Assembly: GCA_008632985.1 (NCBI GenBank) | Contig: QPGO01000021.1 | Coordinates: 372,001 to 436,000 of the forward strand | Reading direction: 5' to 3' | Source: Psammoneis japonica | Taxonomy: Eukaryota | Length of the DNA: 64,000 bases | Shown: one piece after another, positions 1-64,000 of the stretch | How the letters are laid out: each line of letters opens with the position of its first letter | Numbering within the stretch: position 1 is the stretch's first letter | Translations under genes and position numbers: made by a program | Notes under the pieces: generated by a model | Told to the model about the DNA's origin: nothing | Database searches by the model: none | What the model saw: only the letters and a program-made list of their open reading frames with translations

Positions 1-12
1 GCAAGCCAAGCA

Positions 13-1113
13 TCAAAGAGCAAACTGCCAATGGTGTCCCTCACCCTCCATCACTCCAAAACACGTGTTTCTACGGGGATCCAGAGTGCACTTCCTGCAG
101 CAGGCACACTTGCAAGAGTCGCACGCGCTGCATCCAGCAGAGCAGTCATTGGTTGCACAACAAAAACCACCGCACCCAACACAAATGACTCCATCAAAAC
201 AGCTTTGACATTGTGACAACGAGCAGGACGAGCACAGGAAGATCACAGTGGAGTCTTGACAAGAATTCCGATCTTGGCAACATTGCAGCATGCAGACATC
301 GCAAATGCCCTTCTGAGGGCAACCATCACTCATGCCGCAGCAGGTGAGTTTCTTGCATTTCTCACAGTGAGACAAACTCATCACCCAATGCAGATCATCT
401 TCGGGTGTCGCATGCGCAATGGCGCATTCGCAATGCCCACAGCGGGTTTGCTGAACATCGGCCTGGGTTTTGAGAGCTCCATGAAACTTGCGATAAAATT
501 GTGAGATACGGAAGTCAAAATTCCGATAAAAATCGGTTGAATAAGACCGTTGTTTCCGAATCTTGACAAGCGAGAGTCCCAGTGAACCGTCCTGCAGATC
601 GTTCGTTGGTGTAATCGGTGGCATGGACGAGAGCAACGGCAAAACGTATTGGACATCCAACTCGACAGGACCACATGGCCAAACTGTGTCCTTTTCATAA
701 GGGAATCCCGATTCGTTTTCAAAGACAAGTCTTAGATCAATCTCCCGTAGCATACACGAGCCGCGAAGAGGCTCCAATCCGTACCCACGTATGCGGGTGC
801 AGCCGTTGAGCTTGAGAATGCGACAGCGTTCAAGAGCTTGACTTTTGCAGAACAACGCTTCAAGTTGACAGTCTGAGATGCTTGACGCAACAGACATGCC
901 TACCGTACCAAAATCAATGGTACTCCAAAGCCAGGGATGTTCCTCAAAAACTTGCTTTTTCAATTGACTGTTGCATGCTCCGACGCAAACTAGCGATGCG
1001 AGATCCAAGCATTCCAAAATTTCGCCAACAGCACTCGACGGCAAATGGAGAGGCGGAATGATTGGCCCTTCAGCAATGCGCCGATGCTTGGCGGCGCTTC
1101 TGGTCTCTGGCAT
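13..1113 (-). CDS. F-box/LRR-like protein with Cys-rich (CxxC) C-terminus
   Basis: 366-aa ORF. It has an F-box-like segment (LHLPSSAVGEILECLDLASLVCVGACNSQLK...LWSTIDF), LRR-like repeats (LKLNGCTRIRGYGLEPL...LREIDL) and many CxxC pairs. Confidence 0.65.
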   Translation of the reverse strand: MPETRSAAKHRRIAEGPIIPPLHLPSSAVGEILECLDLASLVCVGACNSQLKKQVFEEHPWLWSTIDFGTVGMSVASSISDCQLEALFCKSQALERCRILKLNGCTRIRGYGLEPLRGSCMLREIDLRLVFENESGFPYEKDTVWPCGPVELDVQYVLPLLSSMPPITPTNDLQDGSLGLSLVKIRKQRSYSTDFYRNFDFRISQFYRKFHGALKTQADVQQTRCGHCECAIAHATPEDDLHWVMSLSHCEKCKKLTCCGMSDGCPQKGICDVCMLQCCQDRNSCQDSTVIFLCSSCSLSQCQSCFDGVICVGCGGFCCATNDCSAGCSACDSCKCACCRKCTLDPRRNTCFGVMEGEGHHWQFAL

Positions 1114-1416
1114 TGTCCTTTCTTGCTTCTCTGTTCTCTTTTACCGCTGTGATGTGATGTGTGCTTCTATGAGAGCTGAGAGCGGCGCGCCGAAAAAGCA
1201 CGTCGGAGGGAGGGATCGCGAGCGGCAGTGCTGAAACGTGTAGAATTATACAGGATCTTCTGATACCGCGAGCTCCTCTGTAAAGTTGAACATTCGAGCT
1301 CGAACTCCTGCCATCAAAAAAATCAAAAGAAAAAAGAACAAAAATGGTGTCAACCCGCGTTGTGTTAAAGCTCCTGTATTCATTGCTACTAGAGAGAGCC
1401 CAGCCATTTGTACAGA

Positions 1417-4400
1417 ATGTCGGGTTCTATACGACTAGATATCAATAGCCCCCGGTTCTGTGGAAGGGAAAAGGAGTTGAAGACACTCCAAGAAGCTTTT
1501 CAGCGGGTCGCTCCATCTGGAGAATCCATTGAACCCAAGCCTTCCAACGTATTCATCCAGGGTACTTCTGGATGTGGCAAGTCGACTCTGATTCAACGAT
1601 TTGCAGAAAACATAAATCAACATGGTGTCATTTACTGTCATGGAAAATTCGAGCAGGGTCAAGCGGCTACTGAACCGTTTTCGGGTATTGAGGGAGCGTT
1701 AATCCTGCTTGCACAGAAATTGAAAACAAAGAATACATGGAAAGAACAGCTTACGGAAGAATTGGAACAGCAAGTTCTACTTATTGAGACAGCTTTTCCG
1801 AGACTTAAAGGCCAGTTTGTAATGGATCGGAATGTTGTTGCGGCAACCGATGTCTCGTTTAGTAGCAAAGAAAATCAGTGGAGCTTTGATCGGCTGAAAT
1901 TCGCCATACGGTCCTTGCTGAGAGCAGTTTCCAAGAAATATACACTTGTTGTCTTTTTCGACGATTTGCAGTGGGCTGGAGATGAGTCATTGATGATCAT
2001 CAGGACTTTGGCCGAGGATTCAGATGAAGGACGGCGACGACTTTTGCTGATTGGTGCACACCGACCAGTGGATACTTTTTCTACTCTAGCAGACATGAAG
2101 AGCAATCTCCTCAACAAGTCTTGTCCCAATGACACAATCGCCTTTGCTCTTGAAAACTTGACAGCGGTTGACATTCGACAGCTGCTCGTCGGTCTGCTTC
2201 GTAGAGATGAGGAGGAGCTTGAATCTCTAGTGACGCTGGTGAGGCACAAGACGGACGGAAATGCGTTTTTCTTGATTCAATTTCTGCTCTTGCTAGAGCA
2301 AAGGGGGCTCTTGTTCTACTCGATTAATAGTTACAAATGGGATTGGAATGTCGAGGTAATTTCATCGCATACAGACATTTCAGACAATGTTCTTGGCATT
2401 GTAGCAGACAAGATTCGTACAGTGTCGGAACTTCGAAGAGAAGCTTTAACTATCGCGGCATGCCTTGGAGTTTCTCATTTTGATATTGAGACATTACATT
2501 GTATGATGGGATATGACCAGAGCAGTTATGACATAAGCGACGAGTCCAAGTCGAACTTTGTAACCAGAGACGAGCTTCTCGACGCTCTTCTCAAAGCCTG
2601 TGGAGATGGCTTCCTTGAAGATCTATCAAACGGACAATTCAAGTTTGTTCATGATCGTGTCCGTGAAGGTGCTTATGAATTGCTGCCGGTGGGTCAAGAG
2701 AGAACCAAATTGCATCTTACAATTGGAAGAAGATTATTTCGTAAACTATCGCAGGAAGTGTCGAGGGAGAGCCGAGCCTTCAACTCTGAGCGCATGGTTT
2801 TGCAATCAGCAAATCAAATGAACCTGGGAGCGGCCTTGATAACACAAAAGCGGGAGATGATAGACGTTGCGCGGCTAAACTATGATGCTGCGGAGTTAGC
2901 TGTGCGTAGGTCATCATTTGCTCCCGCCGCAGAGTTTCTTCGGAACGCGTAAGCCTTCTCGGCGACACGGCATGGGATGATGAAACCGATCTCATGATGA
3001 ACTGAGCATTGCACTGACTCGCATGGAATACTTATGTGGGAGGTTGGATGCCAGCCTGAGTTGTGGGTCGGATGTTGTGGCTCACGCAAAGAGTTTTGAC
3101 GACAAGAGAGTAGTTTATCACACCAGAATTCTTTGCCTCACGCAACAGCAGAAGGCAGACGAAGCTCTACAAGCTGTGTGTGAAATCCTGAGAGAGCTTG
3201 GCTGTGTCGTTCCTCGCCGGTTCAAGGCATTGCATGTCTTGAAGGAGGTCTTGCGAATAAAATGGACACTTCGGAATCTTTCCGACGATGATGTTCTGAA
3301 TCTTCCCAAAGCAGATGACTATGAGCGGTTAAGTGACATCTCAGAGCTCATGATGAGACTAGGCGAAATAGGGCTCAATGCTGCCAATCCAGATCTCGAT
3401 ATTATTTCATGGGCAATGATCTATGCTGCTCGGTTGACGTTTGCTCACGGTGCCGTCAGGATGACATCTGCCAGCATTAATGCGTGGGGCGCGGTTCTGG
3501 CCTGCATGGGATCATATCGCGAGGCAAACCGATTCGGGAAGCTTGGGCTGGAATGGGCAAACAAGATGCAGCACCCGTATCATGACTACCGCACGATATT
3601 GCTGTACCACTACTTTGTCTCGCACTGGCAGGAGAGCTTTCAATCTGCTGTGGAGCCCAGCTCTCGAGCCTTGGAGGAACTTTGGAAAATTGGAGCTGTC
3701 GATATTATCATGTTTGATGCAAGCACATATCTACGCGCTTACTTTTGCTCTGGTCTTCGCCTGGAACCACTTGATCACGATTCGAGAAAGTACATCAACT
3801 TGCTAAAGGACTATGGGCACGAAAACATGCGTTCGAACAATGTCGCTTTCTGTCAGGTTGTTTCGAATTTGATTGGAGCCAAGTCCGAGCATACGATAAA
3901 GCTGACGGGGGAGTATATGGATGAGGATGCATGCGTCAAGGAATGGACGGATGGCAGAAATGACCAAGCGATTCAGACGACTTACTTTGCTCGATTAATG
4001 CTGGCATACATCTTTGGCGACTTGAACTATGCTGACAATATGATGTCGAAAATGTGGTCGCCAGAAGAGGATGGGACGGAGATCTTTTGCAGTACAAGGT
4101 ACTTTTTTCAGGGAATGACGGCTCTTTCTCTCTACAGAAGTTCTCGGAAGCGTGCTCATCATCGGAAAGGAGTATCAATTATCGGTCGCATGGAAAAGTG
4201 GGTTAAACAGGGAGTGGTGAATTGTCATCCAATGCTCCTATTCCTGCGGGCCGAACGGGCGTCCGGAACCTCCAGAGCGAAGCCAGAGCAGGTACAGAAA
4301 CTATATGACGAGGCCATTTCTGCGACCGCAAAGCTTGGGATCCTCCACCTGCAAGCTCTCGGCTGCGAACGTGCGGGTACATTTTTCCTCGAACAAGGCG

Positions 4401-4618
4401 ATCGTCAGTGGGCGGCGACATATTTGGAGCGTGCAAGGTCGTTATACCAAGACTGGGATGCCTTTGCCAAGGTGAAGCAACTAAATAGTCGGTACAGTGA
4501 TCTTCTCGACGTCTCGGAAATCTCAGAGCAAAAAGGCAGTAGTCTCCGGGGCAAAGCAAAGCTGTCGAACCTTTCAACTGAACAACACAAGGTACTGCGC
4601 TACACTATCGAAGAATAG
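1417..4618 (+). CDS. STAND/AAA_16-type ATPase (COG3899-like) with TPR-like C-terminus; two apparent -1 frameshifts at ~2949 and ~3001
   Basis: Motifs FCGREKEL, Walker A GTSGCGKS, Walker B VVFFDDLQWA, KTDGNAFF and FKFVHDRVREGAY. ORFs 1408-2952 and 3023-4618 join through a third-frame bridge, VSLLGDTAWDDETDLMM-LSIALTRMEY. Confidence 0.75.
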
Positions 4619-4662
4619 AGTGTCTTTGTAAATGACACCAAATTGCTTTTTCTTTCAACTTA

Positions 4663-5839
4663 CTATCCATAGCATCGAATTGTAGTGTCTTCACCTTTTT
4701 TTGCTGATTGTCCACCCTTCAACAAGTATTGTTGGTGGTAGTCTTCTGCATCCCAAAACGTTGTGGCAGGCAAGACCTCTGTCTTGCAGTCTGTTCCAAA
4801 ACTTCCAACGATTTGTGTCGCTACCTTTTCTTGTTCATCATTGTGATAATAAACGCCGTGTCGATATTGTGTTCCAATGTCGTTTGCCACTTGGTTTTTG
4901 AGGTATTTGTTTTCGCCCAAGCGATCCATGGCACGTCGTACAAGCGCCTCGTATGAAACAATTGTTTCATCAAACGTAACCATGATTGCCTCGGTATGTC
5001 CAGTGGTTCCGGAGCAAACGTCTTTATAGGATGGATTATCGACAGTACCCTGCGTATAACCAACCTTTGTGCCTGCAAAAGTGTGCATTATGTTAGAGAA
5101 ATCAACAACCAAACGTTTTGCAGCGAGAAGAAAATCGCTACGTACCAACGACACCTGGCTGTCTCATGAAATCCAACTCTCCTCCCCAGAAACATCCTAA
5201 AGCAAAGGTTGCCAGCTGATATTTGTTATCAGATTTCTCTGGCATGTACTCTTCTGTACCTATCGGTCCTTGTTCAATATTCAAAAGTTTGACATGCGCC
5301 TGGTAGGTGGCTCCCGCCAATGGCGGATTCCCATCCATGGTAAAGGTCGTATCCGTAACGTCCGTGACGGTACATTTCAATCCATTTGCCAAGACGAGTT
5401 CGGTTCCAAGCTTGATTTGACTCGCCATGGATTCGTCCAAATCCGACTTTTGGAGCGTTGCCACTAGATTGGGATTTCGTGCTCCCCACCCCGCGTCCAT
5501 GACGACATGGTCGAGCTCGTCACCGACGCGGGTCATGTTGTGTAGAATCAAATCATGAAGACCCGGCAAGTAGTTGCCGCCGCCCAAGACAAAGGTTATG
5601 ATCCCGGAAGAATCAAAGAGCGATTCTGGAACAAAGTCGCCAAGTGGTTGCAAATCCCATTCCACTGTAACAATGGATCCTTTTTCAAGTATTGTTGAAG
5701 TGTCGTGCAAGGCCAGTGATTTTCGTGACGAAATTATTGATCGACCGCCAAAAGCAGGTGGTGGTGGTCGGACAGTAGAAAAGGCATGACTGCAACTCGC
5801 AGCCATCAGGAAAAGGAAGAAGCGTCCTACTAGAAACAT
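4663..5839 (-). CDS. msrA: Plastid-targeted FKBP-type (SlyD-like) PPIase fused to peptide methionine sulfoxide reductase A; intron 5073-5145
   Basis: Signal peptide ending SHA-F. FKBP-like motifs FVLGGGNYLPGL and DGNPPLAG. MsrA motifs ATFALGCFWGGE, VCSGTTGHTEA, DIGTQYRHG and AEDYHQQYL. The GT...AG intron joins VVG-TKVGY in frame. Confidence 0.9.
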
Positions 5840-6182
5840 CTTGACCTCGCAAATGAATTGAAACAACCATTAACACGGTTTCGGGCGGAAAAAGTAGGAA
5901 GAGCATGAAGCATGAAGCATGACGTGTTGTGCGCTTTTCCCGCCAAAAAAGAAGGCGCACCCGATTTCACAGACACGCAAGCAAACATGCACGACAGAAA
6001 GATCTATTCTCGCCGCATGCCGCATGCGAAGCAGGTGCCAGTCAGTGCATGCAATCTATTTTTTCTGGTTTCTGGAGGTGTCGACCGCATATGGTAGCCA
6101 CAAGCCCTCAGGATACAGTAGAGACCATCATCTTTTTCGTCAGATCTTTTGTGTACCGTATGGATAGAACATAGCAAAGAAA

Positions 6183-7194
6183 ATGCCGAACGAAAAACGC
6201 ACTAAAACGCAGAGCTCTGAAACAATGAGCAAAAGAGCTCGAAACAACGACGAAAATGATGACGAATTATCCGAAGAATCTGTAGTATCGTCTTGTGCAG
6301 AGCTACATGAAATCTCTCGACTTCGTGTGGAACATGCATCCTCCCATTCTCTAGACTCGATCGAGCAGCCCCATGGCCGAGCAAGTGGTGTATTCAAGTT
6401 TGAGATTGCTGAAAACGACGTCAGGGCTCTTGCCAAACTCAATGCGGAAATTGCAAATCGAGTTGTATCCGGAGTCACGTGGGGTGAAGGAGACGAGGAG
6501 AATGACCCGCGACGGCGCATGTACGGATTCATGCCTGGCAAGCGGCAAGAGCTAGAGGCGTCTGGCGTTCGACTCGAAGCAGTGTCGTTACAACAAGACG
6601 ATACAGAAAAGAGTGGTCGACATTCCGAGCACGCACAAGTCATGGCAAATTCAAGTGTGGATCTAATCGATTCGGCAAGTAAGGATGGCATAGACGCAGA
6701 AAGATGGTGCAGCTGGATTTGGAAATGAAGAAGGCCATAGAGACAATCACTCGTAAGGTTCACGACTTGGTGACCGAAAAATACCGCCGCTTCATCACAA
6801 TGGACCAGCTGGTTGCAGTGCAACCCAATCTCCACAACGGTGCGGCACACCTTCCGCTTCATTTAGACTTTCCCAGAAACGACGGCTTTGGTGTAGTCAT
6901 TGTTACCATTTGTATTTCCAATCAAGACTCGGAAATCATTTTGGTGGACTACGGAGACGATGGAGAGCAACCCAAGTCGTGGTCGTTTCTCTGTCCAAGG
7001 GTGAGGGATACATTCTCAGTGGCAATGCACGAAACAAGTGCCTGCATGGTGTGCTTGACAAAGCCGCTGCTCAAGCAAGCAGCGATAAGGAGGCCCTTGC
7101 TACAACGTGTTTTCGAGAAACCATGAATTTGCGATACGGCTTGCATACGATAGAGCTGGCGGATTCCGAAATCAATTGCCATTGGCCAGAGTAG
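6183..7194 (+). CDS. Putative AlkB-like 2OG-Fe(II) dioxygenase, split by frameshifts near 6720 and 6990
   Basis: Three overlapping ORFs give LPLHLD (HxD), GVVIVTI, GEGYILSGNARNKCLHGV (distal His) and RETMNLRYG (RxxxxxR). This order matches the AlkB-type DSBH motif layout. Confidence 0.55.
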
Positions 7195-7864
7195 GACTTG
7201 GCCGTGTGCCTCTACAGAGCAATAATGTCATTGATTTCGACTGCTCGAAACGGTGCAATCTCTGTCTTCTTGCTGGTCGCCACCTTGCGCGGTGTTGGGG
7301 TTACTCTTCTTCAGTTCCGAACGTTGAGCTACAGCTTCCCCGGTGCACATGACGGTGATTTTTGTAGTGGTTAGTGCCGCAATTGATCTTATTGCACCAC
7401 TCTGTCACCATGGCTTACAGACCTTCCTAGAGCCCCGATGAATTGGGTCTCTAGAGTGTGTTCTCATGGAAAAAGTGCACAGTCCAGTTTACGCCGCAAC
7501 ACGTCAGTGGTGTTTCACACACCATTCTCGTTTTGGTGGTGGTGGTGNGGGGGGGGGGGGGGTGAAGCAGAGGATTGCTGCAGCCTGTTGTACTTCTTTT
7601 GTAGCTCTGCAACACCGTCAAGGTCACTTCATCATCCATCTTCTATTCGCGTGTTTCAGTTCGAGGTTTCAAGTTCGAGGATGATTTCAGATTGATTCAT
7701 TCGAGCGCGTGGCGCGTGCCCGCGCTAACAATGCCAAAATGTCGCACCGCCGGAGGCACAAGGCACAAGCACACAAATTCTTTGTAACAGAAGAAGACTG
7801 AAGTACACATAAAACGCAAGCGTAAAAACTGAAAACGTAATTACCCGTTGCTTCTCGTCGTAAC

Positions 7865-9595
7865 ATGGACGACTTTAAATGGTTTGCACGTACGGCCGAG
7901 CGTCTCCCGGACAAGTTTTGGATCGAGGGCCACAGCTCCGAGCAATCTGCGCCGTGCGTCTCCTCCCCTCTCCAGAGTTGGATCGACCGAGCTCACAGGG
8001 CACCGGTTGGTCGCGGCCCTGACACGGTGACAGACGAGAACGTCCGTAAATGTCTCGAAGTGGAACAAGCTTCCGACCTTTCGGAAGAAGAACTGCCACA
8101 CTGGGGTGGGCTCGACGAAGCTTTAAAGCACATTGCCCAAGAACTGACTCCAGGATTTCCCCTCAGGGCGGACTTCTACAAGCTCTTGATTTATCGTCCA
8201 GGCGATTATTTCAAAAGCCACCGAGATAGCAAGAAGGGAAAAGACCACATTATCACGCTGTCAGTCGTGTGTGGAATTTTAGACGGCGACACCGCCCAAA
8301 TCCAACAACACACGGATCCAAACAGTGGCGGCGAATTGGTGTTCACCGACAATCGTCCTCCAGATGCCAAATGGGAGACTCGTGGAGGTCCCGGAGCCTA
8401 TGCAGCCTGGTTCAACACGGAGGAGCACGAGGTGACACCGTTGCGGGAGGGACACCGCGTGATGCTTACGTACAATGTCAGTCTGGCTGATTGTGCGACT
8501 GCCTCTCCAAAAAAGCCACTCGTACCCCACGATGGAATCAACGCGGTCGATCAATCCGCATTGTCGTGGTTGCCAGCCGAAGTGTTGTACTCGCTGATTG
8601 ATTTCTGCCCCATCCAAGATAAATGTGCGTTGCGCCTCACCTGCCGCTCCGTCTGCAAGTTTCTGTCAAGCAAATCTATCTATGTGGCCTATCTGGCCGA
8701 ACAGCTTCAAGCGCGTCGCTCCGCCCTGCTGAAGCGGCTGCTTCGACCAATACGACCGGTGGCGGGTCCCAATACGAGTATGGCTCTGTTTCTGAAGCAC
8801 GAATATAGCTTTGATGGTCAACGACACATTGACCCGCGTCACTTGCGTGGTAGCGACGCGCTGCTTTTACAAGCTGTGCAAGAGGCATTCCCAGACGCCG
8901 TCTGTGAAACGCGGGAAGCCTTTTTGCACTACACACGCCAGTTTTCTCGACTTAGGGGTGAAGGAGAATTGATGGAATTGATGGCAAGATATGATTATGA
9001 GAATCTCATAGTTGTACAAGCGGCCACACCTCCAAACGTATGGCAAGAGGCGCCACGCGACAACGGCGCCTATGAAGGACCGCGTTTGTTGACAGTCAAA
9101 GAAAAGTATCGCCATTTGCTTCCCGCTGGAGTTTCGCATATCTACAAGAATTATCATGGGAAAGGTCTTCACCCAAGCGAATACGACGCCGAAACGGGCA
9201 AACAGTCTTGCCTGTGGCCCTTTTTCCATACCGTGTTTGCGTTGCGAGACGAAGACATACACCGCGTATTTCGTCATCGCATATTGTCAGGGCGTTCCGA
9301 AAACCACGATTTGGGCAACGAAGGTTGGCAAAGTGAAGACACGTTGTATGGCTCTGCCTGTCTGATCATTCACTTCAAGGAGCTTCAGACAAAGGTGGAA
9401 AAGAAGCTCAAAACAAAGTGGGCCCGTTTTGCTGTGAGAAATCCTCAAGTGGTAGGACTAGGGGATTACAGTTCCGATCCGGAAGTCAGACGCCGCGAAA
9501 TTTTGCAACGGGAGAGGGACCTTAGGGAAGCCGAAAACGTGGTATTAATGTTTTTGAGCGATCGTCATTGGAAGCATTGGTACAACCTAGTTTGA
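7865..9595 (+). CDS. 2OG-Fe(II) oxygenase (P4Hc-like) fused to an internal F-box
   Basis: Oxygenase motifs YKLLIYRPGDYFKSHRD, GGELVF and HEVTPLREGHRVMLTYN, followed by the F-box-like LSWLPAEVLYSLIDFCPIQDKCALRLTCRSV. Confidence 0.8.
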   Translation: MDDFKWFARTAERLPDKFWIEGHSSEQSAPCVSSPLQSWIDRAHRAPVGRGPDTVTDENVRKCLEVEQASDLSEEELPHWGGLDEALKHIAQELTPGFPLRADFYKLLIYRPGDYFKSHRDSKKGKDHIITLSVVCGILDGDTAQIQQHTDPNSGGELVFTDNRPPDAKWETRGGPGAYAAWFNTEEHEVTPLREGHRVMLTYNVSLADCATASPKKPLVPHDGINAVDQSALSWLPAEVLYSLIDFCPIQDKCALRLTCRSVCKFLSSKSIYVAYLAEQLQARRSALLKRLLRPIRPVAGPNTSMALFLKHEYSFDGQRHIDPRHLRGSDALLLQAVQEAFPDAVCETREAFLHYTRQFSRLRGEGELMELMARYDYENLIVVQAATPPNVWQEAPRDNGAYEGPRLLTVKEKYRHLLPAGVSHIYKNYHGKGLHPSEYDAETGKQSCLWPFFHTVFALRDEDIHRVFRHRILSGRSENHDLGNEGWQSEDTLYGSACLIIHFKELQTKVEKKLKTKWARFAVRNPQVVGLGDYSSDPEVRRREILQRERDLREAENVVLMFLSDRHWKHWYNLV

Positions 9596-9899
9596 TTCGG
9601 CTTCTAAACTCCCCTAACTACGAAAGTCGGCGAATCAATTCCAATTGTTTCTTTTTTGTTCTTTTATCATGCTATCTAAACATTCGAGCATTCGTCCCCC
9701 CGGCTGATTTTTCTTATGTGTCTTCTATTGTTTTGGAAAAAATCAAATAATATCTTCAAAATTCTTCGAGGAAGTCCTCGCGCGCTGCGACCTGTCGGAA
9801 ATTCTAAAAGCGCGGTTCCGCGGTCGACCGCGGTCGAGCCACAACTAGCCCGGAACACATTTTCGGTCGCCACGGATTTTGCAATTTTTGCGCCGATCC

Positions 9900-12000
9900 C
9901 TGCTTTGCTGTGGACGAGACCATCACCGTGGCCAAACCATCAATCAATCAGCACCGTGGACATTCCGAGTGATTCTGACTCAGAGAGTGACATGCAGGAA
10001 GCCGTGGAGGTTGTTTCTGTTCATTTAACTCCCTTTTCTGATGACACACACACAATGCGGTGCACCGCCTTTTTTTGGGTCTAGAGTGAGCAACAATGGC
10101 GAGCCACAGCGGGCCCCAAAATCCAGCACAGGACAACTCAGTGGCACCAGTGAGGACCACAAATCTGGGTCTTCAATGATCAAAATCGGTTGCATGTTGA
10201 GTGGTGTGAAGAGGCTGTGCAGTGTGGCTGTGAATGTTCTCAGCCCACTTCTCTTGTGACAAAAATGTCATGACAAAAAAGACTCACTCATGTTGTTTGC
10301 ATCATCACTCTCATCTTCATTTTGTGCAGATCAAGATGTCTTGTCACTGTCAGCATCAAGCAGCACAGATTGTCTCATTGCCACTGCCTGCCACCAACTC
10401 ACATTGTCTTCTTGTGTTGAAAAAATTGCAAGTGTGCCACCTTGGATGATGTTGAGGTTTTTGTTGGCTGGTGCATGGGAGATTTGCCCCATCATGAGTC
10501 TGGCACAACTGCTGAGACAAGGACTTCATGCACCTGAAAACCATCATGGGCATTGAAGCAAAGAGATTGGCAGCTGAGCACCTCTCCACACCTTTGCTTC
10601 TAAATTGAAGCTGAGGAAGGGCTGCAGTTTGGTCAAAGGGGGAGCTTGCCAAAGCCGTTGTCCAAAGAAAAACCACAACTGAAGTGTGCCAATGTGTCGG
10701 TGCTTCTCGAAACTGATCAGTGATTGCTGAAGCAGCAGGCACCAGTGGCAGCCAAAACAACAAAGAAGAAAGCTGCTGTCATGGATGAAAACAGGGAAGT
10801 TGAGTGCAAACAACCCTGCATTGTTGACAGCTTCAAGAAACTGATCATCTCACACCACCTGGTTGAGTTTGTCAACATTCAAAAGACATCAAGAATGTTG
10901 TTTGAGTTTGCCACCTTGGAGTCAAAATCTGACCATGATGACAACACTGCACAAGTTGAGCTGATGGGGATGTTGCCAATGCCAATGCTTGCTGCATTCA
11001 CAAATGACTCCAGAGTGGTGTGTGACATGTTGGACAGAACTCTCCAGTGCAGCCCAGCTTTTCCAAGCATGTGTGCTTCAGATTTCTGTTGCTTTGTTTT
11101 TTCCACCTTTTCAACAACAGAGATGAGCACCAAAGGGCATGTCATCCTTGTGCAGAGCCAGTCACACAGAACTTTTCACCTGGGTGTGGTGGCAGAGAAG
11201 AAGTTCCTCAGCCCAAAGTTGGCTCTTTGTCTCTTTGGCTTCCCCTTTTGTTTGCATTTTTTTGTGTGCACCCCAATGGCTGGGGGTGCCAAAAAAAGAT
11301 GAGCCACTGGGTGTTGACATTGCTCGCCCATGTGATGCGTTGTGGTTGTTTCATTGCAAGCACTGGCGTTTTTTAGAGTGCACAACTCAAGAAATGTGAC
11401 ATCTGCGCCACGCTGCGCACATTTTTGACAGTGCAAATCACAGCCAAAAGTGCTGCCAAGAAAAGCATGGGGTCCACAGTCAACCATGCCACACTGCATT
11501 TTTTTCATCCAAAGGTTCTGACAGGAACCATCAGGCTCTCAGAGTCACCCTTTGAGAAAAAATTGCACAGGAGGAGAGCACAACCAGAAAAGACTGTTTT
11601 CCATCAGCCCAGATGAGGGAAATTGATTGAAATGTCATCTGATCAAAGGCACTGCTCTTTGCTTGCCATGCAAGTCAAAATGCCTTTGACCAGATGACAT
11701 TTGTTTCAGCTGAGTTCCTGCAAAAGTTGGCAGCCTCTCGCATGACGATTGATTCAGTGACGCCATTGTGACGTGTCGCACTATTCTTGCGCGCCAAAAA
11801 TCACATACACCCAATTGGACAGCCACACTCACAAAACATGCAATGATCTGTTGCTGATGCAGTCATGTTCAACCGGAAAATCAAAAGCAACAAGCAACAT
11901 GTGTTGTGTGACTGGTGCGCACTTTATCCATTGCCAATGCCATTAGCAAGAGAAACACGAGATGATGGTCCTTGACAACCGCCTGCTCGCTAGTAGTCCC
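9900..12000. mobile_element. Unclassified degenerate repeat/TE-like block, depleted of TpA and CpG
   Basis: TA is almost absent. The ORFs in all frames are Tyr-free and Cys/His-rich, and I recognise no domain. Confidence 0.45.
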
Positions 12001-12295
12001 ATTGGCTGTCTGTCTTTGTGCTCCATGAGAATTTGCTGACAGCTGTTTTTTCAAATTCATGTAGAATTCCTACGTGGCAAATGTACGGGGTATCTTTCCA
12101 CTTCGATTGCCGTCGGCTGCTCGTAGAATCTACGTAGGATCATACCATCATTGCTGCGTCATTCTCTCTGCGATTTTCGAATTCCAACATTCTCATCACA
12201 CACGCGTGTCATTTTCATCGCAACACCAAAACAACATACCGCAACGACAGTTGTTGCTGTTGTTAGTCCAGTCTGCTATTACATCCACTACAACA

Positions 12296-13816
12296 ATGCG
12301 TATTGGTAGTGTATTCCTCTTGCTAAGCAGCACAGCTGCTGTTTCTGGCTTTGCTCCAACGCTCTTTGGCACTCGCTCCTCGTCAAGTACGCAGCTGCAC
12401 ATTTCGTCGTGGGGTGCCAAGGGCCCTCCTCACCGTTGGGCACAAGACGAAAAGAAGCGCATGGAAAATCCCGAAACGCACATTCAATCCTATCTACCAG
12501 AGCCCGACTATGTCTATGCCCGTGATACGCTCGAGGGTGGTTCGTGTTTGGTATCGGGTCTCGTCAAGAGCACCGAACGGACCGATCAGACCGTGTTTGA
12601 TATGCTGAATTATGAATTGAGTGCATTCATGTTTGACAAGATTGTTGCCTTTGTCAATGACGTTTCCTTTGCCAAGAAGCGTCTGTTAAGTCGATCGGCG
12701 CGTTATACCGGTCTTCTCGACAAGTTGGCCTTTGAACAAGCGTCCGAGCCCGATGCTCTGCCCACGTCTAGTCAACTCGAGGGTGTTACCAATTGGGTTG
12801 CATACGTCGATGATGATTTGGTGGAAACCACCAAGAAAATTGCTGCCGTTGCGAAGGATAGTTCCGATTTGAAGAGTTTGGCGGTGCTTCTCGTCAATGC
12901 TCAGGGGTTGGATACGGCTGCTCGTCAAGACCTTGTTGCGACGTTGGAGGAAGGAGACTACGAATACACTCTCGTGGCGGTTGGAGAACTCCAAGACCAT
13001 CCGAAGGACAAGAATACTACCAGCTCCGTGATTTGGTACGGAGGAAGGCGCTCTGCCGGAAAAGGCGGTCTTTTCGCGAGAAGAAGCGCTTCGCATGGTG
13101 ACGGATACGCTTCAGTTACATGCCGGAATCAACAAGGCATTTTCCGTTTCGGAAGTTTACAATGTCAATGCCACGGAAGCCAAGCTCATCAAGGGACTGC
13201 GAGAGGCCGGGTATGCACGTGCTCAAGAAACCGATCATATGGTGCGGGATGGACCTGCGGTAAGTAACACTTATGATGCTTGTATACTTTTTTTTTCTGA
13301 ATGCATGCTCACTCCATGATTACTCTCAAAATATATCAGAATTACGAAAAAGCCATTGACGACTGGAAGAACGGCAACCCCAACGCGGCCGGCAGTGGCA
13401 ATTACAACAATTGGTGGGAGGCACCTCAATTCCAAGAAGCCGCCAAGGAACAAGAACAAGCTCTCGCCCTGCAAGAAGCCGAAACCAAGGATGCCAATTC
13501 GGAAGAAATCGAATCCATCGCCACGGAATGGGCCAAGCGTGAGTATTTCCGCAAATGCATGGCGGGAACCGTCGACAGCAAGGAAACGACCGAAGAAGAG
13601 TTTATTAAGGAAAATTGGGACCGTGCCATGTTTGAGGGCGATCTAAAGTTTCGTCAAATGAGGGGTGAAACGCCGGATGCCGAATCGGAATTGGCGGATT
13701 TCAAAATGATTCAAGAAAAGAAAAAAGAAACCATGCTGAAGCGTGCCAAGGAGGAATTGAAGGATATCATTGATGAAGATGATGACGAGGATGAAGATGA
13801 TGATGACGAGGAGTAA
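12296..13816 (+). CDS. Plastid-targeted protein of unknown function; intron 13260-13339; apparent frameshifts near 13000-13030
   Basis: Presequence MRIGSVFLLLSSTAAVSG-FAP. The gtaagt...cag intron restores the frame into NYEKAIDDW. Acidic C-terminus. Confidence 0.75.
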
Positions 13817-13861
13817 ACGAACTTGACGGGAGCGGCGTAAAAGTACCAAACATAGATACTG

Positions 13862-14110
13862 TAGTCTAATTTGATTTATTGACTCGCTGCGATTACTGTG
13901 CTTACTGCAGTGTTCTTGCCATAAATGGTGCGGTTGTAAGGTGCTTCTGTTATGCTGTTGATGATGAGTAAACGTAGAGAGAAACTTTGTGAGAGCTTAA
14001 GAGTATCAAACATTGATATAGTCTAATTTGGTTTATTGAATCGCTGCGATAACTGTGCTCGCTGCAGTGTTCGTACGTTAAATGGCGTGGTTGTACAAGC
14101 TACTTCTTTA
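13862..14110 (+). repeat. Diverged ~90-bp direct repeat (13862-~13950 and ~14019-14110) between convergent genes
   Basis: tagtctaatttg(a/g)tttattga(c/a)tcgctgcgat(t/a)actgtgct...ctgcagtgttc...taaatgg...ggttgta occurs twice. Confidence 0.75.
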
Positions 14111-14411
14111 TTCCTCCCTTTATGGCATGCTTCAACATTCTGTACCAGCAAGTCATGGAACCACGTGGATAAGCAGGAGCAAGCGCTCTTCATGCAGGCC
14201 ACAAAAGGAATCCACAAAGCTGTACACAGCCCATAAACCTAGTGGTAGTCTATAGAATAACACAAGTCAGCAACTGTAGAATTGTTTTCAGGCGCAACCT
14301 GCGTCGTCCTGTTGCTGCATAACGCGTCTTGACATCGTCCGCGTCTCTGTCAGACTCTCTCTCTCCCATCTCCACACAGTCGGCATTAAATGTACCCAAA
14401 ACAAGGATGTG

Positions 14412-15068
14412 CTATGGATTTGCGTTTTGAAGTTTCCGTAGTTGGTTTTGAACTTTTTGTATTTTGGCTTCAACGTCTCGTGATTGCGCATGAATGGAAT
14501 GCGGTTGCTGACGAGGTGGTGGGGACGAAGCGGCAGTTGAGAATGTCGCATGCCGACTTGGCTTTTGTTGGTGAGCTGGTCGGACGACTAGAGTATACTT
14601 TAACAACTGGACTCCATCCAACGCATCGATTGCGCTTCGTGCCTCTGTTATGGATTCGTATTCACAAAAGGCAATCATTCCTCGAGGTCGTGTCGAAATG
14701 TGGAGGCGTTGTATCGTTCCGTACTTCCCAAAGAGTTTTTCTAAATGCACTTGAGATATTCTTGGATGCAATCCACATATGTACAGAGTATTTGTATGAC
14801 ATTCCACTGCTGCGGGCTGGGATGTTTGTTTCTTTCCTGGAGATGATTCCCTCCTGTCGCCTGCTTCGTGCTGCTGCTGCTGCGTTTCTGAACAAGAACT
14901 TGTGTCGTGTACAAGCTTTTGCTTCTTGGCATCATCTGCGTTGTTAATATCTTCAAGTGATGATCTTCGAACGACAATATCATCATTGTCGACAGCATCC
15001 TTGTCATCTCGAGGACGCTTCAGTGACGGAAACGCATCGTCTACGGGGCTCTTTTTGTCAGTCGCCAT
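14412..15068 (-). CDS. RRM RNA-binding protein, RBM18-like
   Basis: RNP2 TLYICGL, HLEKLFGKYG, RNP1 RGMIAFCEY and C-terminal EAKIQKVQNQLRKL. Start MATDKK at 15068. Confidence 0.8.
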   Translation of the reverse strand: MATDKKSPVDDAFPSLKRPRDDKDAVDNDDIVVRRSSLEDINNADDAKKQKLVHDTSSCSETQQQQHEAGDRRESSPGKKQTSQPAAVECHTNTLYICGLHPRISQVHLEKLFGKYGTIQRLHISTRPRGMIAFCEYESITEARSAIDALDGVQLLKYTLVVRPAHQQKPSRHATFSTAASSPPPRQQPHSIHAQSRDVEAKIQKVQNQLRKLQNANP

Positions 15069-15279
15069 CGCGAAAGTTGGAAGTGTCGTGTTTTTCTTTT
15101 GTGTGTGCGTGGTGTGTGCCGTGCGCGTGCGTGGTGCGTGTTGGCTGGCTGGCTGGCTGGCGTTGGGCGGGTGTGCTTTTCTTTCCGTCTGGCTGTCTAT
15201 CCCACCTCTTTTGTATTGTAACGGTAAAATAACTGTCACAAAAATCCGAGAAATGAGAGAGAATTCCAAAAATTCCACG

Positions 15280-16284
15280 ATGCCGAAAAAACGCCGATAC
15301 AGTTACTTTTTTCAACCGGAAGGTGCAAAGACAACGACTGCAACAAAGTCCGACGAATCTGGCGGAAAGAATATGCTGCACCAGTTCTTCCGCGCAACAT
15401 GGTCGTTGTTCTCTCCTCGACGGCATCGTCTCCACCGCCTCGTCGGCTTTGCCTACCTTTTGCAGTTCATTGCAGCTTTGGCGCTTGAGTTGACTGGCCA
15501 AGGAGATTATCCACCTCCTCTTCTTTTCGTGTCGCTTCCCATTACGGGCTTTTTACAGGCATGTATCGCCAGCTTCTCTTTTGCGTTCCTACCCAACACT
15601 GACGGCAAGGTGCAGGGTTACTACAGCGACAAGCGCACAATTTCATACGATTTTCTCATGGAGAATGTGTTCTTCTCGGGCCTGCTTGCATGCCAGGCTA
15701 TCTACCTATCGTTTTCATCAGCGATCCGATCGGACCCAAGGCTACTACCGCTGGAATGTTTGTATGTATTTTTTCCTTTCCAGGTCGTACGGCCTTTGTT
15801 TCCCAAGACTTCTCTTCGCAAGAGTCTTCAAAACACAAAGGAGAAAACCCAAGATAATTCGGCATTTATGAATCGACATGCAACATTCAGTATGATATTC
15901 TACCTTATTGCAAAGCATATTGGAGGTTTCTATGTAAAGTATGTGGTATTTGCGGGAGGAAATTGGCCGGCCCATGTGCTGCGTCGCTTGGTTTTGCTGG
16001 GTGGGTGGGGAACGACAATCGCAATGTTTCTTCACACACTCAAGTTCAAGAAATACATTGGTCCCCGGCTTGCTATGCGTTGGTATACAGGATCGTTCCC
16101 TCTGTTTTGTTTGCTCTATGCACACATGATAATGTCAATGACACATCATTGGATTCTTGCTCTGTGTGCATTTGTTGGAATGGTGCTCAACCTTGGACCG
16201 CCGCACTTGTCTGCTCTGTGGCAAACAACAATGTGCATGTTGATGGTAATGCACCGACTTCAAGGACGCCTTCCATCACGATAG
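15280..16284 (+). CDS. Multi-pass membrane protein of unknown function, divergent from the RRM gene
   Basis: ATG at 15280 (MPKKRR), several hydrophobic segments and normal genic composition. Confidence 0.7.
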   Translation: MPKKRRYSYFFQPEGAKTTTATKSDESGGKNMLHQFFRATWSLFSPRRHRLHRLVGFAYLLQFIAALALELTGQGDYPPPLLFVSLPITGFLQACIASFSFAFLPNTDGKVQGYYSDKRTISYDFLMENVFFSGLLACQAIYLSFSSAIRSDPRLLPLECLYVFFPFQVVRPLFPKTSLRKSLQNTKEKTQDNSAFMNRHATFSMIFYLIAKHIGGFYVKYVVFAGGNWPAHVLRRLVLLGGWGTTIAMFLHTLKFKKYIGPRLAMRWYTGSFPLFCLLYAHMIMSMTHHWILALCAFVGMVLNLGPPHLSALWQTTMCMLMVMHRLQGRLPSR

Positions 16285-16429
16285 AATGTGACTTAAAAAG
16301 CGCCTTCTACTTTCTAGAGGGCCCCACTCGTAAGCACCTGGTCCTGCACATAGGTGGCCCTCTTTTGGAGTGGTCGGCACCCAATTTTCCAGTGCAAAAA
16401 TGTATAGTCCTACACCTTGATGCGACATT

Positions 16430-19050
16430 TTTTGGTTTTTGATGCCTGTCATGAGAGCATGAAACAAGCACAAAATGACAAGTTGCTTGCCAGTTGCCAA
16501 TTAGAAGCACCACACGGCCGCCACTGGTGCTGGAACTCTTCTTCTTCTGCTTTGAGGTTCCAGCCAGGATCAACTTTGATGTTGAGTCATGGCCACAAAT
16601 CAACAATGTTGACCATGGAAACCCGTCCCAACCATGTACCCTGTGCACTGCTGCAGGAGTGACAAAACTTGGTTTGCCTGTCATGTCTTGCTGTTTGGGT
16701 GTGTTGCCCCTTTCCAGATCAGAGGTTGTGCAAGTTGTTGCCAAAGGAGGTGACACACAAGCAACCAGGCAAAAGAAGTGGCATTGGACGAGTTCCCTTG
16801 GGGTGCCAGGATCATTTGGAGCAGGTGTCATGGTCAATTTGCAACTTTTTTTACACACACCAAACAATTGACGCCAAAATTTTGAAACACTTCATCATCA
16901 AATTTTGTCATTTAGCCAAAAGTCATGGCATGACACTCTCAAAGGAGTGGCGCCATTTTGGAGGGCTAGGAAGTTGAGATAAATCCACAGAAGAAAGGCT
17001 GGAAAGTCAACAGAAATCTGCAAACAAGGGCTGGGAAGTCAAAAGAAACTTGAAAGAAAAAGGTCATGAGGCTGACAGGAATCCAGAGGCACACCTCATG
17101 TTGGCAGATTGTGACAAACAAGCTGGCTGGACAAGGGCAAAGAAACAATCTCTAGAGGGCCTGTGGCCAAAGAAGCTGTCAAGGGTTTGCTGAAAGAGGG
17201 CATGGCAAGGTTGTGCCAGGGTCAGTGAGACAGAGTGTGTCTCTGTTGGCAAGCCATGGAACTCCAACGCAAGCCCTGGAAAAGATGGGCAAGGACACAG
17301 CTGAGCATGGAAGCGTGATGAAAGAGTTGAACAAGGAGTGAGTGTGTGTGTGTGTGACACCATTGTGGACTTGGGACAACAGACAGATGACCACACGGAA
17401 ACCATGACAAAGATCAGTGAGTGTGTCAGAAGAATGTTTTGGCCAGATGTGCAGGCACTGGTGTTTCTGAGATAGAAGAGAATGCCAGGGGAGCCAGGTT
17501 GTTCATTGGGAGGGCCGACACCATGAAGGAGAAGGGCAAAGCAATCTGGAGCAAGAAATGCAATCACCATGAAGCAGAGTGCAGTCTACAAGATGCAGAA
17601 TGCAAAGGCATTCAATGCATTTGTGGGGCAACGCACAAAGGCAATTTGTCACAAGCTTGAAGGAGCAGCAGAGTTTGCAAGAGTTGCAAAAAAGTGGGGT
17701 GTGGTGCACTGCTGAGCACTCTCAAGTTGATCTTGTTTGATGCAAATGATGAGACAAACCCACATGTCCAGGCAGTCAAGGCTTGGAAGCAGCCAGTGCT
17801 CATTTCTCAAGATGAAGGAGAAGTGCTTCAAGCAAAACTGCCACAGTGCCAGTTTGTGAGCATGGTTGCAATGGTGGAAGCATCCCATGGCAGGCCTCAC
17901 GGCAGAAATTGCCAAGAAAGATGGGCTCAGCAAGGGTGCTGATGATGCCCAGAGTGGTGATGCCAATGGAAGGTGGTGCGCCAAGGACCACTGGTGTGTC
18001 TTGAAAAACCCACATTGGCAACTCAAGTTGAGGGTTGACATGCATCCCATTTCAGCTGAGGAGGCCCTGCAGGCATTGGACGCCTGTGGGACCAGCCAAG
18101 AAGAAACCAGAGGGCACAAGTTTTGCAGCACAGAACAACCAGAAGAAGGTTGCATGCTGAAAGTGTGACAAGGTTGGATGTGGGAGAGGAGGAGTCATCC
18201 TGACAGCAATTGTTTTTTGTTGATGAAGTCAGATGGTGTGGGCCATGGGAGTTGATGGAGCAGTTTTTGATGTGGTGTTGGGTGGCATGGTTTCCAAGTG
18301 TCATCCTCCCATGCTTGATCATGTGCACAAGATTGGTTGATTGACAACGTGTGCAAAAAGAAGTGTGTGTGTGTGTGTGTGTGTTGGAACTTTGGGGTCA
18401 CAGGCAGTTTTTGCATGACAGATGGACAAAGTTGCAGTGCAAAATGCACTGGTGACTGTGGACAATGTGGCCAGTTTTAGTTCATGACTCAGACTGAGTT
18501 GTGGGTCATCTTGTGTTCACACTTTACCTTCTGCACCCACCCAACAGCATGGCAACAACAGCTGCAGCAGCAACAGCAGCTGCATGTTTGTGAGCCACAC
18601 AGAGAGTTTGGAAATGGTGAGGCTGAAAGTGTGCCAGCTGGCAAGCCATGAAGCACTCCAACATGGGGGGCACCAAGGCTTTGCAAACTTTTTTATGAAG
18701 ACACGACTTGCGTGCTTTTGAGTGAGAGCACACAAAGAGGGGCTTTGCTGGCAACAGAACCTCATGTGGGGGTGAAGCCTTGGAGCTTGGAGCAACACAG
18801 GGTGACTCATTCAATGGCACAAAAAGGTGGGGCTGAGATGCACAAGGGATTTTTGAGAGCTGGTGCAACAAACCAAAACAAAGCTTGGCCTGTGTGACAA
18901 CTCAACAAGTGCGAAGTGCTCACAACAGCATCACACCACCGTTTCCATGTCATCAACTCAGATGCATCTGGAGAATGAAAGCACAGAGAGAAAGCAAACA
19001 GCCGGTGAGACAAGGAGCACAGATTTGCTGGCACATGCCTGGCCTGTTGC
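16430..19050. mobile_element. Unclassified degenerate TE/repeat block, depleted of TpA and CpG
   Basis: Strong TA and CG loss, Tyr-free spurious ORFs, and (TG)n tracts at ~17340 and ~18363. Confidence 0.45.
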
Positions 19051-19054
19051 AACT

Positions 19055-19462
19055 CCAGGTGATGCGATGGGGGGTTCGATTCCCACCACCGGCCCATTTT
19101 TGCATTTGGCACATCAAATTCGCTCAAAATCGACTTTTTTCAAAATTGAAGGCCATGCGTGCACTTTGCACACATTTTGTTGTGTGCGCATGCCTTTCAA
19201 TTTTTGAAATGATCAAAATTGAAGGAGTTTGTTTTTTAATGTGCTAAACTGCGCCAAAAATTGGCCTTTCAAGTGATGGATTGCGCGTCACCTGGCTCCA
19301 GGTGATGCACACAGAGTCTCGATTCCCATCGCTGGCCCATTTTTGCATTTTCTTTGTGCACAGCACCTTTCGATTTTCCAAACGATCAAAATTCGAGGGA
19401 GTTCAATGTGCCAAACTGCGCAAAAAATCAGCCTCTCGAGCAATGGATTGCACATCACCTGG
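19055..19462. mobile_element. Two tandem related MITE-like units (19055-19295, 19298-19462) with CCAGGTGA...TCACCTGG termini
   Basis: Each unit starts ccaggtgatgc and ends tcacctgg. The interiors are homologous (cgattccca...ggcccatttttgcattt; gatcaaaatt; aaactgcgc...atggattgc). Confidence 0.6.
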
Positions 19463-20138
19463 GGCTGGAACAGGCCTGCACTCAACAATGGTGCAGAGGA
19501 CAGAATGACTGACAAAATGCAAAGGAGAGACAAGCCAAAATGCTGTCTCTGAGTGGGAGTTGAGCAAGAGGTGGCAGCCGAGCAAATGAGCACAGCAGAA
19601 AGAGCAGCCGTTGCACACGATGCGGAGTCCCGTGAGATGACAGATCTGGATCATCAAGTGAATTTTTCGAACCGCGCTCCTTTGTCTTCGAGTCCCGTGA
19701 GATGATTCATTCTTTTTATTCATTAGTGCAGTAAGGGTTATTGTAATCGAGTGAGTCAATCCCTTTTTGTGACCGGCTCGCGCGACTCTTTTCTGTTTTC
19801 ATTCGCATTTTTTTGAAATCTTCTTGTTTTGGCGCGCGATCTTCAAAGAAAAATCTTCTGCGGAGCGGCGAGCGGCGAGGGTTTTGGGTTTCCAAAATGC
19901 CGAATACAAGTAGTCTCTACTTCTAGTTGACTGTATGATAGGGCCCCAGTTCCAAAGGATCCCGAAAAGCTGCCGATACCTCATTTTTACCATTACCGTC
20001 TCGTATTTTAGAGTGACGTGCAGAACTTGGTGACGGTGGAAGCAGAAGAATCAGGCTACTGTATTCGTACACTGCCAACAGCAACAGAAGCCACAGCAAA
20101 ATCTTTGTAAGACTTCTATTTCTCAAAACCCATTGTCA

Positions 20139-23042
20139 ATGTCCTCCCTTGAAGCTGTGGAAGTGACGGTTACAAAACAGGGCCGGAAAAGTTATAGTAC
20201 TGTCAACTTTTCTACGAGAGATGGCACGGTCGGAAATGAAGTTATATCCGTTGACGATGTGCCCTCTGGCAACTACCTTGCACCTAAGGACTGTGATGAT
20301 GCTTCTACTGCTGAGGTTTCCATGGACTCCATTGAGAGTGACTTGATAGAGAGAAGTCGTTGCCGTTTTATGGTTATCCACCAACACGCTGTACTTTGTA
20401 TGAACAGGTGGCTAAAGCAACGTGTGTTTGTACCGCTCATGCTGCACGTTGGAAAGCATCCCTCTGTGTACGTTGTAGTGACGCTTCTGGTATCGATAGC
20501 AGTGCCATTGGCTGCGGTTCTGACGGGCTCATTTGAGGTTTTGAGTAACCAAGAGTCGTTCATCTCGCATAATGATTATCCGAAAGTCCAAGAGAGGTGG
20601 ATTGAAGCCACATTTTCCGAATTTCGGCCTGTGAGTGTACTGTTACATGCAAATGGGGAGAACATGGTTACTGTTGAGGGCGTGGAAAGAGCCTGGCACG
20701 TGATTGAGACTATCTCGACGGTTAATGGGTTTGACGAAATATGCGGAGGTGAAGGAAAAGAGTGCCTCCTTTCATCTTTGACCAATTTCTGGGATAACGA
20801 ACAAGCTTTTCAGAAGGAATTGATCGAGAGAGGCTATGAAGGCGTTCTAGATACCATGTCCGGCACCACCTATGCTGATGGGAGTCCTGTTGATAAAAGC
20901 ATCATTTATGGGAAAATGGATGCCAATGACTCGAGTCTGGTTACGACTGCTGCATCGTTTCGAATCATTGTGTTTCTCCCGGAATCCAAGACCGGAACGC
21001 CAGCCTTTGAATCGAGACTCATTTCAGCACTGCTGGAGCTTAATGATCAGTGGCATGATAATGAGTATGAATTGGAAGCCTTCTGCACCGCATGCGTTGA
21101 CAATGAGGTTGCAAGGTCTATTGACGAAGATATGCCGCTCTTTGGGGTTACCTTTGCGGTCATGCTTCTGTTTGCAGCTGCAATCATGACACGATGTCAG
21201 AAGAATTCTAAAGGGCAGTGGCTGGTTTCTTCACATGGACTGTTGGGCATAGGAGCGACCACTTGTGTTCTGTTGAGTATTGGGACAGGGTTTGGGTTCT
21301 GCGCTCTTTGTGGGATCCAGCTGACATCGGCAACTACGGCTCTTCCATTTATTCTAATTGGAATTGGACTGGATGACGCTTTTGTATTGATTGGAGCATT
21401 CCGTCAAACACAACCGGATTGTGCTCTCTCTGAGCGTCTGCGAGGAATGGCCGAAGTAGCAGGACCAAGTATTCTTGTCACCACACTGACAGACATGGCA
21501 GCTTTTGGAATCGGAGGTCTTGTTACAAGTATCCCAACTCTTCGATATGTAGGATTCTACGCAGTCGTATCAGTGTTTGTGGACTTCGTCTACCAAGTAA
21601 CGTTCTTCATTGCATTGATCGTACTCGATCAGCGCCGACAGGCTGCTGAGCGTAGAGATTTCTTTTTCTGTTCAAAAGCGCTAAATCGAGAGGATGATTG
21701 TGATGATGCTGACACAATGCCGAAAGACCATAGGAGATCCAAGATCGACTTCGTTGTGAACAAGTACGCCACCTTCCTTTTGCATCCCTTGTCCAAGACC
21801 ACTGTTGTTGTGGGATTTACCTACCTGCTAGTCGTGGGTATTGTCGGGGCCACTCAACTGACAGTAGAATTCGCCGTGACCGAACTGACTCCGTCCGACT
21901 CCTACATTGACTCGTTTTTCAATGCAGACCGCGAGCACTACTCGGAAACTGGAGGAGGCACGCCAGGAACACTTCTCTTCAGTGACCTTGACTTGTCTAA
22001 AAGTGATGTGGTTGATGCTGTTTATCAGTTTGTAGATGAATTACACGGCATGGGTTTCATTTCAAGACACCCTTCGCGATTCTGGATTGATGACTTTCTC
22101 AATTTCACTCAAAGCGTCGGGAACTCTTCAGAGCCGTTCGTTGAACAGCTTGAAGATTTTCTGGAAAGTGATGTGTACCGAAAGTTGCATGGCCAAGATA
22201 TAGTGCGAGATCCTGATTCAGGTGAACTTATCGCCTCCCGTGCTGGCGTAACTTTGCCTTTTAGCTATGATGAGCCAACCGTCGATTTGGTAGACTTTCT
22301 CGTCAACCAACGACAACTATCTTTGGCCCAACCAGTCAACCAAAGAAGAGTGGCAAATGGAAGTCCCATACCGATGTTTCTCTATTCTCCGGAGTTCGTG
22401 TTCTTTGAACATTTCCGAAAGATACCCACGGAGATGACAAGCGCCCTGGTTTCGAGTACATTGACAGTGGGAGTAATTACATTCTTTTTCTTACCTCACA
22501 TCAGTGGAGTTGTTTTGGCACTGGTCATTGTTGCGGCTGTCAACGTGGAGTTGATGGGTATTATTTACTTCTCGGGAAACGCAATCAGCAGCTTGACAAC
22601 CTTCATCTTAGTGATTTCGATTGGGCTGGTGGTAGACTACTGCCTACACATTATACATGCTTACCTGCATGCTCCGCCAATGGTGTGCAACAACCGAACA
22701 GATCGAGCCGCGTATGCGTTGAAGGAAGTTGGAGTCTCTGTCTTTCTTGGTGGCGCTTCGAATTTTCTCGGAATCATATTCCTTGCTTTTGCTTCATCTC
22801 AAGGTGAGTCGTCTCCTCAGATCAAGCGATGGGGGTTTCGGCATTCAAAAATGATCACGAAGACTCACATGCGTGTTCTCCTCTGAATAGCCGTCAACAC
22901 AATGGGTGTTTTGTTTCTGTCAGTTGTTGTGCTGTCACTAGCACACGGTCTGATTTTCGCGCCAGTCGCGTTATCGTTGATCGGTCCAACTCGATCCTTT
23001 CACAAGACGCAGGAACAAGCTGAGAAGACCTCGCAAAAATGA
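20139..23042 (+). CDS. Patched/NPC1-family sterol-sensing-domain (RND) membrane protein; intron 22804-22890
   Basis: SSD motifs LPFILIGIGLDDAF, GPSILVTTLTD and SIGLVVDYCLHI. The spliced last exon gives HGLIFAPVALSLIGP and a TGA at 23040-23042. Confidence 0.9.
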
Positions 23043-23379
23043 AGAAAGTGCATGCCAAGGGCGTGTTGCTGCGTGGCACAGGTGCCATGTAGCAAAGATA
23101 ATGTTGTTGTTTTAGATAAAATCAAATTTTGTTTGCTGTTGTCAGAGAAAAATGCTGTCAGTGTCGGTGGGAGCCTCCAACATTTTTTTCAAAACGGAGT
23201 CGTCATCATCGCTTCTTTTGTTGAAATGCAATGGATTTGGAAGTTGTGTGGTCAACACATGATGGAGTTGGTCACAACTGCTCCCACATCCCATCCCATT
23301 GTTCACATCACTCTTGGTTGGCCTTTTTGGATTTGTTGCTCTGGACATTGCATCACAATGCATGTGAGAGCTCAAGACC

Positions 23380-24165
23380 ACACTCTCTGGCAGTCTCTGG
23401 GTTCTTTTGGTTGTCGAATGTTGTTCTTGCAGATTGCACCCACACCTTTTGATTTCTGACTTTTCTTTTTGTGCTGTGGCACTGTTGGGGGGCCATCATT
23501 GTTGTGCCACATCCACTGGCTCCACTCACCATGCACAAAACAAAATGCAAGCCCCCAGTCCTCATTTTTGTGAGATCACACCCCTGGCCACTGCTTGGGG
23601 CATGGTTGTTCTGGTGCATGCTGGACTTGAAGCTTGAAGCTGCCATTGCAGTTTCTTTGCTTCAGCTGCAGCAAAATGAACATTGCTGGATCACATGCTG
23701 ACACTCAGTGCAGACAAAGACAGTGCTCCTGCTCCATTTTGGCAGTTTTCTCAAGAACACACTGTCTGATCTCTGGGTTGGGGGGGGGGGGGGCTGTCTG
23801 AGGTTGTTCTTGCAGCAGATTGCACCCACACTTTGTGGCTCCTGACTTTTTTTGTGCACCACCATTGTTGGGCCATCATCATTGTTCCACCAAACGCCCA
23901 TCCACCCACCCTGCCAGGAAGATGCCTTCCAACATGATGACACACCCACAGCTCAATCACCACACACCAGAAGCTCACTTTTGATGACAAAACAAAATGC
24001 AAACCCAAGTCCTTCTTTGCAAGATTGCTGGGCATGACACACCTGGTGCACTTCCCATCCCTGTCCCACCCTGCCAACAATGCTCATCTTGGTGCATGAC
24101 AACATGCACCACTGGCATGCTCTTTTTTTGATGTGTGCCAGACTTGAAGCTTGAAGCTGACCATT
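23380..24165 (+). repeat. Diverged tandem duplication (~23380-23650 vs ~23760-24165) inside a TpA-free block
   Basis: Shared segments: gttgttcttgc...agattgcacccacac, gggccatcat, aaaacaaaatgcaa, gacttgaagcttgaagctg. Confidence 0.65.
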
Positions 24166-24169
24166 GAGA

Positions 24170-26500
24170 ATTCCTTTGCTTTGAAAGCAACAAAAAGTTG
24201 TGCATTGCTGGAACATGCCAATGCTTGGCACAGACAGGCAGAGCTCTTGCTCCACTTTGGCAAGAAGGCACTGACTGCACCGCAAGTTGTGCCATGCAAA
24301 GCAGAGCACAGCACTGCCCAAGATTGGCTGCAGCCTCCCACTTTGTTTTTCTGTGCTGCAATCTGAGCAAGTGCAAGCAGGACATTGTCCCGCACGTGAG
24401 TCAGGCAATGTCCCAGCTGCCTCCAGGGTGCAAAACAGAGCTGGAGTGAGTTGATGTGCTGTTGTGCTTGAGGGTTTGGCCAGGCTGGCTGTGGGGGTGT
24501 GATGCTGAGCAAGGCAACCCAAGTCAATTGCTGGCTGCTTGGCATGGAATCATCCTTCTGGTTGGCCAGCCTGTCAAGAGACTGTTGCTGGAGCAAAAAT
24601 GACTTTTTGAGCTGTTGGAAGACTCGCCATCAAATGTTGAACAAAATGTTGCACAATTTGACTTGTCATTGGATGGTGTGACGTTCAAGACATGAGGCCA
24701 ATTTTTGCAAAATTTGAGAGATTTTGAGTGAAGTGCACAGCTCTCCAAACAAGTGCCCAGCTCTGTCAAGCATGCCATGACAGATGACACCACTTTTTGG
24801 TGGTGCATCTGGGCTGTTCTTGGCTGCTTGAAATTCATGCTGGCACCTCTGGACATTGACTTGGAGCATTGACATTGCAGGCAAACCAGCCTGCTGTTGC
24901 ACTGTGTGGCAGAAACAACAGGAATCATTTGAAAATGTTGCAAAAGCCATCATTGACATTTCACACAAAAGGCAAAATGCCAAATCATGCAGAAATGCAC
25001 ACACAATGTCATGCAAGAAGGTGAGCAGAGCTGCTGGCTTTGCAAGAAATCAATTGAGGTGTCATCTGATCAAAGGCATTGTTGACATTCAAGTGCCAAT
25101 GGGTGGACAGACTGACAACAATCATTTCTGGTGCTCTTCTGCACAATGACTCTGAGAGCCACAATGACTCCTGTTGTGTGATGGCATTCAATTAAACCTC
25201 ACACAATGACAGAGAGAGAATTGTTTGCTGTCATGGCAGCTCTAAAAAGTTTGGGAACAATGCTCTCCTTGGTTGTCTCACGCAATTGCACACACTGTGC
25301 ACATGCAAAAAAAAGGTGGCCCTCAACAGCATTGTGTCAAGGATCACCACAATTTGGCGGCTGATGTCTTGAGTTGCCAGCCTCTGTGTGATGCCTTCAC
25401 AACAGCAGAAGCCATCAACACTTGCACCATGAAATTCAAAACAAAACAGGACAAGAGCCTGCTGCAAAAAGCTTCAATGTTGCTCTCACAGGCATTCCAC
25501 GCATGGCAAAACACAATGGACAGCATCTTTGCAACAGCAATGAAGTCATTGTCCCAGAGTTGTTGCAGGAGCCTCTGGTGACTGGGTGGTGCCACACTTC
25601 CCCGCATCATCCTTGCAGGACAAAAAACCAGAAACGTTCATTGCCTGGCACTTCACAGTCACCAGCAGGAGCCAGTGTGAAAGCTGCAGCAGAAGATGCA
25701 TGCATCAAGAGCAGTGGCAAATGCCAGAAAAAAATGTTGTGTGATCAAAAATGGGAAGTTTCCAAAAAAGGTGGCAGAGATGATCCCTCAGGCTCCTGTG
25801 CAAAAGGAGGGCCCTGCAAAATTCTTGTCTAAAAAAGAAAGCAAACACTCACGCTGCAGGTGGTTGCGACAATTGACCCTGCAACTGGGTGGTTTGAGAC
25901 AGCAGAGAAGTGTTCACCAAACATGCAAACACAACAGCAAACATCATTGCACCAGAACAAACACCATTGTGCAGATGTGCATGACTCAAAAGGTTGCACT
26001 CAACAGAGGTGTCACACAACCTTGTGGCTGGCTTCAGCCAAATGATCCAAAATGACTCAATGGATGACTTCAGAAGAAGCCCACAACAACAAGCAAAATA
26101 AAACCACACACAAATTGCGATGGTGGATTGAGCACAACAGACAATTGGCAATGTGATGTGTGTGAGTCATTTCCAGTGCAACACATGGAAGCCCAAATCA
26201 ACAAAGTCAATCCTCAGAGCACTGTGCCCTCTCAGTGGCTGCATTTGCCATGCAAGAGCTGCATCGTGCACTCCCATGTGTGCAATTCCTGTGCTGCCTG
26301 CACTTGGCAGAGATGCTGTGCTGAACATGGCACACAATGTCAAATGGGGACAAATCCCAGATGGAATGCACAGGCTCACATGGCCCTGCCAGAACTGCCA
26401 GCACCAACAACAAAGGTGTGTTGGGCACATGAGGTGGTGTGCTGCCAGATGCATGCAACCTGATGATGCAGGTCATGCCTCACAGCAGCAAAACATGCCA
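24170..26500 (+). mobile_element. Degenerate Ty3/Gypsy LTR-retrotransposon pol (RT-RNase H-integrase)
   Basis: RNase H remnant TERELFAVMAALK and DHHNL/AADVLS. Integrase zinc-finger region VIVPELLQEPLVTGWCHTSPHHP, core TIDPATGWFE and GRDAVLNMAHNVKW. The RH-then-IN order is Gypsy-type. Confidence 0.75.
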
Positions 26501-27690
26501 TTGCATCATCAGCAGTTTTGTTCTTGTGGGAGAGCATGCAACACTCACTTTGCTGATGACTGGCAGATGTGCCATGCACCACCACATGCTTGTGTCACAC
26601 CATCTCTCCTGAAAAAAAAATCAAGCAAAACAAATGTGCAACAAACCAAGTGCAGGCTGTTGCCTGCATCAGCTGGCATGAGTGAGCACCATTGCCATCA
26701 CAACTGGGCCAGGATTGTTTGGCCAGCAATTGTCTGAACATTTTTTGGAATGAAGTCAGTGCATGAGATTCCACCCATTGGGTGCCACACATGACCAAAT
26801 GTCATGAACACATGTGACATGGCGCAGCTGCGAGTGGACATCATGGCATGCTGTGATCATTGCCACATGTTCTGCATGCAATGAGGCCCTGGCTCTGACC
26901 AAATGACACCAGCCCACATCACTTGGTGCTGCAAACATCACACACAAAACCCTCACATGCAATGAGTCATTTCATGAAGCTGGTGGCTGTGAGCATGAAT
27001 GTGCATGTGCGCACCTCCACTGCAGCTGTCACATGCAGCTGGCTGCATGGCTCAACTTTTGTCATGAAAGCTGTGGGCCTGCAGCCATGTGGTCTGGTGG
27101 TGACCAAGGCTTCATCCCCCCAGGTGCACACTCCACTGGCCTCCAGAGCAGCGATGTTGTGCTTTTGTTTGGTGCCTGCCACCAACGTCTCCCTTGCCAC
27201 CTCACCAGTGAAAAACTCCATTGTGTCAACTGAAGCCAGCCCTTTCCACCCATTTCCTGTTGTTTGGCCTGTTTGTTTTGTCTTGTTTTGGCATCTTTGA
27301 TGACAACCACTTGCAAAATGGGGGGCTGGGAGGACAGGCCCCAGTCCGGATTTTAGAGAAAAGCTCCTGCACTTCTTCTTTTTTGAATGGCAGCTCAACT
27401 TGCAGCATCCCTGCAAATTTTCACATGGCACAGTGCCGCCTGCCTCTTTGGAGAAGAGCCAGAGTGCATTTGCCACACAGCCCATTTGCCGCAGCACACA
27501 CAGGCATCGTTCTGTGATTGTCAAGCCAGCCAGATGCACGTTGAAGTGCAAGGAGGAGTTGATGGTTTACATTGCACTTGTGCCAGCAAAAAACGTGCAA
27601 AGAGCTGTTGCTCAATCTTGCTTTCACCCAAAAAGAGAGATGTTGCCTGTGTTCGGCCGCCATCACCAGGAATCCGGAGTGTCCAAGCTC
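26500..27690. mobile_element. Unclassified TpA/CpG-depleted repeat block continuing from the Gypsy remnant
   Basis: Same compositional signature; ends abruptly at the CTAG-rich tract at 27690-27714. Confidence 0.4.
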
Positions 27691-28039
27691 TAGCTCTCTA
27701 GTAGAGAGACTAGAGTTGCGTTGGCGGTGAAAGAAGATGACCGATGACTCCGGGGCTTATTTCTTTGCGAAATCGTCACTTTGAAATCGTCACTAATAAT
27801 GCTACAGTACTGTACTGTACTGTACTTTTTTGCTCTAGACATTTCTCAGAGCATAAATAAATACTGTATGTTTCTGGTCACTGGTCATCGTCATCGACTA
27901 GTGTTGATCCTCGGCATTCGGCATCCCTGATCCTGATCCCTTGCTTGGTACGGTTGTTCCCGGTGCGACTACGACTACAGTACCGGTACAAGAAGAGGGT
28001 TACGAATTGAGATGGAAGAGGCTCTCATAAGTCTGTGAA

Positions 28040-31000
28040 ATGACAATCCCATTTCTTTTCTTAGTTGCCTTCGCAGCTGCGGTTCATGCAGGTCCATCCG
28101 GACGGTGTATCTATGCATTCAACGATGAAAGAAGGAATTTCGGTTTCTGTGACATCTTGCTTCTGAACCGTCAAGAGTATGTTACCATAGCATATGATGG
28201 TCCTGCTGGAGTCTACGGCGACATCTGTGTCCCTGGTGGAGGTTCAAGCGAAGCCGTAAAAATTGACAATGGGTTGGTTGTCAATGGCGTCCTACGGGCA
28301 GAGCCGCTTGCGAAACTTCCCAATGACCCTAATCCTCACTTGGTCTTCGATGAAATGATGACGACTGCTGACCTAACCCAAGAGATCGCAGCTGCAGAAA
28401 ATCTGTCTCGCGACCTCGCAAGAAAAGAGTGTGATGACGAGATCAGCACACTCACATCGGGAAACTTCAATGCTGACACGTACCCGGGAAGCGAGGCTGT
28501 GATCTGCGTCAAAGAGGATGCCGAAATAAACACGGACATCAAACTTACCGGCTCAAAAAACATCATCTTCAACATCTATGGAAAAATGGAAGTTTACTCA
28601 AAAGTAGAGGTGGCTGGTCATCTTAAAAGGCGTAACGTGATTTGGAACCTACTAAGTGACGACAACATTGTGAAAATTGATGGTGGCGAGCTTGACGGGA
28701 CAGTCCTGGCACCAGGACTTAAAGTGAGCATTACAAATGGCAGAGTCAATGGCCAGATCATTGCACGTGGGGCGATCGACCTTGATGGCAGCTCAGTTTT
28801 AGACTGTCCCAAGCCACACCCGACTCTTGGTCCAACAAGAAATCCAACAAGACCGCCGAGTCGGCATCCCACGAATCCTCCAACTCCAACTCCATCTAAA
28901 TCCCCGACCAAAGCACCAACACCATCGCCAACCTTGCCCCCAACGCGTTCACCGACGATATATCCATCTGCCCAGCCAACAAAACGCCCCACAATGACGC
29001 CATCCTCTCCTCCAACACCTGTTCCGACCATGAATCCTACGTCAGAGCCAACAAATCGGAAAACAGACGAGCCAACACAGTTTCCGACCGAAGGATCAAC
29101 TCCTGCGCCTACACCACCTCCAACACCTCATCCGACCAATTTACGCACTCGAGAGCCAACCGAATTTCCAACAGTAGCACCAACGATACCACCTTCGGCT
29201 AGACCAACAAAACTTACTATGCCACCGACCGCTGCTCCGACGCATTTACCGACTTCTTCTCCTACTCAAGATCCTACAGAGACCCCAACAAGCCCAATTG
29301 CCACTTCTTCTGCTAAGAAAACGCAAGTGCTCTCTGCTGCTCCAACGCCATCACCTACATCTCTTTACAAGAGTGCACCTACTGATTCTCCGTCAGATCG
29401 ACCAACGAAGACTCCAACGGCAGCGCCGACAGTGTCGCCTACCAAAATGCGTGGTGTTCCTTCCACCAATTCTCCAACGTCAGCCCAATACGATGAAGTT
29501 ATATGTGGAAAGTGTTTTCGCAATGGGTGTTTTAAAGAAGTTAACTCAGCCAACGGGCAGAAATGCTTGAAGTTTGAGTGTGCCACAAGGTAAGTCTGGA
29601 TTTCTTATGTTTTCGAGCCCTAAGGTACCACCGGATGTCATCTCATGCCACAATACATTGCTTCATCGTCAACATTCCGTTAGGTTATCTTGCCCAAGCT
29701 ATCAGTCAATGTCAGACTTTCGAAATACCACGCCCCCACTAAGAACGAGCACGCCATCAGTGAAGCAGACGGCAGCACCAACACCAGCTCCAACCCCCCT
29801 GATACGTGGAACTGGCCTTGCGTGTAGGCAAGACGAGGAGTGTAAGTCAGGCACCTGTCGAAGCGGAGTTTGCATGGCGTCCCCGGATTGCTATCCAGTC
29901 AAGCATGAGTACGGAACACCGTTCGACGAGAATAAAATCAACCTGGTGTTTGTTGGTTCAGCGTTCGACAAGACCGGTCACGACTTCTGGAAGACACAGG
30001 TCTCACAGACGTATGATTACATGAAAGGTTACAACATGTTTGCTGAACAGAATGAGGATTTGAACTTCTTCCGTGTAGATCCGAAACAACTGACTCCGTC
30101 ATTTTGTGCAAGTAGTTGTGCCGGGATTGAACGCTTGCTTTGTTGTGACGAAATGAGAGCTAAGCAGCTGTCGGATAAATGTTTTCCTAGCGGGGCAAAT
30201 CTCCAGACGATTGTTCTTCACAATTCGGAGGTGTATGGCGGTGCGGACTACACCCTTCAGAACTTGGCCACAATGTCCATACATCCGCGTGGCGCAGAAG
30301 TAGCTGTACATGAGCTCGGTCACTCGCTATTTGAATTAACCGACGAGTACTCTTACGGGCCTGGTACGGACCTACATCCCAATTGTGCGCTGACCAGTGA
30401 CTGCTCAAAATGGTCTGACCTCATAGGACGTGAGCTAGACGGCTACAACAAAGTAAAGTGCGAGCCAGGCTGCAGAAACAACAGATTTTACGTGGGCGAG
30501 CACTCGTACATGAGCGCCTTGACCAACGATGTCGGAGCTGTGAACGACCGTTACACCTGCTGCACCTATCTCGCCTTGACGAAGGTAAGTCACCTTATGA
30601 ATCAAAAGAAAAGGAGAGGAACATTGAAAAACGAAGCAAAGCTCAAGCTTTTTGATGTTTTTTTTTTGTGTGTAGAAAATGCCGTCGTACTGCGATGTTT
30701 TCGACTTCGAACCAAATTACTTGGTGAACTTCTGCGAGGGTAACGACTACCAGAAATACGGAAGTTACAACGAGCAACCCAAACTATTTATAAGCACCGG
30801 AAAGGCCTTCAAGGACAAGTCCAAATACTTGTATGTATCAAACCCCTTGTTGGTGGAGGTGCACCTGAATCACAAAAAGGACCGTGCCTTCGTAAAAGGC
30901 ATGCCGGTACCATCCTCACCGGGGTTATACCGAAAGGAATGGGTGATTGGCGATTTCAAGAGACTTTCTCATGCCACGACAGCAGGGCTGTCTTCAGCGG

Positions 31001-31221
31001 TGCTTGTCAAGGTGACGTATGGCCAGGGCTCTCAGCGATTCTACTTTTCCACGAATACTACTGTGGAGGTGCCCTCCCAGGCTTTTGTTGACGTTGATTC
31101 AAATGAGGACAGACCCGGAGAACGAATAGCATTGTCGAGAAAAGCTGGAGTAGTAAATCTCGTCCTCGACACAAAGGGACGATCTTTCAAGAAGATTCAA
31201 GCCAAGTTTGTAAGCGCCTGA
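28040..31221 (+). CDS. Secreted modular protein: beta-solenoid (choice-of-anchor A/ice-binding-like) domain, Pro/Thr mucin-like linker, M64-like zinc metallopeptidase; introns 29590-29683 and 30585-30675
   Basis: Signal peptide, NVIWNL...GTVLAP...VNGQIIA, PTxxPT repeats, INLVFVGSAF and VAVHELGHSLFELTDEY (HExxH). Both gtaagt...ag introns keep the frame. Confidence 0.8.
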
Positions 31222-32619
31222 CCCAATTCTACTTTTACCAGAAAAGTACAACAACTATAACCTGTTACTGGTTGAGATTCTTGTAGTTATGGTCCACTCA
31301 CAGCAACGATGGGAAGCTAAGAGAAGCGATTCCTGCAAAACTTAGTCGACATTCAATCAACCGCAAGGCCTTGCTTTTGTTTCGGGTACACCCGAACGTG
31401 GTTCTCCCAGCCTCTATCGAAGGCAATGGAGTTCTGCTAAGGATGAAAGTTGTCTGCAGCAGGAGGGAGAGAAACGTTAACAATTCATATTCCATCATTT
31501 CCCTGGTCGGAGGGTGTCCCAAACGACCAACCACAGCATATTACGGGCTGGCGCTATAGTCTGAAGGACGTGCAATGATGAAATCAAGGTCATGATACTG
31601 GCATGCACCTCGTGATGGACTTGAAAATGCTGGCAAGATATATTGCTTCGAAGAAGCACAGGTACGGGACGACTCCCCTAAAACTGAAAACTGTGCGAAG
31701 GTGAGTGAATCGAAGGCGGGACGAGCCATCATTTTACAGTAGTGCTCGAAGGTTTATAAAGGTCTGTCGTGCTCGAGAGACTGTTCTGTGTTCTTTCGGT
31801 TTCCCTCCGACTTCAAGCTCGGTTGTTCAACTCTTCGATGCGTTTCTACCGGTGCTTTCTACTTTCTGCTACTTACTCTATGCTCTCTCTCCAGTAGCTA
31901 GAGTAGAGAGAGAGTAGCTAGCTCTACTAGTAGAGGGCCCCACTGCATCTAGAGATAGAGTAGCTGTTGCAGTCCGCACACACACACCGCAGACTCACAA
32001 ATCCTTCCACAACAAGCGCTCGCGGCTTGTCGCTTGGTGCTGCGTCCCTCCTGCAGCAGTTGCATCACCGGGTGTGGCAGCCATTGTTGTTTTACAAAAG
32101 CTTTTCTCCAGAGAAGCTGTTCGTTCTTGAGAGCACTGTGAGTGTCATCCAACACGCTCCAGCCCCGCAAGGGGTGTGCCGCACATGGCAGACTCCCACC
32201 ACAACCAGGTGTCGAGTGTGGAAGTTGAGCTGGCAAAGCTTTGAGTCATGAGTGCCAATTCTCAGCACAAAACACTCACACAACTTGACCCACCATGCTG
32301 TGGTCTATGCTGGGAGTTTGTGGAGGAGAGCTTTTGTGGTGGAGTTTGCATGGGGCCCTTGGTTCAAAGGCAGATTCCACGAAAATTGTGTTCAGCGTGC
32401 GGATGGTCTGGGGTCAGGAGGAAGACATTTTGATCCCAACAGCACGATGGAAGAAACTGCCTTTGGTGGCTAGCATTTTGCAGCATCTTGCTTGAAGATG
32501 TTGTGTTTGGAGCTCAGTGAGCCATTTCCAGGCTTTGGGAGCCAGGAGCTGCTGAAGATGACAAGCTTCATGAGAGTGCTTGTGGCTCTGCCAAGGAGGT
32601 GTTTTTCACAACCAGTGTC

Positions 32620-34745
32620 ACCTTTCATGCAAAATTCACCCATCTGCGCAGTTAAGAAAGACAACAATGCTGCCAACAAAGGGAAAGAGCAAAGAAAAAA
32701 TAAAAATGTGGGGGTGGCCTGCAACATCATGGGCATCGTTTTTTCTTGGTGTCCGTGGAACTGGAAGTGAGGCTGGGAGCTCATTTTTGAAGTCATGTGG
32801 AGGTGACCTTGCTGAGAACAACAGGTGTTTTCTGGTTTGGCAGCTTGCAGCAATGCATGAATCATGAGAGTTTTCTGCACTGTTCTTTGGTGGTGTTTGG
32901 CAACACTGCACCAATCTGACATTTTTTTCTCAAATGTTTGTTGAGAGCAATTTGTGCTGGCTCTGACACTTCCTCTTCCTTTTTGCCAAAGACAGAGAGG
33001 CACCTTTTTCACTTCATCTCTCCCACACATTTTTGCACCTCTTGACTTCCAATGCAAAAAAATTGGCAAGGCAGACTGAATGACTGAGAAAGGTGAAGGA
33101 AAGCTGGTTGCATTGCCTGCTGGTAAAGAGCAACCCTGCTAATTCTGGGAAGGCACTTTCCACCACACTTGGCTTTGTGGAGTCCGGCACAAGGTTTTGC
33201 TTGCTCTCCTCATCCATGCATGCTGCAGACTCCAGAAATTGAAATGTCTGTGAAGTTGTGCACTGACATTTGCACCAGCATTTGCACACATTTCAATGTC
33301 CCAACTGCTGGCAGAACCATCATAACAGCATTGTGGCACTTCCTCCATGTCTGCCCATTGATGCATCAAGAAGCATCTTCTGCTGGCCTGGCAAGCACTG
33401 TGCAGTGGGGGAGTGCATTGAAGTCCCTGGAGCTGCCATTCTTTTGTTGCTGGCACCAACCACAGTTGACCATGATGTTGCTTGTTTTGTTTTTTTGTTG
33501 TTGTCATTCTGCATTTCCACCATGGTGTTCAGGAGTGGAGTTTGGTGCAAGTTTGGAGTTTGCATTTTGTTTGTGTTCTTTTTCAGCAGTGGTTTTGCCA
33601 GGCAGCCCCATTTCTGCCAGGTTGTTTGCTGCCGCTGGTGACAAGGTGCTCCATTTGCCAGCTCAGGACTGGCCTCTTCATCAAAGGCCAATGTTGTCCT
33701 CTGTGCCAGCATTTTGTGAAGGAGAACTTTCATGTCAGAGTTTGCATGGGGCCGCTGCTGGAGGCACCCATGAACTCCATGATTGCAGGCATGCCAGTGG
33801 GCAGCAATCACAAAGCTTTTGATGTCAAGTGTCACCTTGCTGCTGGAGATGCCATGTGTTGGAAGTTCAATGAGCCACAAGCTGCACAGCATTGCTGGGC
33901 TTGTTGGAGGGGGGGGGCAGCCCACTGAAGGTGAGCTTCCTGACAGCATCAGGTGACTCAGCCAAAAGAGTCACATTCACCTGCAATTAAGGAAGATGGC
34001 AATGCTGCCAATGCTGCCAATGAAAACAAAGAAAAGCAAGAAAAAAAAAACAGCTGTGTTCACCAACAAAAAGATGGGTTCACCATTTCACATGTGGTTG
34101 TGAATGACACAAGAAGAAAAGCTGGGAGCCCCTCATTTTGAAGTGATGCATGGGGGGATGACTTCACCACAGCACACAAATCTGAAGAGTGTTCTGTGCT
34201 TTGCTTTTGGTGGTTGGCAACATTGTGGCAATCCAGTGCTTTTCTTGAGTGATCAACTGCACTCCACCACTGCAGCTGATTTTCATCTTTTTTGACAAAT
34301 GCAGAGAGATGCCCTCCTCACTTCTGCCCATTCCCAAGCTTTTGTGTCTTTTGACTTCAGTTGCAGAAAGATTGGCACAAGGAAAATCAAATGATTGAGA
34401 AAAACAGCACCAATGTGGTGCACCAGTCTGGAGAAACAACTCCACTTTTGGAAAGAGGTGGTGTGTTGTCTTTGCCACCCAGCTCTTTGTTTGTTCTTGT
34501 GGTGTCTGGGGGCTCGAGCTTTCGTTCTCGTTGTCTGCAGAAAATGAGATTTTGGGAGAATCATGTGCAGACATTGACACCAGCATTTGCACATTTCAAT
34601 GTCCCACCTGCTGGCAATGGGAATGGTGTGTGTGTGTGTGTGTGGGGCTGTCAACCACAATCCTCCATTGTTGTTTGTTTTGTTGTTCGTTGTTGTCATT
34701 TTATTTCGGCCATGATGGTGTTCGTGGGAGCGGATCTGGCGCAAG
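32620..34745 (+). repeat. Diverged ~0.8-0.9-kb tandem duplication (~32620-33550 vs ~33950-34745) in a TpA-depleted block starting ~31970
   Basis: Collinear matches: caatgctgccaa, gctgggagc...cattttgaagt, ttgacttc...attggca, accagcatttgcac...atttcaatgtccca(a/c)ctgctggca, gttgtcatt...atggtgttc. Confidence 0.7.
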
Positions 34746-34938
34746 AAGGTTGGAGTCGTCCTCCCATTGTTCTCGTCCTCTTTCGCAATGCCGCACGCGT
34801 GTCCAAAAGATCGCGCGTTTCGAAACGTGCATCGCGTTCCTGTTCCTCATTGTCTTGGCCATCTTCAATCTTGCTTGATCTTCATTATCAATCTGGATTA
34901 TCATTCTTTGCCTCTATGCGAAAACACGTTGTTGTGTA

Positions 34939-35724
34939 ATGGTTGGGCTACTTCCACTGTTTTCTATCGTGATGACCATGAGTTCATCATCCAAGGATCC
35001 TTCTTTTGTATGGAAGTCGCAAACAGTGGCCAATGCCTTTACCGACATTCGAGAATCGGTTCCGCTCCACCGACAGCAGCTTGGTTTGATGGTACGAGTG
35101 ATCCGGACATTCCAAGCTGCTCCCAAGCGATTCCTTGATCTCGGTTGTGGTGATGGACCTCTGAGTAGAAAGTTGTTCCGGGAATTTCCTTCGGCTGAAG
35201 GGATTATGGTGGACTTTTCAGAACCAATGTTGGAAAATGCGAGACAGAAACTAGCCGCATCGAGCCTGCAACACCGAGCTACATTGATTCCTGCAGACTT
35301 TTCCACATCAGATTGGAAAACAAAAATAACGCAAGAACGCTATGATGTCGTGGTTTCTGGATTTGCCATTCATCACTTGACAGACAAACGTAAACAAGAA
35401 CTTTACCGAGAAATCTACAATGACTTGCTTTCTCCCGGAGGTGTCTTTTTGAATCTCGAGCACGTGGCGTCGCCGGATCCTGTCGTGGAGCACATTTTTG
35501 ATGGAGCCTTTGTCGATTCCATGTATGACTTTCATCAGGGACAAAAGTCACGAGAGGAGTGTGAAGATGCTGTCCAATACGATTTGAGTGTGGACGACGA
35601 TGCCAATCTTGTGGCGTCAGTCGAAACACAATGCGAGTGGTTGCGAGAGATTGGGTATCAACACGTGGACTGCTACTTTAAATTTTTGATACTTGCCTTG
35701 TTTGGTGGAGTAAAAAAGGCTTAA
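34939..35724 (+). CDS. Class I SAM-dependent methyltransferase (Methyltransf_25/CmoA-like); start may be ~34972-34978
   Basis: Motif I FLDLGCGDG, VDFSEPML, YDVVVSGFAIHHL and LSPGGVFLNLE. No introns. Confidence 0.85.
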   Translation: MVGLLPLFSIVMTMSSSSKDPSFVWKSQTVANAFTDIRESVPLHRQQLGLMVRVIRTFQAAPKRFLDLGCGDGPLSRKLFREFPSAEGIMVDFSEPMLENARQKLAASSLQHRATLIPADFSTSDWKTKITQERYDVVVSGFAIHHLTDKRKQELYREIYNDLLSPGGVFLNLEHVASPDPVVEHIFDGAFVDSMYDFHQGQKSREECEDAVQYDLSVDDDANLVASVETQCEWLREIGYQHVDCYFKFLILALFGGVKKA

Positions 35725-35763
35725 AATATGTAAATTGTTAGCTAGCAAATTGTGTTATGCATT

Positions 35764-37197
35764 TTAAACAGCAAGAGTCGGATCCCATGATTTGTCTACA
35801 ACATCGTTCACCGACCAACCGTCCCTTCTCTCTAGAGATCCTGCTGGGTATTTCACATTCAGGCTATTGAGAAAAGCCATTTCCTTGTCGGTCAACTTGA
35901 ATTTTTGGATGGATGGAAAAGAATTCTCTCGAATGGCGTCTCGCTGGACTTGTTTCTTGCTTCCTGATCGTGGGACACACGAGTAACCGCTCTGGCATGA
36001 CCATCGAACCAGAACTTGTGCCTGCGATTATTCCAGACATGCAGAGCAAGAGAACTGTTTAGGAAAAGTCACATTGCTTACAAGAACAAGTAGGGAGAAA
36101 GTAAAACTAAGAAACGTACCACTGTCATGCCCTTGCTGTCGGCAAGCCCACGGAGCTTTTGCCATCCCTCCGAAGGACCCGATGCTAGAGACGGATACGA
36201 GATAGTAGCGCAAGTAGAGGTTAGATACCAAAAGCCCCTGATATTACTGCGGGAAATAGATCTACTCACGTGAGCTCAACATGGACCATGCTGCACAGGA
36301 CACAACGGAGGAATGTGACTTGGCCCAATCCACCACATCTTGGTGTTGATTGAATGGACTAAGCTCTAATTGCACCACGGCTGGTGGCGGAAGTCCTGCA
36401 TCGACAATTTCATCTGCAATTGAAGTAAAAGAATCACTTGGCGCGTGAGTACGTCGACGACAACAAGTAAAGCACAAACAAATGCACTCGAGAGACATAC
36501 CAAGTGGATGAACGCCATAATTGGCGACACCGACTGACTTGACTACTCCTTCGTGTTGCAATTCTAACAGCGCCTCATAGGTAGATAAACGTCGCTTCTT
36601 ATCCGTCAGCGGTGAATGGACATAGCACAGATCCAAATGCCCCACACCCAATTTTGATAATTCGTTCTTGACCGATTGTTTGACTTGCGATCGATTGGTC
36701 GATTGCTCCTTGTTGGAAACCTTGTGTGCGACAAAGAGTTGGTGTCGTCGTTCTGCCTTGGTCAAGGCTTGCTCTGCTTTATTGCTGGAAGTTCCTTTGT
36801 AAAGATAAGAAGGAAGCACACGTCCGACTTGTTCATTGTTGTTGTACGAGCTGGCCAAATCAAAATGCCGAACGCCGGCTCGAATCGCGAGTTGAACGCA
36901 ATCGGCAGCCTGAAACGCGTCCGTCTTGAAGAGCGAATATCCAACCCGTGGTATCGACAAGGCGTGCACACTTCCGTCCTTTTTACCACGAGATCGAATC
37001 ACCATGTTGGCGACAAGATCGTCGCTTATTTCGGCTTGAGCCGCTGCTCTTGATGGCCACCACAAGCCTGCCGTGCCTGTTGTTGCGATCGCTTGCAGTG
37101 CTTGACGACGACTGTTTTGCGGAGCTAGCGAAAGACACGGAATTGCACTCCAGACGAGCAATAACGATACCACCAATAGTTTCAAGAAGAGAACCAT
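35764..37197 (-). CDS. Aldo/keto reductase with N-terminal signal/transit peptide; multi-exon
   Basis: GVRHFDLASSYNNN, LDLCYVHSP, GVVKSVGVANY and PAVVQLELSPF. Downstream exons end SWDPTLAV* at 35764. Internal exon boundaries are not all resolved. Confidence 0.8.
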
Positions 37198-37530
37198 GAT
37201 GCAACTAACATATAGAGAAGTTGATTGATTCAGTCAGAGCTTCACAAGAATGTCAACAGTTGAGAGCAAAGCGAGCTTTTTCGAAAGTTTCGTCGGCGGT
37301 TGCGACCGCATTTCTTATTACTTCTACGTTCATGAAGCTTTAAATTGAAAATATCAAATCGGTATGATCGTATATGATCATGAATATATAGAATGATCAA
37401 TCTACCAGTACTGGTTCTCACGTAGTTTCTACGGCCGTGAATGATCTCGGCAGCAACGCAGAAAACTCGACTCAAAACCGCGCCGTCTGTTGCCGCTTGC
37501 GTTGCACTGCTATCTACACTTTTGTCAACC

Positions 37531-40250
37531 ATGACGACCGCTCAAGGGAACCAACGCATTATTCCGCTGGAGGAGGGATGGCAGAAAATCAAGGATAAGG
37601 TGAGAACGCATTGACAACATCGTCAAGAGGACAGCGTTGAGTCGGGAGCTGAGTTGTACGTGCGGTCCAGTACTGATTCTACGTGTACAGACCGAAGATA
37701 TTCGCGATACATGCTGAAAAAGCACGACAATGACGATCCAGGCAGCACAGCTCCGTCACTACTGGAGAGAATCCAGCCATACCCGCTGGATCGGTGCTTT
37801 CGAATGCCGCTTAAAATCCCTGCAGTGAAAAAGAGCGTGGAATACCGATTATTTGATGTGCACGGACGTGTACGCAAACTCACGCTGTTGTTTTCCCGTT
37901 TCCATGTCAGGCGATTGATCGACTGGAGGTAATTCTGAGCGATGGAATGAAATCCGGCGAAACGAGTCTCTTTGGTCCCAAGGAATACGTCAATATATAT
38001 ACGTGAGTTTGTTGTAATTTTTCCCTAGTGTTAGCGAGACTTTTATTCGTGCTTACACGTGCCGCGTGTGAATGCAAAATCCATACAGACTTTGTTACGA
38101 CATGTGCACTCAGCGTTCACCGTACAATTGGTCCCGAGAACTTTACACACGACACGGGGAAACGATTGAGAAATACCTTCGTGATCCTGTGCTTCCCGCC
38201 TTGCAAGACAAGACGGGTCAGGGCGGAACGATTCTCCTCAAAGAAATGCAGGAACGATGGACGAACCACCAGCTCATGAACAAGTGGCTCAAGAAATTCT
38301 TTACCTATCTGGATCGTTACTATGTCAAGCACCACAGTCTTCCTACATTGAGTGAGGCTGGTCTTCGTACCTTTCGTACCGTCGTTTACGAAGAGATGAA
38401 GACCGACATGACGGAAGCGATTCTGGATCTCATCAATGACGAGCGGGAGGGGAAGATTGTGGACAAGACGCTCATCAAGAGCATTGTTGAGCTCTACGAG
38501 AGTATGGGTATGGGGTCGTTGGATGCTTACAATTCGGATCTAGAGGAGCACCTGCTCAACTCGACCCGGGAATATTATGCCAAGAAGCGTCAGGAATGGA
38601 TCGCGACAGACTCGACCCCCGACTACTTGGTCAAGGCCGAGGCTTCTCTCAAGGAGGAAAGCAACCGTATCGTTGACTACCTCAATGCATCGTCCGAGCC
38701 GAAAATTCTAAAGGTCTGTGAGGAGGAGCTCCTGGAAAAGGTGGAGACGCAGTTGTTGGAGAAGGAGGGATCCGGATGCCAGGTTTTGCTCGCCAATGAC
38801 AAGTCGGAAGACTTGCAGCGCATGTTTCGTCTATTTTCGCGGCTGGAGAACGGTCTCAACCCAATGGCGGATATTGTAGAAAAGTTCATTGCTGGACAGG
38901 GACACGAATGCATCAACCGACGACAGGCACGCTTGGATGGCGGTGAAAAGGACAAGAATGACGATCCAAAGTTTGTCAAGAGTCTCATTGCTCTCCATGA
39001 GAAATACTTTGGTGTCGTCAAGACGGACTTTTCGGGCCACTCACTCTTTCAAAAGGCTCTTAAGGATGCCTTTGTCGAGGTGATCAACAAGAATGTGGGT
39101 GCCCATACGAATGCCGAACTAATGTCGACCTTTTGCGACCGCGTCCTAAAGAGCGGTGGCGAGAAGCTTAGCGAGGCTGAAGTGGAGGAATCGCTCGACC
39201 ATATTGTCCAGCTTTTCTCTTACCTTACCGATAAGGATTTGTTTGCGGAGATTTACCGCAACCAACTCGCCAAGCGCTTGTTGAATCAGCGCTCTTCCGG
39301 TTCGGAGGTGGAGAAGATTATGATTGGAAAGCTCAAGATGCAATGCGGTACACACTTCACCTCCAAGATGGAGGGTATGCTTTCCGATCTTGCAGTGGGT
39401 AGCGATCAGCGCAGCGAGTTTGAGGAGCGAATGAAGCAGCACGATAGCAAGCTGGACTTTTCCGTGCAAGTATTGACCACGGGCTTTTGGCCATCGCAAA
39501 AGAGTCCGGAGGTTACGCTCACGCCTGAAATGACCTCGTGCATGGAGGTCTTCAAGGAGTGGCATGACAACAAACACCAAAAGCGAAAGCTTACTTGGAT
39601 GTTTTCCTTGGGCAACGCGTCAGTCCGAGCGTTCTTTGGCAAGAAGTCGTATGATCTCCAGGTCACAACTTTACAAGCGGTGGCATTGAACGCCTTTAAC
39701 GGCGGGAAGAAAATGACTTTTGATGAGTTGGCCGAGCAGCTCAACTTGGAACACTCTATTCTCAAGCCCCTCATGCACTCCTTGTCGTGTGGTAAGTATA
39801 AGGTTCTTACCAAGACTCCTGCCTCGAACAAGATCAACACGACGGATTCCTTTTGCGCCAACCAAAAGTTCTCTTGCAACATGCGCAAGATTCGCATATC
39901 CATGGCCTCGCTCGATGCATCTCACAACACCAAGAGAGTAGAGGAGGACCGGTCGATTGCAATTGAGGCTGCCATTGTCCGTATCATGAAAGCGAGGAAG
40001 ACGTTGCAGCATCAACAGCTGATTGCGGAGGTCTTGTCCCAGCTTGCCTTTTTCAAGCCAAATCCTCGTGTTATCAAGCGTCGCATTGAGGCTCTCATTG
40101 ACCGAGAATACCTTGAGCGCAGCAAGGACAACACCAATGTGTACAATGTAAGTAAAGGCTGTGGGTTTTTGTCAGTATTCCGTCGTTTGGACGTCTAATG
40201 CTGACTACTGTGCTGCTTTTTCCTTCTTTTTTTTTCAGTACTTGGCCTAA
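37531..40250 (+). CDS. CUL1: Cullin-1; introns ~37600-37910, ~38003-38088, 40148-40238
   Basis: IPLEEGW, CYDMCTQRSPYNWS, FTYLDRYY, DKDLFAEIYRNQLAKRLL and the neddylation region IEAAIVRIMKARK. Last exon YLA*. Confidence 0.95.
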
Positions 40251-40468
40251 TCTTGCCAAGTCTTCGATATGAGATTGTCGCGGATATGCAGGGGATACTA
40301 ATATAATTTAGGGGATCGAAGACATATAGGCATGTTTGGTACATCTCCAGTGCCAACAAGAATCGTTTTCCTACCTGGACTTCGCATGTATGCTTTGTGT
40401 TGACTTAGTTATGCATGCTAAATTAGACATCACTTTACGTTCGCAACACTACACATAGCAGTACGAGC

Positions 40469-43400
40469 CTACCTCCTCTTGGCGTTTCGTTTCCATTTCG
40501 CTGGTAATTTCTCAAAAGTTACCCTTCCTCCTGATACTGCAGACGACGGGAACAGGTCGAGTAGTTCATGCTCGTCGAGGCAACTTTCTACCAGCTCAAC
40601 GAGAAAGCCATCAACTTGTCCGTCCTCACAGCACTGCCGAAACGTCGTTCCGATAATGGACGTTCTTTCTTTCCCCCGAGGCATTAGATTGCGACACGCC
40701 ATCAGGTATGTTCCATATGTAACACAAGTTGGTCGTCCATAATCTGACTCGCACAATTCACGAAATGACTCGTGGGCGATTCTCAACGCTTTTTCCTTAT
40801 TTTCTTTCCCACCCGAAGTGTGTACGCATGCCTTCAAACAAACGTTGAACGCCGGAGGACCAGGTTTGACACGAATCGTTCCAGCGTCATGCATGTCAAT
40901 CATTTTTTGCAGTAACTCCCTCGCACGGACAGCCTTTATGGACTGCCGAGAAGCAGCCCAAGCGTTCATAGCTAAGAAACGAGCACGAGGAGAATGAGTT
41001 AAGCACACGAACCAGGTCAAGAACTAACGATAAGGCGTGATGCAACACTTACCTGTAATGAACGGCATTTCATCTGGACGAAACGCCTCGTCCTTTTCCG
41101 TCTCGTACAGGTTTAGCATCATATCGAAAATTGCCTGCGCCTTCTCTCCGGATCGTGGGTTACGACTTCTGGACCAAGCGTTCATGACAACTCCCATGAG
41201 CTGAGCATTAGGTTTGGCTCCAGTATTTCCCTTTTTGTATTGAGAAAACGCATAGTACAGAATATCTTCGGCACGTTGAGCCGCGTTCTTGCGTCCACTT
41301 TTCGCGATTGCACCGATCAGCGCCACGAAACTGTAGTTGTTGGGCTGCGCTTCTTTGTTACCAGACTTAAAACTTTCGTTCATTCGATCAAACGTTTGTT
41401 CTGCCTTTGCGAGGGCGTTACGAGCACCACACTTTACCCATCTATAAACAAGAAACAAGCGAAAACCAAACACATGAGAGGAGAGAAAAGGAAGATTCGT
41501 GGATACACCAGTGCAACTACACGCACCCATTCATAACCACCGTGTATGTAATCACCGTCGGTCTTATATCATCCTTGCCATCTCGGTAGAGAACTTCCAT
41601 GCGTTTCAAAATAGCTTCGGCTTGTTTCATGCTCTCGATCGATCCCTGTCTCGTCCAGGCCTCAATCACTACATAGATTTTGCATAGATTTTGAAAAAGG
41701 GAGAGGGCTGAGATGCACCCCGGTTTACGGTCGCGAAAACAAGAAAACTGACAGGAAAAAGACAGCTTACCTGAATCGAAACAACGACTGTTAGGTTTCG
41801 CATCCCTATTTCCGGCTTTGTACGCTTCTTCCATTCGTTCAAAAATCCTTTCAGCATGGTGACCTGCATCTGGTAGCCCACTTTTCGCATATGCATTTAT
41901 GACTGTGAGTAGATAAAATAGAGTCAGATCGTCTCAAGAGTTATCATCTAGTCGTAGTTTGCTCCCGATTTACGTACCAGTTGAATAGCTGACAGTGTTG
42001 GGACTCACCCCTGTACTGTCCGATGACGCTTCCATTTGTTCAAGCAAACGCTCCGCCCGTTCTGCACCTCCCTTTTCTTGGCTTCTAGCGAATGCATCTA
42101 ATACAGCGTTGTACGTAAACAGGTTTGGCTTGAGATCGTCATACCCCTCTTCGCTTAAATCAATCATGCGCTGAAGGTAACCCTCTGCCTTGTAGGCGCT
42201 CCCCGGTGAACTCGATCTTGCTAAACAGCCAATCTGCGGCCGACAACGACAAACAAATTATAAGACAACGCCTGTTGTGTACGAGTAGGTCCCTCTAGAC
42301 CAAAACTTGCCTCAAAAAGTCACTCACCACACTAGTGTACACATAGGCAGTCGGTTCAACATCCAGGTTAGGATCATTGTTGTGAAGATCTTCCATTCTG
42401 ACAAATAAACGTTCAGCCTGTTCCGCAGCATCTTTTCGTCCGCTATTTCTCCAAGCATTTATAGCGGTGGTGTAAGAAATTGAATTTACCAATCCTTCAT
42501 TTTCCATTTTGTCGAGTAAGGCCTGGGCTTTATCAGGCGCTTCCCATGTTCTTGAATCAGCCCACGCTGCCAACACGGTGTTGTAGAAGTAATCGTCAGG
42601 CATGATGCCACGTTCACTAGCCCTCTCCAAGAGTTCTTGCGCACGCTTTGCAGCATCCGCCTCGCGGCTTGCAAGCCATGTGTTGGCAACACACGTGTAG
42701 CTGACAACATTAGGGTGCAAATCGCTCTCGCCATTGTCGTATTGTGTCTCGAGCGCAGAAAGAATCGCTTCTCCTCGGTCAGCTGCGCCCTTTTCTCCAC
42801 TCTTGGACCACGCATCTAAAACCCAATTGTATGTGGTAAGATTCGGAGCACAGTCATGAACTTCTCTGTTGAGATTATACTTTTGAATCATTTGCCCCAA
42901 CATCTCTTCAGCCTTTCTTGCGTTCCCATTCTTGGCATGCATGGCCAGAACTTCATTGTAGTTATTGACGCTGGGCTCCATTGTACCTTGTATGCGTTGG
43001 AACATTTCTTCGACCTTTTTGGTATTTCCTGCTTGTCTCCAGGCATTCAGAACAGCGCCATATGATATACAATTTGATTCCACCATTGGATGAACTGCGG
43101 CCAACTCGTCCATGCGGTCGAGTAATTTCTCTGCACGTCGTGCTCGATCTTTGTGCTTTGACTTCTTCCATGCATCAATGGCCTAGAGGTATGTTTCAAA
43201 TAGCAAGCCATTTGGTGTAATTGAAGCCAAATGGCGTGATCAACAGAAGAGCTGAGCATCAGACAAAGCGACAAAAGTTTACAAGCTTACACGCCTTGCC
43301 GGTACCTACCACTGTGAAATGCTTGCTACTGAGTGCTGCAAGGTCGTTGCCATGGAGATACTCTTCGTGCAGTCTTTCTATAATTTTCTCAACAACCAAA

Positions 43401-43747
43401 GCTCCAGACAAAGTTGATGTTTTTCGCCATGCGTGTAGCACCGAAGAAATTGAATCCAACACATCGACCGTCAAGGTGCCAGGCGGGTACGACACGCGAT
43501 CCAGCAGTATTTCTGTTGTTTCTGCCAAGGGAATGTCCGTGAATTGCTGGGATGTATCCAATAGCGTCATATCAATGACATTGCCATCAATTTCAGTCTC
43601 GGCAACTGCCGTAACTCCTGTTTGTGTGCTGCTCCGTGAAAACGTCTGGAGAACACGAGGAGGAACAAAAGCCGACGCGGTGGAATGTTTTGGCGCGCCA
43701 TTGGCAAAGCACAAGAAGACGGCCACAGACGCCCTGGTGAATATCAT
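40469..43747 (-). CDS. Pentatricopeptide-repeat (PPR) protein, multi-exon, probably organelle-targeted
   Basis: Repeated P(N/D)xx(S/T)Y(N/T)xV(L/I)xAW motifs across ORFs 40469-43113, an N-terminal signal with ASAFVP, and GT-AG introns. Confidence 0.9.
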
Positions 43748-44110
43748 TTCGTAGACTGGTCCTTTTTTTCACTCTGTTGTGAAACGCCTCTTTGCCCCTG
43801 GGCAAGTGTCGGCTCCGCATCTTCAATCTCTCATGTCTCACATGTTCGATGTTGAACATACAGTAGAGTACGTGCGTGAAAAACCCGGAAAAGATTTGCT
43901 CAAAAAATTGAATGACGTCATCGCGTCTGACTTCTGGCCTGGCTGCCAGCTGCACAACGTTCACAAAGCACAAAAAGGCAACCACAGACCCCCTGCGGTG
44001 AACATCATCTCATAGACTGGTCCTTTTTTCACTGCCGTGAAACGCCTCTTTGCTCCTGGTTCAAGGGCAAGCATTGGCTTGGCATCTCTGCCTCATGTCT
44101 CATGTTGACA
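43722..44110. repeat. Local duplication of the PPR gene's 5' end and upstream region (~43722-43850 copied at ~43982-44110)
   Basis: ccacagac...ggtgaa(t/c)atcat(t/c)tc(g/a)tagactggtcctttttt...gtgaaacgcctctttgc...ctcatgtctca occurs twice. Confidence 0.75.
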
Positions 44111-44799
44111 GAGTCGGAGCGGTGGGCTGGTGTGCCTCTGACCATCCTCTTTTCTTGTGCAACATCGGAGATGTGGCACCTGTGCCTGCTGGTGTGTGAC
44201 ACGAGCAATGTTGTGAGAATGTTGAGCTCAGTTGTTGTCACAAAAAGCAGCAATGTTTGACCCCACCTGAGTGGAGTCCTTCAAAAATCAACAGCACCAC
44301 ACTGGCTGGGGCTTTCTTTTTGACAGCTGCAACGTTGCTCATTTTCTGTGCAGACAAAGTTTGCAGCACACCACAGCAGCAAAACTTGCTGTTCAGCAAT
44401 CCAAGCTGTGCCCTCTTTCCCCATTCCTTCCTTTTCTCAGCATTGCACCTCATTGGTCTCACAGATGTTCCTCACCACAGATTGTTGTTGCAAAAAATGG
44501 CTCTCTCATGGCACGAGGATCTGCACACAGCATTCGAGCAAGTGCCACCACTGCTTTTGCCAGAGGGCTCATGTGTCTGGCCACCACAAAGCCAGTGGTT
44601 TGAAAGAACCCTCAATGGCAATTTGTGTTGTGAGTGGTGTGTGCTCACATTCTTCATGTTGTTCCTCCACAGACAATTGCACCCACAGTGTCTTGACACA
44701 AAAAGAGAAGGCAGCAGCAGCACCAGTGCCAAGCATTTTTTTGTCCAAAGGGTCTCCCAGGGAGTGAAGGACAAAACAGGTGTGACAACTTTGCAAGCA

Positions 44800-47250
44800 A
44801 AAGTTTGATGTCTAGAAATGAAGATTGTGCCACAACATCATTGTCCAGAGCCAATTTGAAAGGGATCTCCCAATGCTGGAAAGGTTGAGGAGATCAAGAG
44901 GGCGGTGGTGGCACCAGCCAAACATGGAAAATTTGAAATGACTGGTGAGCCAAAGTGTGGGGTGATGTGAGGGGGGGGTGCTCTTGGATTTGGCAGGGCT
45001 CATCTTTCATCTGACTGTGGCTGCACTGCAGTCATTTGCACCACATTTTGTGCCAAGTGTGGTCATGAGCAGCTGTGCTCACATGTGCTCCTCAGTGGGT
45101 GGATGCTGATGTGCAGCTGGAAACAAAACTTTTTTAGCCAATGTGTTTTTGCAGGCTGGACAAGCTGTGAGCCTCTCTGACAGCAGTGCACACTTGACCA
45201 GCTGCTTGCAAGAGACAAATTTGTGCCATGTGTGAGGTTGGAGCAGCAGCAAATTCTGGAAGTGGGTTGGCCAAGATCTTGCACTCAGCCTTGTTGTCTT
45301 TGCTCTCCCACACCATCAGGTGCAACAGCAGCAGTTTTTGCTGGCCTCACTCACACACACCGGATGCCCCAGCACCAGTGCTCACACATGAGAGCTCAGA
45401 TGATGAGCATCCTTCTTGTGGTGTGCATGTGACGTGTCGTGTTTTTGAACAACTGCATCAAACTGCTGTGTGGAAGCTGTGGGCCACATGTTTCAGGAAA
45501 AAGAGTGTGCAGATGACATGAGGCATGGGAGGATCAGGGAGATCTTAATGTGTTGCTGTCAAAAATTGGCAATGGTGTGTCCCTTGTGTCAAGAGAGGGG
45601 AAAGGAGTTGGCAGCTTGGCTTGTCAACAGGGCTGAACTGTGTCATCATGCAAGTTGCTTGGGCAGCACCAAGCAACTGGCCAGAGACTGACACCCTGCT
45701 TGCTCACTCATTTCTGACAATGGCAGTGCCCCCCCTTTGCAGAACAGGGTGCTTGATGAGTTTTTGAAAAGTGTGCACTTTCTGCATGGCAGCTTGAGTT
45801 TGGTGCAGTTGGTGCCCCAGGGAATTCTTGACAGATCTTCCAGTGAAGAGTGCCTCTCAGGCTTTCATGACAGCAGGATTTTTCTCATTGTTTCCACAAT
45901 TGATGGGCAAAACACAGTGCCCATGTCATGTGCATGTCCAAAAAATGTTGCAAGCAAAGCCACCTGCTGAAGTCAAGTGCCTCTCCCCCAGGGGTTGGTG
46001 CTGGTTTCCAGCAGGAGATCCCTGACCAGGCAACAACCAGCAGTTCATGAGCAGACTGGCAGCATCATGAGGCAGAAGTTGTGTGGCTGGCTCAAGACCA
46101 AGAGGTGGGCTGATCCAAAGATGACATTTTGAGAGTGACTTGATGGAAGTGTTGATGATGCACCCAGCACAAGAAAAAGAAGGATCTTGCCAAAGTGGTC
46201 AGAGGACTTTGACTCTCAAGGCACAATTTTGGGTCTAGCTGCCAGGGGCACAGAGCATTCAGGAGAGCTCAATGGCATTTTTCTGGCAACCAATTGTGGG
46301 TGAACTGTGCCATTGCCTTGCCAGATGGCTCTGTTGACCCCCGCCAGACTCAAGTTGCTGCAGAATGACAAGCAGCCTGGCTGGCTGCTTGGATGGCAGC
46401 TGCTGATCTTCCCAGTGTTCTTTTGTGTGACAAAAGTGCAGCAACAAGGAGCACATTGCTTGTGCAGATGCACGAGGAAACAAAAGTCATTTGTGAAAGA
46501 AAACAAGCTCAGCATGCTTGGCACCAGGGTCAGACATTGGTTGGCAACAACTTGGGTCACTGAGAAGAAAGCAGTGTTCAAAATCAAGACTGAGGCTCAG
46601 AAAGGTCTCATCTTTGCACTTGTGATGTCAAGATGGTTGGCATGGTGACAGACGGGTCAAGAAGGCCACAGCCCAGCAAAAAGCTGTGGGGCAACACAGG
46701 TGCTTGTGTGGTTAAATCAAGTGTGCAAAAAACAAGTCCAAAAGTCCACCAGGCAGCTTGAGCAGGAGCTGGCACAAAGCAGCACACCCCCATCATGTAA
46801 ATTGCAGCCCACCAGGAAGGCAAAACAAAAGTGAAAATGTTCCACAGCACAGTGAGCACAAACCACCATGGCAGCAAGCAATGAAAAGTGCTCTGGAGAG
46901 CATCCCTGTCTTGACCCGTACACCCACGGTTGTTGAGGGACAGAAGGATGGCCTTCAGGTCAAAACTCACAAAAAACACAGATGATGGTGATGATGATGG
47001 TTGATGAACACGACATGAATCTGAAGTTTGTGGCATGTTTTAAAGAGCAAGTGTGTTCAAACCCATCCTTGAACAATGGAAGCAGTGGAAACAGTGTGGG
47101 TTCATTGTCAAGCAGTTTGCATGGACAATGTGGGTGAGAGCATCAGAAATTGTGAGGACATCCTGAAGATGTGTCTTGTTGAAAGTGTGGCTCTCACTGT
47201 GATGTTCATCTTGCCAATTGCGAGCATCAGTTTCCTGCCATCACAGAGCT
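44800..47250 (-). mobile_element. Highly degenerate, probably Gypsy-type pol remnant within the TpA-depleted block ~43870-47600
   Basis: Weak minus-strand echoes of RNase H (IVHAN; LLAAMVVC...VEHF...LVG) and of the integrase C-terminus (IFHVWL), in Gypsy order. Confidence 0.35.
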
Positions 47251-48103
47251 TTGGACCATTTTTGCAAGGAGATTCCTGCTGTTTTGGCAGCCATGTGAGG
47301 GGCTCTGAGCTTGTTGACAACAAGGGTCAGCAGGGGAAAGGAAAGGAAAGGAAAGGAAGGGCTGAACAAGGAAGACACCAATTCACATGGTGAGTTTCAG
47401 AATCAGATTGGCAACCGACTCTCAAAGCTTGGCTGAAGGATGCCAAGTTGGCTTGTGATGATTGTGGGAGCTCTGGCACATGCCGTTTGAGGGAGTCAAT
47501 GATGAACAGATCGTGGCTTGTGGCAATGTTGTTGTGAATGGCCTGAGCACGATGAGCAAGTCCTGTTGACAGAGGAAACGATCAAGACATTTCAGCAACA
47601 TAGCGAGAAACTGCATGCTCAGGACATGCGGGCGATGGAGATTACCCGTGAAATTATTGATCATTTTAAAGGAAGTCTCCGTGATGATGATTGCAGGGGC
47701 AGTGATGAACAGTTTTCCATGTTCATGTCCCTCGCCCATGCGGCCGACATTTGTACCGCCTACCCACTCGGACGACGCAAAGCCAGCACAAAAAGAAACG
47801 AGTTATGGTGCGGATACTTCTGCCTTTGGAAATCTATTCATGATAAGCTTCTATGCTGCAGTGAAAAGTCTCAACACGGAACACGGCACGGCCGGTTATG
47901 GCGTTGTTGTTTGACCGGTACGATTTGTGCGAAAGTGTCGGAGGAAAATACGAGCATCTTCTTTGTCGACTGAGTACAAGCATGATAAACCGAAGATGTA
48001 GATGTGAGAGAAATTGGTCGGTTATAGGGATTTGAAGCTACGTGTCATGAAAGAGATCAAACCCATGCACAGAGGAAGATACAAAAGTTGAGAGCTCTCC
48101 TAT

Positions 48104-49697
48104 TCAATGGTGATGATCATCCTTGATGCCAAAGTGTTCCATGGCTGAATGAATGGCGCAATCATACAAGTGCAGTTCCGACGTGTCCAAATGACCCGCA
48201 GGATTTGCAGTCGAGTCACACAACGACTCGTACACTGGTTTATCTGCAAGCTTCTGGGCGAACTCGTCCTTGGCGTCTTTAAGAACGCGAGGATCGGTCA
48301 ACAATTCGACCGCAGTTGCCGCCATGGACTTCGCACAAGCAATCGTTCCCTTCTTGCCGATGCTCATGCCGTGACAAGCAGTGCAACCCCACTGGTGAGG
48401 CGGGATACCAAGCGGCCAGGTCGCGTATACGCAGCCCATGGTGGGAACCTGCCAGCTGACGTCGCCGACATCGGACGAGCCCCCGACCTCTACGTTCTTT
48501 GGAACGGGTAGGATATCCGTGGCCATGCCAAGCTCGGGCTTACCCATTTCTTTCTGGATGGATTTGGCATAGGCATGCTCCTCGTCGGTCCATTGGATAG
48601 GGAAGTAGTCCTTCATGTGTTTGTCCATAAGCTCAGCGAGGCTGTTGTTCGGCAATAAGTCGTAGATTCCGCCAAGGTTGTTGATAACCTCAGTGGTCTG
48701 TGTTGCCAGGGCAGCTCCCTTGGCCATGTCTTTCAACCACGCCTTGTGTTTTTTGACGTTTGCGGCAGAAGGTCCTCGATAGCGAACAAGTACTTTGGCA
48801 TAATCCGGAACCACATTGACCGCCTTTCCTCCCTCGATGATCTGATAATGGAGCCTTGCCGTGGGCACCATTTGCTCACGCATCATGTTGGCTGCCACAA
48901 GAAAGATCTCAGCCGCATGCAGAGCACTACGACCTTCCCAGGGAGCAACACCAGCATGGGCTGTGACTCCTTTCCACTCAATGATCAGGTCAATCGACGC
49001 GGTGGAGTGGAAGTTGCAAGCCGAATTGACAGGACCTGGATGATTGTGAAGGCACACGTCAAGACTGGAAAAAGCACCACATGCTGCCATGTAGTTCTTG
49101 CCGTTAAGCATTTCTTCGGCAGGGCAGCCAATTACCTTGATGGTTCCGGCGATTTTTTCCGTGGCCATGTAGTTCTTGACGGCAATGGAAGCGCCAAGGG
49201 ACGAGGAGCAGATAAGATTATGACCGCAACCATGTCCACTCGTATTGCCATTCTTTGCGGGGGTATGTGTAGGTTGAGTGTCGTTTCCCAGCCCTGGCAG
49301 AGCGTCAAACTCGATTAAGAAGCCAACGGTTGGCGAGCCGCTTCCATACGAGGCGATCCAGGCAGTGTCCATGCCGCCGATACCCTTGTCGGTGATCTTG
49401 AAGCCTTCCTTCTCCAACGCTTCACATGCGTAGGATGAGCTCTTGAACTCCTTGTATCCGAGCTGTTAAGAGCGTGGGAAAAGAGATTTTCAATAAAACA
49501 GCAAGACTCAACAAACAAAACACTCGTCATGCCAACAAGGTAACGCCAAACGACGAATGAATGATGGACGGTCGATGAACATCTTTCCCTTCGTGCTTCG
49601 TTCTCACCTCTGCATACTCCCATACGCTCTTCGCCACGTCCCAAATGGTTTCGGCGGCGTTGTCAACTTCAGCTGATACCTTGGTGTAGTCCGTCAT
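48104..49697 (-). CDS. M20 amidohydrolase, AbgB-like (p-aminobenzoyl-glutamate hydrolase subunit B family); intron ~49463-49607
   Basis: Exon 1 MTDYTK...IWDVAKSVWEYAE joins LGYKEFKSS. Motifs EFDALPGL, GHGCGHNL, GCPAEE, HAGVAPWEGRSAL and GSSDVGDVSW. Confidence 0.9.
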
Positions 49698-50399
49698 CGT
49701 GCAGAAGATTATGGTAGAGATGTAAAAGATTCAGACAAGAATGAGAAGAGGAAAGTTCTGGCGAAGCATACAGTAACCAGAGAAAAAGAAGAAAGATATC
49801 TTTTTAGTACAGTGCATACAGTGCCGGCAGCAGAGACCTAAAGATCCGACGTCATCATTCTAAAAGGAAGTCCTCGTACGAGTAAAAGTACGTAGGGCCC
49901 TCTAGACAAGCTGTGCCATTCTTCTGCCAGAAAGTTGTCAACACATGGCAGCATTCTGAGTTCTCAGTCGCCACTTCTTTTAGCTCGAACTCGGCCAAAT
50001 AGCTCGTGATTTGCATGATTTTTTTTTGAATTTCACCGTGCTTCACCAGCTTAAAAACAGCAAGCCACAAGTCTGTGATGGAGGTGCTGGTCCATCTGCC
50101 AACTCTCATCTGTCTCATGTTTGTTGTGTGTCAAAGAGGCCACACGTGCACCAAATGTTTGTGGACAGACCGCTGCGTTTTGGAGAAATGTCAAGATTGC
50201 CGTCATCGCAATGGGGCCTGACAGTCTCATTTTCGTGCACGATTGGGTGTGAACATGAGTGGTTTTTGCATTCAAAAATGGACACCATCAAAAATCTTGT
50301 TCAAATGCCTTGGCAATTTGGGTGAGAACATGGGGGCAGCTGCCTTGGCAAGAATTGATTGACTCCTCTGTCATGCACATCTGCCTGACACTCAATTGA

Positions 50400-51200
50400 G
50401 GCAGGCAGTTGCTGCCTGGGGTGCTTGATTGGTCCTCACTCTGTCATTCAATGCTGACCAGCAAATGAAGCCCTTGAAGCAGCTTGAATTTCTGGGGGCA
50501 GGTGCTCCATTGTCATGCAAAAAATTCTCGCTCGAACAAAACTCTTGAAATCAACTTGCTCAGCACTGCTCCCCTGCAACAAAATGGTTTCTTGCTCAGC
50601 ACTTAAAATTTGTCTGAGTTGAAAGCTGGGCCATTCAAGCTCAGCTGACACATCACTCTTCAACATCAACAAATGCAGCAGGAACTGCTGGCCTCACCAC
50701 ATGTCATGACAGCTCCTTTGGCGCGCCAATCTTCTGTGACAAAAGATTTAAGAGTGCGCCTTCCATCACATCAAAGTCTTCCAACTTAAATGCCGGCAGT
50801 GAACTGACCGTCACATCTGATTCCACCATGTCTTTTTCAACGCGCTTTCTCTGACAGGATTCTGCCAATGCCACTTGATTGAATTCTGCCATGTCCAAAA
50901 GGAGATTGTGCTTCTGATGATCATGAAGCTGCCATGCCAGGGCTTGTGTGCTCATAATTTGCACATTGCCAAGCACTGCTCTTCCATCCTGTGTGCCATG
51001 TCGACTGGCTCCACTTGCCAGTTCCTCTGAGTCCGAGTTGCCTTCCATGACTGCAACATTTTTCAAAGTTGTGAACCCATCATAAAATGCCAGATGAGCT
51101 CTTGCATTGACATTGGCAATGCCACATGTCTGCAACACATTGTCAACATCTGCTGCGAGTGCTGACATCACCAAAGCCTGAGCTGGTGCTGCTGCCATGC
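50400..51200 (-). mobile_element. Degenerate Ty1/Copia (CoDi-like) gag fragment
   Basis: VLQTCGI...DGFTTL...GRAVLGNVQI...QALAW.L.DHQK...RKRVEK...EDFDVMEGALLNLLSQ resembles the diatom Copia gag N-terminus as I recall it. Confidence 0.6.
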
Positions 51201-51469
51201 TTCCTGTGATGTGAGGATGACAACATGTTGTCCACCATGGATGAACAATGTGACTGTGAGACTCACACAATGGGTGTGGAAAGGAGACTGAATGCTCCAC
51301 GAGAACCATGGAAACAGGTCCACATGGTCAACCGGCAATGAGAGGCCACCCCGCGCCATTTTGTCTGAATGAGCAAATGCTCTGGGCACGAATTAGAGAA
51401 ATGCCAGGCAATGTTGAAGAAGGCAATGGAAGAAGGTTCAAGCAGAGATTTTACTTCACCCAGCTGCAT

Positions 51470-54080
51470 TTTACTTTAGCCTGCTTGCATCATGATGAAG
51501 ACAAGTTCTGGAGTTGTCAGCGAGAAAAGCACTTTCAAATTGTTCATCCAAATAGACTGGTCATTGCGCCAAACCAAATTTGAAATGGATGGGGGGCCCC
51601 AGCATTTTTTTGATGCATCTCACCTTGGTCTGCTTGCATCATGATGATTGGCACGTTGTGGAGTCGTCAGCGAGAAAAGCACACGTGCTTCGTCCAAATC
51701 GACTGGATGCACAGCAGTTTGCATGGCACCAAATTTGAAACAGATGTTTCTACAGTGCGAGCTTCTGTTCCCACTGTAACACACAATGACTTGACATGCA
51801 TTTTACTTTGGCCTGCTTCTTTGCACATGGGTTCACGGGTTTTTTGGGACTGGTGCCAGCAGCTTTGGATGCAACCTTCTTCACAAATCCTGCCAAGGCG
51901 CTCGTTTGCTTTTTGCTGATGGATGATGTGTTCTGCCGTTTCTTGTGCATTGCAGCTTGAAGACCAAGACCTGCAAAGTGAGGCTGAGTTCGTTCCTTCT
52001 TCTTGTTCTCCAGTGGCTTTTTCATTCCGGCGTCTGCTTCCATCTTCCTCATTGCATCCAGGCATGCATTTTGCACGGCATGACAAACATTGTGAAAAGC
52101 CAAGGACTTGTCGTCATGAAGTTGGATCATGTGCCACTGGTCATCAGTCACAATGTGTTCCAGCAGCTCCATGGCGGCTTTAAACTTCTGTGGCTCTGCC
52201 TCCTTGTTCAGAAACCGCAGCTGCAAAAGCCGCTCCTTGGATGGTGATGAAAGGTGTCCATGCTGCTTGAACCAAGTGAGCAACACATGTGAAGACACTC
52301 CTGCACCTGTGCCATTCACCAAGCCATCCACTTTCTCCTGCAGTGTCAGCTTCTTTTTCTTCTTCTTCTTTGAAGACTTGTCACTTGCAAACCGTGTTGA
52401 GAGCAGTGTTGTGGCAATGCGAGGTTTTGGCTTTGGCACCGAGGCCGCCACAGGCTGAGTCGCAGCCACTGACTCGTCAGAATCAATGCAAGGTCGAGAA
52501 GCAGCCGGCACGTCATCAGCATCTGGTGTGCCGCAGCATTGGCAGCCACACCGTTTGGAGTGGAGGCAAGGTTTGCATCAACAATGACACCACAATGGAT
52601 CACGTCATCTTGATTGGACATTTCGAAGAACTTGAGACGTGTCCGTGGTGTCGCCATCACGAATCTTCGCTTCCGACGCAGCATGCTCCAACAAGGTGCG
52701 TGTGATTTCATGGTTCTGACAAAGCTCCTTTGAAACTTCAGCATGATGCCGAATCACAGCAGCCATGCAGGAATGCAAGAAGGGCCGCAGCTCTCCACCT
52801 TTTAGAAATTGAGCAAGGGAGTCAGAGATCATGTGCAATTTTTCAATGAGACGTTCAACGTCCTCTTGTGCATGGCTCCCAAGACATTCCAAGTTCGGAG
52901 CACATTTCTTGGTGGGAGTGTCATCCCAGCCCATCATCGCGTTTGCCGCCAGAAGTGTGAGTTGCAGTGCAATGCGTTTGCAAGTCTTGCCATTGGGAGC
53001 TCCTGGCACCCATCCAACCCGAGCGTCCGCTTCTTCAACAGATGCTCCTTGACGCGAATTCAAGAAGGCAGCCACACCAACTCAAGTGGACTTGGAAGAA
53101 TGATCATTCTGCAGGACCGGATTTGCCTTGCTTCGAATGATGCTGGTCAATTTTGCTGCAACATGCCGGTCACTCACGCTCCACAAGTCTGGGAAAGTGC
53201 ACTTGTGGAGCTCCTTCTCCATGCCGTCTGGACGACAGAGACCTTTCTCACAAGAATGGAAACACACAAAAGCACGGCAGAGATCAAAGAGATGGGACTT
53301 CTAGTTTGGTGGGAAGAGGAGCCCATGCAAATCCACAGTCTTCGGCTCACACCACGTTGCTTCCAAATTCTCATGACACAAATCCCAGAACCACTCATCA
53401 TGCCATTGATGCCTCACTTCCCCTCCACGTCCAGCAGCCACAGCGCCCATCAAAATCCAGCAACGCTGCTGAAGAGGGCCGTTGTTCATCATTGGACAAT
53501 TGCATTGCAGAACGAGAGCAAGAAGCAATGTCTTGATGTCGTTTGCGAGTGCACCATTCTCTCGTCTCAACATTGAATTTCTGTCTGTCACAAGAATGGC
53601 ATTTCGCTGCTTGGCTCAAACACATTCTGAAGCCACGTTTGGAGCCAGAGCCAAAGTCCTTTTGTCAGAACACTCCATGCTGAGGAGGTTGGCTTTGTCA
53701 GTGGCCTTTGCCACATCTTTGAACAGAGGCTTGCACCACTTGTCCTCATCTTCCCAGTCAGGGTGCTTGGGGAACTTCATTTTTAGTGCTTCTTTGACCT
53801 TTCCAAAAATTCACTGCTTTGCATCAACTCCCAATGGCCCGTTGGAGGGATTGTCGTGCCAACAGATGGGCTCACATGACAAGAACTTGCTGAAGCGCAT
53901 CACAAGTGTCCTGAGGTGGCATCCATCCACATGATGTTCCTCCAACCCGTGAAACGGCTTGTCTTGCTTTTTGTCTTGAAACGCATCAAACATTTTGATT
54001 GCAGCCTTGTTGCCACTTGTGGCAGAAGGGGCCCCAGACGCCTCAGTGATTGGCTCCCCAAGGGTCAAAGAGGGCATGCT
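51470..54080 (-). mobile_element. Degenerate Crypton-like tyrosine-recombinase DNA transposon; short direct repeats at its 3' side (~51480-51585, ~51630-51740)
   Basis: Minus-strand YR-type motifs GRGGEV, (Y>H)SSKST(R>*)VG, ARVGW and KT(Y>C)KR, with no RT associated. Confidence 0.55.
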
Positions 54081-54342
54081 GCATGGCTGCTCTGTGGTTG
54101 CGGGTGGCTTCTGTGGCTGCGTCTGTGTTTTTGTGAGACGACATCTCCTCCGTGCTGTGTCTCTCGTCTCGAGCTTCAGCACGGCATCACAGAAGTCTTG
54201 CGGATGATGGTGAGTCTGATGATGTAAAAATTCTGGTGCGGTTCAAGGTCATGTGTGCACACAGACATGGTGTGTTCCATTGGCTTCAACTTTGAGAGAA
54301 CTTTTGGGTTGCTTCTTCTGAAAGTTGCCAATTCTATGCCGG

Positions 54343-54408
54343 AAAAAGGGAGGGACTCGAACCCCCGACCTCGTCCTTCTTCGGCGCATTTCTGCCACTC
54401 AATGGGAA
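54343..54408 (-). pseudogene. tRNA-derived sequence (tRNA pseudogene or SINE head) with B-box
   Basis: Minus strand reads AGTGGCAGAA...GAGGTCGGGGGTTCGAGTCCCTCCC-TTTTT: D-loop-like, T-arm (GTTCGA) and oligo-T. The anticodon arm is not canonical. Confidence 0.45.
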
Positions 54409-54504
54409 TCTTTCGAAAATGACCCGTGACGTAAAAAGCATAAAATGGTTGTGGACGCCTGTAGAATCTACACGTTTTTGTACTGAAACTGTTGTGTTCA
54501 CACA

Positions 54505-54613
54505 ATTTGTGCAAAAATAGACTTGACTGTTGTCGGGTCAGGTGCTGTTTTTGCAAATGCATTGAAGAAAAACACACCTGATCAGAAAACAGTCAAGTCC
54601 ATTTTTCGCAAAG
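54505..54613. repeat. Imperfect ~110-nt inverted repeat (hairpin)
   Basis: tttgtgcaaaaatagacttgactgtt...tcaggtg pairs with cacctga...aacagtcaagtccatttttcgcaaa. Confidence 0.7.
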
Positions 54614-55789
54614 TTAAAATTCACTGAGGACAGACAGACAGACTTTTCAATGATTGTCTTGGTGCTGTTCTGCACATTTCCACGTAAATGACTCTACAGC
54701 GCGAAAGATTGCTGTTGAGCTCAGACAGAAGATGATGATGCGGCAATGCATTGTCTCATTGCTGGTGGCACCAGCAACAAGCAATGAGAAACTCAAGGCT
54801 GGATCGTCGAGCAGAGGCATTTTTTTGAACAGCTCGAATTTTTCCTGTTTTCTCTCGCACTTCGCCCGTGTTGTTTTTTGACACCTCTGAGCACCCCCAA
54901 AGCACTTGTGAGTGTGTCTGGCCCCCATCAGGGCTGTTGGACCTCCATGTGAACTGCGCTTGCCAACCTTCAAATGCCAACTGTCGGATTCGGTGCGGTT
55001 GTCATTTTCAATGAACCGCCATTTTTCGCCAAAATCGCGCTGCTTGGGGGAGACAAGCCACAACTTTCCAGGAAAGGCTGACAACTGGCATTTGACTGGC
55101 TGCAGACACATCTGCAGTTGTCAAGCCAGAGATCCTGCATGGTCACAACCATCGCCAGCACACTCTGTGACATCTTTCGAAGGGACAAAGTTCGACCTGT
55201 CGCTGAATTTTTTTTTGGCAAAAGTGTGCGCGTTCAGTGTTGTGCACCCTTTCTTTCAAAAAAAATTGTGAGCTTGCAAAAAACAGACCTCTGCTTGCCA
55301 ATCCATCCTCAATCTGTCATCAGTGCAAGCCGCGCCACTTTTCTCCTGCACGGATTGCGCTCTTGCACAGAGGGCGCCCCTGCACGGGGCGCATGCCTGG
55401 CCGGCGATTGCAATCTGCTCGTCCGACCGTGCAATTGCTTCACAATTGCAGTCAACCAATCGCTGCTCCACAGCAATGCAGTCAACCACTTGCAATCTGA
55501 TTGCTGTGGAAAACTTTGCAAATTGGCCGGCACTGCGAGCAAGCATTGAGCGGGCAAATCGCGCTTGAGTTCACATGGTGTTGACACTCCCTCTCGAATG
55601 AAGAATCTGCCAACCGCAAAGCAACTTTCTGGCAGACTCAAATTTAACTGCAATGAGCCCTTTGGTGAGGATGTTGGTGTGTTGCAAGTGACGCGTTCCA
55701 GCTCTGGGTGGGACCTCGTGCTGCTGCACTGTGACATCAACAGTTTTTTGGATCACGTCGCATGTCGCGCACGCACATTTCTACGAGTC

Positions 55790-56720
55790 ACATTCTACGA
55801 AATTGTTTCATGCTCCCTGTTTTGCGAAGCCAAAGGCTTTCTGTTTTCAACATTTGTGAGAATGAAAATGCACTGGGCACATTCTTTGACATCTGAAGAA
55901 CACACCCGGGCAAACTGTCAATGATGTGCTCCAAGCATGAAGGAGGAGACACGTTCGTAAAATTGCCTCTTTTTCTGTTGGCAATCATTCACATTTTCAT
56001 TGCAGCACAAATTTGCTGCGCAGCTCACATTCTGCGGGCCCAATGTCACACGGAGTCCCACCTGGGACTGGAACCCATCAAGTCTGTTGCAATCTTGCAC
56101 ACAACAACTCTGTTCGGTTTCAGTTGCGAGCAAAACCAGCAACACTTGGCTGCGCAGTGCTTGGACCTTGGCGTCATTTGTCCAGGTTCCATGTGAGCCA
56201 GAGTCAAAGCCCCAGCATTGTCCTCCCACATGGCAGTTTTGATGGCATTGGTGGTTCCCAGACCAACTCCAATGCCTTGAAAAATGGCTTGCATGGCGCG
56301 AAGAAAGGGAAGGACGGTTTTCATGCAAGTGGAGAGAGCGTTGTGCTCTGTGCTCTGCCTCCCCATGGTTGAGAGTGCGCAATCTCGGGTGCAAGCTTGC
56401 TGGACCAGATGACAGGACAGACATGCTCCAGATGCAGGTGGGAATTTGTGTGACGTTGGGCCTGTGGAATTCTGCATGCAAGCTCCGCAGTGAAATTGTC
56501 AGGTCATGAAAATGTCAATGACAGCCAACAGAAAAAGAGGCAATTTTGTGAACGCGCAAACTCATCCACGATTTAAGCACATCATTTTTCACTTGGCTGG
56601 GTGCACTCTTCAGACATTGAAGAATGCACCCAGTGCATTGTTGTTCCCAAAAATTCTTTAAAAATAAAACGTCTGGGGCTTTGCAAAACAGCGAGTCGTC
56701 TGGAACAATTCTGTGGGAGA
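55790..56720. repeat. ~215-bp diverged inverted repeats (55790-56002 and ~56504-56720) flanking a Copia RNase H fragment
   Basis: The reverse complement of the left arm matches the right arm: atgaaaatgt.aatga...gccaacagaaaa.gaggcaatttt...agcacatcatt...cttcaga...aagaatg..cccagtgcatt...gcaaaacag. Confidence 0.75.
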
Positions 56721-58450
56721 AAACATGCAGAAATGCACACGAGAAACATGCGGCTGATCACAAAAAACACTTGTGTCACACATTGGCACTGCAAGCTCCC
56801 ACCTGAGGCTAGAGTGCATCAACAGTTTGAAGTGCAAATGACAAATCCTGCACAGCTCTTGATGCAAGCTGGGTCTTGCTTGTCTTCATGAGGCCACAAT
56901 CCAGCAAAACAGGAGTCAACAAACATGTCAATGTCAAAGTCTCCGGATGGCTTGAGGACCAGACCTTCCTCAAGCGTGCCCTTCAGGTGTCGTCCGATCC
57001 TTTCAAGGGCTGGTTCATGTGAGAGCAGTGTGGACTGTGAACAAAGCAGGCTGCTGAGCTTGTGGCACAGGGGATGTGGGTGTCCAGGCCTTTGGCAGAC
57101 AGCCTGCATTGAGGGCGTCGATGACACATTTGGCTGGGCCACTCTGAGTCAGTTTGACAGTGCCGTTGTTGGTGTCACGGTCCATGTGCACACCCGAAAA
57201 TCCCATGATGGAATCTTTGACTTTGACGTGCTCTTGTTTTGGTGAAAAGAAAAGTGTGTCGTCAATGTGCACAAGGCAGATGACTTCATCTCCGACACAA
57301 ATGGACAAGGATCCACGTCATCTTCAAGTTTTGATTTGAGATGAAGAAAGAAATTGCGCGGTCCTTGTTTGAGACCACAGATGGTCTTCTTGAGTTTCAG
57401 CACTTTGCCTGGTTTTGAGCATCTGCAAGGCATTTGCACGAATGTGCCAGAGCATTCGCGCTCTTCAGGTGTCATGGAATCCCATTTTGGGTCCTTGTTG
57501 ATTGGTGCATGGACAAAAGCCACAACATGGTTGACTTGTTTGGTGGAGAGTTCAAGAATTTGAGACAATGTGTGCATCCGCCAAACTGTCATCCAATTGA
57601 CAACCTGAGCACAGGCATCAAAACAATTGACACCTTCCAATTGCTTGTCACCACAGACGCAGAAGCGGGCTTTTTGTTTTTGGATTGATCCATCGGGATG
57701 CCATTTGCATTTGAAGGCCCAAGTGCATGTGTTCATCCAGTCTTGGCGGTCAACTTCTTCCCAAGCATCTTTGCCACTGAAGAGGGAATCAATTTCAATG
57801 TCACAAGCTTTGAGATGGGCTGCACAATCTGGTCCACTCATTGCTTGCTCCCAAGTCAGATTGTCAGCTCAGCATCAGCTGCGAAAGCCAGAGGGTGCAT
57901 TTCGTTGAGTGCACCGTGTTCTTGATTGGTGTTGTTGTTGAAGACATTGCTCACAGTGCACACAAGTCCTTGGATCAGAGTGCATTTGTCATGCTGTCCC
58001 ATTGCAATGCTGTCAAAAATTGCTTGTTCAGTGTTTTGGACTTGACAGAGCATTTGGGATTCTTGTGTGCAGTTGGCGATTTGTTGGTTGGAATGCGGAT
58101 GTTGGCCATCATGGCCTTGATGAGTCAATCCAGTTTCTTGATTGTGCGGCCACTCTGTGTGTGAGTTTAAGGAGTCAGAGCATTCGGAGTCTGTTGCATG
58201 GACTCGGCTCCCTCTGAACCAAAACACAGATCATCAGGCAAGTCGTGATGGTCAACAAGAGACAACAGTTTGTCATCACTGTTGTTGCTGAATTCATTGA
58301 TTTCAACTCCCTCTGGAGCATTGAGTTGCATGGATCTGGCACACCATCTCCATCCAAATTCACAAGAAGAGGACTGTCAAAGCAAACCACATGGATTGAG
58401 TCACATTTCAAAACTTGATGCCAACCAAGCAGGTTTTGAAATGTCACACC
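56010..58450 (-). mobile_element. Degenerate Ty1/Copia (CoDi-like) pol, RT + RNase H, interrupted at ~56480-56810
   Basis: WAFKCK..PDG..K.KARFCV.GDKQ, LKKTICGLKQGPRNF, CLVHIDDTL (YxDD site), RIGRHLKGT, FAGLWPHEDKQDP, EDNAGAL and MTPRSKH. Confidence 0.9.
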
Positions 58451-58973
58451 TCAGAGCTTCTGTTGCTGATTTTGATGATGTGTTCATGATCAAGGCAGCA
58501 GTGAAGGCAGGAAAGGACACATGCTAGTGTGGTGTTGTTGCTCACTAGAGCAGCACCACTAGATTGTGGTCTGTGTTGTGGCTCTCCTGTGCTGGGTGAA
58601 GGAGCCTGTGCAACTTGTTCATGCAGCAATTGCACTCATGGGCATTCACCTTGGCATGGCTTTGACACCCCACATGCTGAGTCTACCAAGTGTTGCCTCG
58701 AAGGCATCATGCTCTGCTAGCTAGAGAGGGCCCAGAGCACATTAGTGAGGATGGCATCTCAGTGAAATGCTGTCAATTCGAAATGAAGATTGCTCGATGT
58801 CGCATGGTGAAACTAACCTTCTCGTTGCTGCTGCGGAGCGCTTTGTAACAAATGCATGAGTGTAGCACAGTAGGTTGTTAGATCAGATTTTAGTAGTTGG
58901 ACACCCTTTAGCCGAGATCTAAGCCACGAAGTGTCCAAGGGGTCAACAAAATGTTCGTATAGAAAAGTTTAGT

Positions 58974-61612
58974 TCATTTAGAGCTACCTGCAGTAGGTTT
59001 CACCAGCTCGAGAAGTTGAACACCTTTCGGACCAAACAATTCTTCGCAATTGCTGACATCAACGGTAATGAGATGATCGTGAAGACGGCACTGGCATTCT
59101 CCCTTATTCATGCACTGTTTCTTCGCGAAGTAAACGTTTTCAGCGATGGGGCCTGGGGTTGCAGACGCTGTGCTCTCCACTGGATATTGAACCAGAACTC
59201 GAACCATGTCGCGCTTTCGCTTCTTTCCTGTCTGGTTTTGTACATTGATGCCCGGGTTCTTCTTTCAGGGGTTATATCGGCCTCTTCGATACCGAACAAA
59301 GCTTCTTTGGTTTCCTCCCAAAGGCCACGCAACTCAATGGTCTTCAGGCTCGAAGGAGGCTTGCTGCTGCCTCTATTCTCGCGATAAAACAATTCAGGTA
59401 CAACTGTGCGCAGTGCTTCCGGCTGGTTGAGCTTAAACTTCAACTTCGCCTGCAAAGCAGCGAAACGAAAATCGTTCCAGGCACGCGTCCGCATAAGAAA
59501 CGCTACATCAGGTCCAAACAGTGTATCAGGGAAGCAGAATGGTGCAACCGCACCTTCGAAACGAGCGTTAACAGCTGCCTTTATCCACTGCATGGTGTCA
59601 AAAGGCGCTCTGCACTTGATCGCAAGCACGCCATAAGAAGACCACTCTGGTACCATGAAATTCACCAAAGAAGAATCTTGTCCAACCTGAGATCTCAGTA
59701 TTTTCTCGAATCTAGTTTGGATAGAAGGGAGCAAGAATTCTTCAAAAACATTGCCCCTCTCCGAAGATGACGTGGTGCTTGCAATTTTCTTTGAGATGGA
59801 ATCTTGCAGTCCAAAAAAAGCGATGCTTGCCTGGATAACCAGGGTCTCCCAAATAACAGCCTCTACAAAGTCAGCCCCAGTATCGCTTTCCATATGCACG
59901 GACGCGATACCCGCTTCGATCATGTCCGCAGCTTTTTTCTTCACCAGTTGGCGGCTACCACCAAACGAGAATTCAAAGGTGGCTCGTCGAAACGTTTCCT
60001 GCGCTTCCGACCATTCTTGGCCCGCCATGTCAAACATCTTGCTGACGGCTGAGAAGGCCGATTTATCCTGCAAACTCCATGTAAACCGCCTGTCCTCGTC
60101 CTTTGAGTTTGCAGTACAAACCTCGATATATCGATTCAACGATCTAATAAGAGGTTGCTCTGCGAGATCGAAGTTTCCCCGAGGTTCACGCTTAGACGTT
60201 GTTTGCTGCCGTTCAATATACGTTTCAATAAACGTTGCTACCCACCGTGGTCGTCCTTTCAGCCAGTCACCAGCATGCCGGACAAGGTCATCCTTCACAT
60301 CGCGTAGATCAAGGAACTTGCTCATATACTGAATCACGTCGTCTCTGGACATATTCTTCAGTCCAACGAAACAAAAAGAGTGATCCTTTAGATTTGGTTT
60401 GACCACCAAAGATCTTGCCGCAGCTTTGTATGCTTTGATTGACATACCGGTCCCACTAAAGCAAGGAAAATGGATTATCTCCATTGTCAATTGTAGGTTA
60501 GTCAAGCCTTTGAGGAATGCAGAGTAAGCCGACCGCGGCTCATTTCCATCTGTGGACAAGAACACGCCCTTCAGTTCCGTCAAGAGCACCTGTGCCTCGT
60601 CCATGAAGCAGCTATGCCGGTCTAGCTTTCGAGTCTCATCCATAGAACACTCCAACTTGTTTTTGACGATCTTCCGGGAGACATCCAGAAATATATCGCA
60701 TCCCAGGACATCTTCTGGAAATAGCTGAAGTAAAAGCCATTCGTAGCAGCTCAGGCCTCGTCTTCGCGTTGACAACAGCACCGTATTGATCCCGTGAAAC
60801 ACTTCTGTCCGCACACAGAGCAACACCTGCAGCATTTTCTGAACGTCCTGAAGATTTTTTACACTGAGTGCTTTACGGTCGTCATGGTCTGAGGGGATTG
60901 GTATCATCTTCTCAGCACAATGTTGGATCAAGAATGCGACATCTCTTGAACCTGGATTGTATTTTGGGTCAGCCGCAGCAGACAGATAAAAGCCGTAGTT
61001 GTGGGAGAGATATTCAAATATGGTTCTGGTTTTCCCAGCACCAGATGTTCCGTACAAAGCGATAGGACCTATTTTCTGGGACCTTTCAATATAATTGTAA
61101 CCACTCGTTTTCTTGTGCTCCTCGTTTTCTAGGTCGTGAAGAAGTAGAGACGGTCTCTTTTTGTTCCCAATAAGGGCCGGTACACCGGTTTCGTTTCCTC
61201 TCCAATAACATTTAAAGGCGGCTTCATCGCTGATTTCGAAGCATGGGAGCGACGGCGCATTGCGATCCCATTGTTGGAGATGATCTTTTACCAGGTGTTC
61301 CATACAAAGGGGTTGCGGCGCCTGTGACACCTGCTGCAAGCCTTCGTGTTTCTGCTGCAGAGTGACCACAATGAGAGGACTTTCATCAGTTGTTGTATCC
61401 AAATCTTTCACTAGCATTCCAGGGCGGAGAGGGTCGTCTTTTGTCGAGTCGGCACCCGCAGCGAAGACCTTGAGCTCGGGAGCGGCACAAGCAAGACGCT
61501 CGCCCCATTTTGTCTTGATCGCATCCTTCAAATCATACACATCAGCACCATCTTGCACTTTCACTTTCGCCACCGGTGCACCGTCGAGCTTGTACCAAAT
61601 TTCGATCGTCAT
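58974..61612 (-). CDS. Crinkler (CRN)-like protein: ubiquitin-like N-terminal domain, P-loop NTPase, REase-fold C-terminus; apparent frameshift near 59210
   Basis: N-terminus IWYKL...VYDLKDAIK...APELKVF...PLIVV, Walker A GTSGAGKT, Walker B CFMDEAQ, and FPDTLFGPDVAF...LQAKL. The C-terminus continues in ORF 58974-59207. Confidence 0.75.
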
Positions 61613-61812
61613 TCGTCATGGTGCCTGATCGCGACACACAACAACACGAAAACACACGGCGAGGCGCGCGGGGCACGACCGGGCTCCTGCGGTTTACAAT
61701 AGCCCACGTTCCTACCGTACTGCACACCGTGAGATCCACGCGAGCTTCGGCACGGCACGCGCGAACCTGCATCAACCCGCGTGCGTCATTGGAACTGTGG
61801 ACCAGGTTGCAA

Positions 61813-64000
61813 GCGGCTCACGCCGCCCGTCTTGTTCCTTCTCCTGCGGCTCTCTATGACAGTGCTATCTAGAGATCTTCTAATGATGGACTGGAATGGC
61901 TTTACTAGCGGATGCGCAAGCCTCATTTCCAAAAACCCAAGCTGGAACGGCAGGGCCAGAGGGCAGGAGAGGTGGGAGCATCAAAAACCATCTAGCGGCT
62001 TCTTGCTCTTTGTTGCTCTTCGGAAGAATGAGTGAAGCAAACGAGAGAAGAGCAGAAAAAACCGTCATTTGCTCGCCAAGTTCGCGCAAGCACGTTCAAA
62101 TTTGAATTCAAATGGTTTGCATGACCCAACGGTCAAATGCGGGTCATTTGCCTCGTCGCACTGCACAAGGTGGGCGGCTCACGCCGCCCGTCTTGTTCCT
62201 TCTCCTGCGGCTCTCTAGCGCCATCTAGAGATCTTCCAATGATGGACTGGAATGGCTTTGCTGGCAGATGTGCAAGCCTCATTCCCAAAAACCCAAGCTG
62301 GAACGGCAGGGCCTTCCAGCAACCACCCACAGTGCCGTGCACTTTTGGGAGGGTGGGTGGGTTGAGGCAGGAAGGCTGTGGTGATCAGGCGTCTTGAGGA
62401 TTTTGAGGGACGTCAGCATTGGGGTGGAGGACGAAGTCGCCACCGGCGAGCATGTCGCGAGCGAAGTTGCGCATGACTGGTTCTGCTTGCAAGTGCAGGT
62501 GTCGCAACATTTCGTCGGATCGCCAGCGGCCTGAGAGCCGAATGAGATCGGTGTCTGCGCGGGCACAAAGGAGGGCCATTGCTCCGGCGGCACGAAGACA
62601 CCGAGCGGCAACATCTCGGGTGGTGAAGCCGAGATTAGCCGGACCGAGAGCAGTGACAGCATTGCGCAGCATGCTGGTGATGTCAGCCGGGAACACACGA
62701 CGCCAGGTGTTGTTTTGAAAGTGAACACCAAGGGGTGTGTCAGGGAGCGCACCGTGGGTGCGCAAGTGTTGGACACGGCGGATGAGGGCTTGAACCGGGC
62801 ACAGGTGGGGGTGACCGGAAAGACCAAGCCCTGGAACTTCGCCTCGCACTCCATTTTTCTGGGTGGCAAAGGTGAGAGTGGCGAAGTCTGCTGTGTCAAG
62901 GTGTGCAAGTGGAACTTGCATGGCACCCAGGTGAGCACCACCAGACGCAAGCCGGACATCGGCGAGACGAAAGGGGGTGGTGTCTGATGGTGTTGCGGTG
63001 CACTCGCCAGGCCGTGACAAGAAGAAAAAGGCAAGTGCAATCATTTCAGCAATGGCTTGTGTGCCCGGGTCATTGCTGAGGGCTGCGGCGGTCATAATCC
63101 ATTGCAGCACTGCAATTGGGACCGGTTTTACGCGGTCTGGGGGTGGATCCTGCTTCTTGTAAAAGCGGACTTGCCGGGTGAGGTGGAAATCCATTGTGCC
63201 TTGGGATGTGTGGCGTGGATCCGGGGACCCCATTGCAGCGAACGTTTGGCCAACCGAACGTGCGGCATCTTCAGCGGTTCTTCCACGGACGGGATTGCCC
63301 ATCGGCGCGAGGACTCCTGTGCGGTGTCGGTGCAAGAAGACTTGGAGGAAGACAACAGGGTCGTCAACGTCTTCGAGGAGTGGGTCAATGGCCAAAGAGG
63401 AGCAGAACTCTCGCCATTTGTCCCAATGGGTGTTGGCGGCGGAGGCTCTGGAAGAGGTGACGCCATGCTGGACTGCGCGTTGAGCAGCATTGAGATCACG
63501 CATGAACTCAGTTCTGGTGGAGGCGTCCAGAGACGCCAGGAGAGTTTCTGCAGACAGTGCAAATTAAAGTGGTGCAAAAATTCACGGTTGGACAAAGACT
63601 GCAGTCGTGAGGCATCGTCAGCGGCAGTGTTGAGGCATCCAGGCAGGTGGTCATGCAACCCCAAGTGGCGATGGCAGCGTTGATGGCAGGATTGGCATCG
63701 AAGCAACCGGGAGGCGGGTTTGACGGCAGTGGTGGCACCTTTACGTTGCCAACACATGGTGCCTGAATTGTCGGTGTGTGAAAGACTGGCACGTTCACGG
63801 ATGTCAAAACAGTCGGCGGCGCCGAAGGACTGAATGACACTGCCGGCAAGTTCCAGGTCTGTGTTGGTGATGGGACCGCGTGGGTTGGAGAAAGTGGAGA
63901 GTTGACTGCTGACACTTTTGGGAAAGGGCAGTCGCCACACTGCAGGACCCGCATCTCTCTGTTGACAGCGTCTGCAATTGCCAAAACGGAGAGTGGCTGC
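61813..64000 (-). mobile_element. Ngaro/DIRS-type tyrosine-recombinase retrotransposon, 3' part, with split direct repeats (62174-62313 and 61813-61957)
   Basis: The RNase H ORF (ITNTDLELAG, TDN, WQRKG, NTAADDASR) overlaps a YR ORF. A repeat-spacer-repeat arrangement follows, consistent with B1-A2-B2. Confidence 0.85.
62385..63503 (-). pseudogene. Tyrosine recombinase of the Ngaro/DIRS element; open frame but the catalytic Tyr reads His
   Basis: FFFLSRPGECT, QKNG, CPV, ARCLRAAGAMAL and GRWRSDEMLRHL, with CAC at 62499-62501 where Tyr is expected. Confidence 0.85.

Follow-up and report, generated by a model that had tools for sequence, protein, structure and literature searches.

A TpA-erasing footprint of probable targeted mutation in mobile-element-derived blocks of the diatom Psammoneis japonica

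The window analysed here is a stretch of 64,000 nucleotides of the Psammoneis japonica assembly (GCA_008632985.1, QPGO01000021.1:372001-436000), in which genes alternate with blocks almost devoid of the dinucleotide TA. The longest TA-free run covers 2076 bp (23117-25193); next come one of 1358 bp (56810-58168) and another of 1255 bp (26099-27354). Taking the TA rate outside the blocks, the chance of a TA-free stretch of 2076 bp is exp(-76.1). A scan for low TA content delimited 9801-11900, 16951-19700, 23101-27650, 32001-34850, 43901-47650, 50001-58550 (in several pieces) and 61951-64000, plus 72-494. The seven blocks and the first 500 bp of the window, all TA-poor, make up 41% of its length. 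The observed/expected ratio (O/E) of TA is about 0.05 inside the blocks versus 0.54 in the genes lying between them. CG is also lower inside (0.35 versus 0.95 outside), and CA (1.81 versus 1.20) and TG (1.71 versus 1.21) are higher. The block edges, resolved to about 50 bp, are sharp. An earlier note on this DNA had reported no TA from about 23120 to about 25190 and a near-absence of TA in a list of repeat blocks, and the scan agrees closely with both. It had also described the ORFs of the blocks as nearly without Tyr and rich in Cys. Stop-to-stop ORFs of at least 150 aa in the blocks indeed contain 0.0-0.6% Tyr and 3-11% Cys, whereas large gene ORFs (Patched, cullin and similar) contain about 2-4% Tyr. 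The TA loss is thereby confirmed as a genuine feature of the sequence.

The focal block (23118..27690; no strand is assigned to it or to any other block) has 6 TA and 34 CG in 4573 bp. It contains internal degenerate duplications, and its segment 24841-25507 is present in about 10 copies by read depth (657 versus 63-69). Its ORFs gave no credible Pfam match and no recognisable mobile-element protein; composition, partial multi-copy depth and analogy suggest that this block is of mobile origin. Taken together, the ORFs of the five older blocks yielded no credible Pfam match in two scans (0 of 111 in one of them). The blocks at 9960..11900 (6 TA and 24 CG in 1941 bp) and 32001..34700 (9 TA and 25 CG in 2700 bp) are similarly poor. 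The block at 16951..19700 belongs to a family of about 10-30 copies (depth 680-1900 versus about 62), that at 43901..47600 has a direct repeat at its edge, and the composite block at 50001..58550 (40 TA and 243 CG in 8550 bp) has retained part of its CpG. The youngest-looking block (61958..64000) extends beyond the window end and shows a TA O/E of 0.05-0.13, a CG O/E of 0.73-0.87 and a GC content of 55-61%. The left edge of the window also carries a TA-free stretch of 422 bp (72..494, no strand assigned).

Two of the blocks contain recognisable coding remnants, both on the minus strand. At 56073..58325 a Copia-type polyprotein remnant, assigned by RVT_2 and by homologues, comprises the reverse transcriptase and RNase H portion. 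Its RVT_2 match is below threshold (E 1.5e-5, 25.2 bits for a curated cut-off of 31.6), while phmmer returned 3655 homologues at E<=1e-3, 36 of them at E<=1e-30. The remnant aligns to about 1116-1626 of polyproteins of 1400-1700 aa and has the order RVT_2-type reverse transcriptase then RNase H within the polyprotein; the LTRs, gag, protease and integrase of this element were not found within the window. In the youngest-looking block, an uninterrupted ORF of 392 aa (62388..63563) belongs to a large unannotated family, without a Pfam or PDB match, and we take it from its motifs to be putatively tyrosine-recombinase-like. The C-terminal part of an ORF of about 860 aa that precedes the recombinase-like gene was located at 63143..63982, also on the minus strand, by tblastn against environmental relatives (E down to 2e-57). 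The corresponding ORF of the relatives scores 21.1 and 20.3 bits with RVT_1, below the cut-off of 29.6, and the two ORFs keep this order throughout the 12 metagenome loci, each at least 5.5 kb long, whose ORFs were examined. With this sub-threshold RVT_1 signal and the putative recombinase motifs, 62388-64000 is a candidate DIRS/Ngaro/PAT-like tyrosine-recombinase retroelement. The blocks are probably dead mobile-element DNA, with at least one Copia retrotransposon and one putatively recombinase-bearing retroelement among them and the others too degraded to name. TA erasure is confined to such non-genic, mobile-element-derived blocks, in line with the earlier note, the mobile origin of the focal block being putative.

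The fate of conserved tyrosines, whose codons need TA, reveals the direction of the change. The Copia remnant is identical at 168 of 233 conserved columns, and conserved Tyr is kept in 0 of 6; these columns now hold His (CAC) three times, Cys (TGT, at 57379) once and Phe twice. Among its 13 conserved Arg, four have become Cys and two Trp. The recombinase-like ORF is identical in 192 of 218 conserved columns (88%) and keeps one of four Tyr, the others being His, His and Cys; a near-invariant C-terminal Tyr has become His (CAC). Changes assigned to TA loss number 7 of 26 in this ORF and 12 of 65 in the Copia remnant, by a codon-level classification of amino-acid changes whose design is biased towards the TA and CG classes. 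All 80 of 80 environmental relatives of the recombinase-like gene have a TA O/E of 0.38-0.88, versus 0.05-0.13 here, so that the intact relatives are ordinary in TA. In P0272, a protein from a JGI metagenome, five columns of conserved Tyr read H, C, H, Y and C, against H, Y, C, H and H in the window.

Over the blocks, a deficit of 1806 TA and CG stands against an excess of 1863 TG and CA. The deficit divides into 932 CG and 874 TA, which agrees with the view of the earlier note that CpG deamination is an insufficient cause. AA (+91) and TT (+22) show no deficit comparable to that of TA, and that of AT (-210) is read as a knock-on of TA loss. Both strands are affected, as had been supposed: the TG/CA ratio is 0.96-1.2 in each block, and Tyr to His (sense T>C) and Tyr to Cys (sense A>G) both occur.

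Direct repeats that straddle block edges make the same point. One 145-bp copy lies just outside the youngest-looking block (61813..61957, plus strand), flanking the gene at 59111-61615 on its promoter side, and its partner lies within (62174..62313, plus strand). In the inner copy two TAs have become CA and two TG, while one CG has become CA and one TG, and the outer copy keeps TA at all four of the sites turned into TG or CA; a single site runs the opposite way, with CG in the inner and TG in the outer copy. In a second pair, 43964-44102 lies inside its block and the unmutated partner, 43705-43840, outside. In both pairs it is the inner copy alone that is mutated. Across nine paralogue pairs, CA/TG swaps account for 21 of 56 adjacent double mismatches (the runner-up class has 3), and the mutation therefore followed duplication. 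In the focal block, such swaps number seven between 24123-24262 and 23606-23744 and two between 23792-23890 and 23409-23510. In the multi-copy family, the window has TG at 17449 where other copies have TA, and CA at 17794-5 where other copies have TG. Tyr-codon fates, the TA content of relatives and the TA-keeping paralogue together sustain the proposal of a directional TA to TG/CA change rather than a native composition.

The specificity of the change extends to the neighbouring bases. Of the 89 surviving TAs, 46 are in YTAR, 40 in mixed and 3 in RTAY contexts, and survival relative to the density outside is 0.31, 0.077 and 0.01, respectively (chi-square p = 2e-19). This baseline is fair, because intact relatives have 19% YTAR and 27% RTAY. 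In a hazard model in which each strand is struck independently, the hazards are 0.35 for TAA, 0.80 for TAG, 1.98 for TAC and 2.25 for TAT (likelihood-ratio chi-square 90.6, 3 df), i.e. TAY is struck about fourfold harder than TAR. The remaining TAs are mostly TTAA, CTAG and TTAG, and the inside/outside ratio of TAG is 0.13 versus 0.04-0.05 for TAY.

TA erasure is independent of CpG loss. The earlier note is to be corrected in that the two losses do not always coincide: at 50-58.5 kb and 62-64 kb, TA O/E is 0.0-0.15 and CG O/E is still 0.3-0.9. At several edges the CG-poor domain begins 200-700 bp inward of the TA-poor domain. CpG decay by 5-methylcytosine is a separate, slower process with a footprint inside the TA-erased domain. 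It accounts for the CG to TG/CA share in the older blocks but is unable to remove TA: blocks at CG O/E 0.73-0.87 are already TA-erased, and the footprint edges differ. CG methylation of diatom transposons has been reported (PMC9998398).

Several known systems invite comparison. In fungal RIP, in ascomycetes, host-made transitions likewise kill the genes of mobile DNA and leave compositionally distinct blocks with sharp edges and normal genes adjoining. RIP converts C to T mostly at CpA, and thereby creates TpA; it is triggered by duplication and carried out by a DNA-methyltransferase-like protein. Here, in contrast, TpA is removed (O/E 0.05), and RIP was rightly set aside as an explanation in the earlier note. 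The label of a repeat-restricted 'reverse RIP' is not supported as far as it means a homology trigger. Only the inner repeat copies are mutated, the outer ones being intact, and the focal block apart from 24841-25507 is single-copy at the 31-mer level, the latter a weak argument against a duplication trigger since hypermutation itself erases 31-mer identity. ADAR hyper-editing resembles the present pattern in its A-to-G clusters, its preference for a 5' U and its targeting of repeat-derived nucleic acids. ADARs are animal enzymes that act on RNA and prefer G as the 3' neighbour. Here the DNA itself carries the change, in both strands, with a TG/CA ratio of about 1 in every block, and TAG survives better than TAC and TAT; RNA hyper-editing of the ADAR type does not fit this pattern.

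The closest precedent is in a chlorarachniophyte. Mettrop et al. (bioRxiv 10.64898/2026.01.13.699255) report that viral DNA integrated in the genome of Bigelowiella natans is hypermutated from TpA to TpG/CpA, so that the statement of the earlier note that no such eukaryotic system had been described is outdated. Of the 302 new mutations in its mutation-accumulation lines, 231 lay within two integrated viral regions; these were A>G/T>C in 20 of 20 (virophage) and 210 of 211 (NCLDV) cases, all at TpA, and the preprint names an ADAT2-like candidate enzyme and reports TpA-depleted transposon-like genes as well. The likeness, as far as the preprint's account goes, covers the TpA to TpG/CpA change in its strand-mirror forms, the depletion of TpA with gain of CpA and TpG, the discrete foreign or mobile regions inside an otherwise normal nuclear genome, the enrichment of reverse-transcriptase and transposase domains among TpA-depleted genes, and a suspected enzyme of the ADAT2/TadA-like class, a candidate in both cases. 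In P. japonica, A>G/T>C change at TpA is seen in Tyr codons, at the four repeat TAs and in the mass balance, and it is confined to blocks with normal adjoining host genes. The lineages are different (Stramenopila here, Rhizaria there), and so are the targets, namely identified retrotransposons versus viral insertions. We see a historical footprint alone, whereas mutation is reported to be live in B. natans, and the footprint is near-saturated here (TA O/E of about 0.05), the virus region there, at a TpA rho of 0.45, being far from saturation. The preference for TAY over TAR is measured here, and the words 'context', 'flanking' and 'trinucleotide' do not occur in the main text of the preprint; nor does 'CpG', whose decay overlies the TA loss in P. 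japonica within narrower limits. Ours is the first diatom case of TpA hypermutation, near-saturated and with an extended motif. It would be a TA-erasing footprint of a targeted mutation defence otherwise reported only in this 2026 preprint on an unrelated alga.

We favour targeted, directional TA hypermutation of dead mobile-element DNA, accompanied by slower CpG decay, and give this reading a probability of about 0.6. The A of 5'-TA-3' would be converted to G on either strand, so that TA ends as TG or CA, with about fourfold preference for TAC and TAT over TAR and with a sharp halt at block edges. Conversion would be far faster than ordinary decay, because an element that is 88% identical and keeps its CpG is already short of more than 90% of its TAs. 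CpG decay through 5-methylcytosine would be the second, slower process of narrower footprint. The conversion probably acts on integrated DNA in place, and the evidence leans towards the same kind of process as in B. natans. As to chemistry, we tentatively suggest that an enzyme of the TadA/ADAT2 type, drawn to silenced chromatin, may deaminate adenine to hypoxanthine. Natural TadA/ADAT2 enzymes work on tRNA. TadA-derived DNA editors, whose A-to-I product is read as G, are described as requiring a 5' pyrimidine and preferring a 3' pyrimidine (YAC for ABE3.1, YAY over YAR for ABE8e-YA; PMC12528748), which resembles TAY over TAR here; the same editors also accept C before A, whereas CA is here the accumulating product. 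A-to-G conversion at TpA in DNA, as the earlier note had it, is the best reading of the mechanism. For such a deaminase the TAY context fits, but CA is left unconsumed and chemistry directed at T would yield the same pattern. A scan of the window's 14 large gene ORFs found no deaminase domain.

A different view is that the elements evolved avoidance of TA, for instance against a TA-cutting nuclease or because of TA-targeted insertion, without any mutation. The 392-aa ORF at 62388-63563 could be quoted in its favour, being still uninterrupted; however, an open frame is expected regardless because TA loss deletes the TAA and TAG stop codons. Native avoidance is already contradicted by conserved, even near-invariant, tyrosines replaced by His or Cys and by the ordinary TA content of 80 out of 80 relatives, and we regard it as barely credible. 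A modified base misread in the blocks, with the true DNA still TA, is very improbable. Heavily modified DNA does cause systematic errors in signal-based basecalling, and the assembly and its supporting run (X1, 31-mer depth about 62) come from one sample, with the platform of the run not on record. The contigs of X1 over 19321-23793, 23780-25135 and 25142-29047 are nevertheless long and exact, unlike error-prone signal-based reads, with two letters each differing from the window, and depth inside the focal block (63-69) is as in the flanking genes (62.7). Same-locus evidence of TA change consists of three differences between the window and X1 contigs, 23103 (TG in the window, TA in X1) and two TG/CA swaps, at 10223-4 and 11506-7, whose ancestor could have been CG as well as TA. 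No TG/CA bubble at half depth was present in the X1 reads. Genes alongside the blocks read normally, and conserved-Tyr changes also occur in the independent metagenome proteins P0272, P0174, P0207 and P0219. The TA loss is not a basecalling artefact, because accurate reads of the same sample match the TA-free sequence at flank depth.

The remaining alternatives keep the mutation and change its substrate. As TA is its own reverse complement, A- and T-directed chemistry are indistinguishable by sequence, and a silencing mark on the T of TpA in mobile-element chromatin would give T>C if it occasionally mispaired with G at replication or was misrepaired. Such a mark could be 5-hydroxymethyluracil (5hmU) or a further oxidised or glycosylated derivative, the work of a dioxygenase of the TET/JBP type; its T>C would be read as such on one strand and A>G on the opposite strand. 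All sequence results fit this equally, TAY being RTA on the opposite strand. Dinoflagellates, which also belong to SAR, are reported to silence transposons with TET/JBP-made 5hmU, which in C. cohnii replaces T preferentially in TA and TC (PMC11572971). Here TC is not converted as TA is, and the window showed no TET/JBP domain; its 2OG-Fe(II) oxygenase (7841-9592) matches the prolyl-hydroxylase-type family PF13640. We know of no report of 5hmU in diatoms. Since 5hmU normally pairs with A, near-saturation would require a strongly mutagenic derivative, and a thymine-directed route seems unlikely. It is also decidedly unlikely that retroelement RNA or cDNA was hyper-edited at UA/TA in each cycle, in the way that APOBEC3G edits C of retroviruses, and then integrated, with blocks being element-sized because whole elements arrive edited. 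Both identified targets are retroelements, the block edges are sharp, and copies of one family differ in their TG/CA pattern as per-cycle editing predicts, so that edited replication intermediates could also yield copy-specific TG/CA. Yet editing of genomic RNA alone would run in one direction, whereas the strands are affected about equally, with T>C and A>G in Tyr codons. The loss of about 99% of RTAY sites is, in our judgement, far beyond the known reach of one replication cycle. Action in place, as in the reading we favour, agrees better with the untouched outer copies of the two edge-straddling repeats, with position 23103, at which window and reads differ (TG and TA) at the same locus, and with B. 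natans, where the process is reported to strike viral DNA live, after its integration and in single copy.

A dinucleotide count over the window gives a longest TA-free run of 2076 bp (23117-25193), which bears out the earlier note's reading that TA is absent from ~23120 to ~25190. Given the TA rate of the remaining window, the probability of such a run is exp(-76.1). Two other TA-free runs measure 1358 bp (56810-58168) and 1255 bp (26099-27354). TA-poor blocks are found at ~9960-11900, 16951-19700, 23118-27690 (the focal block), 32001-34700, ~43901-47600, 50001-58550 and 61958-64000, plus 72-494, and in sum make up 41% of the window; the counts thus recover essentially the same blocks as had been listed by eye. 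For TA, the block edges are sharp (1-2 bins of 25 bp). The observed/expected ratio (O/E) is 0.05 in the blocks versus 0.54 outside for TA and 0.35 versus 0.95 for CG, with values of 1.81 versus 1.20 for CA and 1.71 versus 1.21 for TG. The ORFs of the blocks contain 0.0-0.6% Tyr and 3-11% Cys, in line with the near lack of Tyr and the richness in Cys claimed previously. Erasure of TAA and TAG stops leaves long false ORFs in the blocks.

Between the blocks lie ordinary, almost intron-free genes (Patched/sterol-sensing, cullin, ice-binding-like, PPR, aldo-keto reductase and others). The best identity of the cullin gene (38072-40195) to diatom transcripts or proteins is 85%, which marks the window as diatom DNA. 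Pfam searches of the blocks were nearly silent. The 26 block ORFs of at least 150 aa gave only RVT_2, under the cut-off, and a weak HTH_74; 111 ORFs of at least 70 aa from the five older blocks gave noise only (E>=0.0066), and 80 ORFs of the two younger blocks together with ORF 16-1140 gave RVT_2 only. The ORF giving this sole meaningful match (57152-57868, minus strand, E 1.5e-5, under the curated cut-off) had 3655 homologues by phmmer (E<=1e-3), and tblastn with the best 150 of them delineated the remains of a Copia element, its reverse transcriptase and RNase H part, at 56073-58325 on the minus strand. Neither these 150 homologues nor the ORFs of 12 metagenome loci of at least 5.5 kb gave a tblastn match in the focal block, in which the depth indicates multiple copies for 24841-25507 alone (657), the remainder being single-copy at the 31-mer level. 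For block 16951-19700, a depth of 680-1900 indicates a family with some 10-30 members.

The ORF at 62388-63563 (minus strand) is a member of a large unannotated family of ~380 aa, with 629 matches at E<=1e-3 and a best identity of 72%; a pattern search of metagenome contigs gave 580 matches, 526 of them confirmed as relatives. In environmental contigs of ~6 kb, the ~380-aa gene follows an ORF of ~860 aa with a sub-threshold RVT_1 match, and window positions 63143-63982 (minus strand) match the C-terminus of the latter. From the conserved ...RPGEYT... and ...GRWRSDEMLRYL... motifs we tentatively take the ~380-aa protein to be a tyrosine recombinase, and the element at 62388-64000 to be DIRS/Ngaro/PAT-like. 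The family had no Pfam match, and a PDB profile search returned 0 matches at E<=1. It looks like an abundant aquatic retroelement whose tyrosine-recombinase-like gene escapes the present domain libraries.

Since Tyr codons (TAY) always contain TA, the direction of change can be tested against conserved Tyr. In the Copia remnant, 168 of 233 conserved columns are identical but none of the six conserved Tyr is kept: three are His (CAC), one is Cys (TGT), in a column where 94% of 101 homologues have Tyr, and two are Phe, in the two least conserved columns. Of its 13 Arg, four have become Cys and two Trp, the signature of CpG decay. The recombinase-like ORF retains 192 of 218 conserved columns but one of four conserved Tyr, the others being replaced by His (two) and Cys (one); its near-invariant C-terminal Tyr is now CAC. 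Native avoidance of TA by these elements is hardly credible in view of this loss of conserved Tyr. Intact family consensus sequences that are equally TA-poor had been named as a finding that would tell against targeted mutation, and the hypothesis survives: TA O/E is 0.38-0.88 in all 80 metagenome loci coding for the recombinase-like family, versus 0.05-0.13 in the window copy. A 145-bp direct repeat that straddles the block edge at 61958 points in the same direction. Its outer copy (61813-61957) keeps TA at four of four sites that in the inner copy (62174-62313) read CA twice and TG twice; CG sites stand at 2 to 1, in the same direction as TA. A second edge-straddling pair (43705-43840 outside, 43964-44102 inside) is alike, with the inner copy alone hypermutated. 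Targeting may follow a chromatin boundary and not sequence identity; alternatively, the outer copies could be older, separate pieces. The mass balance is close, a TA deficit of 874 plus a CG deficit of 932 (1806) against a TG+CA excess of 1863.

Proteins from metagenomes provide independent support for TA loss in the DNA. P0272 (JGI metagenome) has H, C, H, Y and C at five conserved-Tyr columns where the window copy has H, Y, C, H and H, and represents another copy, mutated independently, from a separate data set. When three conserved-Tyr columns were required, 0 of 40 Copia homologues were hypermutated; three of the best 150 Copia reverse-transcriptase homologues (P0174, P0207 and P0219) lack Tyr altogether, and after relaxing this requirement they proved to have C/C/D, C/C/H and F/-/C at conserved-Tyr columns. 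These short fragments from ENA or JGI metagenomes suggest the same hypermutation in uncultured organisms.

Eleven in-window paralogue pairs were found, of which nine were used and two self-palindromes left out. Swaps of CA versus TG account for 21 of 56 adjacent double mismatches, every other class for three at most; seven of the 21 are in one pair within the focal block. Such a swap arises when two copies resolve the same ancestral TA or CG in different ways, which places these mutations after the duplications. In reads from other copies of the family, the window's TG at 17449 is TA and its CA at 17794-5 is TG. Between the window and the contigs of X1, a read run from the assembly's sample, there are TG/CA swaps at 10223-4 and 11506-7, and TG versus TA at 23103. 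The earlier note had proposed that both strands are converted, and the TG/CA ratio of 0.96-1.2 in each block agrees with this. The 89 TAs surviving in the blocks have a context far from random (chi-square p = 2e-19). Relative to the density outside, survival is 0.31 for YTAR (46 survivors), 0.077 for mixed contexts (40) and 0.01 for RTAY (3), the mixed-class value calculated from the class survivals being ~0.06. This baseline is fair, as intact retroelement relatives have 19% YTAR and 27% RTAY. A model in which the A of each strand is hit independently, according to its 3' neighbour, yields hazards of 0.35 for TAA, 0.80 for TAG, 1.98 for TAC and 2.25 for TAT (likelihood-ratio chi-square 90.6, 3 df). 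Survivor contexts and hazards together define the target as 5'-TAY, equivalent to RTA on the opposite strand. This hierarchy differs from that of ADAR, which prefers G as 3' neighbour.

TA loss can be separated from CpG decay. Older blocks have lost both TA and CG, and CG loss without TA loss occurs in no block of the window. TA O/E is 0.0-0.15 in the blocks at 50-58.5 kb and 62-64 kb, yet CG O/E is 0.3-0.9; in the second of these blocks the GC content is raised to 55-61%. At several edges (near 9960-10200, 19000-19700, 32000-32500, 43900-44250 and 34500-34700) the CG-poor domain lies 200-700 bp further in than the TA-poor domain. CG retention in TA-poor blocks and the different edges indicate two processes. 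TA erasure is the fast process with a wide footprint, and decay of methylated CpG the ordinary, slow one with a narrower footprint.

The read run X1, one of three of one sample (platform not on record), was compared with window positions 9500-29499. Its 31-mer depth is ~62 throughout, with 63-69 in the focal block versus 62.7 in the adjoining Patched gene, and its contigs span 19321-23793, 23780-25135 and 25142-29047 with two letters different in each. Such depth and exact contigs imply accurate reads, making a signal-level artefact of modified bases very unlikely. X1 is probably the assembly's own data, and hence shows what the reads say without being an independent confirmation. A technical artefact of any kind is very improbable, considering this depth and the independent metagenome proteins. 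The second run, X2, has no cover within the blocks of 9.5-29.5 kb, a blank that is no evidence of silence.

No publication on loss of TpA from diatom transposons came up in a literature search. The earlier statement that no eukaryotic system of this kind had been described is superseded by a preprint on the alga Bigelowiella natans; it reports that 231 of 302 new nuclear point mutations in mutation-accumulation lines fell in integrated giant-virus and virophage regions, at rates of ~6e-7 per site per generation (10.64898/2026.01.13.699255). According to the preprint, A>G or T>C accounted for 20 of 20 mutations of the virophage region and for 210 of 211 of the giant-virus region, all of them at TpA; genes poor in TpA showed an excess of reverse-transcriptase and transposase domains, and the authors put forward an ADAT2-like deaminase (10.64898/2026.01.13.699255). 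The footprint in P. japonica is of the same kind but in another SAR lineage, a diatom; its blocks are far nearer saturation and lie on retrotransposons, and the case adds a hierarchy of 3' neighbours, measured here, and a CpG component that can be separated. The TAY-over-TAR order resembles that of TadA-derived DNA editors, for which a preference for YAC, and YAY over YAR, is reported (PMC12528748).

For targeted TpA hypermutation as a whole we estimate a probability of about 0.62, and that it acts in place we consider rather likely. Editing of retroelement intermediates before integration would be an alternative, but an improbable one, as both strands are affected, ~99% of RTAY is lost and the outer repeat copies are untouched; the B. 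natans data also speak against it. GC-biased gene conversion was rejected because it would lack TA specificity, and CG to TG/CA goes the opposite way. APOBEC-type deamination of C concerns the wrong base.

As to the chemistry of targeted hypermutation, deamination of adenine is our tentative choice, at somewhat below even odds. The adenine of TAY would be deaminated in DNA, on either strand and under chromatin targeting, and would be fixed as G at the next replication. A thymine-directed mark at TpA that mispairs would leave the same traces, and sequence data cannot separate the two; dinoflagellate 5hmU at TA/TC, with its role in transposon silencing, offers a precedent (PMC11572971). We nevertheless regard such a mark as unlikely. 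ORF 7841-9592 (plus strand) encodes a 2OG-Fe(II) oxygenase domain (PF13640) and an F-box; the oxygenase is not a TET/JBP-type match and is therefore no candidate for modifying thymine.

If adenine deamination applies, it is possible, though doubtful, that diatoms and chlorarachniophytes have in common an old chromatin-targeted DNA adenine-deaminase defence, perhaps SAR-wide, which would be recruited to silenced mobile or viral DNA and convert TAY to TGY on either strand until all Tyr codons and most stops are gone. Such a shared defence would mirror fungal RIP and form a natural equivalent of the adenine base editors used in the laboratory, with a footprint wider than the 5mC domain and independent of it. 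A natural rewriting of A:T to G:C that is limited to a single dinucleotide and to selected regions of a eukaryotic genome has so far been reported in one preprint, on one alga; a saturated footprint in a diatom would mean that the process is no curiosity of a single lineage. The preference for TAY over TAR, the strand independence and the footprint beyond the CpG-decay domain constrain both enzyme and targeting, and the diatom case points to organisms with genetic tools for the enzyme hunt. A natural DNA adenine deaminase would be of interest to base-editing work. For annotation, TA-erased blocks evade transposon detection, Pfam being silent save for one sub-threshold match.

Other features of the window deserve mention. 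ORF 16-1140 (minus strand, 375 aa, 10.4% Cys) extends from normal sequence into the TA-free stretch 72-494, at the left end of the window. The loss of stop codons may have created it as a false ORF, or it may be a gene that the TA-erasing process has partly invaded. The assembly has a single N at 7548. X2, labelled 'DNA?', covers genes only and behaves like an RNA library; one of its contigs skips an 80-bp GT..AG intron (13259-13338). An 835-aa ORF (59111-61615, minus strand) weakly matches the N-terminal domain of Crinkler effectors (E 5.2e-5, 24.4 bits versus a cut-off of 24.6), a domain best known from oomycetes. At 28031-29590 (plus strand) lies an ice-binding-like adhesive-domain protein with a PT repeat, covered by X2 contigs at moderate depth, and it is followed by a peptidase M64-like ORF (29571-30740, plus strand).

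Follow-up and report, generated by a model that had tools for sequence, protein, structure and literature searches.

A Ty1/Copia-derived stretch in the genome of the diatom Psammoneis japonica has lost every TpA dinucleotide from its coding sequence and, with them, every tyrosine codon, including the one for the catalytic tyrosine of the reverse transcriptase (RT). The stretch is a dead pol remnant (RT and RNase H, minus strand) lying in an 8.5-kb transposon-derived block, in which TpG or CpA has replaced essentially all TpA and also about one half of the CpG. The window analysed here comprises 64,000 nucleotides of contig QPGO01000021.1 (assembly GCA_008632985.1, positions 372,001 to 436,000 of the forward strand), and all coordinates below refer to it. 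Judging from the end state reached in one copy, it is highly probable that a transition process acted on the DNA itself, with specificity for TpA and confined to blocks.

The identification as Copia RT/RNase H, proposed in a first-pass annotation made from the letters alone, was borne out by similarity searches. Using phmmer with the Copia RT, 3,655 proteins were recovered at E≤0.001 and 36 at E≤1e-30, the top match reaching E=4e-64 with 56% identity. A tblastn map placed on the minus strand of 55610-58325 a Ty1/Copia RT-RNase H remnant that is frame-shifted and truncated at its 5' end, in the polyprotein order pre-RT linker, RT, RNase H and protein end. The annotated interval, 56010..57850, is only the core of this remnant, whose full span runs from 55610 to about 58325 with two foreign inserts within. 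All of the following coding segments are on the minus strand. A remnant of the integrase-RT linker (57869..58325, tblastn segments of full-length relatives) is followed by the N-terminal part of RT (57290..57868, tblastn with P0004 residues 349-550, 53% identity), by the catalytic part of RT after a frameshift, which carries an HIDD box (57063..57296, tblastn frame -3), and, after a further frame change, by the end of RT and the start of RNase H (56822..57022, P0004 residues 691-757, 55% identity). Nested insert 1 (56475..56821) separates the latter from RNase H (56085..56474, P0004 residues 736-863, 42% identity), and nested insert 2 (55685..56084) separates RNase H from the 25 C-terminal residues of the polyprotein (55610..55684, P0004 residues 866-890, 64% identity, E=1.3e-4). 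Both inserts correspond to gaps between tblastn segments and form an inverted repeat (331 aligned pairs, 104 mismatches), being copies in opposite orientation of one short high-copy repeat family. Insert 1, for which the summed contig depth is 4,457-30,239 versus 60 for single-copy DNA, contains all four TpA of the annotated interval. Over the RT, the summed depth at a likeness of at least 85% is about 180-200 versus 60, indicating that a few related copies exist.

The N-terminal piece of RT scored 25.2 bits against the Pfam RVT_2 model (E=1.5e-5), under the cut-off of 31.6, as expected from the decay of the remnant, and the remaining three ORF pieces had no individual Pfam match; its closest relatives carry RVT_2 (PF07727) and gag_pre-integrs domains. 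No integrase core was matched upstream of the linker, the tblastn segments of many full-length relatives ending at or before 58325, and the copy is therefore truncated at its 5' end, near 58325-58520. Since a repeat search of 49500-64000 found no LTR-like direct pair flanking the remnant, this stretch is a fragment and not a whole element. As in diatom Ty1/Copia elements (the CoDi groups of the first-pass annotation), an RVT_2-type RT is followed by RNase H and the pol C-terminus; this copy differs from them in being frame-shifted, in having HIDD in place of YxDD and in lacking LTRs, gag, protease and integrase.

No TpA is present in the 1,437 coding bases of the remnant, against 52.7 expected at the density found outside the blocks. 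Over 56010-57850, the observed/expected ratios were 0.03 for TA, 1.66 for TG, 1.79 for CA and 0.42 for CG, and ApT (0.88), ApA and TpT were not depleted. The G+C content of 56001-58000 (0.488) does not depart from the background in the window, which is about 0.48. The enclosing TpA-free block extends over 50000..58520, as delimited with 500-base bins, the positions of residual TpA and the sequence; its right edge is sharp, at about 58520, the first TpA beyond it being at 58525-58526. Eight sharply bounded TpA-depleted blocks were found in the window, all with edges sharp at 500-base resolution. Their 26,426 bases contain 94 TpA (3.6 per kb), versus 1,379 in the remaining 37,574 bases (36.7 per kb). 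TTAA, TTAG and CTAG look over-represented around the 94 surviving TpA, although the numbers are too small to support a conclusion and some TpA may be secondary. Intact host genes, a cullin and a patched-like gene among them, occupy the intervals from block to block, and the neighbouring genes have a TA ratio of about 0.55. The blocks have lost TpA and CpG to independent degrees: in the block at 62000-64000, the TA ratio is 0.05-0.14 with a CG ratio of 0.73-0.87, so that TpA loss is independent of CpG decay.

The consequences for the protein are most visible in tyrosine. The 447 codons of the remnant include no Tyr codon (13.0 expected), with 30 Cys (10.0 expected), 16 His (9.6 expected) and 14 Arg (23.9 expected). 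Tyr columns were defined with 94 relatives whose Tyr content is normal, and 150 references served as a second set. Tyr was kept at none of the 11 Tyr-majority columns of the 94 relatives, being replaced by His (6), Cys (3) or Phe (2), whereas 237 of the 341 columns with another consensus residue retained it (Fisher p=3.2e-6). When the comparison is restricted to columns of 90% consensus or more, Tyr survives in 0 of 6 and other residues in 135 of 179 (p=3.1e-4). These six near-invariant positions, at which 95-99% of the 94 relatives have Tyr, now encode His (4) or Cys (2). They include the YxDD column (codon 57267-57269; Tyr in 93 of the 94 relatives), where the plus-strand GTG is the minus-strand CAC for His, within L-V-H-I-D-D, exactly as first described.

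All ten Tyr sites listed in the first-pass annotation proved to be His or Cys, in columns at which Tyr is frequent or constant among relatives. They are distributed over the N-terminal part of RT (His 57700 and 57529; Cys 57625, 57613 and 57379), the catalytic part (His 57269), the end of RT and start of RNase H (His 56989) and RNase H (His 56345; Cys 56156 and 56144). To these can be added three further Tyr-derived His sites, at 57817 in the N-terminal part of RT, at 57230, and at 56890 in the segment joining RT and RNase H. The broader statement that every conserved Tyr had gone to one of the two transition products stands for the near-invariant columns, but not for two or three Tyr-majority columns with Phe, namely 57442 (N-terminal part of RT) and 56923 (RT end and RNase H start) in the 94-reference set and 56845, in the latter segment, in the 150-reference set. 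At these columns Phe is found in 23-67% of relatives and may be ancestral; it is no transition product of Tyr and fits only in that case. As that annotation had anticipated, the replacements are not spread evenly over the single-nucleotide neighbours of Tyr: nine are His or Cys and two Phe, and no Asn, Asp, Ser or stop was found at the Tyr columns. Nor was Tyr>Arg, which would mark a double hit from TA to CG, seen in the remnant. On the coding strand, 8 Tyr>His (T>C) were counted versus 4-5 Tyr>Cys (A>G), and the single-step replacements comprise 8 TA>TG versus 7 TA>CA. A good deal of ordinary divergence is superimposed, the relatives being 46-61% identical: of 98 mismatches, 25 require more than one step, and transversions make up 27 of the 73 single-step replacements. 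Since transitions would be in the majority under ordinary decay as well, the share of His and Cys says little by itself, and the strong evidence is the complete loss of Tyr versus 70% retention elsewhere. Arg columns were kept in 6 of 18 cases and 10 of the 12 losses led to Cys, Trp or Gln, in agreement with the CpG decay suggested at first reading.

These tyrosines also give the direction of change. Tyr is encoded solely by TAY, so that every Tyr codon contains a TpA, and a working Copia RT requires the Tyr of YxDD as well as other near-invariant Tyr. It follows that His (CAY) and Cys (TGY) at such columns derive from TAY through T>C or A>G, never the reverse, and that the loss of TpA turned Tyr into His or Cys, the catalytic YxDD residue included. 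The polarity from TA to TG or CA, as originally put forward, is thus upheld by columns that are Tyr in the relatives and His or Cys here. A repeat pair (61861-61957 and 62217-62313) differs at 8 positions, by transitions only; in 4 of them the copy outside the block has TA and the copy inside CA or TG, and 2 oppose CG to TG or CA. At 12 sites one of the nested inserts has CA where its counterpart has TG; these were dropped as evidence for polarity, ancestral TA or CG fitting equally well. Tyr codons therefore constitute a built-in polarity marker, by which the TA start state and the TG or CA product are shown without a sister copy, and a compositional oddity becomes evidence for a directional mutation process.

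To look at the coding content of the blocks, ORFs of at least 85 amino acids were collected, giving 131 in 26 kb; 116 were scanned against Pfam, the 15 omitted overlapping the Copia core (55897-58214). Among these 116 ORFs of the TpA-free blocks no other transposon domain was recognised, the sole match being a sub-threshold HTH_74, and 12 block ORFs from a scan of 26 ORFs of the window had no Pfam match; the second TE superfamily to which the first-pass annotation refers thus found no confirmation by this means. A language-model lead hints that 62388-63563 could be a tyrosine-recombinase element; compared with solved structures, this ORF gave only a noise match (E=0.34). The abundance of ORFs reflects the loss of TAA and TAG stops from TpA-free blocks, which generates long spurious frames. 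Together with domain scores falling under cut-off, as for RVT_2 (25 bits), this biases how transposons are annotated and genes predicted in such genomes.

If silenced DNA carried a modified base at TpA that was miscalled, TG and CA could appear through sequencing or assembly and be absent from the real DNA. The reads may come from the assembly's own sample and their library type is not on record, so that they exclude an assembly slip and not every artefact. Within that limit, a 4,963-base read-derived contig of single-copy depth (60) matches 56880-61841 with 4 differing letters and 1 gap, bridging the TpA-free RT and the unique gene beside it, while 56201-56496 is reproduced by read-derived k-mer contigs of the same depth with no differing letter. 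A second read run, whose kind is not on record, gave contigs over the gene regions 48005-49464 and 58961-61611 only, and none on the RT; a third run gave no matching contig. Moreover, miscalls on two strands would clash and create CG, whereas CG is depleted and Tyr>Arg absent, and the frameshifts, nested insertions and Arg decay are those of a truly degraded element. We consider an artefact very unlikely. Still less probable is an ADAR-like A-to-I editing of the retrotransposon RNA ahead of reverse transcription, fixed on integration. ADAR does prefer a U 5' of the edited A, according to the Discussion of a preprint (10.64898/2026.01.13.699255). However, editing of sense RNA yields coding-strand A>G, that is Tyr>Cys, only, whereas 8 Tyr>His stand beside 4-5 Tyr>Cys here, and the nested non-Copia inserts and the whole unrelated 8.5-kb block are depleted too, the non-coding repeat pair across a block edge displaying the same changes.

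Ordinary neutral decay of an old pseudogene combined with methyl-CpG deamination, and no TpA-specific process, would account for part of the data, since CpG decay is real here (CG ratio 0.42, with the Arg losses described above) and most genomes change chiefly by transitions. Such decay would hardly remove Tyr from all 11 columns with 70% of other residues retained, nor bring TpA to 0 from about 53 with ApT, ApA and TpT unchanged; it also fits poorly with adjoining genes at a TA ratio of about 0.55 and with a 62000-64000 block that is TpA-poor without CpG loss, and we give it almost no credence. Equally improbable are two other processes that could raise G:C over A:T in repeated DNA, namely selection against heterochromatic TpA and GC-biased gene conversion between repeats: the G+C of the block equals the background, the other A/T dinucleotides are spared, and a functional element cannot be selected to lose its catalytic residues, the remnant being dead anyway. 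The alternative that deserves more attention, although we regard it as unlikely, is a modification of the thymine at TpA (oxidation to a 5-hydroxymethyluracil-like base, for example), after which it would mispair with G or be processed to C, giving T>C on either strand with unchanged targeting. Modified thymines are present in some protist lineages. TpA being its own reverse complement, this route and adenine deamination have identical outcomes in sequence and all the counts fit both equally, but no modified base is in evidence here. Furthermore, the sole published proposal for the signature is adenine deamination, with a candidate designated by homology only (10.64898/2026.01.13.699255).

The DNA-level, TpA-specific process that we favour would act on both strands about equally, one hit being sufficient to destroy a TpA target, and would be restricted to transposon blocks with sharp edges. 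It would also outpace CpG decay and run far ahead of ordinary substitution. As regards chemistry, the most likely candidate, which we advance tentatively, is a putative enzyme, targeted to chromatin that is silenced or foreign, which would deaminate the adenine of 5'-TpA-3' on either strand. The resulting hypoxanthine would be read as G at the next replication. This transposon-confined process is barely described, and a literature search at the level of titles and abstract openings found no report of TpA>TpG/CpA conversion in diatoms. The saturated, half-done and untouched copies of the diatom genome can be used to dissect its targeting.

Several known systems share features with this signature. 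Methyl-CpG deamination of transposons produces the CG>TG/CA changes seen in the remnant (CG ratio and Arg to Cys, Trp or Gln), but it cannot remove TpA. APOBEC editing of cDNA and ADAR editing of RNA are likewise enzyme-driven, generate transition clusters with a neighbour-base preference and inactivate retroelements; they act in the replication cycle and mark one strand, whereas both strands and the adjoining non-Copia sequence are affected here. RIP, in Neurospora and other ascomycetes, depends on duplication, a sexual phase and a cytosine-methyltransferase-like protein. It resembles the present case in being transition-only, with a dinucleotide preference, confined to repeats and transposons, destructive of coding capacity and skewing dinucleotide ratios. 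Its direction is C:G to T:A, mostly CpA>TpA, so that TpA is created and G+C lowered, in contrast to the erased TpA, enriched CpA and TpG and unchanged G+C reported here.

The closest parallel is the TpA hypermutation of Bigelowiella natans, as described in the 2026 preprint of Mettrop et al. (bioRxiv 10.64898/2026.01.13.699255). In mutation-accumulation lines of this alga, the hypermutable regions gained 231 mutations, of which 230 were A>G or T>C transitions, every one of these transitions at a TpA; the rate was about 1000-fold above baseline and episodic among the lines. The main targets are one insert of giant-virus and one of virophage origin, and domains of reverse transcriptase and DDE endonuclease are over-represented in TpA-depleted CDS (10.64898/2026.01.13.699255). 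Both cases consist of TpA to TpG/CpA changes on both strands, confined to foreign-derived regions beside spared host genes, with TpA depletion and CpA/TpG enrichment as the long-term footprint, the diatom showing the end state with CpG decay superimposed. They differ in the host, a chlorarachniophyte (Rhizaria) there and a diatom here, and in the rate, measured directly there and represented here by a footprint only. Depletion is essentially complete in the retrotransposon block (0 in 1,437 bases), whereas the giant-virus region still has TpA as 3.3% of dinucleotides, far from saturated (10.64898/2026.01.13.699255), and a variable CpG decay accompanies the process in the diatom. On the basis of what that preprint reports, we infer that the diatom signature is the same as the TpA-only A:T>G:C hypermutation of B. 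natans and thus of a kind already known. It is quite possible, if short of probable, that diatoms carry a dedicated genome-defence mutator, which would find transposon-derived DNA independently of CpG methylation and convert every TpA to TpG or CpA by DNA base editing, probably adenine deamination; being the same system as in Bigelowiella, it would be an old and widespread "reverse RIP" of the stramenopile-alveolate-rhizarian lineages. If the process is indeed the same in diatoms and Bigelowiella, a TpA-directed DNA mutator operates against mobile DNA in at least two distant algal lineages.

A Ty1/Copia pol remnant was mapped on the minus strand by tblastn, using full-length relatives as queries. 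It lies in five pieces, corresponding to the N-terminal part of the reverse transcriptase (RT; 57868-57290), the RT catalytic part after a frameshift (57296-57063), the RT end with the start of RNase H (57022-56822), RNase H (56474-56085) and the last 25 residues of pol (55684-55610). Both gaps, inside the RNase H region, are occupied by copies of one short repeat (56475-56821 and 55685-56084), inverted relative to each other. Summed over this repeat, contig depth climbs to 30,000-51,000, compared with 60 in single-copy DNA, and the family may therefore have hundreds of copies; its copies are TpA-poor yet retain a few TpA. Upstream of RT only the pre-RT linker remains, up to 58325. Neither an integrase core nor an LTR pair was found around the remnant, indicating a truncated, frame-shifted fragment. 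RT homology was strong (3,655 proteins at E<=0.001 with phmmer, best 4e-64), and the top identity was 61% in a second search. The alignment to Pfam RVT_2 proposed in the first-pass annotation succeeded in part: the longest piece matched at 25.2 bits, below the 31.6 cut-off, and the Pfam scan of the other three pieces gave no match. Taken as an element, the remnant is an unremarkable dead piece of Copia; what sets it apart is the mutational regime recorded in it.

Dinucleotide analysis of 56010-57850 gave observed/expected ratios of 0.03 for TA, 0.42 for CG, 1.66 for TG, 1.79 for CA and 0.88 for ApT. The four TpA of this interval all lie in the nested insert at 56475-56821, and the 1,437 coding bases of RT and RNase H hold none, versus 52.7 expected from the TpA density outside the TpA-poor blocks of the window. 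The four in-frame pieces (447 codons once overlaps were removed) were compared by alignment with the 150 best phmmer matches and, as a second reference set, with 94 closer relatives that span RT and RNase H and have a Tyr content of 1.7-3.8%. The window copy has no Tyr where 13.0 were expected, together with 30 Cys (10.0 expected), 16 His (9.6) and 14 Arg (23.9). Tyr was kept at 0 of 11 Tyr-majority columns, whereas other majority residues were kept at 237 of 341 (Fisher p=3.2e-6). Where the consensus was 90% or higher, the columns kept were 0/6 for Tyr (His 4, Cys 2) and 135/179 for other residues (p=3.1e-4). Both strands were affected within the one element, with 8 Tyr>His versus 4-5 Tyr>Cys.

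These counts bear out the polarity proposed in the first-pass annotation, TAY to CAY or TGY. Replacements at the 11 columns are not evenly spread (His 6, Cys 3, Phe 2), and Asn, Asp, Ser or stop never occur at Tyr columns. All ten Tyr named there as changed to His or Cys were confirmed, among them the YxDD Tyr, which is present in 93 of 94 relatives and replaced by His (CAC, 57267-57269), and sites of the same kind were also found at 57817, 57230 and 56890. Its broader statement, that every conserved Tyr went to His or Cys, holds as regards the loss and fails at 57442 and 56923, and at 56845 in the wider reference set, where the residue is Phe. Phe is not reached from Tyr by a transition. Since 23-67% of relatives likewise have Phe at these three columns, we assume that Phe was probably ancestral there in this lineage.

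CpG decay was also recognized, as had been anticipated from Arg changes: Arg was kept at 6 of 18 columns, and Cys, Trp or Gln account for 10 of 12 losses. Among 98 mismatches at consensus columns, TA loss fits 15 (8 TA>TG, 7 TA>CA), CG loss 22, other transitions 9 and transversions 27, while 25 need more than one step, the classifier preferring TA and CG where the ancestral codon was ambiguous. Much ordinary divergence from relatives of 46-61% identity is mixed into these mismatches. The CG observed/expected ratio varies among blocks (0.0-0.17 at 23501-27500, 0.42-0.76 at 52001-57500, 0.73-0.87 at 62001-64000) whereas nearly all TpA are gone from each of the three, so that the two processes are separable. 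Given a TpA survival of less than 1 in 53 and a CpG ratio of about 0.42, TpA would, as a rough estimate, have been lost from the Copia block at no less than about four times the rate of CpG decay, and at far more than the general rate.

Eight sharply bounded TpA-poor blocks (1-500, 10001-11900, about 16500-19400, 23100-27500, 32000-34700, 44000-47500, 50000-58520 and 62000-64000) lie among ordinary genes and give the window a mosaic structure. TpA number 94 in the 26,426 bases of the blocks versus 1,379 in the remaining 37,574. Genes are densely packed in the window, with long ORFs that lack introns, and those between blocks include an AAA ATPase, a patched-like protein, a cullin, a PPR protein, a peptidase and a methyltransferase; a plus-strand host ORF (28031-29590) encodes an ice-binding-like adhesive domain (PF20597, E=3.4e-14). 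The best named matches of the cullin ORF (38072-40195, 708 aa uninterrupted) are all diatoms (Triceratium and Odontella 83-85% identity, Seminavis 80%, Phaeodactylum 77%), which identifies the host, by sequence similarity, as a diatom and not Bigelowiella. The Copia block ends at about 58520, with the next TpA at 58525-58526, and an intact 835-aa minus-strand ORF of normal TpA content (59108-61615) lies directly beside it. This ORF is covered by contigs from two read sets, and its match to the Crinkler N-terminal domain falls just short of the cut-off (24.4 versus 24.6 bits). The edge at 62000 is straddled by a 97-base repeat pair (61861-61957 and 62217-62313) with 8 differences, all transitions: four sites are TA outside the block versus CA or TG inside, two are CG versus TG or CA, and two are further T/C differences. 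One TpA, in CTAG, is retained in both copies; the alignment continues leftward for ~43 identical bases. The commonest contexts of the 94 surviving block TpA are TTAA (19), TTAG (12), ATAA (11) and CTAG (10), with ATAT, GTAT, ATAC, TTAT and GTAG almost absent. The numbers are small, and either a preference of the process for certain flanking bases or the secondary creation of TpA may lie behind the pattern.

TAA and TAG stops are impossible without TpA, and for this reason the blocks contain many long open frames, spread over all six reading frames (131 ORFs of at least 85 aa in 26 kb). Almost no Pfam matches were obtained among them, and gene predictors may call false genes in such blocks. The block at 62000-64000 (TA ratio 0.05-0.14, CpG retained at 0.73-0.87) carries a minus-strand frame of 392 aa with a single Tyr (62388-63563). 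Pfam and solved-structure searches gave no match to it; a language-model search placed it near eukaryotic clusters in which 27-86% of members carry Phage_integrase. It is possibly a tyrosine-recombinase transposon, and the R-H-L-H at its C-terminus may be where the catalytic Tyr once stood.

Contigs were built from one sample's public read set, possibly the assembly's own reads and hence not fully independent. A 4,963-base contig, as deep as the neighbouring unique genes (60), spans 56880-61841 and departs from the window at 4 letters and 1 gap, and another spans 56201-56496 with zero differences; an assembly slip is excluded by these contigs. Two single-copy differences in or beside the element (57439, 58530) are CG/TG and not TpA sites. 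Miscalling of a modified base is an unlikely source of the TG and CA, as discordant calls from opposite strands would be expected to produce CG, whereas CG is in deficit and Tyr>Arg does not occur. GC-biased conversion is contradicted by an unchanged G+C and by normal ApT, ApA and TpT. The changes are strand-symmetric, and non-Copia DNA, both nested and flanking, is depleted as well; these two observations contradict RNA editing prior to reverse transcription.

TpA loss is complete relative to the other changes and restricted to blocks. We infer a DNA-level, TpA-specific A:T>G:C transition process that would be aimed at transposon-derived DNA. In its simplest chemistry, the adenine of TpA would be deaminated on either strand; a thymine-side modification at TpA would leave the same footprint.

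Some public Copia relatives (P0346, P0374, P0375, P0355 and the five shorter matches P0054, P0087, P0099, P0123 and P0131) show the same change in part or in full. In P0346 and in P0374, 4 of the 11 Tyr-majority columns are His or Cys, and the five shorter matches have zero Tyr. This suggests that half-done and finished Copia copies exist elsewhere.

In its chemistry, fungal RIP goes the opposite way. At the level of listings, the literature search returned no description of a TpA process in diatoms. The closest match is Bigelowiella natans. According to a preprint, mutation-accumulation lines of this species gain mutations about 1000 times as fast in two integrated viral regions as in the remaining genome, and A>G or T>C account for 230 of the 231 mutations in these regions, every such one on TpA (10.64898/2026.01.13.699255). 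TpA-depleted coding sequences are enriched there in reverse transcriptase and DDE endonuclease domains, and its authors, who liken the process to RIP, propose adenine deamination at TpA by an ADAT2-like deaminase (10.64898/2026.01.13.699255). The TpA signature and its confinement are common to both cases. However, the host lineages differ, TpA loss is partial there and complete here, and mutations were counted in lines there, whereas the diatom case is known as an end state. Because of that preprint, the regime recorded in the Copia remnant is of a kind already reported, and not a new kind.

Follow-up and report, generated by a model that had tools for sequence, protein, structure and literature searches.

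Near the end of the 64,000-nucleotide (64-kb) stretch of diatom DNA analysed here (the window), two copies of a direct repeat differ at eight positions, four of which read TA in the outer copy and CA or TG in the inner copy. We consider the best explanation, and probably the right one, to be that the two copies are the split repeats of a tyrosine-recombinase (YR) retrotransposon and that non-genic duplex DNA in this genome has been subject to hypermutation that removes TpA. Nowhere else in the window can the edge of this process be read at near-nucleotide resolution within a single repeated element, and the pair bears both on the feature recognised by the mutator (homology, transcript or chromatin) and on the enzyme. 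The coordinates are collected in Table 1.

Table 1. Features of the repeat pair, the element and its surroundings (positions in the window; for paired sites, outer/inner copy)
Feature	Position	Strand	Remarks
Normal-TpA domain centred on the Crinkler-like gene	58525..61906		rho TpA 0.54
Crinkler-N-domain protein gene	59108..61612	-	834 aa; PF20147 24.4 bits vs cut-off 24.6
Outer repeat, B2 (3′ terminal split direct repeat)	61813..61957	-	145 nt, 6 TpA, rho TpA 0.80
5 nt unique to outer copy	61857..61861		edge of identical 44-nt block
Spacer between repeats, read as A2	61958..62173	-	216 nt, 1 TpA (CTAG)
Inner repeat, B1	62174..62313	-	140 nt, 2 TpA, both in CTAG
Site 1	61863/62219		TG vs CG
Site 2	61866/62222		CTAT vs CCAT
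Site 3	61881/62237		CTAA vs CCAA
Site 4	61904/62260		TTAC vs TTGC
Site 5	61907/62263		CTAG vs CTGG
Site 6	61910/62266		GCGG vs GCAG
Site 7	61915/62271		GCGC vs GTGC
Site 8	61928/62284		TTTCC vs TTCCC
TpA-depleted domain	61907..64000		9 TpA in 2094 nt, rho TpA 0.09, rho CpG 0.78
Degenerate ORF of a putative tyrosine recombinase	62385..63503	-	372 aa, single Tyr
C-terminal part of reverse-transcriptase polyprotein ORF, open at window end	63131..64000	-	290 aa, no Tyr

Re-alignment of the two copies gave one 5-nt indel and eight substitutions over 140 aligned positions, all eight of them transitions. Besides the four TA sites (two TA/CA and two TA/TG), three are CpG transitions and one belongs to neither class, exactly the count given in the preliminary description. 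The differences are clustered on the TpA of the outer copy beyond chance: 4 of the 12 nucleotides in its six TpA differ, compared with 4 of the 128 aligned nucleotides elsewhere (Fisher p = 0.0019). The outer copy is also rich in TpA relative to the rest of the element, where the observed density predicts 0.62 TpA per 145 nt against the six that are found (Poisson P(≥6) = 4.8e-5). A second asymmetry lies along the repeat. The first 44 nt of the two copies, which are the 3′-most 44 nt in the sense of the element, are identical and contain neither the indel nor any of the eight substitutions (P = 0.03-0.05 if differences were evenly spread), and CpG sites differ at none of five positions inside this block but at three of four outside it (Fisher p = 0.048). 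The four TA sites are a small sample, and the non-coding repeat itself has no direct outgroup; a blastn search of the 64-kb window found no further copies of the repeat or of the element.

From the order of the parts and from the encoded proteins, the repeats appear to be the B1 and B2 copies that close the 3′ end of a minus-strand DIRS-order (Ngaro/PAT-like) tyrosine-recombinase retrotransposon, now dead. The arrangement B1-A2-B2 follows the last ORF, while A1 would fall outside the window. Among contigs of the same family, one contains a junction between B's end and the beginning of A, and two match A2 from 61983 onward with another left flank. The alignment of the recombinase has R164, E167, K216, R304 and W327 as invariant and Y335 as near-invariant positions, presumably the counterpart of the Cre catalytic set, which they resemble. 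PF00589 was matched by 9 of the 35 aligned members (best E = 0.015) and is present in 20% and 86% of the members of the neighbouring Atlas clusters; a PDB sequence search with the recombinase profile gave no match. The polyprotein ORF had no Pfam match of its own, and its reverse-transcriptase domain falls beyond the window end, but 12 of its 32 longer relatives (43-62% identity) carry PF00078. In the recombinase the conserved Tyr columns read H, Y, C, H and H, and Tyr335, the presumed nucleophile, is His. With nine of ten conserved Tyr gone from its proteins, this copy is dead. In searches outside the genome, a 22-nt word of the repeat had no match in metagenome contigs, while the recombinase protein found one short metagenome locus (42% identity), six loci in genome contigs filed under bacterial MAGs and none in viral contigs; split repeats were absent at all five recombinase loci checked. 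The element lies about 200 bp upstream of the Crinkler-like gene, and its outer repeat spans 201-345 nt upstream of the ATG.

In order to determine the direction of change, the element proteins were compared with their relatives. At columns where the relatives have a majority of Tyr, the window has CAY or TGY in 9 of 10 cases. Conserved columns hold 23 replacements specific to the window, and 15 of these are one-step TA>CA/TG changes (T>C/A>G); the number is 14 if I224P is set aside, a change that requires the Leu codon CTA carried by sibling contigs. The others are three CpG transitions, three transversions and two multi-step changes, and none of the 23 is a T>C/A>G change outside TpA. At four positions read as CA in the window, sibling contigs keep TA together with the conserved residue (62533, 62557, 62833 and 63016, with a share of 0.64, 1.00, 0.52 and 1.00, respectively), so that all four informative sibling sites are TA>CA; the opposite direction was absent among the 40 variant rows listed of 271 (share at least 0.39). 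Site 5 points the same way: it reads CTAG in the outer copy, CTGG in the inner copy and CCAG in two contigs, which makes TA the middle state. Since the protein outgroups, the sibling copies and the nearly TpA-free rest of the element agree, the four TA differences are most readily explained as losses of TpA from the inner copy.

Our initial expectation had been the reverse, a gain of TpA in the outer copy of the kind produced by RIP, and it was dropped on the depletion of TpA and the polarity. In this alternative, ordinary or RIP-like C>T/G>A changes would have created TpA in the outer copy while the inner copy kept the ancestral letters. All eight differences can indeed be written as C>T/G>A, six in the outer and two in the inner copy, and the inner-copy letters seem to be the majority in the family. 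The latter rests on the finding that none of the 40 variant rows listed of 271 (share at least 0.39; family contigs) lies within 62174-62313, a deduction that depends on how the variant rows were ranked, from contigs that drop rare variants and were compared over 61958-64000 rather than over the repeat alone. A family consensus with CA or TG at the four sites is in any case an invalid test of polarity because the family copies are themselves mutated. RIP makes TpA, whereas hardly any is present in the element and in 43% of the window; the polarity is TA>CA/TG in 15 of the 23 replacements and at all four sibling sites, with none in reverse; and the outer copy would have to evolve at about 9 times the private rate of the interior (11 changes in 2043 nt). 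We regard a gain of TpA as very unlikely.

The loss of TpA extends over the window in domains. Two-state segmentation of the 64 kb gave eight TpA-depleted domains alternating with seven gene-centred normal domains. The depleted domains have rho TpA of 0.02-0.09 and rho CA/TG of 1.44-1.98 and together cover 27.7 of the 64 kb (43%), compared with rho TpA of 0.52-0.65 and rho CA/TG of 1.13-1.22 in the normal domains. TpA makes up 2.3% of the dinucleotides of the whole window, and TpA-free gaps reach 2076 nt. Every intergenic stretch is depleted, and the boundaries track the flanks of genes; for CpG, depletion starts deeper in, about 200-300 nt past the TpA boundary. Of the 14 internal boundaries, the last (61906/61907) cuts through the outer repeat, and rho TpA is 0.80 for the outer copy and 0.32 for the inner, as against 0.08 in the element interior and 0.07 in A2. 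Among the TpA that survive across the window, YTAR is enriched and RTAY almost gone. CTAG is one of the enriched contexts, and the survivors in the inner copy and A2 are all CTAG. Transposon proteins occur in two of the eight depleted domains, an RVT_2 at 57152-57868 and the YR element. A Pfam scan of 77 of the 81 long ORFs of the depleted domains (the four left out belong to the element) left 75 without a match at E ≤ 0.001, the only matches being RVT_2 and one weak HTH. The genes of the window are long uninterrupted ORFs, among them a cullin that is 74-85% identical to named diatom proteins. Together with the TpA content of 2.3%, compared with 6.0% in Bigelowiella natans, this makes that chlorarachniophyte an unlikely source of the window.

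Both strands are affected. In the sense of the element, the replacements comprise nine TA>CA and six TA>TG changes (11 and 8 with the repeat sites included). We found no flank rule that predicts CA or TG as the outcome; by a hand tally, the hits at mixed-context sites fell five times on the (R,R) strand and three times on the (Y,Y) strand. The two-strand outcome disfavours editing of the RNA or cDNA before insertion by an ADAR-like A-to-I activity with a 5′ U preference, although ADAR has a neighbour preference similar to the TpA context, as pointed out in a recent preprint (Mettrop et al., bioRxiv 10.64898/2026.01.13.699255). A single RNA would have held both B1 and the 5′ part of B2, yet B2 kept all six TpA (P = 0.0014 at the survival rate of the inner copy). 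The depleted domains also fill whole intergenic stretches that have no recognisable retroelement, and in Bigelowiella natans the mutations arise in resident single-copy DNA. On these grounds prior editing of RNA or cDNA is hardly credible. The preliminary description had held that the inner copy lost TpA and that a position-dependent, chromatin-domain process acted on genomic DNA and not on RNA or cDNA. Its polarity agrees with the protein outgroups, the siblings and the TpA-free rest of the element; the alternation of eight depleted and seven gene-centred domains supports the domain character; and the two strand outcomes, the boundary inside the element and the B. natans experiment favour genomic DNA.

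Modified bases cause systematic miscalls in nanopore consensus sequences, and a modified TpA in silent chromatin that was miscalled by a long-read base caller would also show dependence on domain and context. Such an assembly artefact is, in our estimate, the least probable of the explanations weighed. Run X1 contains 0.64 of the 31-letter words of 61600-64000. Among the family contigs, 138 of 542 are at least 99% alike, with contigs up to 315 kb and a word depth of about 50. From these figures we infer that the reads of this run are accurate, and they may be the assembly's own data. Furthermore P0003, a separate protein of JGI source, has the same Tyr>His/Cys pattern at different columns.

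We propose that the losses in the inner copy were caused by TpA-specific A:T>G:C hypermutation, in which TpA becomes TpG or CpA. The simplest chemistry would be deamination of adenine on either strand by an enzyme whose target is double-stranded genomic DNA of the non-genic domains. Genes and flanks of about 50-760 nt would be left untouched, while about 90% of the TpA would have been stripped from the rest of the element, faster than CpG decays. Tyr codons would thereby become His and Cys codons, and TAA and TAG stops would be erased. The outer copy, which the domain boundary crosses, retains a normal TpA content. The sequence itself shows the polarity, the specificity for TpA, the symmetry between strands and the domains; the enzyme and the cause of the outer copy's retained TpA are inferred. 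The edge might instead be set by the element: a transcript-following mutator or transcript-guided silencing, acting in place, would fail to cover B2 near the poly(A) site and past it, and the gene would play no part. In sense orientation, an AGTAAA in the outer copy, which we take to resemble a poly(A) signal, corresponds to AGCAAA in the inner copy, and the differences sit in the part of B2 nearest to AGTAAA. But small RNAs acting as guides would affect B1 and B2 alike, given their homology, and normal domains across the window follow host genes and not the ends of the element. An edge set by the element is thus improbable, if less so than a gain of TpA.

Whether the four differences were made at this locus is a separate question from the process and its polarity. 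That they arose in place, while a location beside the gene shielded the outer copy, has in our view a nearly even chance; both the in-place origin and the sparing near the gene are plausible. A substantial possibility, rather short of even, is that the differences were inherited from a mutated parent through the split-repeat replication cycle or recombination. Process and polarity would be the same, but the losses would already have been in B1 of the parent. The source of the 5′ 96 nt of B2 would have been a TpA-bearing B2, via the RNA, or else an unmutated master through template switching, and only the 3′-most 44 nt of B2 would have been copied from B1 at insertion. The proximity of the Crinkler-like gene would then be a coincidence, or would only have preserved what arrived. 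In the replication model of Goodwin and Poulter for A1-B1A2B2 elements, only the untranscribed ends are reportedly regenerated from the internal repeats. An identical 44-nt block with the indel at its edge and no changed CpG is what the split-repeat model predicts for inherited differences, and the avoidance of this block casts doubt on an origin in place.

Evidence from the family is indirect and is also consistent with inheritance. In the pool of B sequences most copies appear to have the letters of the inner copy, as deduced above, and none of the nine lost Tyr-codon sites has a TA-bearing or alternative letter at a share of at least 0.39. Most TpA losses thus seem common by descent to about 20 copy-equivalents. 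Three positions in A2 are near 50% in the family, which suggests inherited differences between split repeats. Inheritance still needs a locus at which B1 was mutated and B2 was not, however, and so moves the asymmetry without explaining it. The split repeats of young copies are 99-100% identical in published accounts (PMC6681497, PMC4157794). The copy studied here did lose TpA after it split from its siblings (at 62557 and 63016, where the sibling share is 1.00), and the losses in the inner copy fall in the same slow context classes as the recent private losses. An origin of the four differences by some other route is unlikely.

A broader reading suggests itself, which we offer tentatively and as possible only. 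A diatom editor specific for TpA in duplex DNA would act on all chromatin outside active genes, close to saturation, ahead of CpG decay and with preference for RTAY over YTAR, as part of an old and widespread SAR genome defence. Chromatin close to promoters, rather than homology between repeats, would fix the edge to within about 90 bp. The outer repeat, one of a many-copy family, would survive only by landing about 200-350 bp upstream of a start codon. If this is true, TpA hypermutation would be such a defence rather than the peculiarity of one chlorarachniophyte. Base-editing work would also have an interest in a natural editor that makes A:T>G:C changes specifically at TA in duplex DNA. Some consequences are practical. 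In such genomes the divergence of a repeat pair is unusable as an insertion clock, the consensus sequences of transposon families are not ancestral, and the loss of TAA and TAG gives many long spurious ORFs that mislead gene callers.

In the literature searched we found no report of TpA hypermutation in diatoms, and TpA-directed hypermutation of resident DNA has so far a single prior description there, the 2026 preprint on a chlorarachniophyte. Our data suggest the same signature in a diatom, and much stronger, with 43% of 64 kb almost TpA-free. In mutation-accumulation lines of B. natans, that preprint (Mettrop et al., bioRxiv 10.64898/2026.01.13.699255) counted 231 mutations within two integrated viral regions, of which 230 were A>G/T>C, all of them at TpA. 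There were 124 clusters in about 95 Mb, with rho TpA of 0.45 in the main region; TpA made up 6.0% of dinucleotides, and low-TpA coding sequences were enriched for reverse transcriptase and DDE transposase. The likeness lies in A:T>G:C transitions confined to TpA and giving TpG and CpA, acting regionally and, here presumably, on resident genomic DNA, with a shortage of TpA and an excess of CpA+TpG as the signature. In contrast, the host there belongs to the Rhizaria and here is a diatom; 27.7 of 64 kb lie at rho 0.02-0.09 here, against 0.45 there; and here every intergenic stretch is affected, CpG decay runs alongside and the boundaries lie along gene flanks. The mutations were seen in real time in B. 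natans, while in this diatom the process is recognised by its sequence signature, the private losses at 62557 and 63016 being the one hint of new mutations in resident DNA.

Fungal RIP is likewise a transition hypermutation specific for a dinucleotide, and it too kills transposons and leaves behind domains of distinct composition. However, it converts CpA to TpA and enriches TpA, whereas here TpA is depleted by TA>CA/TG. It also needs repeat homology, while here the outer member of a many-copy repeat was spared and the B. natans target is single-copy. Hyperediting by ADAR shares A>G changes with a 5′ U/T preference, but it acts on RNA and on one strand only; here, read on the sense strand, T>C accounts for 9 of the 15 polarised changes, and intergenic DNA without marks of retroelements is affected as well. 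CpG decay by deamination of 5-methylcytosine likewise feeds CpA and TpG and is restricted to non-genic domains here. It explains three of the eight differences between the repeats but cannot remove TpA, and the loss of TpA from the element (rho 0.09) is far ahead of its loss of CpG (rho 0.78). The element itself resembles those of the Ngaro/PAT type, for which published descriptions give the structure A1-[ORFs]-B1A2B2 (PMC8547959, PMC4157794, PMC6681497): B1-A2-B2 lies behind a putative recombinase ORF in last position, reverse transcriptase occurs in relatives of the upstream ORF, and the B-A junction recurs in other genomic copies. It differs in that A1 and the 5′ half lie outside the window and in that this copy, with nine of its ten conserved Tyr lost, is dead. 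Ngaro and PAT are separated by a methyltransferase domain, and we place the element as Ngaro/PAT-like only.

In a scripted alignment of the outer (B2, 61813-61957) and inner (B1, 62174-62313) repeats, the initial 44 nt contained no difference, and just past this block the outer copy alone carried five additional nucleotides (61857-61861). Over the 140 aligned positions there were eight substitutions, all of them transitions. At four sites a TA of the outer copy was CA or TG in the inner one (CTAT/CCAT, CTAA/CCAA, TTAC/TTGC and CTAG/CTGG), three substitutions were CpG transitions (CpG in the inner copy in one case and in the outer in two), and one, TTTCC/TTCCC (outer/inner), was neither. The alignment confirms the preliminary description of the repeat positions, the indel, the all-transition pattern and its three classes. 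The outer copy's six TpA contributed 4 differing nucleotides of 12, compared with 4 of 128 elsewhere (Fisher p = 0.0019), and the association of the differences with TpA is not due to chance. The outer repeat (6 TpA in 145 nt) is clearly exempt from TpA loss: the density in the rest of the element predicts 0.62 (P = 4.8e-5), that of the flanking gene domain about 5.1. On the sense strand of the element the outer repeat reads AGTAAA (61901-61906) and the inner AGCAAA (62257-62262); if AGTAAA is the element's poly(A) signal, only the terminal copy retains it.

We initially expected that the outer copy had gained TA in a RIP-like manner. All eight differences can be written as C>T or G>A, and TA in one copy versus CA or TG in the other is the expected trace of RIP. 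The dinucleotide profile overturned this reading and we dropped it: the observed/expected ratio (rho) of TpA is 0.08 in the element interior (6 TpA in 1687 nt), 0.07 in the spacer (A2), 0.32 in the inner and 0.80 in the outer repeat, and it is low across both the element and the depleted domains described below. Protein relatives were then used as outgroups. Most relatives of the recombinase share Tyr at five columns, which in the window are H, Y, C, H and H; the five Tyr-majority columns in the RT-polyprotein tail are C, H, H, C and H. CAY or TGY has thus replaced nine of the ten conserved Tyr codons, among them that of Tyr335, the presumed nucleophile of the recombinase. Replacements found only in the window were collected at 10 recombinase columns conserved at ≥80% plus column 60, and at 10 RT-tail columns conserved at ≥70% plus two Tyr columns. 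Fifteen of the 23 are a single T>C or A>G step at TpA (14 when I224P, requiring Leu CTA as an intermediate, is not counted), and the remaining eight comprise three CpG transitions, three transversions and two multi-step changes, with no other transition among the 23. With TpA at 3.5%, a random single change would be TA>CA/TG in 2.3% of cases (P about 1e-17).

Sibling copies in contigs of a public sequencing run (X1) read TTA, GTA, CTA and TTA at 62533, 62557, 62833 and 63016, where the window reads TCA, GCA, CCA and TCA. The TA letter has a depth share of 0.64, 1.00, 0.52 and 1.00, respectively, and the sibling codons encode the outgroup-conserved residue (Leu/Val; Ile at 62833). Among the 40 variants listed (of 271), five are TA in siblings versus CA/TG in the window, none is the reverse, and three adjacent pairs are CA-versus-TG double differences. 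The repeat site CTAG/CTGG is CCAG in two X1 contigs; TA is the middle state of a CCAG-CTAG-CTGG chain, the sole alternative being an unseen CCGG ancestor. P0003, a separately sourced relative 71% identical to the recombinase, has H, C, H, Y and C at the same five Tyr columns and was damaged independently, so that damage of this kind also occurs in another data set. P0003 contains 2 Tyr, 16 His and 9 Cys. The protein outgroups and the sibling TA at four interior sites bear out the earlier proposal that TpA was lost in the inner copy rather than gained in the outer. Because all copies are driven in one direction, a CA/TG family consensus is uninformative on polarity, and only intact masters or protein outgroups can be used for such tests.

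A base modified at TpA and misread by a long-read base caller would mimic much of this pattern. In run X1, however, the share of 31-letter words from 61600-64000 that are present is 0.64, and the roughly 70 missing TpA, if real TA in the reads, would leave almost no matching word of the element. P0003 is also a second, separate witness of Tyr loss. The run gave 138 of 542 matched contigs at least 99% alike and contigs as long as 315 kb, with a word depth of ~50; these figures speak for accurate reads, although X1 may be the assembly's own source.

The repeats belong to a minus-strand element. Of 8000 candidates scored against its recombinase ORF, 777 were relatives at E ≤ 0.001 (best, 72% identity). 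Searches with the recombinase gave no match in Pfam with the ORF itself and none among PDB sequences, while 9 of 35 alignment members (the ORF and 34 relatives) touched PF00589, with a best E of 0.015. R164, E167, K216, R304 and W327 are invariant and Y335 is nearly so, a group that we take to resemble the Cre catalytic set. Six recombinase relatives (42–52% identity) come from short contigs assigned to bacterial MAGs (loci L002-L007), probably eukaryotic contamination of bacterial bins. PF00078 reverse transcriptase was found in 12 of the 32 longer relatives of the upstream ORF. The last ORF is followed by B1, a 216-nt spacer and B2, the order shared by Ngaro, PAT and VIPER elements, whose layout is A1-[ORFs]-B1A2B2 (PMC8547959, PMC4157794 and PMC6681497); A1 would be expected past the window end. 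A B-to-A junction is present in another family copy in the X1 contigs, and word depth there (~1000 in the element interior, 3500–4700 over B, ~50 in single-copy contigs) points to many family copies. The element's end lies upstream of an 834-aa Crinkler-like ORF, 200 bp from its ATG (61612). The Crinkler N-domain of this ORF is borderline (24.4 bits against a cut-off of 24.6), and its naming also draws on atlas neighbours.

Two-state segmentation on TpA positions, with author-chosen settings (emission rates, 0.035 and 0.004 per nt; switch rate, 1e-4), divided the window into eight depleted domains (27,670 nt, 43%; rho TpA 0.02–0.09, rho CA/TG 1.44–1.98) alternating with seven gene-centred normal domains (36,330 nt; rho TpA 0.52–0.65).

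Open reading frames of the element and TpA-depleted domains, in window positions
Feature	Position	Strand	Basis
Recombinase ORF, 372 aa	63503-62385	-	relatives by protein search
RT-polyprotein tail ORF, open at window end	64000-63131	-	32 longer relatives
Depleted domain 1	1-493		two-state segmentation
Depleted domain 2	9847-11924		two-state segmentation
Depleted domain 3	16412-19716		two-state segmentation
Depleted domain 4	23118-27690		two-state segmentation
Depleted domain 5	31962-34885		two-state segmentation
Depleted domain 6	43870-47600		two-state segmentation
Depleted domain 7	50053-58524		two-state segmentation
Depleted domain 8	61907-64000		two-state segmentation

The longest gap without TpA is 2076 nt. 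Pfam-supported host genes occur in six of the seven normal domains, which reach roughly 50–760 nt past long ORFs as measured from ORF ends; the cullin of the window is 74–85% identical to diatom-named proteins (Odontella, Seminavis, Phaeodactylum and others), which marks the genome as a diatom's. Protein matches in depleted domains were confined to the element and a copia-type RVT_2 relic (from a scan of 77 of the 81 long ORFs, the remaining four lying in the element). The relic (57152-57868, minus strand; 25 bits, under cut-off) has a 239-aa frame without Tyr. CpG depletion is restricted to depleted domains (rho 0.13–0.58), with the element still at 0.78. The last boundary (61906/61907) falls within the outer repeat, 294 nt upstream of the Crinkler-like ATG. 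At the 14 boundaries window-wide TpA density changes inside 100 nt, while CpG declines gradually across the first 200–400 nt on the depleted side (4.8, 3.4, 2.0, 1.6 and 1.2 per 100 nt), which places the TpA edge closer to the genes than the edge of CpG decay. On both strands, depleted domains contain 80 TAA and 53 TAG versus 1357 TGA stops, and this scarcity of TAA and TAG accounts for the abundance of long ORFs in depleted DNA (81 of the 154 stop-to-stop ORFs of at least 110 aa). These often overlap in several frames, nearly all without Tyr; they resemble genes but are by-products. A 366-aa ORF (13-1113, minus strand) crosses from a normal domain into the first depleted one, and its 3′ part may be read-through from missing stops. 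Position 7548 is an N.

With normal-domain contexts as a proxy for ancestral ones, the 92 TpA surviving in depleted domains are enriched in TTAA (odds ratio 6.9, p = 2e-8), CTAG (3.0) and CTAA/TTAG (2.6). ATAC/GTAT is nearly absent (0.06), and ATAT occurs in 0 of 92 compared with 93 of 1374 in normal domains. The mutator thus seems to prefer RTAY and to avoid YTAR, RTAY being lost first and YTAR lasting longest. Every survivor in the inner repeat (two) and spacer (one) is CTAG. The four TpA lost in the inner copy were in two mixed and two YTAR contexts, the four recent interior losses fall in the same classes, and none of the outer copy's six is RTAY.

Editing of the template RNA or cDNA prior to insertion is disfavoured. 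Editing of template RNA would yield sense A>G only and that of first-strand cDNA T>C only, but both are seen: the 15 polarised changes divide into 9 TA>CA and 6 TA>TG on the sense strand (11 and 8 once the four repeat sites are added). B1 and the 5′ part of B2 would share one RNA, yet B2 kept all six TpA (P = 0.0014 if TpA survived as in the inner copy, 2/6), and depleted domains also take up intergenic stretches without retroelement marks. Old repeat pairs in depleted domains show CA-versus-TG double differences, seven in a 201-nt inverted repeat and three in a 63-nt direct repeat, as expected from separate resolution of the same TpA or CpG in each arm. The inverted repeat (55830-56676; arms 71% complementary) probably represents an old terminal-inverted-repeat element that decayed where it lies. 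The earlier claim of a domain-wise process on genomic DNA rather than RNA or cDNA editing thus holds, given both strand outcomes, the domain landscape and the Bigelowiella natans precedent.

As to how the four differences arose, we consider two origins about equally likely. If they were made in place, B1 and B2 would have been alike at insertion, and the inner copy would then have lost slow-class TpA together with the interior while the outer lay within the exempt flank of the Crinkler-like gene. At least two TpA losses are private to the window copy. Young elements of other families have split repeats of 100%, 99% and 96% identity (PMC6681497) or described as "identical" (PMC4157794). An in-place origin would mean that a member of a multi-copy repeat was spared by position, which argues against homology targeting.

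Alternatively, the differences were inherited from an already mutated parent copy. In the split-repeat replication model, B1 serves at each cycle as the template for only the untranscribed tail of B2, the remainder of B2 descending via RNA. As this model expects, all substitutions and the indel lie outside the 3′-most 44 nt (none of the eight substitutions nor the indel inside; P = 0.03–0.05 under even spread), and 0 of 5 CpG sites differ in this block versus 3 of 4 outside (p = 0.048). No sibling alternative in the inner repeat or at the nine lost Tyr sites was found among the 40 variants listed (share ≥0.39); the inner-copy letters and most TpA losses appear common to most family copies, and shared losses suggest descent from a mutated parent. 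At three spacer positions the family is split at close to 50%, as would be expected from a systematic difference between A1 and A2. However, inheritance relies on absence from those 40 variants, in contigs that omit rare ones, and still requires an earlier locus with B1 hit and B2 not. A third candidate is an edge set by the end of the element's own transcript. In-place origin with gene-caused sparing of the outer copy is unproven.

Mettrop et al. (bioRxiv 10.64898/2026.01.13.699255) report, for mutation-accumulation lines of B. natans, that two integrated viral regions received 231 of the 302 nuclear mutations. Of these 231, 230 were A>G or T>C, all 230 at TpA, and the mutation rate was ~6e-7 per site per generation. 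That genome contains 124 clusters where TpA is low and CpA+TpG is high, its low-TpA coding sequences show enrichment for reverse transcriptase and DDE endonuclease, and the enzyme proposed is an ADAT2-like adenine deaminase. A TpA process of the inferred kind thus exists and acts on resident DNA. General and diatom-directed literature searches found no other report of the signature. The window shares the A:T>G:C signature at TpA with B. natans, although that host belongs to a different supergroup lineage. The process in the window is of a kind described once before; new, as far as the literature was searched, are the diatom case, the near-saturation, the gene-flank boundaries and the context preference.

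Follow-up and report, generated by a model that had tools for sequence, protein, structure and literature searches.

The window analysed here, a 64,000-nucleotide stretch of the genome of the diatom Psammoneis japonica, closes with a retrotransposon that is almost devoid of the dinucleotide TpA, and this raises the question of what removed the TpA, whether the loss killed the element and how far along the chromosome it extends. The closing sequence is the 3′ 2.2 kb of a Ngaro-type tyrosine recombinase (YR) retrotransposon on the minus strand, made up of the RNase H end of pol, the YR open reading frame (ORF) and the terminal repeats B1, A2 and B2 (o/e, observed over expected):

63504..64000, minus strand: RNase H portion at the C terminus of the pol ORF; the element continues past the end of the window.
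62385..63503, minus strand: Ngaro-type YR ORF, 372 aa from its ATG, with a stop-to-stop frame reaching 63563; predicted to be inactivated.
62174..62313, minus strand: inner terminal repeat B1, within the TA-erased zone, with 2 TA, both in CTAG.
61958..62173, minus strand: A2, the segment between the B copies in the A-pol-B-A-B scheme, erased to a single TA over 216 nt (o/e 0.07); the window does not reach A1.
61813..61957, minus strand: outer terminal repeat B2, the 3′ end of the element, unerased, with 6 TA (o/e 0.81).

The pol frame runs on the minus strand from 64000 to a stop at 63128, sharing 63128-63563 with the YR ORF. Homologue searches with the YR ORF returned 777 sequences, the best of them 72% identical, and a blastp comparison of the RNase H end with the pol frames among 76 ORFs of related loci gave a best match of 58% identity over 154 aa (E = 4e-55). 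When 304 ORFs of related loci were compared with the window by tblastn, the matches were confined to 62.4-63.9 kb and revealed no frameshift in the focal copy. An AlphaFold model of the YR, built from the homologue alignment (pLDDT 84.5, pTM 0.77), had Cre recombinase as its top 13 Foldseek matches in the PDB (E 2e-6 to 2e-5, TM 0.52-0.67), ahead of Xer and phage integrases; on this predicted structure, the ORF encodes a tyrosine recombinase with the Cre/integrase fold. The profile of the YR alignment had no match at E ≤ 1 among PDB sequences, and the profile of related pol ORFs matched HIV-1 reverse transcriptase (RT) weakly (E = 0.0019). Pfam searches with the YR ORF, the RNase H frame, four intact pol ORFs and two YR homologues gave no match, with RVT, RNase H and Phage_integrase all absent. 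This silence even on intact pol and YR homologues suggests a divergent protist lineage of Ngaro. Metagenome reads matched mainly the neighbouring gene at 58.9-61.3 kb (approximately 92% identity) and short pieces near 63.2 kb, and held no unmutated copy of the element.

As described in the part of the source cited, Ngaro terminal repeats follow the order A-pol-B-A-B, and DIRS1-like elements carry a Dam-like methyltransferase domain between RNase H and YR together with inverted terminal repeats (PMC3783388). The direct overlap of the pol frame with the YR ORF leaves no room for such a domain, and a search of 58000-64000 for inverted repeats found none but one 25-nt pair at 72%. By its B-A-B repeats and the absence of a methyltransferase between RNase H and YR, the element is, as far as its layout can be read, of Ngaro type rather than DIRS1-like. 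It resembles Ngaro further in the gag-pol-YR order of related 6-kb loci, in its Cre-like YR and in the overlap of YR with the end of pol; it differs in that this copy is without the catalytic Tyr, in the RT motif C of its family, which reads FVDD, and in having no Pfam match.

The loss of TpA from the element is extreme. The region 62320-64000 (1681 nt, GC 0.582) contains 6 TA, at 62636, 63095, 63129, 63160, 63565 and 63742, against 73 expected from base composition (o/e 0.08), together with 111 CG (o/e 0.82), 135 CA (1.61) and 171 TG (1.44). This agrees with an earlier sequence-only reading, which had remarked on scarce TA, plentiful CG and two open ORFs. Values are similar for the YR ORF (TA o/e 0.09, CG o/e 0.89) and for the RNase H part 63504..64000 (TA o/e 0.08, CG o/e 0.73). 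Related loci recovered from metagenomes had a TA o/e of 0.38-0.88 (median 0.64) in 80 of 80 cases, so the family is not TA-poor; 46.8 TA would be expected at the family median (Poisson P(≤6) = 8e-14), and even at the family minimum of 0.38 the probability is 7e-7.

Comparison with homologues column by column indicated what the lost TpA became. TA is present in at least half of the homologues at 12 columns; on the coding strand, the focal copy has TA at 1 of these, CA at 4 and TG at 3. Retention is 53-78% for the other dinucleotides, CG being kept at 31 of 41 columns. The presence of both products on the coding strand implies that both strands were hit. As the nearest protein is 72% identical, the direction of change was read from distant homologues and from the B1/B2 pair, and read in this way the focal losses are TA>CA/TG transitions. 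The coding-strand GC skew (-0.216), considered as a sign of strand-biased mutation, was ruled out as such by a family median of -0.16.

These transitions reach residues on which the two proteins depend, to judge from the homologues:

62499..62501, minus strand: catalytic Tyr of MLR-Y-LH changed to His335, TAC>CAC (GTG on the plus strand); Tyr in 74/74 homologues.
63000..63002, minus strand: box I Tyr of LRPGE-Y changed to Cys168, TAC>TGC; Tyr in 77/77.
63015..63017, minus strand: Leu of FFFL-L-RPGE changed to Ser163, TCA, consistent with TTA>TCA; Leu in 45/47.
63647..63649, minus strand: RNase H Tyr of H-D-Y changed to His, CAC; Tyr in 54/61.
63665..63667, minus strand: RNase H Tyr of H-R-Y changed to His, CAC; Tyr in 60/61.

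Six altered residues had been named before, and these five stand; the sixth, M(Y>C)WQRKG in RNase H, falls away, its column being mostly Phe in 61 homologues (Phe 42, Tyr 11, Cys 2). The catalytic tyrosine nucleophile is absent from the focal copy and present in its family, and, with Tyr>Cys in box I and Tyr>His at two RNase H positions added, the element is to be regarded as dead on its predicted proteins. The YR ORF has 1 Tyr left, against 2-11 (median 7) in 47 homologues. The earlier suggestion that inactivation works mainly through the removal of tyrosines goes too far, Tyr accounting for 4 of the 26 departures from the YR consensus, and its extension to RT YxDD motifs does not apply to this locus, where the RT part lies beyond the window end and the family motif is FVDD.

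The frames stay open because no in-frame stop can arise from TA>CA/TG, a change that also eliminates TAA and TAG. Across the six frames of 62320-64000, 64 of 3358 codons are stops, 56 of them TGA, which makes the region unusually open. Openness is therefore uninformative about age, and the youth that had been read from the open ORFs is not supported by them; a relatively young age would be better argued from the lack of transversions between B1 and B2, the lack of a frameshift and the CpG that the element has kept.

The terminal repeats reveal where the erasure ends. B1 and B2 are direct repeats downstream of the YR, 91% identical and 216 nt apart, and differ by eight transitions, no transversion and one 5-nt gap; four sites have TA in B2 and CA/TG in B1, and two have CG in B2 and CA/TG in B1. 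Because Ngaro B1 and B2 need not match at insertion, these differences are no strict proof of post-insertion change. The step in TA o/e between B2 and A2 places the end of the erasure at approximately 61958, which is still within the element; the start codon of the neighbouring gene (61612) is about 350 bp away.

The focal element is one of seven TA-erased blocks that are set between normal genes and cover 27.8 of the 64 kb (43% of the window), with TA o/e 0.04-0.10 and CG o/e 0.14-0.80; genic 1-kb bins have TA o/e 0.42-0.75. In the six other blocks, which went unnoticed in the earlier reading, CG o/e is 0.14-0.48 and TpG/CpA is in excess; they are given here with no strand assigned, followed by a coding remnant within the last of them:

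9801..11950: TA- and CpG-erased block, TA o/e 0.07, CG 0.35.
16451..19700: TA- and CpG-erased block, TA o/e 0.07, CG 0.25.
23001..27700: TA- and CpG-erased block, TA o/e 0.04, CG 0.14, CA 1.89, TG 2.05.
31951..34900: TA- and CpG-erased block, TA o/e 0.07, CG 0.26.
43801..47750: block with TA o/e 0.06, CG 0.19, CA 1.86, TG 1.76, no recognisable protein and single-copy depth (61-63).
49901..58700: block repeated in the genome, TA o/e 0.08, CG 0.48.
57152-57868, minus strand: Copia-type RT remnant of 239 residues, none of them Tyr (RVT_2, E 1.5e-5, short of the Pfam cut-off).

Summed contig depth over the sixth block (49901..58700) is 180-41245, against approximately 60 for single-copy sequence, and the internal repeats of 23001..27700 differ mostly by CA<>TG doublets (14 of 25 transitions). 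Among 75 stop-to-stop ORFs (at least 110 aa) of the seven blocks, Pfam recognised the sub-threshold RVT_2 and a weak HTH_74 alone; five of the six non-focal blocks are without a recognisable TE protein, and are presumably of mobile origin. Comparison of the window with itself by blastn found no long similarity between blocks. No DNA transposon was identified among the blocks by Pfam, ESM Atlas or homologue searches: two ORFs of the sixth block had no usable match in the ESM Atlas (best score 0.77), and a homologue search with 52806-53573 on the plus strand gave 0 matches. A hAT-dimerisation lead from the ESM Atlas for an ORF of that block (score 0.75) was rejected, as it fell below the level reached by shuffled proteins.

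The blocks also separate the fate of TpA from that of CpG. TA is saturated in every block while CG varies, so TpA loss is separable from CpG decay, as had been proposed. At the level of 500-bp bins, 8 of the 50 that are TA-erased keep a CG o/e of at least 0.6, 33 of the 34 that are CG-poor are TA-erased, and the 69 with a TA o/e of at least 0.4 have a median CG o/e of 0.97; from this pattern, TpA loss appears to be faster than CpG decay. The same blocks lose TpA and CpG alike to CpA/TpG, which makes CpA/TpG the common sink of two processes. The strongly CpG-depleted block at 43.8-47.7 kb stands at single-copy depth, and the two blocks that keep more CpG stand at repeat depth.

The TpA that survived retain a trace of the preferred target. 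In the block cores (n = 83), surviving TA are enriched in TTAA (5.75-fold) and CTAG (3.6-fold), and they include no ATAC/GTAT (0/83; 16.5% outside blocks) and no ATAT (0/83; 7.5% outside). Survivors are mostly YTAR and RTAY is almost gone, which points to 5′-TAY-3′ as the target, a sequence that is also the Tyr codon. Relative to its family, the focal block has 18.6 per kb fewer YTAY+RTAR, 14.7 per kb more YTGY+RCAR and 5.6 per kb more YCAY+RTGR, rough values given the heterogeneous homologues that serve as baseline. A preference for a 3′ pyrimidine (TAY) is thus likely from these context counts. CTAG was considered as an absolutely protected context and rejected, because one CTAG of B2 is mutated in B1.

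We consider it probable, with reasonable rather than high confidence, that a DNA-level, domain-limited erasure of TpA to CpA/TpG, most likely by adenine deamination, killed the Ngaro copy and marks the six other blocks. The comparisons above show, or come close to showing, that nearly every TpA of the element became CpA or TpG by a single transition, on both strands, with CpG and the other dinucleotides left near normal. The process would prefer 5′-TAY-3′ and strike each site once, since the product is no longer TpA. It would act on chromosomal DNA within a domain, stopping inside the element near the 5′ end of a gene and sparing the flanking genes. Erasure of TpA would saturate first and be followed by a slower decay of CpG, presumably by 5-methylcytosine deamination; the six other blocks have also lost CpG to TpG/CpA. 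By analogy only, the chemistry may be deamination of adenine to inosine, which is then read as G; the enzyme would be a TadA/ADAT-like deaminase brought to foreign DNA that has been silenced.

The same domain-limited process on DNA could in principle run on a different chemistry, such as thymine modification (5-hydroxymethyluracil mispairing with G), or repair bias or polymerase errors in heterochromatin. Since TpA reads the same on both strands, A>G on one is indistinguishable from T>C on the other, which gives this alternative some room. The TAY preference, however, recalls the U-A-C context of the anticodon loop in which TadA-type deaminases act, and a near-complete conversion with single hits suits an enzyme better than replication error; we regard a chemistry other than adenine deamination as unlikely.

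Still less probable is editing before integration, in which an ADAR/ADAT-like adenosine deaminase would have hyper-edited the RNA or minus-strand cDNA of the element, as APOBEC3 does with retroviruses, so that the copy arrived dead. Both blocks with identifiable coding remnants are retroelements (the Ngaro element and the Copia RT at 57152-57868) and no DNA transposon was identified in the blocks, which makes a route through RNA or cDNA compatible by class; a 5′-U preference is, moreover, typical of RNA adenosine deaminases in the account of the preprint text cited (bioRxiv 10.64898/2026.01.13.699255). However, the coding strand carries CA at some former TA columns and TG at others, and the two products are enriched overall, which would require editing of RNA as well as cDNA. 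The erasure ends inside the element, between A2 and B2, and whole blocks of 2-9 kb, one of them single-copy, are erased up to sharp gene borders. The comparable process in the alga Bigelowiella natans was, in the same part of that preprint, measured on integrated DNA in vegetatively dividing lines.

Two further explanations are very improbable. An element family kept TA-poor by selection (codon usage, avoidance of UA-cleaving RNases or of polyadenylation signals), without any mutagenesis, draws some support from the lowish TA of host genes (their genic bins quoted above), but is contradicted by the normal TA of all 80 related loci, by the loss of the catalytic Tyr and three other near-invariant Tyr, which is incompatible with selection for function, and by the erasure of the non-coding A2. 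A sequencing or assembly artefact, in which 5mC and 6mA of silenced DNA were systematically mistaken for T or G during long-read assembly, would suit two dinucleotides that could both carry base modifications, and nanopore data do contain systematic miscalls at methylated motifs; yet contigs of a sequencing run that is probably the source sample of the window (word depth approximately 60, even, up to 315 kb) match an erased block, with one 12.6-kb contig covering 44001-50082 at 2 differences in 6082 nt, 83% of the words sampled from 59000-64000 occur in the same run, more than 90% of the TA is erased in a codon-consistent way, and the repeat copies are set apart by CA<>TG doublets, which real independent mutation would be expected to produce.

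Erasure of TpA in this diatom is real and unusual, and of a kind so far reported in one other alga. Beyond this locus, we would tentatively suggest, with somewhat less confidence than we hold in the domain-limited erasure itself, that diatoms have a 'reverse RIP' editor that changes A to G at 5′-TAY-3′ on both strands of silenced foreign DNA, within chromatin-domain borders and soon after insertion, independently of the decay of methylated cytosine and, by a rough estimate, tenfold or more faster. As TAY is the tyrosine codon, such an editor would strip tyrosines from the invader, catalytic ones among them, and never make stops, and would leave dead ORFs that stay open for long and TE relics that profile searches miss. 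With 43% of the window erased and almost none of it recognised by Pfam, the TE content of diatoms may be badly underestimated, and erased blocks may contribute long spurious ORFs to gene annotations. Scanning any genome for TA o/e below 0.15 together with CA+TG above 1.5 would be a simple way to locate such regions.

Among known systems, repeat-induced point mutation (RIP) of fungi changes C to T mostly at CpA, and thereby creates TpA, lowers GC and makes stop codons. The diatom case resembles RIP in dinucleotide-specific transitions at the DNA level that inactivate transposons and in skewed blocks between normal genes; it differs in that the skew is opposite (TA o/e 0.08, CA 1.61, TG 1.44), GC is raised (0.58 against approximately 0.48) and no stops are made. 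One erased block, in addition, stands at single-copy depth. Fungal RIP as the cause was rejected, since it requires an excess of TpA and a deficit of CpA/TpG and the reverse is observed. APOBEC3 and ADAR hyper-editing acts on cDNA or RNA before integration and is strand-asymmetric, and ADAR is regarded as metazoan. The likeness to the diatom case lies in context-specific transitions of deaminase type that kill retroelements; the diatom erasure differs in affecting both strands and following chromosomal domain borders. ADAR favours a 5′ U, according to the preprint text cited (bioRxiv 10.64898/2026.01.13.699255).

Decay of CpG of the kind expected from 5-methylcytosine deamination is recognisable in the six non-focal blocks by their low CG and excess TpG/CpA, and TEs of diatoms are methylated in CpG context, as stated in the part of the source cited (PMC2806351). 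As the cause of the TpA loss, it was rejected on the focal element, which has a CG o/e of 0.82 and keeps 31 of 41 conserved CG columns. Mutation accumulation in P. tricornutum found CG, CC and TG as mutagenic contexts, with TpA unmentioned in the section cited (PMC6604790), and TpA-specific hypermutation of diatoms did not come up in our literature searches.

The closest parallel is the hypermutation described for B. natans, here taken from the part of the preprint text cited (bioRxiv 10.64898/2026.01.13.699255). In mutation-accumulation lines of that alga, 230 of 231 mutations in integrated viral regions (20/20 for virophage, 210/211 for NCLDV) were A>G or T>C and lay at TpA without exception, at approximately 6e-7 per site per generation; TpA-depleted coding sequences were enriched for RT and DDE domains, TadA/ADAT-like deamination was proposed and an ADAT2-like candidate was named. 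Both cases have TpA>TpG/CpA transitions and a clustered depletion of TpA with enrichment of CpA and TpG (in 1-kb windows there) in foreign or mobile DNA. In the diatom, 7 of the 12 majority-TA columns and 4 of the 8 B1/B2 differences are changes between TA and CA/TG, with no transversions, and the depletion is confined to seven 2-9 kb blocks among normal genic bins, with retroelement remnants in two and a presumed mobile origin for the other five. The cases differ in host, B. natans being a chlorarachniophyte (Rhizaria) and diatoms going unmentioned in that text; in extent, NCLDV inserts being 1.8-fold TpA-depleted and virophage inserts not at all, against more than 90% erasure in the retrotransposons of this diatom; and in that rates were measured there, whereas the diatom case is known from sequence alone. 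The cited text is silent on CpG, 3′ flanking context and tyrosine, and our analysis adds to it the relation to CpG decay, with TpA going first, the likely TAY preference, a border set by the chromosomal context and not by the ends of the element, and the loss of tyrosines from frames that stay open. If the diatom erasure is targeted, foreign DNA would undergo TpA-specific hypermutation in a second host far removed in phylogeny from the first, and what is now a curiosity of one species, described in a single 2026 preprint, would become a candidate for a defence widespread among marine protists; a system shared by Stramenopila and Rhizaria, if true, would point to an ancient origin within the SAR lineages. 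On the sequence features compared here, the diatom signature fits targeted TpA hypermutation of the B. natans type.

The element at the window end lies on the minus strand and is the 3′ part of an Ngaro-type tyrosine-recombinase (YR) retrotransposon by the definitions in the classification passages of PMC3783388, in which DIRS elements carry inverted terminal repeats and a Dam-like methyltransferase (MT) domain and Ngaro elements have A-pol-B-A-B repeats. This assignment follows from the direct B repeats and from the absence of space for an MT domain between RNase H and YR. The 5′ part, RT included, is beyond the window end.

Parts of the focal element
Window end to 63128, minus strand: second open frame, end of pol with the RNase H part
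62385..63503, minus strand: 372-aa ORF found by ORF scan, YR
62174–62313: B1, the inner terminal repeat; direct repeat downstream of the YR stop, 91% identical to B2
61813–61957: B2, the outer repeat, 216 nt from B1 and of the same 140–145-nt size class

Pfam gave no match for the 372-aa ORF or the pol-end frame. Protein sets from metagenomes and transcriptomes contain 777 homologues of the ORF, approximately 380 aa long (best identity 72%), and a structure model based on an alignment of 48 sequences (pLDDT 84.5) returned Cre recombinase as the top Foldseek match (E 2e-6, TM up to 0.67), followed by Xer and phage integrases; on this model the ORF is a tyrosine recombinase. Its homologue consensus runs on upstream of the ATG at 63503, through 63504–63563 (minus strand), and that ATG is aligned with Arg; translation of the native ORF probably began further upstream, at a start codon that this copy would have lost or displaced. 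The pol-end frame aligned with the C-terminal 150–175 residues of 820–980-aa pol ORFs (E down to 4e-55), which immediately precede the YR gene in related metagenome contigs of 6 kb; their profile matched HIV-1 RT weakly (E 0.0019), and the Pfam RVT and RNase H models left these related proteins undetected at E ≤0.1. RT motif C in their alignment reads V-F-V-D-D-F, with no Tyr at the YxDD position, so that the suggestion of a special effect on YxDD motifs does not apply: the family has FVDD and the RT of the focal copy is outside the window. In three related contigs of approximately 6–7 kb (L008, L017 and L002), the first 240–350 nt are repeated approximately 5.9–6.1 kb downstream at 85–100% identity, and in L008 and L017 the downstream copy closes the contig; circular forms, tandem copies or an assembly that wrapped around at the A/B repeats of full-length elements may account for these contigs.

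The scarcity of TA noticed in the sequence-only reading is far beyond chance. The 1,681 nt from 62320 to 64000 (GC 0.582) hold 6 TA against 73 predicted from base composition (observed/expected (o/e) 0.08), together with 111 CG (o/e 0.82), 135 CA (1.61) and 171 TG (1.44). Because TA o/e is 0.38–0.88 in 80 related metagenome loci (median 0.64; median CG 0.88, median GC 0.53), TA loss is not a property of the element family; at the family median, 46.8 TA would be expected (Poisson P(≤6) = 8e-14). The sole partial signature among the 80 loci is in L007 (1,852 nt; TA 0.38, CG 0.48, CA 1.39, TG 1.55), whose YR retains both conserved Tyr.

Codon-threaded alignments of 77 YR and 61 RNase H homologues indicate the direction of change. 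Among 12 dinucleotide columns with TA in at least half of the homologues, the focal copy has TA in 1, CA in 4 and TG in 3, the others being TT, TT, CG and GC. Columns dominated by other dinucleotides were 53–78% kept; 31/41 CG columns were kept and 6 became TG/CA.

Conserved Tyr codons changed in the focal copy (minus strand)
62499–62501: catalytic Tyr, MLR-Y-LH; CAC (His); Tyr in 74/74 homologues
63000–63002: Tyr of LRPGE-Y; TGC (Cys); Tyr in 77/77
63665–63667: RNase H H-R-Y; CAC (His); Tyr in 60/61
63647–63649: RNase H H-D-Y; CAC (His); Tyr in 54/61

These four replacements had been recognized from the sequence alone and are borne out by the alignments, as is FL(L>S), where TCA stands for a Leu found in 45/47 homologues and fits TTA>TCA; at none of these positions do intact homologues have His, Cys or Ser. 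The proposed M(Y>C)WQRKG change is not well supported, the column holding Phe 42, Tyr 11 and Cys 2 of 61. His or Cys also occupies weaker Tyr columns (YR 32/77 and 35/77; RNase H 35/61), and the YR ORF has one Tyr (TAC) left versus 2–11 (median 7) in 47 homologues. That tyrosine loss is the main route of inactivation is unproven.

The whole-window TA o/e of 0.35 is low because the window is a mosaic of genic stretches (1-kb bins with TA 0.42–0.75 and CG approximately 0.8–1.3) and seven TA-erased blocks, which cover 27.8 of 64 kb with TA 0.04–0.10 and CA/TG 1.4–2.05; the six beyond the focal one had gone unremarked.

TA-erased blocks
9801–11950
16451–19700
23001–27700
31951–34900
43801–47750
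49901–58700
61951–window end (focal)

CG o/e is 0.80 in the focal block, 0.48 in the 49.9–58.7 kb block and 0.14–0.35 in the other five. Of 128 bins of 500 bp, 50 have TA <0.15, with CG from 0.00 to 0.87 (median 0.23; ≥0.6 in 8), whereas bins with TA ≥0.4 (n=69) have a median CG of 0.97; 33/34 bins with CG <0.4 have TA <0.3, the exception being a border bin. In the window, therefore, TA is lost also without CpG loss and CpG is never lost without TA loss, which supports the earlier claim that a TpA-specific process can be told apart from CpG decay and seems to run faster. The four YpR o/e values sum to approximately 4 throughout, as expected if transitions turn both TA and CG into CA/TG. The focal block, which underwent AT>GC changes alone, has a GC of 0.58, compared with approximately 0.48 where both processes ran. 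The focal block keeps TA at approximately 12% of the family median and CG at approximately 80–93%; on a rough first-order estimate, TpA would have been lost at least ten times as fast as CpG.

Contigs of X1, a sequencing run probably of the sample behind the window assembly, have single-copy depth (61–63) for the strongly CpG-depleted block at 43.8–47.7 kb and summed depths, which do not equal copy number, of 180–41245 and 718–1466 for two blocks keeping more CpG; this supports the age order of the blocks. X1 contig differences over 44–64 kb comprise 351 transitions versus 91 transversions. The only other remnant recognized in the blocks is a Copia-type RT at 57152–57868 (minus strand; RVT_2 E 1.5e-5, below the Pfam cut-off), whose 239 residues include no Tyr and are rich in Cys, His and Trp, as expected from TAY>CAY/TGY plus CGN>TGN; Pfam and homology searches found no recognizable protein in other block ORFs.

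Block cores (25.2 kb) retain 83 TA versus 1,179 in the 32.3 kb outside blocks. Among survivors, TTAA is enriched 5.75-fold, CTAG 3.6-fold and CTAA/TTAG 2.65-fold, GTAC stands at 0.29-fold, and ATAC/GTAT (16.5% outside) and ATAT (7.5% outside) are each 0/83. All three TAs remaining in 61958–62313 are in TCTAG.

TA per kb by flanking class (outside values approximate, rescaled to approximately 32 kb of unmasked sequence)
RTAY: approximately 12 outside, 0–0.8 in blocks
YTAY+RTAR: approximately 20 outside, 0.9–3.1 in blocks
YTAR: approximately 5 outside, 1.3–3.3 in blocks

These classes point to TA being most vulnerable with a pyrimidine 3′ of the A on the strand considered, 5′-TAY-3′, which is also the tyrosine codon and sharpens the earlier point on tyrosine. 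Relative to the 80 related loci, a rough baseline, the focal block has 18.6 fewer YTAY+RTAR per kb, 14.7 more YTGY+RCAR, the product expected from attack on the TAY strand, and 5.6 more of the opposite product. We consider it reasonably probable, overall, that silenced mobile DNA here underwent post-insertion, domain-limited TpA>CpA/TpG hypermutation. By analogy, its chemistry would be adenine deamination at TAY, which we hold with less confidence than the process itself; to the same process driven by another chemistry we give a small but real weight.

The B1/B2 pair differs at 8 sites, all transitions, plus one 5-nt gap. Four sites have TA in the outer copy and CA (2) or TG (2) in the inner, two have CG in the outer and CA or TG in the inner, one has TG outer versus CG inner, and one TC versus CC.

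TA o/e by segment
200 nt from the neighbouring gene's ATG (61612) to B2: 0.56
B2: 0.81
A2, the 216 nt adjoining B2, between B1 and B2: 0.07
B1: 0.32
YR: 0.09
RNase H part: 0.08

Erasure thus stops at approximately 61958, inside the element; an intact long ORF has its 5′ end approximately 350 bp away. CA<>TG doublets make up much of the difference between repeat copies in older blocks (14/25 transitions in one pair), the expectation if each copy independently resolved the same ancestral TA or CG, and the coding strand of the focal element carries both CA and TG products. The B1/B2 differences, the internal border, the doublets and the two products favour a process that would hit both strands of the chromosomal DNA inside one domain, and they stand against editing of the element's RNA or cDNA before integration, which we judge improbable; the B1/B2 pair is not a strict clock, as Ngaro B copies need not be identical at insertion. 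A coding-strand GC skew of −0.216 was rejected as strand bias, being native to the family (median −0.16). Highly improbable are an intrinsic composition of the family, given the TA range of its 80 relatives, and a sequencing or assembly artefact.

A TA>CA/TG change never creates a stop codon: TAY becomes CAY or TGY, NTA becomes NCA or NTG, a TA split between two codons alters a third base T>C or a first base A>G, and TAA/TAG become CAA, CAG or TGG, or remain stops as TGA. The focal block therefore has few stops (64 in 3,358 codons over six frames, 19 per 1,000, 56 of them TGA) versus a median of 32 per 1,000 in related loci, and its non-coding frames are open for 92–221 codons. Open ORFs, taken in the sequence-only reading as a mark of youth, are consequently a poor guide to age. 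Better arguments for relative youth are B1/B2 (0 transversions in 140 aligned nt), the unbroken YR frame (one 393-residue tblastn alignment) and the retained CpG.

The host is, on gene similarity, a diatom, because the cullin at 38072–40198 is 77–85% identical to diatom cullins (Odontella, Seminavis, Phaeodactylum and MMETSP diatoms). Approximately 200 bp from the element's outer end starts an intact 834-aa ORF (59108–61612, minus strand) whose N-terminal domain is of Crinkler type (PF20147, E 5e-5, just short of the cut-off); DNA approximately 92% identical to it occurs in contigs of the metagenome runs X3, X4 and X8, two of the runs being labelled sediment. Between erased blocks lie host genes of normal TA content, at 28040–29593 and 20133–22886 (plus strand), for an ice-binding-like/adhesin-domain protein and a sterol-sensing (Patched/NPC1-like) protein. 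The window has a single N, at 7548.

Fungal RIP produces TpA by turning C into T at CpA, the reverse of the focal signature, and CpG decay cannot explain that signature. Full-text literature searches returned no report of TpA-specific hypermutation in diatoms, and the passages of PMC6604790 on Phaeodactylum tricornutum mutation accumulation name CG, CC and TG as mutagenic contexts, with TpA unmentioned. The signature matches TpA hypermutation in Bigelowiella natans, as described in the main text of a 2026 preprint (10.64898/2026.01.13.699255): the mutation rate of two integrated viral regions in mutation-accumulation lines was approximately 6e-7 per site per generation, A>G or T>C accounted for 230/231 changes, all 230 at TpA, RT and DDE domains were enriched in TpA-depleted CDS, and an ADAT2-like adenosine deaminase was proposed as the cause. 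That text leaves diatoms, CpG, flanking bases and tyrosine unmentioned, and the supplementary tables might give 3′ context. The focal case thus joins a kind so far described in one recent preprint, but in a different major lineage, to which it adds the order of events, the sequence context and the borders.
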